NCBI GenBank assembly: GCA_032718475.1
Contig: JAUCBJ010000641.1
Coordinates: forward strand, 1 to 64,000
DNA length: 64,000 bases
Origin: Nemertoderma westbladi
Lineage: Eukaryota > Animalia > Xenacoelomorpha
Reading direction: 5' to 3'
A program made the position numbers and the translations under genes. The notes below the pieces were generated by a model. That model did not search any database, was not told the DNA's origin, and saw nothing but the letters and a program-made list of their open reading frames with translations. This document shows, piece after piece, positions 1 to 64,000 of this stretch; within the stretch, counting starts at the first letter, position 1, and every line of letters begins with the position of its first letter.

Positions 1-2255
1 GAGACTTGCTGGGGACTTTCAAAGTTAACTGTCAGAATTTTGGTCTTTCTGGAGTTAATAAAAAGACCAACACTAGAAGCAGCATGTTCTAATGAGCTGA
101 GGAGCCGTTGGGCTCCCTCTAATGATTCTGAGAGTACTCCTAAGTCATCAGCAAAGTCTAGATCAGTTAGGTACTTGGCAGGATTTCCTCGACTTCTGGA
201 GCCAGTAGGTGGAGTTATCATCACCCCATCATCATTATGATGATCTAAGGACATGCGTAGAACATAGTCAACCACAATAATGAACAAGAATGGTGCAAGT
301 GTGTCTTCAAATGGTTCTGTGTCACCGTCAACAGTAGACACAAATGTTGTCGAACCATCGTATACTGATCTGATTGCTGCAATAATTTCATCAGGAATCC
401 CATATAATGAAAGTATGCTGAACATACGTGAGCGAGAGACTGAATCAAAGGCCTTGAAGAAGTCAACAAAGATAACAGCCAGATGCCTGTCTTTCTTTTT
501 TGATAATTCTTCAATTATCCTTCTAAGTGCCAAAATGGGCTCCATGGTTCCACGACCTTTGCGGAACCCATTCTGATTTCCACGGAGCAGTCTCTCAATG
601 GGATCCCTGATGCGATTTAATAGAATCCTATTGTATAGCTTTGCAGCAATCGAGATCAATGAGATTCCCCGAAAAGAACCATAGAGAGTTAGGTTGCCCT
701 TCTTGGGAACTGGCACCAACTTATTTGTTTTCATTTCTTGTGGGACTCTTGTTGTTCGGTACATGTCTACTATGATGGGATAGATGAGCTTTAAACACTC
801 AGGTATTTTAAAGACCTCAGGGGGAACACCATCTACTCCACTGGCACGATTGGTCTTAATGCTCTTTGCAGCAGCCTTCACTTCTGCAAAGGAGATATCG
901 CCAATGGGAATATCTGGGAGTACAGACTCAGACACTTTTACTTCTATAAAGTTATCAGGCAATACCCTGTCATTATTGAGGAGCTTTTCAAAGTGGGCTT
1001 TCCAACCATTGAGGCGGTCGGCTGGTGATTCAGCCTTAACCTTGGTGGTTGGTTGGCTTTTCCGCCCAGTAAGCAGATTGATCGATTTCCATGCCTGGGA
1101 TGATTGCCTGCTGTCGTCAGCATCATTGATGGCATCAACCTGTTGGTTTATTAGCTCCTGTAGATTAACAGAGTACTGCCTGTTCAGGGACCTAGATGCA
1201 GCCTTAACTGCATTCTTGGCCGCTGTAGTCTGTTTGAGTCGGGACTCTTTCTGCGCCTTATGAAGGTCATTTCGGCACTTCTGAATTTTGTTGTCAGTCC
1301 AGGGGGCCCTTTTCCTGTTTCGAGGGTATACAGGAACTGTTTCTGCAGCTGCTAACTTTACTGCTTCTGTAAAGGCAGTATAGCCCTCACAGTGATCTGC
1401 CGCCTCAGAGGCAAGAGCCTCATACCTGTTGCTCAGCTGTCGTGTAAAGCTGGATCTCACACTTGGCTGTTGCAACAGAGAGGACCAGTCATGCCGCGGC
1501 AAGGCAGATTACGTTGTTCTGCTAGCACGCAGACTAAGTCTTACCTTGGCCACAATAAGGCGGTGATCACTGGAGAAGGGTCGAAGTGTAAATGCATTAC
1601 AGTCTTGTATAGAGCTCCTGTATTTCCTACGAAACAGAATATGGTCTATCTGGGACTTGTGACCACTGGGTCCACTATGAGTCCATAGCTTTCCAGTTCG
1701 CTTCTTGAACTGGGTTCCAGCCGAAAACAATCCATTTCCAGAGATAAAATCCTGAAGATGGACAGAATTTCGGTTAACACTATTGCTATAGACCCAGGGC
1801 GATGTAGGTGATTGATGCAGACTTGCATTAAAGTCTCCCAGGAATGTTAAGAATGCATGCTGATCCACTCCATCAGTAGCAGCTTGTAGATTGTGGTAGA
1901 AATTTTCCACCTCCTCTACAGGGGCAACACTAGTTGGAGAGTAGCACACAATCAGAACCACCTTAGGAAACTCTAGTCTATTTTGTCCAATGCTGCATGT
2001 GCAGTTGGATTCATCAATAGACCAATTCCACCATTGCCACTACCATCTGCTGACGCGAGGGCGAGTCGCCAACAGCCCCCCATGTCCTTAATCAGAACAT
2101 CATCAGTCTGTCCAGTCTGCATTCGGTGCTCTTGAACACCCACTGCGATAAGAGAAAGCTTATCTGCCAAGGCAGTCAGCTCACCTTGTCGCATTGGGGA
2201 CCCAAGTGTTAGGGTGTTTACTGAGGCTAGTCTAGTGACTTGCCTCAGAGCAGGT
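1..2255 (-). mobile_element. Non-LTR retrotransposon (RTE/RTEX-like LINE), APE + RT ORF, disrupted; continues beyond the left edge
   Basis: Minus-strand translation gives APE motifs (RLASVNTLTL, GVQEHR, CYSPT, GDFNA, QIDHIL, SDH) at ~1510-2250 and RT motifs (VPKKG..FRGISL, NQNGFR, FVDFFKAFDSV, DTLAPFLF, DLDFADDL) at ~30-850. Stop plus frameshift near 1961-1975, in-frame TAA at 1509-1511, and the GxxQG motif is missing near position 305. Confidence 0.92.
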
Positions 2256-2595
2256 TACAGTGGCGCGTTATATTAACCAAAATAATAAACTAAACACAAT
2301 AGAACAGGCTATAGTTTTATTTTTGAGAGTAATCAGCCTTTATTTGCGTCGAATTTCCCCTGGAGAGGGATGGATTTTTATTGCGTCCAGTTTCCCCCCC
2401 TATCTGCGTTATTCAGGTACCTGGACCCCCCCCCCCAAATTTTTCTACGAATCTTAATGAGATTGCATGAAATTTGAAACAGAGATAGTTTCACCTCCCG
2501 ATTCCTCCGTGGGAAAGCCAGAATTTTTATTTTTGCTTTCAATTTTTAGCTACAAGCGTTTGAAAAAGGTGTCTCCGTTGATATTTCACCAGTTA

Positions 2596-3069
2596 CACTG
2601 CAGTTATTCTTCAACCTTATCGTGATTTGTTGGTACCAATATATTTCTGACCGTGCAAGGATTCCAAAAATGTTAAAACATTTAAATTTGGTTGGGAAAT
2701 AGCTGAGATATTGGCGTTCAAAAGTTGCATGGTTTTGCACCTGCGCGAGGCCGTTTTATTCTATTAAATAAAACACCATATTCTAGAACATTTTGTTTAT
2801 CCAATACGTAGCTGGGCAACAATGCAATTCTTCTTTAATCATACTATTATGTAGCTATTCATAGATAAACAAAATGTTCTAGAATATGGTGTTTTATTTA
2901 ATAGAATAAAACAGCCTCGCGCAGGTGCAGAACCATGAAACTTTTGAACTCTCATATCTCAGCTATTTTCCAACCAAATTTAATTGTTTTTACATTTTTG
3001 GAATCCTTGCACGGTCAGCTTTCTATTGGTACCAACAAATCACGATAAGGTTCAAGAATAACTGCACTG
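2596..3069. mobile_element. Tc1/mariner-like MITE (foldback) with ~206-bp terminal inverted repeats
   Basis: 2596-2801 is an imperfect reverse complement of 2864-3069 around a 62-bp spacer. Ends read TA|CACTGCAGTTATTCTT ... AAGAATAACTGCACTG|TA, with TA at 2594-2595 and 3070-3071 (TA TSD, CA[G/C]TG termini). Confidence 0.75.
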
Positions 3070-3073
3070 TAAC

Positions 3074-3998
3074 CAGGGACAGGATACGATACGAAAACGG
3101 ATTTTCGTATTTCGTATCGCAGTATTTTATTCGTATCGAATTTCGTATCGTATCATAAAAATTGACTTCGTATCGTATAATACAATAAATGTTTTTCGTA
3201 TTTTCGTATCTTATTATTTTGTAAATATTAATGTTTTTAACAGTCAAACAAGAGATCACACCACTTATTTATTTACATTTTTTTTCTCAAAATTGGTGTA
3301 TAAATTAGACAGGAGGATTATTAATCACATTGTAATTAACTGTAGAATAATGATAAAAAAGACCACTGAAATATAATTTAATTATCGTTTAAATAAAGTT
3401 TTTAGGATATTGTGCATTGATGTTGTGATAAAAGCATTCTAGTGAGAGAATAAAAGAAATAAATACATTTGTTTTGAAATAAAACATTTGTTTTGAAATA
3501 AAACATTTGTTTTGAAATAAAACATTTGTTTTGAAATAAAACATTTGTTTTGAAATAAAATATTTGTTTTGAAATAAAACATAGTTTTTTCTTGTATTAC
3601 AGTAGTTTGACTACGAAATTGAAATTTTGAATTTTATTCAATATTGGTACATCAAAATCTAAATTATTCCATAAATTACGGCAGTATGTAGGCCTAGGTA
3701 GGTACATCAGTACAGTATTCATAAAGTCGCATGGTAATATGACCAGACGTACATTGAAACAATAAATATTTGCCTATCATAAATATTATTATTATATTAT
3801 ATTATTTTCTGTGTGTAATACAAAATGCAATACATATATTTTTATTAATTCTTAGATAAAATACGATACGAAAAAAATACGAAACATTTTTCGTATTTCG
3901 TATCGTATTTATCCATATTTGCATTTGTATCGTATCGTATCGTTAAAAATTGGTTCGTATCGTATCGTATTTTCGTATCGTATCGTATCCTGTCCCTG
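3074..3998. mobile_element. Non-autonomous DNA transposon, probably hAT-like
   Basis: TIR CAGGGACAGGATACGATACGA at 3074 and its reverse complement ending at 3998 (TCGTATCGTATCCTGTCCCTG). Many subterminal TCGTA/TACGA motifs. CAGGG termini are hAT-typical, but no 8-bp TSD is visible. Confidence 0.7.
3465..3582. repeat. 19-bp minisatellite (ACATTTGTTTTGAAATAAA), ~6 copies
   Basis: Direct tandem copies inside the hAT-like element. Confidence 0.9.
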
Positions 3999-4711
3999 AT
4001 TCCAGGACAGGATGCAGGATAGGATAAGATTTGTGTCTATCATGAATCGTATATTGGTATTGACTGCTATAAACTTGGGTAAAGTGCTGGTCTACCATTT
4101 ACCATACCATCTCTCTAAAATCCGCGCACATGATAAGGGCGAAATCCTGGGGTATAGGCCAATTACATATTAACGTACGTCTCAATTTTTTGCACGATAA
4201 ATATTTATTACAAAAAATAATTTTTCAAATTCATATTCAATCCCTAGGAATAACATAAAATTACGAACTGACGAGACAATATTATTAAAAGAAAGGTAAT
4301 CAATAAATAATCATAAAAAAGAATAAAGGACTCACTGTGGACATCCCAGAGTGTACAAACCCCCATAACCACCACCCCCCCCCCCCCCCCCCCCCCAGCT
4401 TATAAAATAATAATTATTTAAGAACCTGTAACAGGCAAGTGCTTCTTTTATGCTCTTGGTTAATAAAACTATTTAGAAATTTTAATTGTATCAATCACCA
4501 GCAAAACTCACAATTAAAATTCAAAACTTATAACAGCCATTATTATTAGTATATATTGTATTACTGCATTTATACTGGCGTACAAGAATTTAAATACACC
4601 AAAACAATGGCTATAGAGATAAATAGAAGCACCTAAATCCATTGACATCTCCTACCGACGCAACATACTCCAGTACGATAGGGCTATCACTAAACCAACA
4701 GGACAGCGAGT

Positions 4712-5209
4712 CTACGCGTCGGGAATATCGTATTCCCCGTCGTTAATCTCGTCGATAACATCATGAGGATGTTTACCGTCGACTCTACACCCAACACTCT
4801 GCGCGGTGCCGAGGATTTCCTTAACAGTGCCGGTGAAATCTTTAGACATGGATCGATCTTTCATTATACGAGCCACTTCCAAGACGTTATCCATTGTTAT
4901 ATTCCCGGAGTGGGAAATATTCTTGACTTTCTTACGATCTCTCGGAGGTTCTTTCAGTGCTTTTATAATGAGAGCGGATGCCGAAGGTACGACGGATATT
5001 TGCGCCTGTCGGTTTTGGATGGTGAGTTTAACCGTTATCCGGAGACCTTTCCATTCGGTGGTTGCTTTCGCTATGTCGTCACCGACTTTCTTTGGAGACA
5101 GACCCAGAGGACCGATTTTGGGAGCGAGCGAGGAAGTTGCTCCAACTTCTCCGCCTACGACTCGCAGACATACGACTTTTATCTCATTGGGATCGAATTT
5201 AGGCGGCAT
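4712..5209 (-). CDS. RPL12: 60S ribosomal protein L12 (uL11), 165 aa, no introns in the CDS
   Basis: [50 protein letters not shown]...[15 protein letters not shown]...[12 protein letters not shown] is full-length eukaryotic RPL12. ATG at 5207-5209, no stops or frameshifts. Confidence 0.97.
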
Positions 5210-5258
5210 TTTGTGTATCAAGATATGTTACCTTTGGATTTACGGTTGTCAGAAACGT

Positions 5259-5266
5259 GGAAGAGA
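5259..5266 (-). promoter_or_regulatory. TCT core-promoter / 5'TOP motif of RPL12
   Basis: Minus strand TCTCTTCC matches YC(+1)TYTYY about 55 nt upstream of the ATG, as expected for metazoan ribosomal protein genes. Confidence 0.6.
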
Positions 5267-5806
5267 TAACTAGCGTCGGATGAGCCGAATTCGACACGAC
5301 CGAAATGTTACGCTAGTCGGAATTTAATCTGTGTTTATGCTACCGGCCTAAAGTACAACAGTAAGTCTAGCCTATTCCTGTATTCAGGATACCGGTGCCA
5401 ATAATACCAAAACAATGAAACTTACCGATTCCGTATAAAGATACTATAGCAACAACAATCAGGCTACCGGATCACACACTACAGCACAGCAGCACTACTA
5501 CTGTAGCAGTACTGTCAGACTGTGGACTGTCCTACTCTTACAACAGTACAGTGTAGGCGAAGGCCTACTCCCGTACTCTCATCACTCTACTGTGTACTGT
5601 ACTTAGTGTAACATAAAGTTTGTTTTCTCCAGGCTCCAGCCCACCCAAATGACTTTATGACTAGGCCAACTACTGCATACTGCATACACTAACTAAACTA
5701 ATATAATAACCCACCTCAGAACATACTCGAACATCATCAGTTCAGTTACGTTAGTTTTTCACCAGGACCAGCCCACGCAGCGGTCTGTCTCTATTTATCC
5801 GTCCTA

Positions 5807-6201
5807 CGGATCCCGACTTATTATCTCAGGATCCCGACTTATTATCTCAGGATCCCGAGTAATTTATCTCGGGATCACGAGTTATTAACTCGTAATCATG
5901 ACTTATTATCTCGGGATCACGAGTTATTATCTCGTGATCCTGACTTATTATCTAGGGATCCCGAGTAATTATCTCGGGATCACGAGTTATTATCTCGGGA
6001 TCCCGACTTATTATATATCGGGATCCCGACTTATTATCTCGGGATCCCGAGTTATTATCTCGTGATCCTGACTTATTATCTCGGGATCCCGCCAGTTATT
6101 ATCTCGGGATCCCGACTTATTATCTCGGAATCCTGACTTATTATCTCGGGATCCCGAGTTATTATCTCGGGATCCCGAGTTATTATCTCGTGATCCCGAC
6201 T
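5807..6201. repeat. 21-bp minisatellite (CGGGATCCCGACTTATTATCT), ~19 copies
   Basis: Period 21 (GGA at 5808 and 5829). The consensus contains the palindrome TCGGGATCCCGA. Confidence 0.9.
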
Positions 6202-6216
6202 AGTACTACTTACACC

Positions 6217-9200
6217 ACTCACATCCCTAGGACTACTACACTAATCCGACTCACATCCCTAGGCCTACTACACTAATCCGACTCACATCCCTATGACTAC
6301 TACACTAATCCGACTCACATCCCTAGGCCTACTACACTAATCCGACTCACATCCGTAGGCCTACTACATTAATTCGACTCACATACCTAGGCCTACTACA
6401 CTAATCCGACTCACATCCCTAGGCCTACTACACTAATGCGACTCACATCCCTAGGCCAACTACACTAATCCGACTCACATCCCTAGGACCACTACACTAA
6501 TCCGACTCACATCCCTAGTCCTACTACACTAATCCGACTCACATCCCTAGGACTACTACACTAATCCGCCTCACATCCCTAGGCCTACTACACTAATCCG
6601 ACTCACATCCCTAGACCTACTACACTACTCCAACTCACATCCCTAGGCCTACTACATTAATCCGACTCACATCCCTAGGCCTACTACACCGATCCGACTC
6701 ACATCCCTATGCCTACTACACTAATCCGACTCACATCCCTAGGACTACTACACTAATCCGACTCACACCCCTAGACCTACTACACTAATCCCTAGGCCTA
6801 CTAGACTAATCCGACTCACATCCCTAGGACTACTACTCTAATCCGACTCACATCCCTAGGACTACTACACTAATCCGACTCACATCCCTAGGACCACTAC
6901 ACTAATCCGACTCACATCCCTAGCAATACTACACTAATCCGACTCACATCCCTAGGACTACTACACTAATCCGACTCACATCCCTAGGTCCACTACACTA
7001 ATCCGACTCACATCCCTAGCACTACTACACTAATCCGACTCACATCCCTAGGACTACTGCACTAGTCCGACTCACATCCATAGGACTACTACACTAATCC
7101 GATTCACATCCCTAGGACCTCTACACTAATCCGACTCACATCCCTAGGACAACTACACTAATCCGACTCACATCCCTAGCACTACTACACTAATCCGACT
7201 CACATCCCTACGCCTACTACACTAATCCGACTCACATCCCTAGGCCTACTACACTAATCCGACTCACATCCCTAGGACCACACACTAATCCGACTCACAT
7301 CCCTAGCACCACTACACTAATCCGACTCACATCCCTAGGACTACTACACTAATCCGACTCACATCCCTAGGACTACTACACTAATCCGACTCAAATCCCT
7401 AGGCCTACTACACTAATCCGACTCACATCCCTACGCCTACTACACTAATCCGACTCACATCCCTAGGCCTACTACACTAATCCGACTCACATCCCTAGGC
7501 CTACTACACTAATCCGACTCACATCCCTAGGCCTACTACACTAATCCGACTCACATCCCTAGGACTACTACACTAATCCAACTCACATCCCTAGGACTAC
7601 TACACTAATCCGACTCACATCCCTAGGCCTACTACACTAATCCGACTCACATCCCTAGGCCTACTGCGCTACTCCGACTCACATCCCTAGACCTACTACA
7701 CAAATCCGACTCACATCCCTAGGCCTACTACACTAATCCGACTCACATCCCTAGGCCTACTGCGCTACTCCGACTCACATCCCTAGGCCTACTACACAAA
7801 TCCGACTCACATCCCTAGGCCTACTACACTAATCCGACTCACATCTCTACCCCTACTAGACTAATGCGACTCACATCCCTATGACTACTACACTAATCCG
7901 ACTCATATCCCTAGGACTACTACACTAATCCGACTCACATCCCTATGACTACTACACTAATCCGACTCACATCCCTAGGCCTACTACACTAATCCGACTC
8001 ACACCCGTAGGCCTACTACATTAATTCGACTCACATACCTAGGCCTACTACACTAATCCGACTCACATCCCTAGGCCTACTACACTAATGCGACTCACAT
8101 CCCTAGGCCTACTACACTAATCCGACTCACATCCCTAGGACCACTACACTAATCCGACTCACATCCCTAGTCCTACTACACTAATCCGACTCACATCCCT
8201 AGGACTACTACACTAATCCGCCTCACATCCCTAGGCCTACTACACTAATCCGACTCACATCCCTAGACCTACTACACTACTCCAACTCACATCCCTAGGC
8301 CTACTACACTAATCCGACTCACATCCCTAGGCCTACTACACCGATCCGACTCACATCCCTATGCCTACTACACTAATCCGACTCACATCCCTAGGACTAC
8401 TACACTAATCCGACTCACACCCCTAGACCTACTACACTAATCCCTAGGCCTACTAGACTAATCCGACTCACATCCCTAGGACTACTACTCTAATCCGACT
8501 CACATCCCCACGACCACTACACTAATCCGACTCACATCCATAGCACTACTACACTAATCCGACTCACATCCCTAGGACTACTACACTAATCCGACTCACA
8601 TCCCTAGGTCCACTACACTAATCCGACTCACATCCCTAGCACTACTACACTAATCCGACTCACATCCCTAGGACTACTACACTAATCCGACTCACATCCA
8701 TAGGACTACTACACTAATCCGATTCACATCCCTAGGACCTCTACACTAATCCGACTCACATCCCTAGGACAACTACACTAATCCGACTCACATCCCTAGC
8801 ACTACTACACTAATCCGACTCACATCCCTACGCCTACTACACTAATCCGACTCACATCCCTAGGCCTACTACACTAATCCGACTCAAATCTCTAGGACCA
8901 CACACTAATCCGACTCACATCCCTAGCACCACTACACTAATCCGACTCACATCCCTAGGACTACTACACTAATCCGACTCACATCCCTAGGACTACTACA
9001 CTAATCCGACTCAAATCCCTAGGCCTACTACACTAATCCGACTCACATCCCTACGCCTACTACACTAATCCGACTCACATCCCTAGGCCTACTACACTAA
9101 TCCGACTCACATCCCTAGGCCTACTACACTAATCCGACTCACATCCCTAGGCCTACTACACTAATCCGACTCACATCCCTAGGACTACTACACTAATCCA

Positions 9201-12200
9201 ACTCACATCCCTAGGACTACTACACTAATCCGACTCACATCCCTAGGCCTACTACACTAATCCGACTCACATCCCTAGGCCTACTGCACTACTCCGACTC
9301 ACATCCCTAGACCTACTACACTAATCCGACTCACATCCCTAGGCCTACTACACTAATCCGACTCACATCCCTAGACCTACTACACTAATCCGACTCACAT
9401 CCCTATGACTACTACACTAATCCGACTCACATCCCTAGGACTACTACACTAATCCGACTCACATCCCTAGGACCACTACACTAATCCGACTCACATCCCT
9501 AGCACTACTACACTAATCCGACTCACATCCCTAGGCCTACTGCACTACTCCGACTCTCATCCCTAGACCTACTACACTAATCCGACTCACATCCCTAGGC
9601 CTACTACACTAATCCGACTCACATCCTTAGGACTACTACACTAATCCGACTCACATCCCTACGACTACTACACTAATCCGACTCACATCCACAGGACTAC
9701 TACACTAATTCGACTCACATCCCTAGGCCTACTACACTAATCCGACTCTCATCCCTAGACCTACTACACTAATCCGACTAACATCCCTAGGACTACTACA
9801 CTAATCCGACTCACATCCATAGGCCTACTACACTAATCAGACTCACATCCCTAGGACTACTACACAAATCCGACTCACATCCCTAGGACTACTACACTAA
9901 TCCGACTCACATCCCTAGCACTACTACACTAATCCGACTAACATCCCTAGGACTACTACACTAATCCGACTCACATCCATAGGCCTACTACACTAATCCG
10001 ACTCACATTCCTAGGACTACTACACTAATCCGACTCACATTCCTAGGACTACTACACTAATCCGACTCACATCCATAGGCCTACTACACTAATCCGACTC
10101 ATCCCTAGGACTACTACACTAATCCGACTCACATCCCTAGGACCACTACACTAATCCGACTCACATCCCTAGCACTACTACACTAATCCGACTAACATCC
10201 CTAGGACTACTACACTAATCCGACTCACATCCATAGGCCTACTACACTAATCCGACTCACATTCCTAGGACTACTACACTAATCCGACTCACATTCCTAG
10301 GACTACTACACTAATCCGACTCACATCCATAGGCCTACTACACTAATCCGACTCATCCCTAGGACTACTACACTAATCCGACTCACATCCCTAGGACTAC
10401 TACACTAATTCGACTCACATCCCTAGGACTACTACACTAATCCGACTCACATCCCTAGGCCCACTACACTAATCCGACTCACATCCCTAGGACTACTACA
10501 CTACTCCGACTCACATCCCTAGGACTACTACACTAATCCGACTCACATCCCTAGACCTACTACACTAATCCGACTCACATCCCTAGGTCTACTACACTAA
10601 TCCGACTCACATCCCTATGCCTACTACACTAATCCGACTCACATCCCTAGGACTACTACACTAATCCTACTCACATCCCTAGACCTACTACACTAATCCG
10701 ACTCACATCCATAGACCTACTACACTAATCCGACTCACATCTCTAGGAGTACTACACTAATCCGACTCACATCCCTAGGCCCACTACACTAATCCGACTC
10801 ACATCCCTAGGACTACTACACTAATCCGACTCACATCCCTAGGACTACTACACTACTCCGACTCACATCCCTAGGACTACTACACTAATCCGACTCACAT
10901 CCCTATGCCTACTACACTAATCCGACTCACATCCCTAGGCCTACTACACTAATCCGACTCACATCCCTAGGACCACTACACTACTCCGACTCACATCCCT
11001 AGGACTACTACACTAATCCGACTCACATCCCTAGGCCTACTAGACTACTCCGACTCACATCCCTAGCACTACTACACTAATCCGACTCACATCCCTAGGA
11101 CTACTACACTAATCCGACTTACATCCCTAGGACTACTACACTAATCCGACTCACATCCCTAGACCTACTACACTACTCCGACTCACATCCCTAGGCCCAC
11201 TACACTAATCCGACTCACATCCCTAGGACTACTACACTAATCCGACTCACATCCCTAGGCCTACTAGACTACTCCGACTCACATCCCTAGGCCTACTAGA
11301 CTACTCCGACTCACATCCCTAGCACTACTACACTAATCCGACACACATCCCTAGGACTACTACACTAATCCGACTTACATCCCTAGGACTACTACACTAA
11401 TCCGACTCACATCCCTAGGACTACTACACTCATCCGACTCACATCCCTAGGCCTACTACACTAATCCGACTCACATCCCTAGGACTACTACACTAATCCG
11501 ACTCACATCCCTAGGCCTACTAGACTACTCCGACTCACATCCCTAGGCCTACTAGACTACTCCGACTCACATCCCTAGCACTACTACACTAATCCGACTC
11601 ACATCCCTAGGACTACTACACTAATCCGACTTACATCCCTAGGACTACTACACTAATCCGACTCACATCCCTAGACCTACTACACTAATCCGACTCACAT
11701 CCCTAGGACTACTACACTCATCCGACTCACATCCCTAGGCCTACTACACTAATCCGACTCACATCCCTAGGACTACTACACTAATCCGACTCACATCCCT
11801 AGGCCTACTAGACTACTCCGACTCACATCCCTAGCACTACTACACTAATCCGACTCACATCCCTAGGACTACTACACTAATCCGACTTACATCCCTAGGA
11901 CTACTACACTAATCCGACTCACATCCCTAGACCTACTACACTACTCCGACTCACATCCCTAGGCCCACTACACTAATCCGACTCACATCCCTAGGACTAC
12001 TACACTAATCCGACTCACATCCCTAGGCCTACTAGACTACTCCGACTCACATCCCTAGCACTACTACACTGATCCGACTCACATCCCTAGGACTACTACA
12101 CTAATCCGACTTACATCCCTAAGACTACTACACTAATCCGACTCACATCCCTAGACCTACTACACTAATCCGACTCACATCCCTAGGACTACTACACTAA

Positions 12201-12240
12201 TCCGACTCACATCCCTAGGACTACTACACTAATCCGACTC
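6217..12240. repeat. 32-bp satellite (CCGACTCACATCCCTAGG[A/C]CTACTACACTAAT), ~188 copies
   Basis: Period 32, C/A-rich on the + strand. Variant patterns recur at ~1.62-1.65 kb (e.g. 7101/8721, 7391/9011). Confidence 0.97.
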
Positions 12241-12449
12241 GTATAAGTCGATAAGGCTGGCTTATAGAGTATACCCTAGTTCGTTACAGAATAAATGAAA
12301 GAATGAAAAAATAAAAGAAAAAGCTTTAATATTAATATTGAAATAGAGTTCCATAAAATTTGAGGTGTCAAATATTATGTCGGATAACTCATCCGTTCTA
12401 AATTTACGTGAAACTTTATACATTTTTTATCACTAATATATATTTTTCA

Positions 12450-12972
12450 ATATATATTGTGATCACCCCATGATCGGGGTGAATGAGTGTTTAATCGTTA
12501 TAAATAAAATTTAAATTAAAACAATATAGTTTAAAAATTTCACGTTAAAATAAACTTTAAATTTCACAGAATTCGATAATGATTTTAAAGAGGGACGGTT
12601 GGGGCAGTCTAGCACGTGGTACAGGTGATGGGCTGAGCTGTCGCAAAAGTTGCATAAACACTGATCCGATCAATCATGGAATGGTTCAGAGTATGTGCAT
12701 AATTTGAAGTGCCAACGATGGGCCGTAGTTCTAGTTATGGTGTGGCTGTTCTGTTGGAGAGCTCCTATCCAAGAGGAATTTATAAACGCCGGTCCATTTA
12801 AGAAGCCCTGGTTTATAGAAGTATCATCACGCACTCGCCTGTATTGTCTATAGTCTTCAATTATTTCGAGTTTGAAAACGTTCGATGTTTTATCAATAAT
12901 GTCTTCATAAAATGTTTTTTCTTTTACGGCTCAGGGAGCCATAGTACAGTAGATGAGGCAGTTTTTGACAGT
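12450..12972 (-). mobile_element. Degenerate LINE ORF2 C-terminus and 3' end (left half of the element split by the 37-bp satellite)
   Basis: Minus strand reads LLGLSKTASSTVLW, a frameshift, then EKTFYEDII...GPAFINSSW...HTITRTTAHRWHFKLC...CLCNFCDSSAHHLYHVLDCP (C-x2-C...H-x3-C zinc knuckle). A hairpin TCACCCC-n6-GGGGTGA at 12463-12482 and an AT-rich tail follow. Confidence 0.7.
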
Positions 12973-15900
12973 CCTAGCAGGCGTTTAACAAATCTTGCAT
13001 TAATTATATCCTAGCAGGCGTTTAACAAATCTTGCCTTAATTATATCCTAGCAGGCGTTTAACAAATATTGCCTTAATTATATCCTAGCAGGCGTTTAAC
13101 AAATCTTGCATTAATTATATCCTAGCAGGCGTTTAACAAATCTTGCCTTAATTATATCCTAGCAGGCGTTTAACAAATCTTGCCTTAATTATATCCTAGC
13201 AGGCGTTTAACAAATCTTGCATTAATTATATCCTAGCAGGCGTTTAACAAATCTTGCATTAATTATATCCTAGCAGGCGTTTAACAAATCTTGCCTTAAT
13301 TATATCCTAGCAGGCGTTTAACAAATCTTGCATTAATTATATCCTAGCAGTCGTTTAACAAATCTTGCCTTAATTATATCCTAGCAGGCATTTAACAAAT
13401 CTTGCCTTAATTATATAATAGCAGGCGTTTAACAAATCTTGCCTTAATTATATCCTAGCAGGCGTTTAACAAATCTTGCATTAATTATATCCTAGCAGGC
13501 GTTTAACAAATCTTGCATTAATTATATCCTAGCAGGCGTTTAACAAATCTTGCATTAATTATATCCTAGCAGGCGCTTAACAAATCATGCATTAATTATA
13601 TCCTAGCAGGCGTTTAACAAATCTTGCATTAATTATATCCTAGCAGGCGTTTAACAAACCTTGCATTAATTATATCCTAGCAGGCGTTTAACAAATCTTG
13701 CCTTAATTATATCCTAGCAGGCGTTTAACAAATCTTGCATTATTTATATCCTAGCAGGCGTTTAACAAATCATGCATTAATTATATCCTAGCAGGCCTTT
13801 AACAAATCTTGCATTAATTATATCCTAGCAGGCGTTTAACAAATCTTGCATTAATTATATCCTAGCAGGCGTTTAACAAATCTTGCATTAATTATATCCT
13901 AGCAGGCGTTTAACAAATCTTGCATTAATTATATCCTAGCAGGCGTTTAACAAATCTTGCATTAATTATATCCTAGCAGGCGTTTAACAAATCTTGCATT
14001 AATTATATCCTAGCAGGCGTTTAACAAATCTTGCATTAATTATATCCTAGCAGGCGTTTAACAAATCTTGCATTAATTATATCCTAGCAGGCGTTTAACA
14101 AATCTTGCATTAATTATATCCTAGCAGGCGTTTAACAAATCTTGCATTAATTATATCCTAGCAGGCGTTTAACAAATCTTGCATTAATTATATCCTAGCA
14201 GGCGTTTAACAAATCTTGCATTAATTATATCCTAGCAGGCGTTTAACAAATCTTGCATTAATTATATCCTAGCAGGCGTTTAACAAATCTTGCATTAATT
14301 ATATCCTAGCAGGCGTTTAACAAATCATGCATTAATTATATCCTAGCAGGCGTTTAACAAATCTTGCATTAATTATATCCTAGCAGGCGTTTAACAAATC
14401 TTGCCTTAAATATATCCTAGCAGGCGTTTAAAAAATCTTGCATTAATTATATCCTAGCAGGCGTTTAACAAATCTTGCATTAATTATATCCTAGCAGGCG
14501 TTTAACAAATCTTGCCTTAATTATATCCTAGCAGGCGTTTAACAAATCTTGCATTAATTATATCCTAGCAGGCGTTTAACAAATCTTGCATTAATTATAT
14601 CCTAGCAGGCGTTTAACAAATCTTGCATTAATTATATCCTAGCAGGCGTTTAACAAATCTTGCATTAATTATATCCTAGCAGGCGTTTAACAAATCTTGC
14701 ATTAATTATATCCTAGCAGGCGTTTAACAAATCTTGCCTTAATTATATCCTAGCAGGCGTTTAACAAATCTTGCATTAATTATATCCTAGCAGGCGTTTA
14801 ACAAACCTTGCATTAATTATATCGTAGCAGGCGTTTAACAAATCTTGCCTTAATTATATCCTAGCAGGCGTTTAACAAATCTTGCATTAATTATATCCTA
14901 GCAGGCGTTTAACAAATCTTGCATTAATTATATCCTAGCAGGCGTTTAACAAATCTTGCATTAATTATATCCTAGCAGGCGTTTAACAAATCTTGCATTA
15001 ATTATATCCTAGCAGGCGTTTAACAAATCTTGCATTAATTATATCCTAGCAGGCGTTTAACAAATCTTGCCTTAATTATATCCTAGCAGGCGTTTAACAA
15101 ATCTTGCATTAATTATATCCTAGCAGGCGTTTAACAAATCTTGCATTAATTATATCCTAGCAGGCGTTTAACAAATCTTGCATTAATTATATCCTAGCAG
15201 GCGTTTAACAAATCTTGCATTAATTATATCCTAGCAGGCGTTTAACAAATCTTGCCTTAATTATATCCTAGCAGGCGTTTAACAAATCTTGCCTTAATTA
15301 TATCCTAGCAGGCGTTTAACAAATCTTGCATTAATTATATCCTAGCAGGCGTTTAACAAATCTTGCCTTAATTATATCCTAGCAGGCATTTAACAAATCT
15401 TGCCTTAATTATATCCTAGCAGGCGTTTAACAAATCTTGCCTTAATTATATCCTAGCAGGCGTTTAACAAATCTTGCATTAATTATATCCTAGCAGGCGT
15501 TTAACAAATCTTGCATTAATTATATCCTAGCAGGCGTTTAACAAATCTTGCATTAATTATATCCTAGCAGGCGCTTAACAAATCATGCATTAATTATATC
15601 CTAGCAGGCGTTTAACAAATCTTGCATTAATTATATCCTAGCAGGCGTTTAACAAATCTTGCATTAATTATATCCTAGCAGGCGTTTAACAAATCTTGCA
15701 TTAATTATATCCTAGCAGGCGTTTAACAAATCTTGCCTTAATTATATCCTAGCAGGCGTTTAACAAATCTTGCCTTAATTATATCCTAGCAGGCGTTTAA
15801 CAAATCTTGCATTAATTATATCCTAGCAGGCGTTTAACAAATCTTGCCTTAATTATATCCTAGCAGGCATTTAACAAATCTTGCCTTAATTATATCCTAG

Positions 15901-16555
15901 CAGGCGTTTAACAAATCTTGCCTTAATTATATCCTAGCAGGCGTTTAACAAATCTTGCATTAATTATATCCTAGCAGGCGTTTAACAAATCTTGCATTAA
16001 TTATATCCTAGCAGGCGTTTAACAAATCTTGCATTAATTATATCCTAGCAGGCGCTTAACAAATCATGCATTAATTATATCCTAGCAGGCGTTTAACAAA
16101 TCTTGCATTAATTATATCCTAGCAGGCGTTTAACAAATCTTGCATTAATTATATCCTAGCAGGCGTTTAACAAATCTTGCATTAATTATATCCTAGCAGG
16201 CGTTTAACAAATCTTGCCTTAATTATATCCTAGCAGGCGTTTAACAAATCTTGCATTATTTATATCCTAGCAGGCGTTTAACAAATCATGCATTAATTAT
16301 ATCCTAGCAGGCCTTTAACAAATCTTGCATTAATTATATCCTAGCAGGCGTTTAACAAATCTTGCATTAATTATATCCTAGCAGGCGTTTAACAAATCTT
16401 GCATTAATTATATCCTAGCAGGCGTTTAACAAATCTTGCATTAATTATATCCTAGCAGGCGTTTAACAAATCTTGCATTAATTATATCCTAGCAGGCGTT
16501 TAACAAATCTTGCATTAATTATATCCTAGCAGGCGTTTAACAAATCTTGCCTTAA
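12972..16555. repeat. 37-bp satellite (CCTAGCAGGCGTTTAACAAATCTTGC[A/C]TTAATTATAT), left block, ~97 copies
   Basis: Period 37 (CCTAG at 12973 and 13010), very homogeneous; ends at the TTAA insertion site. Confidence 0.98.
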
Positions 16556-16861
16556 GGGGGGGGTAGCATCCTTTTGGACTTGCTCCACGGTTTTGCTTAT
16601 AGCAAGGACAATTTTGATTTCTAGACCACATTATTTGGTCCAAGGCTCCTATAGATGTTGCTCTTCATGTTTCTGGAAAAAAATTTATTTTTAATTAAAA
16701 TGATTAAATTTTTAATCGAATTATTTACATTTTTAATTAAAATTAATTGAAACCCTAATGCTTTAGATCTACTTTCCATGGGAATGTAAGATTTGGTAAT
16801 AATGCTTTCAATAAGGTATAAATTGAAAGCTTTCAGCTCTGATTTTGAAAATTTCCAAAAA

Positions 16862-16880
16862 TGGCCACTAGGTGGCGCTA
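16862..16880 (+). promoter_or_regulatory. CTCF-like binding motif inside the transposon
   Basis: TGGCCACTAGGTGGCGCTA matches the consensus TGGCCACCAGGGGGCGCTA at 17/19 positions. Confidence 0.55.
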
Positions 16881-17520
16881 CAAATTTGCACATCAGTTGA
16901 ACCGATCTTTTATTGGGAAAAACAAGATTGTTTTCAAATAATTTGAAAATTCTGACCTGGAAGTTTTGTCGAGAAGTGCGCTGCTGACATCATATCCAAA
17001 ATTCAGATCAATAGCTTCAAAAATGACAGACTAGTAGGGTTTTGAAGAGAAAAAAAACCATTCTGAGATAAATGCCTTCAAAGTTCAAATGAAGAGATTT
17101 TTCAATATATTTTCGAAAGAATCACTTCTTTCGAAATGATTTCAACAGAATTTCCAACAAAAATATGCACAGGGGGGTTTTCGACACCGGGGAATAACAT
17201 GGCCAGGTTATTTTTTCAATCCGATGTCCGTGTGTCCGTCTGTCCATCTGTCTGTCTCACTGACTGTGACCAGTAGCATTGCAATTTAGCATGAATTCAG
17301 CTAAAAATATGAATAGATTTTCAGTAATGGAGAGAAGCATGGCAGGTTGTTTTTTAAATCCATGGGTTAGTTATGTGGATCTGCTCTAGTCTTTTTGTCA
17401 TTACAGACAGACAGACAGTCTGTCTGTCTGTCTGATATTTTGATCAATTATGATACACAGCTTGGCTGAATACAGTATAAAACAAAATAGCAAATAAACC
17501 ATCTATTTGGCAATCACAGT

Positions 17521-17526
17521 TTTATT
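17521..17526 (-). terminator. Putative poly(A) signal of the transposase gene
   Basis: AATAAA on the minus strand, 100 nt downstream of the stop codon. Confidence 0.45.
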
Positions 17527-17625
17527 CATTCTGAAAAATACTGTATAATGTATAGGCCTCTAATCCTAAGCCAAATATATAAACCCAAACACGATTTCAT
17601 AGTCTTGAGGAACCTACTAGTGTTC

Positions 17626-18924
17626 TTACATAGCATCCCCGAAGCCACCTGGGATATATGCTTGGTCATCACCGGCTAGTAGACCAGCCTTCTTAGACTT
17701 GCTACCTTTCCTGGAGTATTTGGCACGTTTCAACTTTCGAATCGAGCCAGCGATCCTTCTACTGTCACTCCTCTGAGCCAACACCGTGGCTGCCGATGTT
17801 TTTTCGATAGTCTGTTTGGACAACTTGCCGAGGACAAGGTTCCTAGCTGTAGCACCCTCATTGAAGGCAAGGACTGCAGCTGCAACTGCTAAAGATATGC
17901 GCTGTCTACCCCAAAACTTATGTTTGGGAGCTCTTGCCCAGATGAGGCTATTGAAGGATTCACTAACGTTCTGCGTATATCCGGGAACACACCGCCTGAG
18001 CAGGTTAATATCTGATAACCGTCTATACACAGGCAACAAAAGAGATAAGAATATTGGGTCCAAGTGGTAGTCTTTGTCTATGTGTTTCCCATCCTTTTTG
18101 TATGAACACCAGTTATTATCTGGGCAGAATTTATGGACATCTTCATCAGTTCCATGGCGTATCCCATGCCTAAACGATGCTAGAATGTTTCTCTTCATTG
18201 TCTGGACACACGCCGAAATTTCCACCTGGGTTCTAGCTGACCTGTCGATGGACGATCTAATGGCGTTGCCATAGTAACGGCTCAGTCTTTCTATAGTTGA
18301 TAGAGTCAGTCTATGCTTCGCACCACCAATAAACTTTCCATCTGCGAGTTTGCCCTTGTGTGAGTCCTTCAAATCGCGTAGAGCCTTTCCAAGTCTCTTC
18401 TTGACGTGGTTTACGCAGTCAATCTTGTTTACGCGTTTACACTGGACATCCCCAGTGTCATGCTTCGCCCAGATCGCCTTACCCGTGTCAGATTCATTGA
18501 AGAGAAGTTTCTCCTTATTTGATTTCTTGCTGTAAGTTTCGCAATCGTTACAAGATCCGTATATATCAGCAACGGCATTGTATGCCGTTGAATCTCCATC
18601 ACAGACTACAGATGTATAACTGAGTCCATGACTATCAGAGTCCTTTCCATCAACAGACTTCTGAAATAGTTCTATGGCTATGTCTGCTTCCATAGACCCG
18701 CTACTGCTTGAGTATCTGCCTGGACATTGCGGTATATGGTTTTCCATAAATGAAATATATGACTCTGAGTCTTTAGGATATGGGGCAAATTCACAAGCAT
18801 TGCAAATTTTATTTCTCATTGCGTAGTCTAGAATTTTTCCAGTTGCCATCCCAATGACTGCTCCCACCCCACTGTTTGAGGTATGCCCACGGGTACCCCA
18901 TGTGCCATCGAAAGAGACAGTGAC
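17626..18924 (-). CDS. Kolobok-type DDE transposase, exon 2 (432 aa + stop)
   Basis: Acceptor TTGTTTTAG|GTC at 18925/18924. Reads VTVSFDGTWGTRGHTSNSGVG...NKICNAC...SSGSMEAD...VCDGDS...DCVNHVKKRLG...HKFCPDNNWC...YTQNVSESFNSLIW...YIPGGF, uninterrupted. Confidence 0.88.
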   Translation of the reverse strand, partial: VTVSFDGTWGTRGHTSNSGVGAVIGMATGKILDYAMRNKICNACEFAPYPKDSESYISFMENHIPQCPGRYSSSSGSMEADIAIELFQKSVDGKDSDSHGLSYTSVVCDGDSTAYNAVADIYGSCNDCETYSKKSNKEKLLFNESDTGKAIWAKHDTGDVQCKRVNKIDCVNHVKKRLGKALRDLKDSHKGKLADGKFIGGAKHRLTLSTIERLSRYYGNAIRSSIDRSARTQVEISACVQTMKRNILASFRHGIRHGTDEDVHKFCPDNNWCSYKKDGKHIDKDYHLDPIFLSLLLPVYRRLSDINLLRRCVPGYTQNVSESFNSLIWARAPKHKFWGRQRISLAVAAAVLAFNEGATARNLVLGKLSKQTIEKTSAATVLAQRSDSRRIAGSIRKLKRAKYSRKGSKSKKAGLLAGDDQAYIPGGFGDAM

Positions 18925-19535
18925 CTAAAACAATATAATTAGTGAAAGTGAAATTTATTCTCAACAATAACAATAATAGTAACAACAATTCACAACTACA
19001 CATACCGGTAGCTCGGCAATAAAAATATTCAAAGTATTATTTAGTACGATAAAAGTAGTGTGTAGTATTTATTCAGTATATAAATAGGAGTATTTAGTGA
19101 AGTATATAGAACAGTACATGAGTATTTATGTGATGTTGTATTTATTTATATATAACTTACGATATTACTACCGGTACATACATTATATATTCATACTAGC
19201 TGATTAATACCCGTAGGCGTAGAGCCTAGGACAGTGTGCGTGTATGCAAAGATAAACAAACAAACACACACACAGACAACGACGACTTGCCACACAGCCT
19301 ATACCACTCAGAGTACTCAATTATGTATTCTGTTGAATTTTTAGCCCAATCTGACAGGGGGAAAATAGATCGCTGATGTGTAGATGGACAAACACACATA
19401 CACACACATTTTTAACCACCCTATGGTACCCCATGTCCGACAAATGGACAGAGACAGACATTGGCGGCTGAACCGAGAATTATAGATCTACCGGTATACA
19501 ATATATTATTATCCTACATACAGTACAGTACTTAC

Positions 19536-20177
19536 ATCTGAACCAACTTTGAGCTTCAACGCCTTTCGCGCTTCACTCATCTTCTCCTCTGCCAGATTAG
19601 ACACAACTGCGTTGATCTTATTGATGTTGAATGTCCATGTTGAATTTGCTAATGTGCACGGCATTTCCAAGCACTGACAGATAGTGTATAAGGTTTCTAT
19701 GCCGTTTCCAGTCTCACAAAGGCCATAGACCATTCGGCTATTCAAATCAGCAGAGTGCTGTTTATTGTAAACAGTATCATCTGTTCCATACTTTCCTTCA
19801 GCACACTGCAAAATATCGCTAAACTCACAATGTGAACACTGAAAATAAGCAACAGAGTCAATCCCGAGTGTAAGATGGGCCAACTGTTCGACCTTCAACT
19901 CTCCGGGGCACCCGCCGCTATTATGAGCACGTCCTACTAGGTCTGTGATATTCCGCATACTCATTATACGGTATCCAGTTGTACTGTTCGAGAATTCATT
20001 ACAGTTGTTCGTATTATCTCCTAACTTGTCAGTACTCGCTGTTATTATCGTCTTGTTTACTTCTTCCACTAATTCGACATTTGCGGACTCCACGGGATGG
20101 CGTGACAGGTACTGCGCCTTCTGTAGTTCAACCTGTCGGCTCTTAGTAAGCCTTGATAAAGCTTTCAATCTCGGCAT
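19536..20177 (-). CDS. Kolobok-type DDE transposase, exon 1 (214 aa)
   Basis: ATG at 20177 (MPRLKALSRL). Contains GYRIM, H..C..CxxC and LNSRMVYG...GNG motifs. Ends GAT|GTAAGT (phase 0) and joins exon 2 in frame across a 611-bp intron, giving 646 aa. Confidence 0.8.
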
Positions 20178-20755
20178 TGCAGCTCTCAAATGTGGCAACA
20201 CTAGGTACCGGTAGAACAACTGAATACAATTTGTATATAGCAAACCCCATGAATACTACAGTAGTTCAAATTTCCCGCCATGAAGAATAAGAGCTGGTAC
20301 GGTAGTATGTAGCGTTAGGTCAAAGTCGAGTTAGGTCCATTTCTTTATTTGCTAACTTTGGATCTATATCTGAATCTTCGGGTCAAAATTTAGATCCAGT
20401 GGCATTAGTATTGTAATGCCAATGTCTATCGATCGGGCCAGGCGGTGAATCCGCCAATGACCCAAATTTAGCAAACAAAGATACGGAACCTACCAGTACT
20501 TGGACCTAACGGTGCACAACCCAGGAGCTCCATACTGTATGTTGAATTTTTGTAAAGTCGAAAATTGTTTAAAAAATGCGGATCTTCTTCCAAACTCCAG
20601 TAATATAAATAGTGCTATCTCAATAACTAAGCAAAATTTTGTAAAACGGATTGCAGATTCGGGTTCCCCATAAAATTTTGGACAATAATCAATAAAAAAA
20701 AACGAAAATCTTTTTTTTTTCAAAAACGATGCTACCCCCCCCCCCCCCCCCCCCC

Positions 20756-23700
20756 TTAATTATATCCTAGCAGGCGTTTAACAAATCTTGCATTAATTAT
20801 ATCCTAGCAGGCGTTTAACAAATCTTGCATTAATTATATCCTAGCAGGCGTTTAACAAATCTTGCATTAATTATATCCTAGCAGGCGTTTAACAAATCTT
20901 GCATTAATTATATCCTAGCAGGCGTTTAACAAATCTTGCATTAATTATATCCTAGCAGGCGTTTAACAAATCTTGCATTAATTATATCCTAGCAGGCGTT
21001 TAACAAATCTTGCCTTAATTATATCCTAGCAGGCGTTTAACAAATCTTGCCTTAATTATATCCTAGCAGGCGTTTAACAAATCTTGCCTTAATTATATCC
21101 TAGCAGGCGTTTAACAAATCTTGCATTAATTATATCCCAGCAGGCGTTTAACAAATCTTGCATTAATTATATCCTAGCAGGCGTTTAACAAATCTTGCAT
21201 TAATTATATCCTAGCAGGCGTTTAACAAATCTTGCATTAATTATATCCTAGCAGGCGTTTAACAAATCTTGCATTAATTATATCCTAGCAGGCGTTTAAC
21301 AAATCATGCATTAATTATATCCTAGCAGGCGTTTAACAAATCTTGCATTAATTATATCCTAGCAGGCGTTTAACAAATCTTGCCTTAAATATATCCTAGC
21401 AGGCGTTTAAAAAATCTTGCATTAATTATATCCTAGCAGGCGTTTAACAAATCTTGCATTAATTATATCCTAGCAGGCGTTTAACAAATCTTGCCTTAAT
21501 TATATCCTAGCAGGCGTTTAACAAATCTTGCATTAATTATATCCTAGCAGGCGTTTAACAAATCTTGCATTAATTATATCCTAGCAGGCGTTTAACAAAT
21601 CTTGCCTTAATTATATCCTAGCAGGCGTTTAACAAATCTTGCATTAATTATATCCTAGCAGGCGTTTAACAAATCTTGCCTTAATTATATCCTAGCAGGC
21701 ATTTAACAAATCTTGCCTTAATTATATCCTAGCAGGCGTTTAACAAATCTTGCCTTAATTATATCCTAGCAGGCGTTTAACAAATCTTGCATTAATTATA
21801 TCCTAGCAGGCGTTTAACAAATCTTGCATTAATTATATCCTAGCAGGCGTTTAACAAATCTTGCATTAATTATATCCTAGCAGGCGCTTAACAAATCATG
21901 CATTAATTATATCCTAGCAGGCGTTTAACAAATCTTGCATTAATTATATCCTAGCAGGCGTTTAACAAATCTTGCATTAATTATATCCTAGCAGGCGTTT
22001 AACAAATCTTGCATTAATTATATCCTAGCAGGCGTTTAACAAATCTTGCCTTAATTATATCCTAGCAGGCGTTTAACAAATCTTGCCTTAATTATATCCT
22101 AGCAGGCGTTTAACAAATCTTGCATTAATTATATCCTAGCAGGCGTTTAACAAATCTTGCCTTAATTATATCCTAGCAGGCATTTAACAAATCTTGCCTT
22201 AATTATATCCTAGCAGGCGTTTAACAAATCTTGCCTTAATTATATCCTAGCAGGCGTTTAACAAATCTTGCATTAATTATATCCTAGCAGGCGTTTAACA
22301 AATCTTGCATTAATTATATCCTAGCAGGCGTTTAACAAATCTTGCATTAATTATATCCTAGCAGGCGCTTAACAAATCATGCATTAATTATATCCTAGCA
22401 GGCGTTTAACAAATCTTGCATTAATTATATCCTAGCAGGCGTTTAACAAATCTTGCATTAATTATATCCTAGCAGGCGTTTAACAAATCTTGCATTAATT
22501 ATATCCTAGCAGGCGTTTAACAAATCTTGCCTTAATTATATCCTAGCAGGCGTTTAACAAATCTTGCATTATTTATATCCTAGCAGGCGTTTAACAAATC
22601 ATGCATTAATTATATCCTAGCAGGCCTTTAACAAATCTTGCATTAATTATATCCTAGCAGGCGTTTAACAAATCTTGCATTAATTATATCCTAGCAGGCG
22701 TTTAACAAATCTTGCATTAATTATATCCTAGCAGGCGTTTAACAAATCTTGCATTAATTATATCCTAGCAGGCGTTTAACAAATCTTGCATTAATTATAT
22801 CCTAGCAGGCGTTTAACAAATCTTGCATTAATTATATCCTAGCAGGCGTTTAACAAATCTTGCATTAATTATATCCTAGCAGGCGTTTAACAAATCTTGC
22901 ATTAATTATATCCTAGCAGGCGTTTAACAAATCTTGCATTAATTATCTCCTAGCAGGCGTTTTACAAATCTTGCATTAATTATATCTTAGCAGGCGTTTA
23001 ACAAATCTTGCCTTAATTATATCCTAGCAGGCGTTTAACAAATCTTGCATTAATTATATCCTAGCAGGCGTTTAACAAATCTTGCATTAATTATATCCTA
23101 GCAGGCGTTTAACAAATCTTGCATTAATTATATCCTAGCAGGCGTTTAACAAATCTTGCATTAATTATATCCTAGCAGGCGTTTAACAAATCTTGCATTA
23201 ATTATATCCTAGCAGGCGTTTAACAAATCTTGCATTAATTATATCCTAGCAGGCGTTTAACAAATCTTGCATTAATTATATCCTAGCAGGCGTTTAACAA
23301 ATCTTGCCTTAATTATATCCTAGCAGGCGTTTAACAAATCTTGCCTTAATTATATCCTAGCAGGCGTTTAACAAATCTTGCCTTAATTATATCCTAGCAG
23401 GCGTTTAACAAATCTTGCATTAATTATATCCTAGCAGGCGTTTAACAAATCTTGCATTAATTATATCCTAGCAGGCGTTTAACAAATCTTGCATTAATTA
23501 TATCCTAGCAGGCGTTTAACAAATCTTGCATTAATTATATCCTAGCAGGCGTTTAACAAATCTTGCATTAATTATATCCTAGCAGGCGTTTAACAAATCA
23601 TGCATTAATTATATCCTAGCAGGCGTTTAACAAATCTTGCATTAATTATATCCTAGCAGGCGTTTAACAAATCTTGCCTTAAATATATCCTAGCAGGCGT

Positions 23701-26700
23701 TTAAAAAATCTTGCATTAATTATATCCTAGCAGGCGTTTAACAAATCTTGCATTAATTATATCCTAGCAGGCGTTTAACAAATCTTGCCTTAATTATATC
23801 CTAGCAGGCGTTTAACAAATCTTGCATTAATTATATCCTAGCAGGCGTTTAACAAATCTTGCATTAATTATATCCTAGCAGGCGTTTAACAAATCTTGCC
23901 TTAATTATATCCTAGCAGGCGTTTAACAAATCTTGCATTAATTATATCCTAGCAGGCGTTTAACAAATCTTGCCTTAATTATATCCTAGCAGGCATTTAA
24001 CAAACCTTGCCTTAATTATATCCTAGCAGGCGTTTAACAAATCTTGCCTTAATTATATCCTAGCAGGCGTTTAACAAATCTTGCATTAATTATATCCTAG
24101 CAGGCGTTTAACAAATCTTGCATTAATTATATCCTAGCAGGCGTTTAACAAATCTTGCATTAATTATATCCTAGCAGGCGCTTAACAAATCATGCATTAA
24201 TTATATCCTAGCAGGCGTTTAACAAATCTTGCATTAATTATATCCTAGCAGGCGTTTAACAAATCTTGCATTAATTATATCCTAGCAGGCGTTTAACAAA
24301 TCTTGCATTAATTATATCCTAGCAGGCGTTTAACAAATCTTGCCTTAATTATATCCTAGCAGGCGTTTAACAAATCTTGCCTTAATTATATCCTAGCAGG
24401 CGTTTAACAAATCTTGCATTAATTATATCCTAGCAGGCGTTTAACAAATCTTGCCTTAATTATATCCTAGCAGGCATTTAACAAATCTTGCCTTAATTAT
24501 ATCCTAGCAGGCGTTTAACAAATCTTGCCTTAATTATATCCTAGCAGGCGTTTAACAAATCTTGCATTAATTATATCCTAGCAGGCGTTTAACAAATCTT
24601 GCATTAATTATATCCTAGCAGGCGTTTAACAAATCTTGCATTAATTATATCCTAGCAGGCGCTTAACAAATCATGCATTAATTATATCCTAGCAGGCGTT
24701 TAACAAATCTTGCATTAATTATATCCTAGCAGGCGTTTAACAAATCTTGCATTAATTATATCCTAGCAGGCGTTTAACAAATCTTGCATTAATTATATCC
24801 TAGCAGGCGTTTAACAAATCTTGCCTTAATTATATCCTAGCAGGCGTTTAACAAATCTTGCATTATTTATATCCTAGCAGGCGTTTAACAAATCATGCAT
24901 TAATTATATCCTAGCAGGCCTTTAACAAATCTTGCATTAATTATATCCTAGCAGGCGTTTAACAAATCTTGCATTAATTATATCCTAGCAGGCGTTTAAC
25001 AAATCTTGCATTAATTATATCCTAGCAGGCGTTTAACAAATCTTGCATTAATTATATCCTAGCAGGCGTTTAACAAATCTTGCATTAATTATATCCTAGC
25101 AGGCGTTTAACAAATCTTGCATTAATTATATCCTAGCAGGCGCTTAACAAATCATGCATTAATTATATCCTAGCAGGCGTTTAACAAATCTTGCATTAAT
25201 TATATCCTAGCAGGCGTTTAACAAATCTTGCATTAATTATATCCTAGCAGGCGTTTAACAAATCTTGCATTAATTATATCCTAGCAGGCGTTTAACAAAT
25301 CTTGCCTTAATTATATCCTAGCAGGCGTTTAACAAATCTTGCCTTAATTATATCCTAGCAGGCGTTTAACAAATCTTGCATTAATTATATCCTAGCAGGC
25401 GTTTAACAAATCTTGCCTTAATTATATCCTAGCAGGCATTTAACAAATCTTGCCTTAATTATATCCTAGCAGGCGTTTAACAAATCTTGCCTTAATTATA
25501 TCCTAGCAGGCGTTTAACAAATCTTGCATTAATTATATCCTAGCAGGCGTTTAACAAATCTTGCATTAATTATATCCTAGCAGGCGTTTAACAAATCTTG
25601 CATTAATTATATCCTAGCAGGCGCTTAACAAATCATGCATTAATTATATCCTAGCAGGCGTTTAACAAATCTTGCATTAATTATATCCTAGCAGGCGTTT
25701 AACAAATCTTGCATTAATTATATCCTAGCAGGCGTTTAACAAATCTTGCATTAATTATATCCTAGCAGGCGTTTAACAAATCTTGCCTTAATTATATCCT
25801 AGCAGGCGTTTAACAAATCTTGCATTATTTATATCCTAGCAGGCGTTTAACAAATCATGCATTAATTATATCCTAGCAGGCCTTTAACAAATCTTGCATT
25901 AATTATATCCTAGCAGGCGTTTAACAAATCTTGCATTAATTATATCCTAGCAGGCGTTTAACAAATCTTGCATTAATTATATCCTAGCAGGCGTTTAACA
26001 AATCTTGCATTAATTATATCCTAGCAGGCGTTTAACAAATCTTGCATTAATTATATCCTAGCAGGCGTTTAACAAATCTTGCATTAATTATATCCTAGCA
26101 GGCGTTTAACAAATCTTGCATTAATTATATCCTAGCAGGCGTTTAACAAATCTTGCATTAATTATATCCTAGCAGGCGTTTAACAAATCTTGCATTAATT
26201 ATATCCTAGCAGGCGTTTAACAAATCTTGCATTAATTATATCCTAGCAGGCGTTTAACAAATCTTGCCTTAATTATATCCTAGCAGGCGTTTAACAAATC
26301 TTGCATTAATTATATCCTAGCAGGCGTTTAACAAATCTTGCATTAATTAAATCCTAGCAGGCGTTTAACAAATCTTGCCTTAATTATATCCTAGCAGGCG
26401 TTTAACAAATCTTGCCTTAATTATATCCTAGCAGGCGTTTAACAAATCTTGCATTAATTATATCCTAGCAGGCGTTTAACAAATCTTGCATTAATTATAT
26501 CCTAGCAGGCGTTTAACAAATCTTGCATTAATTATATCCTAGCAGGCGTTTAACAAATCTTGCATTAATTATATCCTAGCAGGCGTTTAACAAATCTTGC
26601 CTTAATTATATCCTAGCAGGCGTTTAACAAATCTTGCCTTAATTATATCCTAGCAGGCGTTTAACAAATCTTGCATTAATTATATCCTAGCAGGCGTTTA

Positions 26701-29700
26701 ACAAATCTTGCCTTAATTATATCCTAGCAGGCATTTAACAAATCTTGCCTTAATTATATCCTAGCAGGCGTTTAACAAATCTTGCCTTAATTATATCCTA
26801 GCAGGCGTTTAACAAATCTTGCATTAATTATATCCTAGCAGGCGTTTAACAAATCTTGCATTAATTATATCCTAGCAGGCGTTTAACAAATCTTGCATTA
26901 ATTATATCCTAGCAGGCGCTTAACAAATCATGCATTAATTATATCCTAGCAGGCGTTTAACAAATCTTGCATTAATTATATCCTAGCAGGCGTTTAACAA
27001 ATCTTGCATTAATTATATCCTAGCAGGCGTTTAACAAATCTTGCATTAATTATATCCTAGCAGGCGTTTAACAAATCTTGCCTTAATTATATCCTAGCAG
27101 GCGTTTAACAAATCTTGCATTATTTATATCCTAGCAGGCGTTTAACAAATCATGCATTAATTATATCCTAGCAGGCCTTTAACAAATCTTGCATTAATTA
27201 TATCCTAGCAGGCGTTTAACAAATCTTGCATTAATTATATCCTAGCAGGCGTTTAACAAATCTTGCATTAATTATATCCTAGCAGGCGTTTAACAAATCT
27301 TGCATTAATTATATCCTAGCAGGCGTTTAACAAATCTTGCATTAATTATATCCTAGCAGGCGTTTAACAAATCTTGCATTAATTATATCCTAGCAGGCGT
27401 TTAACAAATCTTGCATTAATTATATCCTAGCAGGCGTTTAACAAATCTTGCATTAATTATATCCTAGCAGGCGTTTAACAAATCTTGCATTAATTATATC
27501 CTAGCAGGCGTTTAACAAATCTTGCATTAATTATATCCTAGCAGGCGTTTAACAAATCTTGCCTTAATTATATCCTAGCAGGCGTTTAACAAATCTTGCA
27601 TTAATTATATCCTAGCAGGCGTTTAACAAATCTTGCATTAATTATATCCTAGCAGGCGTTTAACAAATCTTGCATTAATTATATCCTAGCAGGCGTTTAA
27701 CAAATCTTGCATTAATTATATCCTAGCAGGCGTTTAACAAATCTTGCATTAATTATATCCTAGCAGGCGTTTAACAAATCTTGCATTAATTATATCCTAG
27801 CAGGCGTTTAACAAATCTTGCATTATTTATATCCTAGCAGGCGTTTAACAAATCATGCATTAATTATATCCTAGCAGGCCTTTAACAAATCTTGCATTAA
27901 TTATATCCTAGCAGGCGTTTAACAAATCTTGCATTAATTATATCCTAGCAGGCGTTTAACAAATCTTGCATTAATTATATCCTAGCAGGCGTTTAACAAA
28001 TCTTGCATTAATTATATCCTAGCAGGCGTTTAACAAATCTTGCATTAATTATATCCTAGCAGGCGTTTAACAAATCTTGCATTAATTATATCCTAGCAGG
28101 CGTTTAACAAATCTTGCATTAATTATATCCTAGCAGGCGTTTAACAAATCTTGCATTAATTATATCCTAGCAGGCGTTTAACAAATCTTGCATTAATTAT
28201 ATCCTAGCAGGCGTTTAACAAATCTTGCATTAATTATATCCTAGCAGGCGTTTAACAAATCTTGCCTTAATTATATCCTAGCAGGCGTTTAACAAATCTT
28301 GCATTAATTATATCCTAGCAGGCGTTTAACAAATCTTGCATTAATTATATCCTAGCAGGCGCTTAACAAATCTTGCATTAATTATATCCTAGCAGGCGTT
28401 TAACAAATCTTGCCTTAATTATATCCTAGCAGGCGTTTAAAAAATCTTGCATTAATTATATCCTAGCAGGCGTTTAACAAATCTTGCATTAATTATATCC
28501 TAGCAGGCGTTTAACAAATCTTGCCTTAATTATATCCTAGCAGGCGTTTAACAAATCTTGCATTAATTATATCCTAGCAGGCGTTTAACAAATCATGCAT
28601 TAATTATATCCTAGCAGGCCTTTAACAAATCTTGCATTAATTATATCCTAGCAGGCGTTTAACAAATCTTGCATTAATTATATCCTAGCAGGCGTTTAAC
28701 AAATCTTGCATTAATTATATCCTAGCAGGCGTTTAACAAATCTTGCATTAATTATATCCTAGCAGGCGTTTAACAAATCTTGCATTAATTATATCCTAGC
28801 AGGCGTTTAACAAATCTTGCATTAATTATATCCTAGCAGGCGTTTAACAAATCTTGCATTAATTATATCCTAGCAGGCGTTTAACAAATCTTGCATTAAT
28901 TATATCCTAGCAGGCGTTTAACAAATCTTGCATTAATTATATCCTAGCAGGCGTTTAACAAATCTTGCCTTAATTATATCCTAGCAGGCGTTTAACAAAT
29001 CTTGCCTTAATTATATCCTAGCAGGCGTTTAACAAATCTTGCATTAATTATATCCTAGCAGGCGTTTAACAAATCTTGCCTTAATTATATCCTAGCAGGC
29101 GTTTAACAAATCTTGCATTAATTATATCCTAGCAGGCGTTTAACAAATCTTGCATTAATTATATCCTAGCAGGCGTTTAACAAATCTTGCATTAATTATA
29201 TCCTAGCAGGCGTTTAACAAATCTTGCATTAATTATATCCTAGCAGGCGTTTAACAAATCTTGCATTAATTATATCCTAGCAGGCGTTTAACAAATCTTG
29301 CATTAATTATATCCTAGCAGGCGTTTAACAAATCTTGCATTAATTATATCCTAGCAGGCGTTTAACAAATCTTGCATTAATTATATCCTAGCAGGCGTTT
29401 AACAAATCTTGCATTAATTATATCATAGCAGGCGTTTAACAAATCTTGCCTTAATTATATCCTAGCAGGCGTTTAACAAATCTTGCATTAATTATATCCT
29501 AGCAGGCGTTTAACAAATCTTGCATTAATTATATCCTAGCAGGCGTTTAACAAATCTTGCATTAATTATATCCTAGCAGGCGTTTAACAAATCTTGCATT
29601 AATTATATCCTAGCAGGCGTTTAACAAATCTTGCATTAATTATATCCTAGCAGGCGTTTAACAAATCTTGCATTAATTATATCCTAGCAGGCGTTTAACA

Positions 29701-32700
29701 AATCTTGCATTAATTATATCCTAGCAGGCGTTTAACAAATCTTGCCTTAATTATATCCTAGCAGGCGTTTAACAAATCTTGCCTTAATTATATCCTAGCA
29801 GGCGTTTAACAAATCTTGCCTTAATTATATCCTAGCAGGCGTTTAACAAATCTTGCATTAATTATATCCTAGCAGGCGTTTAACAAATCTTGCATTAATT
29901 ATATCCTAGCAGGCGTTTAACAAATCTTGCATTAATTATATCCTAGCAGGCGTTTAACAAATCTTGCATTAATTATATCCTAGCAGGCGTTTAACAAATC
30001 TTGCATTAATTATATCCTAGCAGGCGTTTAACAAATCATGCATTAATTATATCCTAGCAGGCGTTTAACAAATCTTGCATTAATTATATCCTAGCAGGCG
30101 TTTAACAAATCTTGCCTTAAATATATCCTAGCAGGCGTTTAAAAAATCTTGCATTAATTATATCCTAGCAGGCGTTTAACAAATCTTGCATTAATTATAT
30201 CCTAGCAGGCGTTTAACAAATCTTGCCTTAATTATATCCTAGCAGGCGTTTAACAAATCTTGCATTAATTATATCCTAGCAGGCGTTTAACAAATCTTGC
30301 ATTAATTATATCCTAGCAGGCGTTTAACAAATCTTGCATTAATTATATACTAGCAGGCGTTTAACAAATCTTGCATTAATTATATCCTAGCAGGCGTTTA
30401 ACAAATCTTGCATTAATTATATCCTAGCAGGCGTTTAACAAATCTTGCATTAATTATATCCTAGCAGGCGTTTAACAAATCTTGCATTAATTATATCCTA
30501 GCAGGCGTTTAACAAATCTTGCATTAATTATATCCTAGCAGGCGTTTAACAAATCTTGCATTAATTATATCCTAGCAGGCGTTTAACAAATCTTGCCTTA
30601 ATTATATCCTAGCAGGCGTTTAACAAATCTTGCATTAATTATATCCTAGCAGGCGTTTAACAAATCTTGCATTAATTATATCCTAGCAGGCGTTTAACAA
30701 ATCTTCCCTTAATTATATCCTAGCAGGCGTTTAACAAATCTTGCCTTAATTATATCCTAGCAGGCGTTTAACAAATCTTGCCTTAATTATATCCTAGCAG
30801 GCGTTTAACAAATCTTGCATTAATTATATCCTAGCAGGCGTTTAACAAATCTTGCATTAATTATATCCTAGCAGGCGTTTAACAAATCTTGCATTAATTA
30901 TATCCTAGCAGGCGTTTAACAAATCTTGCATTAATTATATCCTAGCAGGCGTTTAACAAATCTTGCATTAATTATATCCTAGCAGGCGTTTAACAAATCT
31001 TGCATTAATTATATCCTAGCAGGCGTTTAACAAATCTTGCCTTAATTATATCCTAGCAGGCGTTTAACAAATCTTGCCTTAATTATATCCTAGCAGGCGT
31101 TTAACAAATCTTGCATTAATTATATCCTAGCAGGCGTTTAACAAATCTTGCCTTAATTATATCCTAGCAGGCATTTAACAAATCTTGCCTTAATTATATC
31201 CTAGCAGGCGTTTAACAAATCTTGCCTTAATTATATCCTAGCAGGCGTTTAACAAATCTTGCATTAATTATATCCTAGCAGGCGTTTAACAAATCTTGCA
31301 TTAATTATATCCTAGCAGGCGTTTAACAAATCTTGCATTAATTATATCCTAGCAGGCGCTTAACAAATCATGCATTAATTATATCCTAGCAGGCGTTTAA
31401 CAAATCTTGCATTAATTATATCCTAGCAGGCGTTTAACAAATCTTGCATTAATTATATCCTAGCAGGCGTTTAACAAATCTTGCATTAATTATATCCTAG
31501 CAGGCGTTTAACAAATCTTGCCTTAATTATATCCTAGCAGGCGTTTAACAAATCTTGCATTATTTATATCCTAGCAGGCGTTTAACAAATCATGCATTAA
31601 TTATATCCTAGCAGGCCTTTAACAAATCTTGCATTAATTATATCCTAGCAGGCGTTTAACAAATCTTGCATTAATTATATCCTAGCAGGCGTTTAACAAA
31701 TCTTGCATTAATTATATCCTAGCAGGCGTTTAACAAATCTTGCATTAATTATATCCTAGCAGGCGTTTAACAAATCTTGCATTAATTATATCCTAGCAGG
31801 CGTTTAACAAATCTTGCATTAATTATATCCTAGCAGGCGTTTAACAAATCTTGCATTAATTATATCCTAGCAGGCGTTTAACAAATCTTGCATTAATTAT
31901 ATCCTAGCAGGCGTTTAACAAATCTTGCATTAATTATATCCTAGCAGGCGTTTAACAAATCTTGCATTAATTATATCCTAGCAGGCGTTTAACAAATCTT
32001 GCCTTAATTATATCCTAGCAGGCGTTTAACAAATCTTGCATTAATTATATCATAGCAGGCGTTTAACAAATCTTGCCTTAATTATATCCTAGCAGGCGTT
32101 TAACAAATCTTGCATTAATTATCCTAGCAGGCGTTTAACAAATCTTGCCTTAATTATATCCTAGCAGGCGTTTAACAAATCTTGCATTAATTATATCCTA
32201 GCAGGCGTTTAACAAATCTTGCATTAATTATATCCTAGCAGGCGTTTAACAAATCTTGCATTAATTATATCCTAGCAGGCGTTTAACAAATCTTGCATTA
32301 ATTATATCCTAGCAGGCGTTTAACAAATCTTGCATTAATTATATCCTAGCAGGCGTTTAACAAATCTTGCATTAATTATATCCTAGCAGGCGTTTAACAA
32401 ATCTTGCATTAATTATATCCTAGCAGGCGTTTAACAAATCTTGCATTAATTATATCCTAGCAGGCGTTTAACAAATCTTGCATTAATTATATCCTAGCAG
32501 GCGTTTAACAAATCTTGCATTAATTATATCCTAGCAGGCGTTTAACAAATCTTGCATTAATTATATCCTAGCAGGCGTTTAACAAATCTTGCATTAATTA
32601 TATCCTAGCAGGCGTTTAACAAATCTTGCATTAATTATATCCTAGCAGGCGTTTAACAAATCTTGCATTAATTATATCCTAGCAGGCGTTTAACAAATCT

Positions 32701-35700
32701 TGCATTAATTATATCCTAGCAGGCGTTTAACAAATCTTGCCTTAATTATATCCTAGCAGGCGTTTAACAAATCTTGCATTAATTATATCCTAGCAGGCGT
32801 TTAACAAATCTTGCATTAATTATATCCTAGCAGGCGTTTAACAAATCTTGCCTTAATTATATCCTAGCAGGCGTTTAACAAATCTTGCCTTAATTATATC
32901 CTAGCAGGCGTTTAACAAATCTTGCATTAATTATATCCTAGCAGGCGTTTAACAAATCTTGCATTAATTATATCCTAGCAGGCGTTTAACAAATCTTGCA
33001 TTAATTATATCCTAGCAGGCGTTTAACAAATCTTGCATTAATTATATCCTAGCAGGCGTTTAACAAATCTTGCATTAATTATATCCTAGCAGGCGTTTAA
33101 CAAATCTTGCATTAATTATATCCTAGCAGGCGTTTAACAAATCTTGCATTAATTATATCCTAGCAGGCGTTTAACAAATCTTGCATTAATTATATCCTAG
33201 CAGGCGTTTAACAAATCTTGCCTTAATTATATCCTAGCAGGCGTTTAACAAATCTTGCCTTAATTATATCCTAGCAGGCGTTTAACAAATCTTGCATTAA
33301 TTATATCCTAGCAGGCGTTTAACAAATCTTGCCTTAATTATATCCTAGCAGGCGTTTAACAAATCTTGCATTAATTATATCCTAGCAGGCGTTTAACAAA
33401 TCTTGCATTAATTATATCCTAGCAGGCGTTTAACAAATCTTGCATTAATTATATCCTAGCAGGCGTTTAACAAATCTTGCATTAATTATATCCTAGCAGG
33501 CGTTTAACAAATCTTGCATTAATTATATCCTAGCAGGCGTTTAACAAATCTTGCATTAATTATATCCTAGCAGGCGTTTAACAAATCTTGCATTAATTAT
33601 ATCCTAGCAGGCGTTTAACAAATCTTGCATTAATTATATCCTAGCAGGCGTTTAACAAATCTTGCATTAATTATATCCTAGCAGGCGTTTAACAAATCTT
33701 GCCTTAATTATATCCTAGCAGGCGTTTAACAAATCTTGCATTAATTATATCCTAGCAGGCGTTTAACAAATCTTGCATTAATTATATCCTAGCAGGCGTT
33801 TAACAAATCTTGCATTAATTATATCCTAGCAGGCGTTTAACAAATCTTGCATTAATTATATCCTAGCAGGCGTTTAACAAATCTTGCATTAATTATATCC
33901 TAGCAGGCGTTTAACAAATCTTGCATTAATTATATCCTAGCAGGCGTTTAACAAATCTTGCATTAATTATATCCTAGCAGGCGTTTAACAAATCTTGCCT
34001 TAATTATATCCTAGCAGGCGTTTAACAAATCTTGCCTTAATTATATCCTAGCAGGCGTTTAACAAATCTTGCCTTAATTATATCCTAGCAGGCGTTTAAC
34101 AAATCTTGCATTAATTATATCCTAGCAGGCGTTTAACAAATCTTGCATTAATTATATCCTAGCAGGCGTTTAACAAATCTTGCATTAATTATATCCTAGC
34201 AGGCGTTTAACAAATCTTGCATTAATTATATCCTAGCAGGCGTTTAACAAATCTTGCATTAATTATATCCTAGCAGGCGTTTAACAAATCATGCATTAAT
34301 TATATCCTAGCAGGCGTTTAACAAATCTTGCATTAATTATATCCTAGCAGGCGTTTAACAAATCTTGCCTTAAATATATCCTAGCAGGCGATTAAAAAAT
34401 CTTGCATTAATTATATCCTAGCAGGCGTTTAACAAATCTTGCATTAATTATATCCTAGCAGGCGTTTAACAAATCTTGCCTTAATTATATCCTAGCAGGC
34501 GTTTAACAAATCTTGCATTAATTATATCCTAGCAGGCGTTTAACAAATCTTGCATTAATTATATCCTAGCAGGCGTTTAACAAATCTTGCATTAATTATA
34601 TCCTAGCAGGCGTTTAACAAATCTTGCATTAATTATATCCTAGCAGGCGTTTAACAAATCTTGCATTAATTATATCCTAGCAGGCGTTTAACAAATCTTG
34701 CATTAATTATATCCTAGCAGGCGTTTAACAAATCTTGCATTAATTATATCCTAGCAGGCGTTTAACAAATCTTGCATTAATTATATCCTAGCAGGCGTTT
34801 AACAAATCTTGCATTAATTATATCCTAGCAGGCGTTTAACAAATCTTGCCTTAATTATATCCTAGCAGGCGTTTAACAAATCTTGCATTAATTATATCCT
34901 AGCAGGCGTTTAACAAATCTTGCATTAATTATATCCTAGCAGGCGTTTAACAAATCTTGCCTTAATTATATCCTAGCAGGCGTTTAACAAATCTTGCCTT
35001 AATTATATCCTAGCAGGCGTTTAACAAATCTTGCCTTAATTATATCCTAGCAGGCGTTTAACAAATCTTGCATTAATTATATCCTAGCAGGCGTTTAACA
35101 AATCTTGCATTAATTATATCCTAGCAGGCGTTTAACAAATCTTGCATTAATTATATCCTAGCAGGCGTTTAACAAATCTTGCATTAATTATATCCTAGCA
35201 GGCGTTTAACAAATCTTGCATTAATTATATCCTAGCAGGCGTTTAACAAATCTTGCATTAATTATATCCTAGCAGGCGTTTAACAAATCTTGCCTTAATT
35301 ATATCCTAGCAGGCGTTTAACAAATCTTGCCTTAATTATATCCTAGCAGGCGTTTAACAAATCTTGCATTAATTATTTCCTAGCAGGCGTTTAACAAATC
35401 TTGCCTTAATTATATCCTAGCAGGCATTTAACAAATCTTGCCTTAATTATATCCTAGCAGGCGTTTAACAAATCTTGCCTTAATTATATCCTAGCAGGCG
35501 TTTAACAAATCTTGCATTAATTATATCCTAGCAGGCGTTTAACAAATCTTGCATTAATTATATCCTAGCAGGCGTTTAACAAATCTTGCATTAATTATAT
35601 CCTAGCAGGCGCTTAACAAATCATGCATTAATTATATCCTAGCAGGCGTTTAACAAATCTTGCATTAATTATATCCTAGCAGGCGTTTAACAAATCTTGC

Positions 35701-38700
35701 ATTAATTATATCCTAGCAGACGTTTAACAAATCTTGCATTAATTATATCCTAGCAGGCGTTTAACAAATCTTGCCTTAATTATATCCTAGCAGGCGTTTA
35801 ACAAATCTTGCATTATTTATATCCTAGCAGGCGTTTAACAAATCATGCATTAATTATATCCTAGCAGGCCTTTAACAAATCTTGCATTAATTATATCCTA
35901 GCAGGCGTTTAACAAATCTTGCATTAATTATATCCTAGCAGGCGTTTAACAAATCTTGCATTAATTATATCCTAGCAGGCGTTTAACAAATCTTGCATTA
36001 ATTATATCCTAGCAGGCGTTTAACAAATCTTGCATTAATTATATCCTAGCAGGCGTTTAACAAATCTTGCATTAATTATATCCTAGCAGGCGTTTAACAA
36101 ATCTTGCATTAATTATATCCTAGCAGGCGTTTAACAAATCTTGCATTAATTATATCCTAGCAGGCGTTTAACAAATCTTGCATTAATTATATCCTAGCAG
36201 GCGTTTAACAAATCTTGCATTAATTATATCATAGCAGGCGTTTAACAAATCTTGCCTTAATTATATCCTAGCAGGCGTTTAACAAATCTTGCATTAATTA
36301 TATCATAGCAGGCGTTTAACAAATCTTGCCTTAATTATATCCTAGCAGGCGTTTAACAAATCTTGCATTAATTATCCTAGCAGGCGTTTAACAAATCTTG
36401 CCTTAAATATATCCTAGCAGGCGTTTAAAAAATCTTGCATTAATTATATCCTAGCAGGCGTTTAACAAATCTTGCATTAATTATATCCTAGCAGGCGTTT
36501 AACAAATCTTGCCTTAATTATATCCTAGCAGGCGTTTAACAAATCTTGCATTAATTATATCCTAGCAGGCGTTTAACAAATCTTGCATTAATTATATCCT
36601 AGCAGGCGTTTAACAAATCTTGCATTAATTATATCCTAACAGGCGTTTAACAAATCTTGCATTAATTATATCCTAGCAGGCGTTTAACAAATCTTGCATT
36701 AATTATATCCTAGCAGGCGTTTTACAAATCTTGCATTAATTATATCCTAGCAGGCGTTTAACAAATCTTGCCTTAATTATATCCTAGCAGGCGTTTAACA
36801 AATCTTGCATTAATTATATCCTAGCAGGCGTTTAACAAATCTTGCATTAATTATATCCTAGCAGGCGTTTAACAAATCTTGCATTAATTATATCCTAGCA
36901 GGCGTTTAACAAATCTTGCATTAATTATATCCTAGCAGGCGTTTAACAAATCTTGCATTAATTATATCCTAGCAGGCGTTTAACAAATCTTGCATTAATT
37001 ATATCCTAGCAGGCGTTTAACAAATCTTGCATTAATTATATCCTAGCAGGCGTTTAACAAATCTTGCATTAATTATATCCTAGCAGGCGTTTAACAAATC
37101 TTGCCTTAATTATATCCTAGCAGGCGTTTAACAAATCTTGCCTTAATTATATCCTAGCAGGCGTTTAACAAATCTTGCCTTAATTATATCCTAGCAGGCG
37201 TTTAACAAATCTTGCATTAATTATATCCTAGCAGGCGTTTAACAAATCTTGCATTAATTATATCCTAGCAGGCGTTTAACAAATCTTGCATTAATTATAT
37301 CCTAGCAGGCGTTTAACAAATCTTGCATTAATTATATCCTAGCAGGCGTTTAACAAATCTTGCATTAATTATATCCTAGCAGGCGTTTAACAAATCATGC
37401 ATTAATTATATCCTAGCAGGCGTTTAACAAATCTTGCATTAATTATCCTAGCAGGCGTTTAACAAATCTTGCCTTAAATATATCCTAGCAGGCGTTTAAA
37501 AAATCTTGCATTAATTATATCCTAGCAGGCGTTTAACAAATCTTGCATTAATTATATCCTAGCAGGCGTTTAACAAATCTTGCATTAATTATATCCTAGC
37601 AGGCGTTTAACAAATCTTGCATTAATTATATCCTAGCAGGCGTTTAACAAATCTTGCCTTAATTATATCCTAGCAGGCGTTTAACAAATCTTGCATTATT
37701 TATATCCTAGCAGGCGTTTAACAAATCATGCATTAATTATATCCTAGCAGGCCTTTAACAAATCTTGCATTAATTATATCCTAGCAGGCGTTTAACAAAT
37801 CTTGCATTAATTATATCCTAGCAGGCGTTTAACAAATCTTGCATTAATTATATCCTAGCAGGCGTTTAACAAATCTTGCATTAATTATATCCTAGCAGGC
37901 GTTTAACAAATCTTGCATTAATTATATCCTAGCAGGCGTTTAACAAATCTTGCATTAATTATATCCTAGCAGGCGTTTAACAAATCTTGCATTAATTATA
38001 TCCTAGCAGGCGTTTAACAAATCTTGCATTAATTATATCCTAGCAGGCGTTTAACAAATCTTGCATTAATTATATCCTAGCAGGCGTTTAACAAATCTTG
38101 CATTAATTATATCATAGCAGGCGTTTAACAAATCTTGCCTTAATTATATCCTAGCAGGCGTTTAACAAATCTTGCATTAATTATATCCTAGCAGGCGTTT
38201 AACAAATCTTGCATTAATTATATCCTAGCAGGCGTTTAACAAATCTTGCATTAATTATATCCTAGCAGGCGTTTAACAAATCTTGCATTAATTATATCCT
38301 AGCAGGCGTTTAACAAATCTTGCATTAATTATATCCTAGCAGGCGTTTAACAAATCTTGCATTAATTATATCCTAGCAGGCGTTTAACAAATCTTGCATT
38401 AATTATATCCTAGCAGGCGTTTAACAAATCTTGCCTTAATTATATCCTAGCAGGCGTTTAACAAATCTTGCCTTAATTATATCCTAGCAGGCGTTTAACA
38501 AATCTTGCCTTAATTATATCCTAGCAGGCGTTTAACAAATCTTGCATTAATTATATCCTAGCAGGCGTTTAACAAATCTTGCATTAATTATATCCTAGCA
38601 GGCGTTTAACAAATCTTGCATTAATTATATCCTAGCAGGCGTTTAACAAATCTTGCATTAATTATATCCTAGCAGGCGTTTAACAAATCTTGCATTAATT

Positions 38701-41700
38701 ATATCCTAGCAGGCGTTAAACAAATCATGCATTAATTATATCCTAGCAGGCGTTTAACAAATCTTGCATTAATTATATCCTAGCAGGCGTTTAACAAATC
38801 TTGCCTTAAATATATCCTAGCAGGCGTTTAAAAAATCTTGCATTAATTATATCCTAGCAGGCGTTTAACAAATCTTGCATTAATTATATCCTAGCAGGCG
38901 TTTAACAAATCTTGCCTTAATTATATCCTAGCAGGCGTTTAACAAATCTTGCATTAATTATATCCTAGCAGGCGTTTAACAAATCTTGCATTAATTATAT
39001 CCTAGCAGGCGTTTAACAAATCTTGCATTAATTATATACTAGCAGGCGTTTAACAAATCTTGCATTAATTATATCCTAGCAGGCGTTTAACAAATCTTGC
39101 ATTAATTATATCCTAGCAGGCGTTTAACAAATCTTGCATTAATTATATCCTAGCAGGCGTTTAACAAATCTTGCATTAATTATATCCTAGCAGGCGTTTA
39201 ACAAATCTTGCATTAATTATATCCTAGCAGGCGTTTAACAAATCTTGCATTAATTATATCCTAGCAGGCGTTTAACAAATCTTGCCTTAATTATATCCTA
39301 GCAGGCGTTTAACAAATCTTGCATTAATTATATCCTAGCAGGCGTTTAACAAATCTTGCATTAATTATATCCTAGCAGGCGTTTAACAAATCTTCCCTTA
39401 ATTATATCCTAGCAGGCGTTTAACAAATCTTGCCTTAATTATATCCTAGCAGGCGTTTAACAAATCTTGCCTTAATTATATCCTAGCAGGCGTTTAACAA
39501 ATCTTGCATTAATTATATCCTAGCAGGCGTTTAACAAATCTTGCATTAATTATATCCTAGCAGGCGTTTAACAAATCTTGCATTAATTATATCCTAGCAG
39601 GCGTTTAACAAATCTTGCATTAATTATATCCTAGCAGGCGTTTAACAAATCTTGCATTAATTATATCCTAGCAGGCGTTTAACAAATCTTGCATTAATTA
39701 TATCCTAGCAGGCGTTTAACAAATCTTGCCTTAATTATATCCTAGCAGGCGTTTAACAAATCTTGCCTTAATTATATCCTAGCAGGCGTTTAACAAATCT
39801 TGCATTAATTATATCCTAGCAGGCGTTTAACAAATCTTGCCTTAATTATATCCTAGCAGGCATTTAACAAATCTTGCCTTAATTATATCCTAGCAGGCGT
39901 TTAACAAATCTTGCCTTAATTATATCCTAGCAGGCGTTTAACAAATCTTGCATTAATTATATCCTAGCAGGCGTTTAACAAATCTTGCATTAATTATATC
40001 CTAGCAGGCGTTTAACAAATCTTGCATTAATTATATCCTAGCAGGCGCTTAACAAATCATGCATTAATTATATCCTAGCAGGCGTTTAACAAATCTTGCA
40101 TTAATTATATCCTAGCAGGCGTTTAACAAATCTTGCATTAATTATATCCTAGCAGGCGTTTAACAAATCTTGCATTAATTATATCCTAGCAGGCGTTTAA
40201 CAAATCTTGCCTTAATTATATCCTAGCAGGCGTTTAACAAATCTTGCATTATTTATATCCTAGCAGGCGTTTAACAAATCATGCATTAATTATATCCTAG
40301 CAGGCCTTTAACAAATCTTGCATTAATTATATCCTAGCAGGCGTTTAACAAATCTTGCATTAATTATATCCTAGCAGGCGTTTAACAAATCTTGCATTAA
40401 TTATATCCTAGCAGGCGTTTAACAAATCTTGCATTAATTATATCCTAGCAGGCGTTTAACAAATCTTGCATTAATTATATCCTAGCAGGCGTTTAACAAA
40501 TCTTGCATTAATTATATCCTAGCAGGCGTTTAACAAATCTTGCATTAATTATATCCTAGCAGGCGTTTAACAAATCTTGCATTAATTATATCCTAGCAGG
40601 CGTTTAACAAATCTTGCATTAATTATATCCTAGCAGGCGTTTAACAAATCTTGCATTAATTATATCCTAGCAGGCGTTTAACAAATCTTGCCTTAATTAT
40701 ATCCTAGCAGGCGTTTAACAAATCTTGCATTAATTATATCATAGCAGGCGTTTAACAAATCTTGCCTTAATTATATCCTAGCAGGCGTTTAACAAATCTT
40801 GCATTAATTATATCCTAGCAGGCGTTTAACAAATCTTGCATTAATTATATCCTAGCAGGCGTTTAACAAATCTTGCATTAATTATATCCTAGCAGGCGTT
40901 TAACAAATCTTGCATTAATTATATCCTAGCAGGCGTTTAACAAATCTTGCATTAATTATATCCTAGCAGGCGTTTAACAAATCTTGCATTAATTATATCC
41001 TAGCAGGCGTTTAACAAATCTTGCATTAATTATATCCTAGCAGGCGTTTAACAAATCTTGCCTTAATTATATCCTAGCAGGCGTTTAACAAATCTTGCCT
41101 TAATTATATCCTAGCAGGCGTTTAACAAATCTTGCCTTAATTATATCCTAGCAGGCGTTTAACAAATCTTGCATTAATTATATCCTAGCAGGCGTTTAAC
41201 AAATCTTGCATTAATTATATCCTAGCAGGCGTTTAACAAATCTTGCATTAATTATATCCTAGCAGGCGTTTAACAAATCTTGCATTAATTATATCCTAGC
41301 AGGCGTTTAACAAATCTTGCATTAATTATATCCTAGCAGGCGTTTAACAAATCATGCATTAATTATATCCTAGCAGGCGTTTAACAAATCTTGCATTAAT
41401 TATATCCTAGCAGGCGTTTAACAAATCTTGCCTTAAATATATCCTAGAAGGCGTTTAAAAAATCTTGCATTAATTATATCCTAGCAGGCGTTTAACAAAT
41501 CTTGCATTAATTATATCCTAGCAGGCGTTTAACAAATCTTGCCTTAATTATATCCTAGCAGGCGTTTAACAAATCTTGCCTTAATTATATCCTAGCAGGC
41601 GTTTAACAAATCTTGCATTAATTATATCCTAGCAGGCGTTTAACAAATCTTGCATTAATTATATCCTAGCAGGCGTTTAACAAATCTTGCATTAATTATA

Positions 41701-42516
41701 TACTAGCAGGCGTTTAACAAATCTTGCATTAATTATATCCTAGCAGGCGTTTAACAAATCTTGCATTAATTATATCCTAGCAGGCGTTTAACAAATCTTG
41801 CATTAATTATATCCTAGCAGGCGTTTAACAAATCTTGCATTAATTATATCCTAGCAGGCGTTTAACAAATCTTGCATTAATTATATCCTAGCAGGCGTTT
41901 AACAAATCTTGCATTAATTATATCCTAGCAGGCGTTTAACAAATCTTGCCTTAATTATATCCTAGCAGGCGTTTAACAAATCTTGCATTAATTATATCCT
42001 AGCAGGCGTTTAACAAATCTTGCATTAATTATATCCTAGCAGGCGTTTAACAAATCTTGCATTAATTATATCCTAGCAGGCGTTTAACAAATCTTGCCTT
42101 AATTATATCCTAGCAGGCGTTTAACAAATCTTGCCTTAATTATATCCTAGCAGGCGTTTAACAAATCTTGCATTAATTATATCCTAGCAGGCGTTTAACA
42201 AATCTTGCATTAATTATATCCTAGCAGGCGTTTAACAAATCTTGCATTAATTATATCCTAGCAGGCGTTTAACAAATCTTGCATTAATTATATCCTAGCA
42301 GGCGTTTAACAAATCTTGCATTAATTATATCCTAGCAGGCGTTTAACAAATCTTGCCTTAATTATATCCTAGCAGGCGTTTAACAAATCTTGCCTTAATT
42401 ATATCCTAGCAGGCGTTTAACAAATCTTGCATTAATTATATCCTAGCAGGCGTTTAACAAATCTTGCCTTAATTATATCCTATCAGGCGTTTAACAAATC
42501 TTGCCTTAATTATATC
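20756..42516. repeat. 37-bp satellite, right block, ~588 copies
   Basis: Same unit and orientation as the left block; resumes in register after the TTAA. Ends at ...TTATATC|GAGTAC. Confidence 0.98.
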
Positions 42517-42745
42517 GAGTACTTTTAAGTGGTTTAGGGTGAGAAATTTTCGTACGAAAGGGAGCGCGTATGTCACAAGGCGCAGGGGCGTAGAATTTCA
42601 TATGGAAGATTTTCATCCCCGTAACAACTGATAAAATATGGAGATTCGAAAGGCATCCCATTGCAGCAAACGCCTTTCGCTTTTCCGCATTGTTTGCTGA
42701 AGGTGAAGCTTAATGTGGGTTGGGGGTTATCACAATATTGAAGAT
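42517..42745 (-). mobile_element. Degenerate LINE ORF2 post-RT region (right half of the element split by the 37-bp satellite)
   Basis: Minus strand reads approximately AFAAMGCLSNLHILSVVTGMKIFHMK, a frameshift, then LVTYALPFVRKFLTLNHLKVL, continuing in frame into the satellite unit DIIKARFVKRL. Confidence 0.65.
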
Positions 42746-42773
42746 AAATTTATTTGCGTTGTATTAAATTAAA

Positions 42774-42779
42774 TTTATT
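42774..42779 (-). terminator. Putative MEMO1 poly(A) signal
   Basis: AATAAA on the minus strand ~345 nt after the stop codon; a second copy at 42749-42754. Confidence 0.45.
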
Positions 42780-43122
42780 TAGATCAATATTTCTTATAAT
42801 AACCACAATATGTGACAATATCGACGACAAACTTGTAACAAAAAATAACAAAAAGACAAAGACAGAGAAGACAAAAGACAATGACAAATTCTTCGAATAG
42901 GAAGAGTTAGGCAGGTTTTCTTTTATAAGTTAGGCATGTGTTAGGCAATAGAATAAGTAGTTCTTAAACAAGTAACAGGAATAATTAAAATACACGTAAC
43001 CGTGAGAACATATGGGTTGGGAATGGTCCGTATGTATTTATCCCAATAAGTAGAATCAACCAGACAGTTCGTTTCTATAACAAAGCAAGGTTCCTCGCAG
43101 TAGTAGACCAGATATGATGACG

Positions 43123-43461
43123 TCACCGACGTGATCCGGAAGCGTGATTGGTCGTTGACTCTTCCGACCTGCGATTGGCTGATGCATCTCCGCCTCCTCT
43201 ATGGACCGTGCTGTTTAACGGGCGGACAACCAGCGAGGCGGCAGCGTAACTCACGGAACTGTCACTGTTGTGTTTACACCTGCTAGACTGTTTGTACTTA
43301 AGGAATCGAAGGGTTATACACGAATGACCGTTGTGGTTACTCAACTCGTGTATAGCGTTTAGCAGCACCGAGATGGGATGGCGACCACAGATTGTGTTCG
43401 CGTATTGTTTTAGATAATCGTAAAAGCCATCGGCATCCAGTTGCTCAATCAGATCCATACC
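43123..43461 (-). CDS. MEMO1: Protein MEMO1, terminal coding exon (112 aa); upstream exons lie beyond the right edge
   Basis: Acceptor TTTCCGTTCTCCCAG|GGT ATG (phase 0). GMDLIEQLD...[22 protein letters not shown]...[10 protein letters not shown]...[11 protein letters not shown] carries the NTICGRHPI and DSSVSYAA signatures of MEMO1. Confidence 0.93.
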
Positions 43462-43944
43462 CTGGGAGAACGGAAAGTATTAGTTGGTTACTCCGGTTGG
43501 AAAATCTAATGTAGAGGGCCGAGTAAACCTCTTAAAACTGTATTGCAACGAAAAATAAACGCTATTTGAAGGAAAAACTTTTTATAATATTGTATAAAGT
43601 AGAATGTAATAATTCTCTAAGAATTAATAATAAATATTTATGTTAACATATTTTTACTCTTAAAATTGCCTTTCGATCCAGACCTTCACGTGACGTTTGA
43701 GGATTGCCATTTAAATCCAGCGTAGTATTAACAGCTGCTATCAGATAGCAGAAGTATCTGAGTATCTTATCAAAATATATTATATACCAGTAATTCAGAT
43801 TCGATTTTGGACTCTTTCAGAACATGCAGTAAGTAAACTTGTCGTGAACATATTTTTGGCAGCTGAGTATTAAATTAAAATTATTAAAAGAAAAAGTGAG
43901 TATTAATAACAAAGGTTATACAAAACATTGACTATACAAATTAT

Positions 43945-44068
43945 ACGGTGGATCGCCGGATTTTTCAACTATCCGGCCGGATAGCAGATTTTGCCCAAAA
44001 TCCGCCGCATATCCGGCCGGATCGGACAGTCGGGTATCCGGTGCACTAAATCCGGAATCTAGGCGGAA
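43945..44068. mobile_element. Probable DNA-transposon end fragment rich in ATCCGG motifs
   Basis: Clustered ATCCGG/CCGGAT subterminal-type motifs, including TATCCGGTGCAC; abuts the end of the 42-bp array. No TIR pair or TSD found. Confidence 0.4.
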
Positions 44069-47000
44069 ATCTATATGTTGTATACTCTGGTGTAAGTGAC
44101 TCACCATTCTATCTATATGTAGTATACTCTGGTGTAAGTGACTCACCATTCTATCTATTTGTTGTATATTCTGGTGTAAGTGACTCACCATTCTATCTAA
44201 ATGTTGTATACTCTGGTGTAAGTGACTCACCAATCTATTTATTTGTTGTATACTCTGGTGTAAGTGACTCACCATTCTATCTAAATGTTGTATACTCTGG
44301 TGTAAGTGACTCACCATTCTATCTAAATGTTGTATACTCTGGTGTAAGTGACTCACCATTCTATCCATATGTTGTATACTCTGGTGTAAGTGACTCACCA
44401 TTCTATCTATATGTTGTATACTCTGGTGTAAGTGACTCACCATTATATCTAAATGTTGTATACTCTGGTTTAAGTGACTCACCATTCTATCTATATGTTG
44501 TATATTCTGGTGTAAGTGACTCACCATTCTATCTATATGTTGTATACTCTGGTGTAAGTGATTCACCATTCTATCTATGTTGTATACTCTGGTGTAAGTG
44601 ACTCACCATTATATCTAAATGTTGTATACTCTGGTGTAAGTGACTCACCATTCTATCTAAATCTAAATGTTGTATACTCTGGTGTAAGTGACTCATCATT
44701 CTATCTATGTTGTATACTCTGGTGTAAGTGACTCACCATTCTATCTAAATCTAAATGTTGTATACTCTGGTGTAAGTGACTCACCATTCTATCTATGTTG
44801 TATACTCTGGTGTAAGTGACTCACCATTCTATCCATATGCTGTATACTCTGGTGTAAGTAACTCACCATTATATCTATATGTTGTATACTCTGGTGTAAG
44901 TGACTCACCATTATATCTATTTGTTGTATACTCTGGTGTAAGTGACTCACCATTATATCTAAATGTTGTATACTCTGGTGTAAGTGACTCACCATTCTAT
45001 CTAAATCTAAATGTTGTATACTCTGGTGTAAGTGACTCACCATTATATCTAAATGTTGTATACTCTGGTGCAAGTGACTCACCATTATATCTATTTGTTG
45101 TATACTCTGGTGTAAGTGACTCACCATTCTATCTATTTGTTGTATACTCTGGTGTAAGTGACTCACCATTATATCTAAATGTTGTATACTCTGGTGTAAG
45201 TGACTCACCATTATATCTATTTGTTGTATACTCTGGTGTAAGTGACTCACCATTCTATCTATTTGTAGTATACTCTGGTGTAAGTGACTCACCATTCTAT
45301 CTATGTTGTATACTCTGGTGTAAGTGACTCACCATTCTATCTATATGTTGTATACTCTGGTGTAAGTGACTCACCATTCTATATATATGTTGTATACTCT
45401 GGTGTAAGTGACTCACCATTATATCTATATGTTGTATACTCTGGTGTAAGTGACTCACCATTCTATCTATATGTTGTATACTCTGGTGTAAGTGACTCAC
45501 CACCATTCTATCTATATGTTGTATACTCTGGTGTAAGTGACTCACCATTATATCTAAATGTTGTATACTCTGGTGTAAGTGACTCACCATTCTATCTATA
45601 TGTTGTATATTCTGGTGTAAGTGACTCACCATTCTATCTATTTGTTGTATACTCTGGTGTAAGTGACTCACCATTATATCTAAATGTTGTATACTCTGGT
45701 GTAAGTGACTCACCATTCTATCTATATGTTGTATACTCTGGTGTAAGTGACTCACCATTCTATCTAAATCTAAATGTTGTATACTCTGGTGTAAGTGACT
45801 CACCATTCTATCTATATGTTGTTTATTCTGGTGGATGACTCACCATTCTATCTATGTTGTATACTCTGGTGTAAGTGACTCACCATTATATCTAAATGTT
45901 GTATACTCTGGTGTAAGTGACTCACCATTCTATCTAAATCTAAATGTTGTATACTCTGGTGTAAGTGACTCACCATTCTATCTATGTTGTATACTCTGGT
46001 GTAAGTGACTCACCATTCTATCCATATGTTGTATACTCTGGTGTAAGTAACTCACCATTATATCTATATGTTGTATACTCTGGTGTAAGTGACTCACCAT
46101 TATATCTATTTGTTGTATACTCTGGTGTAAGTGACTCACCATTATATCTAAATGTTGTATACTCTGGTGTAAGTGACTCACCATTCTATCTAAATCTAAA
46201 TGTTGTATACTCTGGTGTAAGTGACTCACCATTATATCTAAATGTTGTATACTCTGGTGTAAGTAACTCACCACACCATTATATCTATTTGTTGTATACT
46301 CTGGTGTAAGTGACTCACCATTCTATATATATATGTTGTATACTCTGGTGTAAGTGACTCACCATTCTATCTATATGTTGTATACTCTGGTGTAAGTGAC
46401 TCACCATTCTATATATATGTTGTATACTCTGGTGTAAGTGACTCACCATTCTATCTATATGTTGTATACTCTGGTGTAAGTGACTCACCATTCTATCTAT
46501 ATGTTGTATACTCTGGTGTAAGTGACTCACCATTCTATCTATTTGTTGTATACTCTGGTGTAAGTGACTCACCATTCTATCTATTTGTTGTATACTCTGG
46601 TGTAAGTGACTCACCATTCTATCTATATGTTGTATACTCTGGTGTAAGTGACTCACCATTCTATCTATGTTGTATACTCTGGTGTAAGTGACTCACCATT
46701 CTATCTATATGTTGTATACTCTGGTGTAAGTGACTCACCATTATATATATATGTTGTATACTCTGGTGTAAGTGACTCACCATTCTATCTATTTGTTGTA
46801 TACTCTGGTGTAAGTGATTCACCATTCTATCTATATGTTGTATACTCTGGTGTAAGTGACTCACCATTATATCTATTTGTTGTATACTCTGGTGTAAGTG
46901 ACTCACCATTCTAACTATATGTAGTATACTCTGGTGTAAGTGACTCACCATTATATCTATTTGTTGTATACTCTGGTGTAAGTGACGCACCATTCTATCT

Positions 47001-50000
47001 ATATGTTGTATACTCTGGTGTAAGTGACTCACCATTATATCTATATGTTGTATACTCTGGTGTAAGTGACTCACCATTCCATCTATATGTTGTATACTCT
47101 GGTGTAAGTGACTCACCATTATATCTATTTGTTGTATACTCTGGTGTAAGTGACTCACCATTCCATCTATATGTTGTATACTCTGGTGTAAGTGACTCAC
47201 CATTCTATCTATATGTAATATACTCTGGTGTAAGTGACTCACCATTCTATCTATGTTGTATACTCTGGTGTAAGTGACTCACCATTCTATCTATATGTTG
47301 TATACTCTGGTGTAAGTGACTCACCATTCTATCTAAATCTAAATGTTGTATACTCTGGTGTAAGTGACTCACCATTCTATCTAAATGTTGTATACTCTGG
47401 TGTAAGTGACTCACCATTCTATCTATATGTTGTATACTCTGGTGTAAGTGACTCACCATTCTATCTATATGTAATATACTCTGGTGTAAGTGACTCACCA
47501 TTCTATCTATGTTGTATACTCTGGTGTAAGTGACTCACCATTCTATCTATATGTTGTATACTCTGGTGTAAGTGACTCACCATTCTATCTAAATCTAAAT
47601 GTTGTATACTCTGGTGTAAGTGACTCACCATTATATCTAAATGTTGTATACTCTGGTGTAAGTGACTCACCATTCTATCTAAATCTAAATGTTGTATACT
47701 CTGGTGTAAGTGACTCACCATTATATCTAAATGTTGTATACTCTGGTGCAAGTGACTCACCATTATATCTATTTGTTGTATACTCTGGTGTAAGTGACTC
47801 ACCATTCTATCTATTTGTTGTATACTCTGGTGTAAGTGACTCACCATTATATCTAAATGTTGTATACTCTGGTGTAAGTGACTCACCATTATATCTATTT
47901 GTTGTATACTCTGGTGTAAGTGACTCACCATTCTATCTATTTGTAGTATACTCTGGTGTAAGTGACTCACCATTCTATCTATGTTGTATACTCTGGTGTA
48001 AGTGACTCACCATTCTATCTATATGTTGTATACTCTGGTGTAAGTGACTCACCATTCTATATATATGTTGTATACTCTGGTGTAAGTGACTCACCATTAT
48101 ATCTATATGTTGTATACTCTGGTGTAAGTGACTCACCATTCTATCTATATGTTGTATACTCTGGTGTAAGTGACTCACCACCATTCTATCTATATGTTGT
48201 ATACTCTGGTGTAAGTGACTCACCATTATATCTAAATGTTGTATACTCTGGTGTAAGTGACTCACCATTCTATCTATATGTTGTATATTCTGGTGTAAGT
48301 GACTCACCATTCTATCTATTTGTTGTATACTCTGGTGTAAGTGACTCACCATTATATCTAAATGTTGTATACTCTGGTGTAAGTGACTCACCATTCTATC
48401 TATATGTTGTATACTCTGGTGTAAGTGACTCACCATTCTATCTAAATCTAAATGTTGTATACTCTGGTGTAAGTGACTCACCATTCTATCTATATGTTGT
48501 TTATTCTGGTGGATGACTCACCATTCTATCTATGTTGTATACTCTGGTGTAAGTGACTCACCATTATATCTAAATGTTGTATACTCTGGTGTAAGTGACT
48601 CACCATTCTATCTAAATCTAAATGTTGTATACTCTGGTGTAAGTGACTCACCATTCTATCTATGTTGTATACTCTGGTGTAAGTGACTCACCATTCTATC
48701 CATATGTTGTATACTCTGGTGTAAGTAACTCACCATTATATCTATATGTTGTATACTCTGGTGTAAGTGACTCACCATTATATCTATTTGTTGTATACTC
48801 TGGTGTAAGTGACTCACCATTATATCTAAATGTTGTATACTCTGGTGTAAGTGACTCACCATTCTATCTAAATCTAAATGTTGTATACTCTGGTGTAAGT
48901 GACTCACCATTATATCTAAATGTTGTATACTCTGGTGTAAGTAACTCACCACACCATTATATCTATTTGTTGTATACTCTGGTGTAAGTGACTCACCATT
49001 CTATATATATATGTTGTATACTCTGGTGTAAGTGACTCACCATTCTATCTATATGTTGTATACTCTGGTGTAAGTGACTCACCATTCTATATATATGTTG
49101 TATACTCTGGTGTAAGTGACTCACCATTCTATCTATATGTTGTATACTCTGGTGTAAGTGACTCACCATTCTATCTATATGTTGTATACTCTGGTGTAAG
49201 TGACTCACCATTCTATCTATTTGTTGTATACTCTGGTGTAAGTGACTCACCATTCTATCTATTTGTTGTATACTCTGGTGTAAGTGACTCACCATTCTAT
49301 CTATATGTTGTATACTCTGGTGTAAGTGACTCACCATTCTATCTATGTTGTATACTCTGGTGTAAGTGACTCACCATTCTATCTATATGTTGTATACTCT
49401 GGTGTAAGTGACTCACCATTATATATATATGTTGTATACTCTGGTGTAAGTGACTCACCATTCTATCTATTTGTTGTATACTCTGGTGTAAGTGATTCAC
49501 CATTCTATCTATATGTTGTATACTCTGGTGTAAGTGACTCACCATTATATCTATTTGTTGTATACTCTGGTGTAAGTGACTCACCATTCTAACTATATGT
49601 AGTATACTCTGGTGTAAGTGACTCACCATTATATCTATTTGTTGTATACTCTGGTGTAAGTGACGCACCATTCTATCTATATGTTGTATACTCTGGTGTA
49701 AGTGACTCACCATTATATCTATATGTTGTATACTCTGGTGTAAGTGACTCACCATTCCATCTATATGTTGTATACTCTGGTGTAAGTGACTCACCATTAT
49801 ATCTATTTGTTGTATACTCTGGTGTAAGTGACTCACCATTCCATCTATATGTTGTATACTCTGGTGTAAGTGACTCACCATTCTATCTATATGTAATATA
49901 CTCTGGTGTAAGTGACTCACCATTCTATCTATGTTGTATACTCTGGTGTAAGTGACTCACCATTCTATCTATATGTTGTATACTCTGGTGTAAGTGACTC

Positions 50001-53000
50001 ACCATTCTATCTAAATCTAAATGTTGTATACTCTGGTGTAAGTGACTCACCATTCTATCTAAATGTTGTATACTCTGGTGTAAGTGACTCACCATTCTAT
50101 CTATATGTTGTATACTCTGGTGTAAGTGACTCACCATTCTATCTATATGTTGTATACTCTGGTGTAAGTGACTCACCATTCTATCTATATGTTGTATACT
50201 CTGGTGTAAGTGACTCACTATTCTATCTATATGTTGTATACTCTGGTGTAAGTGACTCACCATTCTATCTATATGTTGTATACTCTGGTGTAAGTGAATC
50301 ACCATTCTATCTATATGCTGTCTACTCTGGTGTAAGTGACTCACCATTCTATCTATTTGTTGTATACTCTGGTGTAAGTGACTCACCATTCTATCTAAAT
50401 CTAAATGTTGTATACTCTGGTGTAAGTGACTCACCATTCTATCTATGTTGTATACTCTGGTGTAAGTGACTCACCATTATATCTAAATGTTGTATACTCT
50501 GGTGTAAGTGACTCACCATTCTATCTATATGTTGTATACTCTGGTGTAAGTGACTCACCATTCCATCTAAATGTTGTATACTCTGGTGTAAGTGACTCAC
50601 CATTCTATCTATGTGTTGTATACAAGTGACTCACCATTCTATCTATATGTTGTATACTCTGGTGTAAGTGACTCACCATTCTATCTATTTGTTGTATACT
50701 CTGGTGTAAGTGACTCACCATTCTATCTATTTGTTGTATACTCTGGTGTAAGTGACTCACCATTCTATATATATATTGTATACTCTGGTGTAAGTGACTC
50801 ACCATTCTATCTATGTTGTATACTCTGGTGTAAGTGACTCACCATTCTATCCATATGTTGTATACTCTGGTGTAAGTAACTCACCATTATATCTATATGT
50901 TGTATACTCTGGTGTAAGTGACTCACCATTATATCTATTTGTTGTATACTCTGGTGTAAGTGACTCACCATTATATCTAAATGTTGTATACTCTGGTGTA
51001 AGTGACTCACCATTCTATCTAAATCTAAATGTTGTATACTCTGGTGTAAGTGACTCACCATTATATCTAAATGTTGTATACTCTGGTGTAAGTGACTCAC
51101 CATTCTATCTATTTGTTGTATACTCTGGTGTAAGTGACTCACCATTCTATATATATGTTGTATACTCTGGTGTAAGTGACTCACCATTCTATCTATATGT
51201 TGTATACTCTGGTGTAAGTGACTCACCATTCTATCTATTTGTTGTATACTCTGGTGTAAGAGACTCACCATTATATCTAAATGTTTTATACTCTGGTGTA
51301 AGTGACTCACCATTCTATCTATTTGTTGTATACTCTGGTGTAAATGACTCACCATTCTATCTATTTGTTGTATACTCTGGTGTAAGTGACTCACCATTCT
51401 ATATGTTGTATACTCTGGTGTAAGTGACTCACTATTCTATCTATATGTTGTATACTCTGGTGTAAGTGACTCACCATTCTATATGTTGTATACTCTGGTG
51501 TAAGTGACTCACCATTCTATCTATTTGTTGCATACTCTGGTGTAAGTGACTCACCATTATATCTAAATGTTGTATACTCTGGTGTAAGTGACTCACCATT
51601 CTATCTATATGTTGTATACTCTGGTGTAAGTGACTCACCATTCTATCTATATGTTGTATACTCTGGTGTAAGTGACTCACCATTATATATAAATGTTGTA
51701 TACTCTGGTGTAAGTGACTCACCATTCTATCTATTTGTTGTATACTCTGGTGTAAGTGACTCACCATTCTATCTATATGTTGTATACTCTGGTGTAAGTG
51801 ACTCACCATTCTATCTATATGTTGTATACTCTGGTGTAAGTGACTCACCATTATATCTATTTGTTGTATACTCTGGTGTAAGTAACTCACCATTATATCT
51901 ATATGTTGTATACTCTGGTGTAAGTGACTCACCATTATATCTATTTGTTGTATACACTGGTGTAAGTGACTCACCATTATATCTATTTGTTGTATACTCT
52001 GGTGTAAGTGACTCACCATTCTATCTATTTGTTGTATACTCTGGTGTAAGTGACTCACCATTCTATCTATTTATGTATACTCTGGTGTAAGTGACTCACC
52101 ATTCTATCTATATGTTGTATACTCTGGTGTAAGTGACTCACCATTCTATCTATTTGTTGTATACTCTGGTGTAAGTGACTCACCATTCTATCTATATGTA
52201 GTATACTCTGGTGTAAGTGACTCACCATTCTATCTATATGTTGTATACTCTGGTGTAAGTGACTCACCATTCTATCTATATGTTGTATACTCTGGTGTAA
52301 GTGACTCACCATTCTATCTATTTGTTGTATACTCTGGTGTAAGTGACTCACCATTCTATCGATATGTTGTATACTCTGGTGTAAGTGACTCACCATTCTA
52401 TCTATATGTTGTATACTCTGGTGTAAGTGACTCACCATTCTATCTATATGTTGTATACTCTGGTGTAAGTGACTCACCATTCTATCTATTTGTTGTATAC
52501 TCTGGTGTAAGTGACTCACCATTCTATCGATATGTTGTATACTCTGGTGTAAGTGACTCACCATTCTATCTATATATAGTATACTCTAGTGTAAGTGACT
52601 CACCATTCTATCTATGTTGTATACTCTGGTGTAAGTGACTCACCATTCTATCTATTTGTTGTATACTCTGGTGTAAGTGACTCACCATTCCTAGATGTTG
52701 TATACTCTGGTGTAAGTGACTCACCATTCTATCTATGTTGTATACTCTGGTGTAAGTGACTCACCATTCTATCTATATGTTGTATACTCTGGTGTAAGTG
52801 ACTCACCATTATATCTATATGTTGTATACTCTGGTGTAAGTGACTCACCATTCTATCTATTTGTTGTATACTCTGGTGTAAGTGATTCACCATTCTATCT
52901 ATATGTTGTATACTCTGGTGTAAGTGACTCACCATTATATCTATTTGTTGTATACTCTGGTGTAAGTGACTCACCATTCTATCTATATGTAGTATACTCT

Positions 53001-56000
53001 GGTGTAAGTGACTCACCATTATATCTATTTGATGTATACTCTGGTGTAAGTGACGCACCATTCTATCTATATGTTGTATACTCTGGTGTAAGTGACTCAC
53101 CATTCTATCTATATGTTGTATACTCTGGTGTAAGTGACTCACCATTCTATCTATTTGTTGTATACTCTGGTGTAAGTGACTCACCATTCCATCTATATGT
53201 TGTATACTCTGGTGTAAGTGACTCACCATTCTATCTATATGTAATATACTCTGGTGTAAGTGACTCACCATTCTATCTATGTTGTATACTCTGGTGTAAG
53301 TGACTCACCATTCTATCTATATGTTGTATACTCTGGTGTAAGTGACTCACCATTCTATCTATGTTGTATACTCTGGTGTAAGTGACTCACCATTCTATCT
53401 ATGTTGTATACTCTGGTGTAAGTGACTCACCATTCTATCTATTTGTTGTATACTCTGGTGTAAGTGACTCACCATTCTATCTAGATGTTGTATACTCTGG
53501 TGTAAGTGACTCACCATTCTATCTATGTTGTATACTCTGGTGTAAGTGACTCACCATTCTATCTATATGTTGTATACTCTGGTGTAAGTGACTCACCATT
53601 ATATCTATATGTTGTATACTCTGGTGTAAGTGACTCACCATTCTATCTATTTGTTGTATACTCTGGTGTAAGTGATTCACCATTCTATCTATATGTTGTA
53701 TACTCTGGTGTAAGTGACTCACCATTATATCTATTTGTTGTATACTCTGGTGTAAGTGACTCACCATTCTATCTATATGTAGTATACTCTGGTGTAAGTG
53801 ACTCACCATTATATCTATTTGTTGTATACTCTGGTGTAAGTGACGCACCATTCTATCTATATTTTGTATACTCTGGTGTAAGTGACTCACCATTATATCT
53901 ATATGTTGTATACTCTGGTGTAAGTGACTCACCATTCTATCTATATGTTGTATACTCTGGTGTAAGTGACTCACCATTCTATCTATTTGTTGTATACTCT
54001 GGTGTAAGTGACTCACCATTCCATCTATATGTTGTATACTCTGGTGTAAGTGACTCACCATTCTATCTATATGTAATATACTCTGGTGTAAGTGACTCAC
54101 CATTCTATCTATGTTGTATACTCTGGTGTAAGTGACTCACCATTCTATCTATATGTTGTATACCCTGGTGTAAGTGACTCACCATTCTATCTATATGTTG
54201 TATACTCTGGTGTAAGTGACTCACCATTCTATCTATTTGTTGTATACTCTGGTGTAAGTGACTCACCATTCTATCTATTTGTTGTATACTCTGGTGTAAG
54301 TGACTCACCATTCTATATATATGTTGTATACTCTGGTGTAAGTGACTCACCAATCTATCTATGTTGTATACTCTGGTGTAAGTGACTCACCATTCTATCC
54401 ATATGTTGTATACTCTGGTGTAAGTAACTCACCATTATATCTATATGTTGTATACTCTGGTGTAAGTGACTCACCATTATATCTATTTGTTGTATACTCT
54501 GGTGTAAGTGACTCACCATTATATCTAAATGTTGTATACTCTGGTGTAAGTGACTCACCATTCTATCTAAATCTAAATGTTGTATACTCTGGTGTAAGTG
54601 ACTCACCATTATATCTAAATGTTGTATACTCTGGTGTAAGTGACTCACCATTCTATCTATTTGTTGTATACTCTGGTGTAAGTGACTCACCATTCTATAT
54701 ATATGTTGTATACTCTGGTGTAAGTGACTCACCATTCTATCTATATGTTGTATACTCTGGTGTAAGTGACTCACCATTCTATCTATTTGTTGTATTATCT
54801 GGTGTAAGAGACTCACCATTCTATCTAGATGTTGTATACTCTGGTGTAAGTGACTCACCATTCTATCTATGTTGTATACTCTGGTGTAAGTGACTCACCA
54901 TTCTATCTATATGTTGTATACTCTGGTGTAAGTGACTCACCATTATATCTATATGTTGTATACTCTGGTGTAAGTGACTCACCATTCTATCTATTTGTTG
55001 TATACTCTGGTGTAAGTGATTCACCATTCTATCTATATGTTGTATACTCTGGTGTAAGTGACTCACCATTATATCTATTTGTTGTATACTCTGGTGTAAG
55101 TGACTCACCATTCTATCTATATGTAGTATACTCTGGTGTAAGTGACTCACCATTATATCTATTTGTTGTATACTCTGGTGTAAGTGACGCACCATTCTAT
55201 CTATATGTTGTATACTCTGGTGTAAGTGACTCACCATTATATCTATATGTTGTATACTCTGGTGTAAGTGACTCACCATTCTATCTATATGTTGTATACT
55301 CTGGTGTAAGTGACTCACCATTCTATCTATTTGTTGTATACTCTGGTGTAAGTGACTCACCATTCCATCTATATGTTGTATACTCTGGTGTAAGTGACTC
55401 ACCATTCTATCTATATGTAATATACTCTGGTGTAAGTGACTCACCATTCTATCTATGTTGTATACTCTGGTGTAAGTGACTCACCATTCTATCTATATGT
55501 TGTATACCCTGGTGTAAGTGACTCACCATTCTATCTATATGTTGTATACTCTGGTGTAAGTGACTCACCATTCTATCTATTTGTTGTATACTCTGGTGTA
55601 AGTGACTCACCATTCTATCTATTTGTTGTATACTCTGGTGTAAGTGACTCACCATTCTATCTATATGTTGTATACTCTGGTGTAAGTGACTCACCATTCT
55701 ATCTATGTTGTATACTCTGGTGTAAGTGACTCACCATTCTATCCATATGTTGTATACTCTGGTGTAAGTGACTCACCATTATATCTATATGTTGTATACT
55801 CTGGTGTAAGTGACTCACCATTATATCTATTTGTTGTATACTCTGGTGTAAGTGACTCACCATTATATCTAAATGTTGTATACTCTGGTGTAAGTGACTC
55901 ACCATTCTATCTAAATCTAAATGTTGTATACTCTGGTGTAAGTGACTCACCATTATATCTAAATGTTGTATACTCTGGTGTAAGTGACTCACCATTCTAT

Positions 56001-59000
56001 CTATTTGTTGTATACTCTGGTGTAAGTGACTCACCATTCTATATATATGTTGTATACTCTGGTGTAAGTGACTCACCATTCTATCTATATGTTGTATACT
56101 CTGGTGTAAGTGACTCACCATTCTATCTATTTGTTGTATTATCTGGTGTAAGAGACTCACCATTATATCTAAATGTTTTATACTCTGGTGTAAGTGACTC
56201 ACCATTCTATCTATTTGTTGTATACTCTGGTGTAAGTGACTCACCATTCTATCTATTTGTTGTATACTCTGGTGTAAGTGACTCACCATTCTATATGTTG
56301 TATACTCTGGTGTAAGTGACTCACCATTCTATCTATATGTTGTATACTCTGGTGTAAGTGACTCACCATTATATCTATATGTTGTATACTCTGGTGTAAG
56401 TGACTCACCATTCTATCTATTTGTTGTATACTCTGGTGTAAGTGATTCACCATTCTATCTATATGTTGTATACTCTGGTGTAAGTGACTCACCATTATAT
56501 CTATTTGTTGTATACTCTGGTGTAAGTGACTCACCATTCTATCTATATGTAGTATACTCTGGTGTAAGTGACTCACCATTATATCTATTTGTTGTATACT
56601 CTGGTGTAAGTGACGCACCATTCTATCTATATGTTGTATACTCTGGTGTAAGTGACTCACCATTCTATCCATATGCTGTATACTCTGGTGTAAGTGACTC
56701 ACCATTCTATCTATATGTTGTATACTCTGGTGTAAGTGACTCACCATTCTATCTATTTGTTGTATACTCTGGTGTAAGTGACTCACCATTCCATCTATAT
56801 GTTGTATACTCTGGTGTAAGTGACTCACCATTCTATCTATATGTAATATACTCTGGTGTAAGTGACTCACCATTCTATCTATGTTGTATACTCTGGTGTA
56901 AGTGACTCACCATTCTATCTATATGTTGTATACTCTGGTGTAAGTGACTCACCATTCTATCTAAATCTAAATGTTGTATACTCTGGTGTAAGTGACTCAC
57001 CATTCTATCTATGTTGTATACTCTGGTGTAAGTGACTCACCATTCTATCTATATGTTGTATACTCTGGTGTAAGTGAATCACCATTCTATCTATATGTTG
57101 TATACTCTGGTGTAAGTGACTCACCATTCTATCTATTTGTTGTATACTCTGGTGTAAGTGACTCACCATTCTATCTAAATCTAAATGTTGTATACTCTGG
57201 TGTAAGTGACTCACCATTCTATCTATGTTGTATACTCTGGTGTAAGTGACTCACCATTCTATCTATATGTTGTATACTCTGGTGTAAGTGACTCACCATT
57301 CTATCTATTTGTTGTATACTCTGGTGTAAGTGACTCACCATTCTATCTATTTGTTGTATACTCTGGTGTAAGTGACTCACCATTCTATCTATTTGTTGTA
57401 TACTCTGGTGTAAGTGACTCACCATTCTATATATATGTTGTATACTCTGGTGTAAGTGACTCACCATTCTATCTATATGTTGTATACTCTGGTGTAAGTG
57501 ACTCACCATTCTATCTATTTGTTGTATACTCTGGTGTAAGAGACTCACCATTATATCTAAATGTTTTATACTCTGGTGTAAGTGACTCACCATTCTATCT
57601 ATTTGTTGTATACTCTGGTGTAAGTGACTCACCATTCTATCTATTTGTTGTATACTCTGGTGTAAGTGACTCACCATTCTATATGTTGTATACTCTGGTG
57701 TAAGTGACTCACCATTCTATCTATATGTTGTATACTCTGGTGTAAGTGACTCACCATTATATCTATATGTTGTATACTCTGGTGTAAGTGACTCACCATT
57801 CTATCTATTTGTTGTATACTCTGGTGTAAGTGATTCACCATTCTATCTATATGTTGTATACTCTGGTGTAAGTGACTCACCATTATATCTATTTGTTGTA
57901 TACTCTGGTGTAAGTGACTCACCATTCTATCTATATGTAGTATACTCTGGTGTAAGTGACTCACCATTATATCTATTTGTTGTATACTCTGGTGTAAGTG
58001 ACGCACCATTCTATCTATATGTTGTATACTCTGGTGTAAGTGACTCACCATTCTATCCATATGCTGTATACTCTGGTGTAAGTGACTCACCATTCTATCT
58101 ATATGTTGTATACTCTGGTGTAAGTGACTCACCATTCTATCTATTTGTTGTATACTCTGGTGTAAGTGACTCACCATTCCATCTATATGTTGTATACTCT
58201 GGTGTAAGTGACTCACCATTCTATCTATATGTAATATACTCTGGTGTAAGTGACTCACCATTCTATCTATGTTGTATACTCTGGTGTAAGTGACTCACCA
58301 TTCTATCTATATGTTGTATACTCTGGTGTAAGTGACTCACCATTCTATCTAAATCTAAATGTTGTATACTCTGGTGTAAGTGACTCACCATTCTATCTAT
58401 GTTGTATACTCTGGTGTAAGTGACTCACCATTCTATCTATATGTTGTATACTCTGGTGTAAGTGAATCACCATTCTATCTATATGTTGTATACTCTGGTG
58501 TAAGTGACTCACCATTCTATCTATTTGTTGTATACTCTGGTGTAAGTGACTCACCATTCTATCTAAATCTAAATGTTGTATACTCTGGTGTAAGTGACTC
58601 ACCATTCTATCTATGTTGTATACTCTGGTGTAAGTGACTCACCATTCTATCTATATGTTGTATACTCTGGTGTAAGTGACTCACCATTATTTCTAAATGT
58701 TGTATACTCTGGTGTAAGTGACTCACCATTCTATCTATATGTTGTATACTCTGGTGTAAGTGACTCACCATTCTATCTATATGTTGTATACTCTGGTGTA
58801 AGTGACTCACCATTCTATCTATATGTTGTATACTCTGGTGTAAGTGACTCACCATTCTATCTATATGTTGTATACTCTGGTGTAAGTGACTCACCATTCT
58901 ATCTATATGTTGTATACTCTGGTGTAAGTGACTCACCATTCTATCTATATGTTGTATACTCTGGTGTAAGTGACTCACCATTCTATCTATATGTTGTATA

Positions 59001-62000
59001 CTCTGGTGTAAATGACTCACCATTCTATCTATATGTTGTATACTCTGGTGTAAGTGACTCACCATTCCATCTAAATGTTGTATACTCTGGTGTAAGTGAC
59101 TCACCATTCTATCTATATGTAATATACTCTGGTGTAAGTGACTCACCATTCTATCTATGTTGTATACTCTGGTGTAAGTGACTCACCATTCTATCTATAT
59201 GTTGTATACTCTGGTGTAAGTGACTCACCATTCTATCTATTTGTTGTATACTCTGGTGTAAGTGACTCACCATTCCATCTATATGTTGTATACTCTGGTG
59301 TAAGTGACTCACCATTCTATCTATATGTAATATACTCTGGTGTAAGTGACTCACCATTCTATCTATGTTGTATACTCTGGTGTAAGTGACTCACCATTCT
59401 ATCTAAATCTAAATGTTGTATACTCTGGTGTAAGTGACTCACCATTCTATCTATGTTGTATACTCTGGTGTAAGTGACTCACCATTCTATCTATATGTTG
59501 TATACTCTGGTGTAAGTGAATCACCATTCTATCTATATGTTGTATACTCTGGTGTAAGTGACTCACCATTCTATCTATTTGTTGTATACTCTGGTGTAAG
59601 TGACTCACCATTCTATCTAAATCTAAATGTTGTATACTCTGGTGTAAGTGACTCACCATTCTATCTATGTTGTATACTCTGGTGTAAGTGACTCACCATT
59701 CTATCTATATGTTGTATACTCTGGTGTAAGTGACTCACCATTATATCTAAATGTTGTATACTCTGGTGTAAGTGACTCACCATTCTATCTATATGTTGTA
59801 TACTCTGGTGTAAGTGACTCACCATTCTATCTATATGTTGTATACTCTGGTGTAAGTGACTCACCATTCTATCTATATGTTGTATACTCTGGTGTAAGTG
59901 ACTCACCATTCTATCTATATGTTGTATACTCTGGTGTAAGTGACTCACCATTCTATCTATATGTTGTATACTCTGGTGTAAGTGACTCACCATTCTATCT
60001 ATATGTTGTATACTCTGGTGTAAGTGACTCACCATTCTATCTATATGTTGTATACTCTGGTGTAAATGACTCACCATTCTATCTATATGTTGTATACTCT
60101 GGTGTAAGTGACTCACCATTCCATCTAAATGTTGTATACTCTGGTGTAAGTGACTCACCATTCTATCTATATGTAATATACTCTGGTGTAAGTGACTCAC
60201 CATTCTATCTATGTTGTATACTCTGGTGTAAGTGACTCACCATTCTATCTATATGTTGTATACTCTGGTGTAAGTGACTCACCATTCTATCTATTTGTTG
60301 TATACTCTGGTGTAAGTGACTCACCATTCCATCTATATGTTGTATACTCTGGTGTAAGTGACTCACCATTCTATCTATATGTAATATACTCTGGTGTAAG
60401 TGACTCACCATTCTATCTATGTTGTATACTCTGGTGTAAGTGACTCACCATTCTATCTATATGTTGTATACTCTGGTGTAAGTGACTCACCATTCTATCT
60501 ATATGTTGTATACTCTGGTGTAAGTGATTCACCATTCTATCTATATGTTGTATACTCTCGTGTAAGTGACTCACCATTCCATCTATATGTTGTATACTCT
60601 GGTGTAAGTGACTCACCATTCTATCTATATGTAATATACTCTGGTGTAAGTGACTCACCATTCTATCTATGTAATATACTCTGGTGTAAGTGACTCACCA
60701 TTCTATCTATATGTTGTATACTCTGGTGTAAGTGACTCACCATTCTATCTATATGTTGTATACTCTGGTGTAAGTGAATCACCATTCTATCTATATGTTG
60801 TATACTCTGGTGTAAGTGACTCACCATTCTATCTATATGTTGTATACTCTGGTGTAAGTGACTCACCAGTCTATCTATATGTTGTATACTCTGGTGTAAG
60901 TGACTCACCATTCCATCTATATGTTTTATACTCTGGTGTAAGTGACTCACCATTCTATCTATGTGTTGTATACTCTGGTGTAAGTGACTCACCATTCTAT
61001 CTATATGTTGTATACTCTGGTGTAAGTGACTCACCATTCTATCTATATGTTGTATACTCTGGTGTAAGTGACTCACCATTCCATCTATATGTTTTATACT
61101 CTGGTGTAAGTGACTCACCATTCTATCTATATGTTGTATACTCTGGTGTAAGTGACTCACCATTCTATCTATATGTTGTATACTCTGGTGTAAGTGACTC
61201 ACCATTCTATCTATATGTTGTATACTCTGGTGTAAGTGACTCACCATTCTACCTATGTTGTATACTCTGGTGTAAGTGACTCACCATTCTATCTATATGT
61301 TGTATACTCTGGTGTAAGTGACTCACCTTTCTATCTATATGTTGTATACTGATACTCTGGTGGAAGTGACTCGCCATTCCATCTATATGTTGTATACTCT
61401 GGTGTAAGTGACTCACCATTCCATCTATATGTTGTATACTCTGGTGTAAGTGACTCACCATTCCATCTATATGTTGTATACTCTGGTGTAAGTGACTCAC
61501 CATTCTATCTATATGTTGTATACTCTGGTGTAAGTGACTCACCATTCCATCTATATGTTGTATACTCTGGTGTAAGTGACTCACCATTCTATCTATATGT
61601 AATATACTCTGGTGTAAGTGACTCACCATTCTATCTATGTTGTATACTCTGGTGTAAGTGACTCACCATTCTATCTATATGTTGTATACTCTGGTGTAAG
61701 TGACTCACCATTCTTTCTAAATGTTGTATACTCTGGTGTAAGTGACTCACCATTCTATCTATGTTGTATACTCTGGTGTAAGTGACTCACCATTCTATCT
61801 ATATGTTGTATACTCTGGTGTAAGTGAATCACCATTCTATCTATATGTTGTATACTCTGGTGTAAGTTTCTCACCATTCTATCTATGTTGTATACTCTGG
61901 TGTAAGTGACTCACCATTCTATCTATATGTAGTATACTCTGGTGTAAGTGACTCACCATTCTATCTATATGTTGTATACTCTGGTGTAAGTGACTCACCA

Positions 62001-64000
62001 TTCTATCTATATGTTGTATACTCTGGTGTAAGTGACTCACCATTCTATCTATGTTGTATACTCTGGTGTAAGTGACTCACCATTATATCTATATGTTGTA
62101 TACTCTGGTGTAAGTGACTCACCATTATATCTATATGTTGTATACTCTGGTGTAAGTGACTCACCATTCTATCTATATGTTGTATTCTCTGGTGTAAGTG
62201 ACTCACCATTCTATCTATATGTTGTATTCTCTGGTGTAAGTGACTCACCATTCTATCTATTTGTTGTATACTCTGGTGTAAGTGACTCACCATTCTATCT
62301 AAATCTAATGTTGTATACTCTGGTGTAAGTGACTCACCATTCTATCTATGTTGTATACTCTGGTGTAAGTGACTCACCATTCTATCTATATGTTGTATAC
62401 TCTGGTGTAAGTGACTCACCATTATATCTAAATGTTGTATACTCTGGTGTAAGTGACTCACCATTCTATCTATATGTTGTATACTCTGGTGTAAGTGACT
62501 CACCATTCTATCTATATGTTGTATACTCTGGTGTAAGTGACTCACCATTCTATCTATATGTTGTATACTCTGGTGTAAGTGACTCACCATTCTATCTATA
62601 TGTTGTATACTCTGGTGTAAGTGACTCACCATTCTATCTATATGTTGTATACTCTGGTGTAAGTGACTCACCATTCTATCTATATGTTGTATACTCTGGT
62701 GTAAGTGACTCACCATTCTATCTATATGTTGTATACTCTGGTGTAAGTGACTCACCATTCTATCTATATGTTGTATACTCTGGTGTAAGTGACTCACCAT
62801 TCTATCTAAATGTTGTATACTCTGGTGTAAGTGACTCACCATTCTATCTATATGTTGTATACTCTGGTGTAAGTGACTCACCATTATATCTATATGTTGT
62901 ATACTCTGGTGTAAGTGACTCACCATTCTATCTATATGTTGTATACTCTGGTGTAAGTGACTCACCATTCTATCTATATGTTGTATACTCTGGTGTAAGT
63001 GACTCACCATTCTATCTATTTGTTGTATACTCTGGTGTAAGTGACTCACCATTCTATCTATTTGTTGTATACTCTGGTGTAAGTGACTCACCATTCTATC
63101 TATATGTTGTATACTCTGGTGTAAGTGACTCACCATTCTATCTATATGTTGTATACTCTGGTGTAAGTGACTCACCATTCTATCTATATGTTGTATACTC
63201 TGGTGTAAGTGACTCACCATTCTATCTATATGTTGTATACTCTGGTGTAAGTGACTCACCATTCTATCTATATGTTGTATACTCTGGTGTAAGTGACTCA
63301 CCATTCTATCTATATGTTGTATACTCTGGTGTAAGTGACTCACCATTCTATCTATATGTTGTATACTCTGGTGTAAGTGACTCACCATTCTATCTATATG
63401 TTGTATACTCTGGTGTAAGTGACTCACCATTCTATCTATATGTTGTATACTCTGGTGTAAGTGACTCACCATTCTATCTATATGTTGTATACTCTGGTGT
63501 AAGTGACTCACCATTCTATCTATATGTTGTATACTCTGGTGTAAGTGACTCACCATTCTATCTATATGTTGTATACTCTGGTGTAAGTGACTCACCATTC
63601 TATCTATATGTTGTATACTCTGGTGTAAGTGACTCACCATTCTATCTATATGTTGTATACTCTGGTGTAAGTGACTCACCATTCTATCTATATGTTGTAT
63701 ACTCTGGTGTAAGTGACTCACCATTCTATCTATATGTTGTATACTCTGGTGTAAGTGACTCACCATTCTATCTATATGTTGTATACTCTGGTGTAAGTGA
63801 CTCACCATTCTATCTATATGTTGTATACTCTGGTGTAAGTGACTCACCATTCTATCTATATGTTGTATACTCTGGTGTAAGTGACTCACCATTCTATCTA
63901 TATGTTGTATACTCTGGTGTAAGTGACTCACCATTCTATCTATATGTTGTATACTCTGGTGTAAGTGACTCACCATTCTATCTATATGTTGTATACTCTG
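44069..64000 (-). repeat. 42-bp satellite in the last MEMO1 intron, ~475 copies within the window, derived from an exon end plus splice donor
   Basis: Gene-sense unit is CAC CAG AGT ATA CAA CAT ATA GAT AGA ATG|GTGAGT CAC TTA. Variant units of 40 and 48 bp occur, and a block is duplicated at a 2678-bp offset. Runs off the window. Confidence 0.97.

Follow-up and report, generated by a model that had tools for sequence, protein, structure and literature searches.

A tandem array of copied MEMO1 exon ends and splice donors within the last intron of a MEMO1 gene

The window, by which is meant the whole 64,000-nucleotide stretch of Nemertoderma westbladi DNA that was analysed, carries the downstream end of a MEMO1 gene on its minus strand. 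Higher coordinates therefore are gene-upstream. The features are as follows:

44069..64000, minus strand: array of 42-bp tandem units within the last intron of MEMO1, each unit a copy of the exon end plus the donor GTGAGT (from repeat finding, unit cutting, and profile match)
62345..64000, minus strand: most uniform, gene-upstream part of the array, with 38 frame-keeping, stop-free units and 552 open codons, the first 21 units being identical
44189..44218, minus strand: exon part of the edge unit, with a Leu codon; the exon end of spliced contigs aligns here, with 2 letters differing
43462..44068, minus strand: remaining 3' stretch of the intron, 607 nt of unique sequence, which has CTAAT at -22 and ends in a pyrimidine-rich AG acceptor
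43123..43461, minus strand: last coding exon of MEMO1, 112 aa plus stop (from human MEMO1 alignment and Pfam)
42817..43122, minus strand: 3' untranslated region as covered by spliced contigs (X3 to 42817, X5 to 42857)

Two other repeats are present as well. A dispersed repeat lies near 43790-44030, i.e., within the unique 3' part of the intron, and a second donor-bearing array, with 171 sites, lies at 6217-12240. Searching positions 1-44200 against Rfam gave 0 matches. An RPL12 protein, compared as a guide to the host lineage, has at most 81% identity to the single-domain matches, of which the top named ones come from echinoderms, and it has no exact record; this points no further than to an invertebrate animal.

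The exon at 43461..43123 begins, after a pyrimidine-rich AG, in phase 0 with GMDLIEQLD, just as the earlier note on this DNA had it, and supplies the C-terminus of MEMO1. It aligns with residues 216-292 of the human MEMO1 chain (E 1.3e-21), with Pfam Memo matched as well. That alignment involves the first 79 residues of the exon, with approximately 33 extra residues found at the C-terminal end. Among the matches listed, i.e., the best 120 of 157, the highest identity is 67%, such that the MEMO1 protein of this species is not one of them.

Upstream of this exon, as the gene is read, is the array, for which Tandem Repeats Finder gives 473.5 copies of a 42-bp unit at 44069-64000, with 93% matches. 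The array's minus strand has 448 occurrences of GTGAGT, 438 of these preceded by ATG, in agreement with the earlier description of a satellite of at least 20 kb bearing some 475 donors. The array extends past the window's end at 64000, with the real exon and the start of the array lying outside of the window. Cutting at a fixed anchor yields 471 whole units, of which 387 are 42 bp in length, 44 are 40 bp, 24 are 48 bp, and 16 are of other lengths. The unit consists of 30 nt matching a MEMO1 exon end followed by 12 nt which begin with GTGAGT. This arrangement, that is, a part encoding HQSIQH(I/L)DRM followed by the donor ATG/GTGAGT (with the slash at the junction), was accurately described, with ATG/GTGAGT in place in 434 of the 471 units; intact donors in the window's array number 446. 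The commonest unit peptide, HQSIQHIDRM and then VSHL, is seen with 127 of 471 units. The unit was further said to be 14 codons without a stop, which is so for 413 of 471 units but is not so for the other 58, which have frame breaks or stops. The first of these, counted from the right end, is unit 39.

Array units are varied and also are ordered in higher-order repeats, with 70 distinct types as based on spacings and with a 63-unit higher-order period as the strongest lag. Uniformity is greatest gene-upstream, with 34 of 47 units identical in the array's first tenth vs. 5 of 48 in its last tenth. At the one codon which distinguishes Ile from Leu units, 331 of the 387 units of 42 bp carry Ile vs. 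43 carrying Leu, and Leu-type units are found especially at the far edge (16 of 48) vs. the gene-upstream end (3 of 47). Over the 9 donor positions there are just 7 distinct variant letters, vs. 33 over the 30 exon positions. Selection eroding the copied donors, as a candidate process, is not seen, given the intact donors and the few variant letters at donor positions. Pfam matches of a 551-aa repeat frame (121 families, mostly coiled-coil) were rejected as repeat artefacts. Metagenome contigs gave 0 exact matches to the unit, a result of little weight where the sequence is that of an animal.

It had been proposed that the unit's peptide corresponds to the residues preceding the last exon. A profile of the residues preceding the junction, based upon 102 homologues of 250-340 residues (taken from the best 120 of 157 matches), gives the unit's 10-residue exon part 23.0 bits, the orthologue median being 27.1. 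By comparison, 4000 shuffled units, each at the best of 84 registers, reach at most 12.4 bits, with 0 of 4000 as high as 23.0. The VSHL part instead misfits orthologues, with position -11 being Ile in 97 of 102 but Leu in 0 of 102. It is from this misfit, along with the profile match of the exon part, that 30 nt of the unit are read as exonic and 12 nt as intronic. At the exon-end Leu codon, orthologues possess Leu in 91 of 102 cases and Ile in 1 of 102. What has been amplified, that is, is the end of a MEMO1 exon together with its donor, and the earlier proposal that the exon/intron junction itself had been tandemly amplified is upheld both by the profile match and by a match of 28 of 30 letters to a transcript's exon end.

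That transcript derives from a search of sequencing runs, which gave 5 runs with matching contigs, from 3 studies, none on record as RNA (nor was an RNA run with a match listed among 8). Two of these, X3 and X5 (from two studies and labelled 'DNA?'), are read as RNA from their spliced join, because a joint with splice ends is found there and is absent from the intron-bearing X1 and X4. Contigs of X3 and X5 stop matching the genome at the acceptor, leaving the intron uncovered, while those of X2 and X4, which come from the same sample as X3, span the intron. The joint, at 43460-44188 and bounded by CT..AC (i.e., GT..AG along the gene), involves the edge unit in the reference; its depth is 58 in X3, 6533 in X5, and 0 in X1 and X4.

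The transcript's exon end is the same as the edge unit at 28 of 30 letters (2 other letters in 31), after which it leaves the array. Upstream of this 30-nt exon end, the X3 codons read, by hand translation, T-Y-H-D-A-T-R-G-H-I, which lines up with the orthologues, where position -13 is Gly in 74 of 102 and position -11 is Ile in 97 of 102. Of the 1445 nt of the X3 contig, 771 nt precede the exon end, a length in keeping with approximately 209 codons and a short leader. Two motifs that mark the exon end of the transcript are both absent from the window; the transcript's letter at unit position 9 is found in 0 of 471 units and that at position 12 in 1 of 471, with the letter preceding the exon end present in 0 of 472 units. 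No unit is retained in the X3 or X5 join, bearing in mind that assembled contigs drop rare forms. Among the contigs of X5 (4 records) and X3 (1 record), none joins 43461 to an array-type exon end, though contigs can show presence only, and none of these covers the unit's intron part. The X5 exon contig, which ends 9 letters past the join, is not read as array-donor use, as the common unit types would be expected to diverge a letter before or after that point. Within the last exon, the contigs differ from the window by 0-1 substitutions, and this exon and the unique intron are equally deep in the DNA runs, findings that speak against the transcript having come from a second gene copy. The main mRNA, that is, is spliced at a donor which lies outside of the window, and without any array unit. 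In an unspliced X1 contig, viewed from one side, a unit is bordered by the upstream exon sequence seen in the transcript, which would fit an array that begins at the exon.

From a different perspective, the 42-mer might be viewed as a dispersed satellite family, or as an over-expanded assembly, with its likeness to MEMO1 or its size misleading. Tandem array indeed occupies 81% of the window, and the right end has the high uniformity that might come from a collapsed or polished assembly. The match of the unit to the transcript's exon end is difficult to reconcile with this, however, as too are the variety of the units and their ordering (70 types; lag 63). The unit is also at very high depth in two DNA runs, X1 and X4, from different studies, where array words are approximately a thousandfold deeper than the flank, a depth which does not provide a copy number. 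Among the matches listed, moreover, unique flanks at units are those of this intron and of the MEMO1 exon only, 7 loose-end rows aside. A misleading satellite or assembly is consequently judged very unlikely.

Whether the array is younger than its intron may be approached via other MEMO1 genes. Of 80 MEMO1 loci kept from metagenome contigs, most of them without a break in the match, two, both on eukaryote contigs (L063 and L077), possess an intron at the same junction, in the same position and in phase 0. That of L063 is 62 nt in length (ATG/GTGAGA ... CAG/GGC), and that of L077 reads GTGAGT ... CAG/GGT. Because position and phase are common to these loci, the intron is probably old, with the array having grown inside of it and probably not having created it. 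The idea that the intron itself arose through tandem duplication of a proto-splice site is accordingly rejected, given the shared intron of L063 and L077 and this intron's 607-nt unique tail.

The earlier note envisaged the choosing of one donor among hundreds, stepwise splicing, or a ladder of repeat-containing isoforms. The first of these is what the X3 and X5 joins display. The ladder would require that the copied donors nearest the exon be used, leakily or in a regulated manner, to give MEMO1 isoforms with extra 14-residue repeats at a meaningful level. Consistent with such use, the 38 gene-upstream units are all in frame and stop-free, vs. 58 breaks among 471 units overall, the donors are uneroded (446 intact), and CBS uses two pseudo-donors (PMC1557585). 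The spliced contigs of both studies nevertheless possess the unique exon end and no unit. Furthermore, an open product is possible from only 38 of the 446 in-window donors, all of them gene-upstream, a count which assumes that frame is kept in the part of the array beyond the window; the other 408 are behind a premature stop. The clean 38-unit stretch, for its part, is explained by the recent expansion of one unit, because it is also the array's most uniform part (34 of 47 identical, first tenth). Isoforms at a meaningful level are thus thought to be decidedly improbable. Some leakage to copied donors is plausible by analogy, as CBS and a second human gene make use of two pseudo-donors in addition to the authentic site (PMC1557585).

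Stepwise removal of the intron, with internal CAG sites and unit donors serving as waypoints or as bounds of 24-nt in-frame micro-exons, has little basis in the sequence. A CAG does lie 24 nt before each unit's donor, such that a frame-keeping micro-exon may be drawn on paper, and UBC does possess a tandem row of dual sites at which it is spliced (PMC10809524), a row which likewise is in register with a coding repeat. UBC sites, however, read AGGT, and random choice among them varies the monomer number, whereas the MEMO1 donors are ATG/GT, in an ATG/GTGAGT context, and the RNA seen is without units. No internal AG has more than 8 pyrimidines among the 14 letters before it, vs. 13 of 14 at the real acceptor, i.e., weak pyrimidine tracts rather than those of a recursive or dual-specific site, and the mature join is clean in the spliced contigs. 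Stepwise splicing too is very doubtful.

The copied donors might also have been masked by RNA self-folding. A small hairpin over the donor can form within the unit, with a z of -1.89 that ignores tandem structure. Against 300 shuffled units at each of three span limits, however, the cost of opening the hairpin was matched or exceeded by 36, 57, and 126 of the 300, and this candidate was rejected.

What is seen as very probable, then, is that a MEMO1 exon end with its donor was tandemly amplified within a probably old intron, and that the RNA seen uses one authentic donor, outside of the window, and drops the whole array, with the first donor after the exon most likely being the one chosen. A 42-bp piece spanning the exon/intron boundary presumably was duplicated, and slippage along with unequal exchange would then have expanded and reshuffled the copies, giving rise to the 40- and 48-bp variants and to the 63-unit higher-order repeat. 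The real exon would have been left out of homogenisation, consistent with its two third-codon differences from the array and its keeping of Leu, vs. mostly Ile units. An ancestral Leu unit may have given way to a younger variant, which spared the real exon and the far edge of the array. The copied donors would be kept silent by first-site choice in the 5'-to-3' direction, a mechanism borrowed from mammalian F7, perhaps helped by exon definition and by co-transcriptional commitment. Nonsense-mediated decay could clear the products of distant donors, but it cannot explain the silence of the first 38, because these keep frame. The array most likely is without a function of its own. A bolder version, in which frame-keeping copies near the exon see regulated, low-level use that yields a 14-residue ladder invisible to nonsense-mediated decay, and in which donors repeatedly seed multi-kilobase satellites in this genome, is considered unlikely.

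Neither a new mechanism nor a new protein is revealed. What the locus would do is to raise the number of copies over which first-donor choice operates, from 5-20 to several hundred. It also is a cleaner natural test than F7, as the nearest copies are in frame, so that transcript decay cannot hide them, and two fixed letter differences allow any read to be assigned to the real vs. a copied donor. In addition, the birth of a satellite may be viewed here from a known 42-bp origin.

The novelty that the earlier note implied does not hold, as exon-boundary repeats with silent copied donors are known from F7, CBS, LMNB2, PDGF, and lancelet genes. The 37-bp VNTR of F7 intron 7, as well as minisatellites of CBS intron 13, LMNB2, and PDGF intron 4, have units spanning an exon/intron boundary, with copies numbering 5-9, 15-20, 10-15, and 16-18, respectively (PMC1557585). 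In F7 mutation tests, added units left the choice of site the same, and loss of the first site resulted in use of the second (PMC1557585). As with these genes, the MEMO1 donor is reiterated within an intron and mature RNA uses the authentic site. Unlike in these genes, the intact donors of the MEMO1 array number at least 446, spread over no less than 20 kb, its unit is a multiple of three, and its copies differ from the real exon end; exon sequence makes up most of the unit (30 of 42 nt), whereas in F7 it makes up 4 of 37 nt. PMC2812944 provides a survey of variable repeats at exon-intron boundaries in humans. In the literature compared, no case with hundreds of copies was found, and the MEMO1 array has approximately 20 or more times the copy number of the published cases compared.

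Lancelet 'mirage' minisatellites are found in Adh3, troponin C, the globins BflGb6 and BflGb9, and PGBD5 (PMC3087553; PMC3902484). With these the MEMO1 array shares tandem boundary copies, kept splice signals, normal splicing, and edges spared from homogenisation, the latter as with the edge units of BflGb6 (PMC3087553). The 42-bp unit falls within the 10-72 bp given for lancelet Adh3. BflGb6, however, has 3-6 units, whereas the MEMO1 array has hundreds, with higher-order structure.

The gigantic introns of the Drosophila Y, which are satellite-filled, resemble this one as large introns spliced from a working gene, and a co-transcriptional aid to splicing plausibly is shared (PMC11207136). Those introns are far larger, and the description considered here states no exon-boundary origin for their repeats (PMC11207136). 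The MEMO1 unit instead is a host exon end with its adjoining splice signal, present as head-to-tail copies in gene orientation, within the adjacent intron, on the upstream side of its acceptor (43462), and left out by the join; the main mRNA uses the authentic donor, as seen in the X3 and X5 joins, with its exon end absent from the window's array. The array likely is, that is, an exon-boundary repeat of the 'mirage' or F7 type, one unusually large but ordinary in kind.

Splice donors may have been amplified at more than one place in this window, 81% of which consists of tandem arrays, with the following features relevant to that possibility or else lying nearby:

1-2250, minus strand: broken non-LTR retroelement (endonuclease domain match)
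4712-5209, minus: RPL12, an uninterrupted coding frame
6217-12240, minus: 32-bp tandem array (donor hexamer count)
12241-12290, minus: pyrimidine tract, AG and exon-like stretch (~65 nt), directly upstream of the 32-bp array
12972-16555 and 20756-42516, strand not given: 37-bp satellite (tandem repeat analysis)
16556-20755, strand not given: 4.2-kb DNA transposon (transposase domain and ends)
43123-43225, minus: MEMO1 C-terminal extension (comparison with human MEMO1)

The 32-bp array carries 171 minus-strand donor hexamers, i.e., GT(A/G)AGT, and on its sequence possibly represents a second donor-seeded array, that is, a tandem repeat grown from a splice donor, here upstream of RPL12. Neither this array nor its 12241-12290 flank has Rfam matches. 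A donor-like site is found also near 5428, upstream of the RPL12 frame on the minus strand. The identity of RPL12 itself to single-domain relatives does not exceed 81%.

The 42-bp array of the last MEMO1 intron (44069-64000) possesses 459 such hexamers on its plus strand as well, which is because its unit is a partial palindrome centred on the donor. MEMO1 here runs ~33 residues past the end of the human protein, this extension being of low complexity.

Downstream of MEMO1, the 37-bp satellite (~685 copies, 97-98% identity) contains no donor hexamers on either strand. The retroelement includes reverse-transcriptase-like sequence, too, as spotted by eye. Interrupting the satellite is the transposon, whose Mutator-like transposase (PF20700) is spread over two frames, likely with an intron. 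Its ends are inverted and G/C-tailed, TTAA flanks it at either side, and its anatomy is reminiscent of Sola3 elements.
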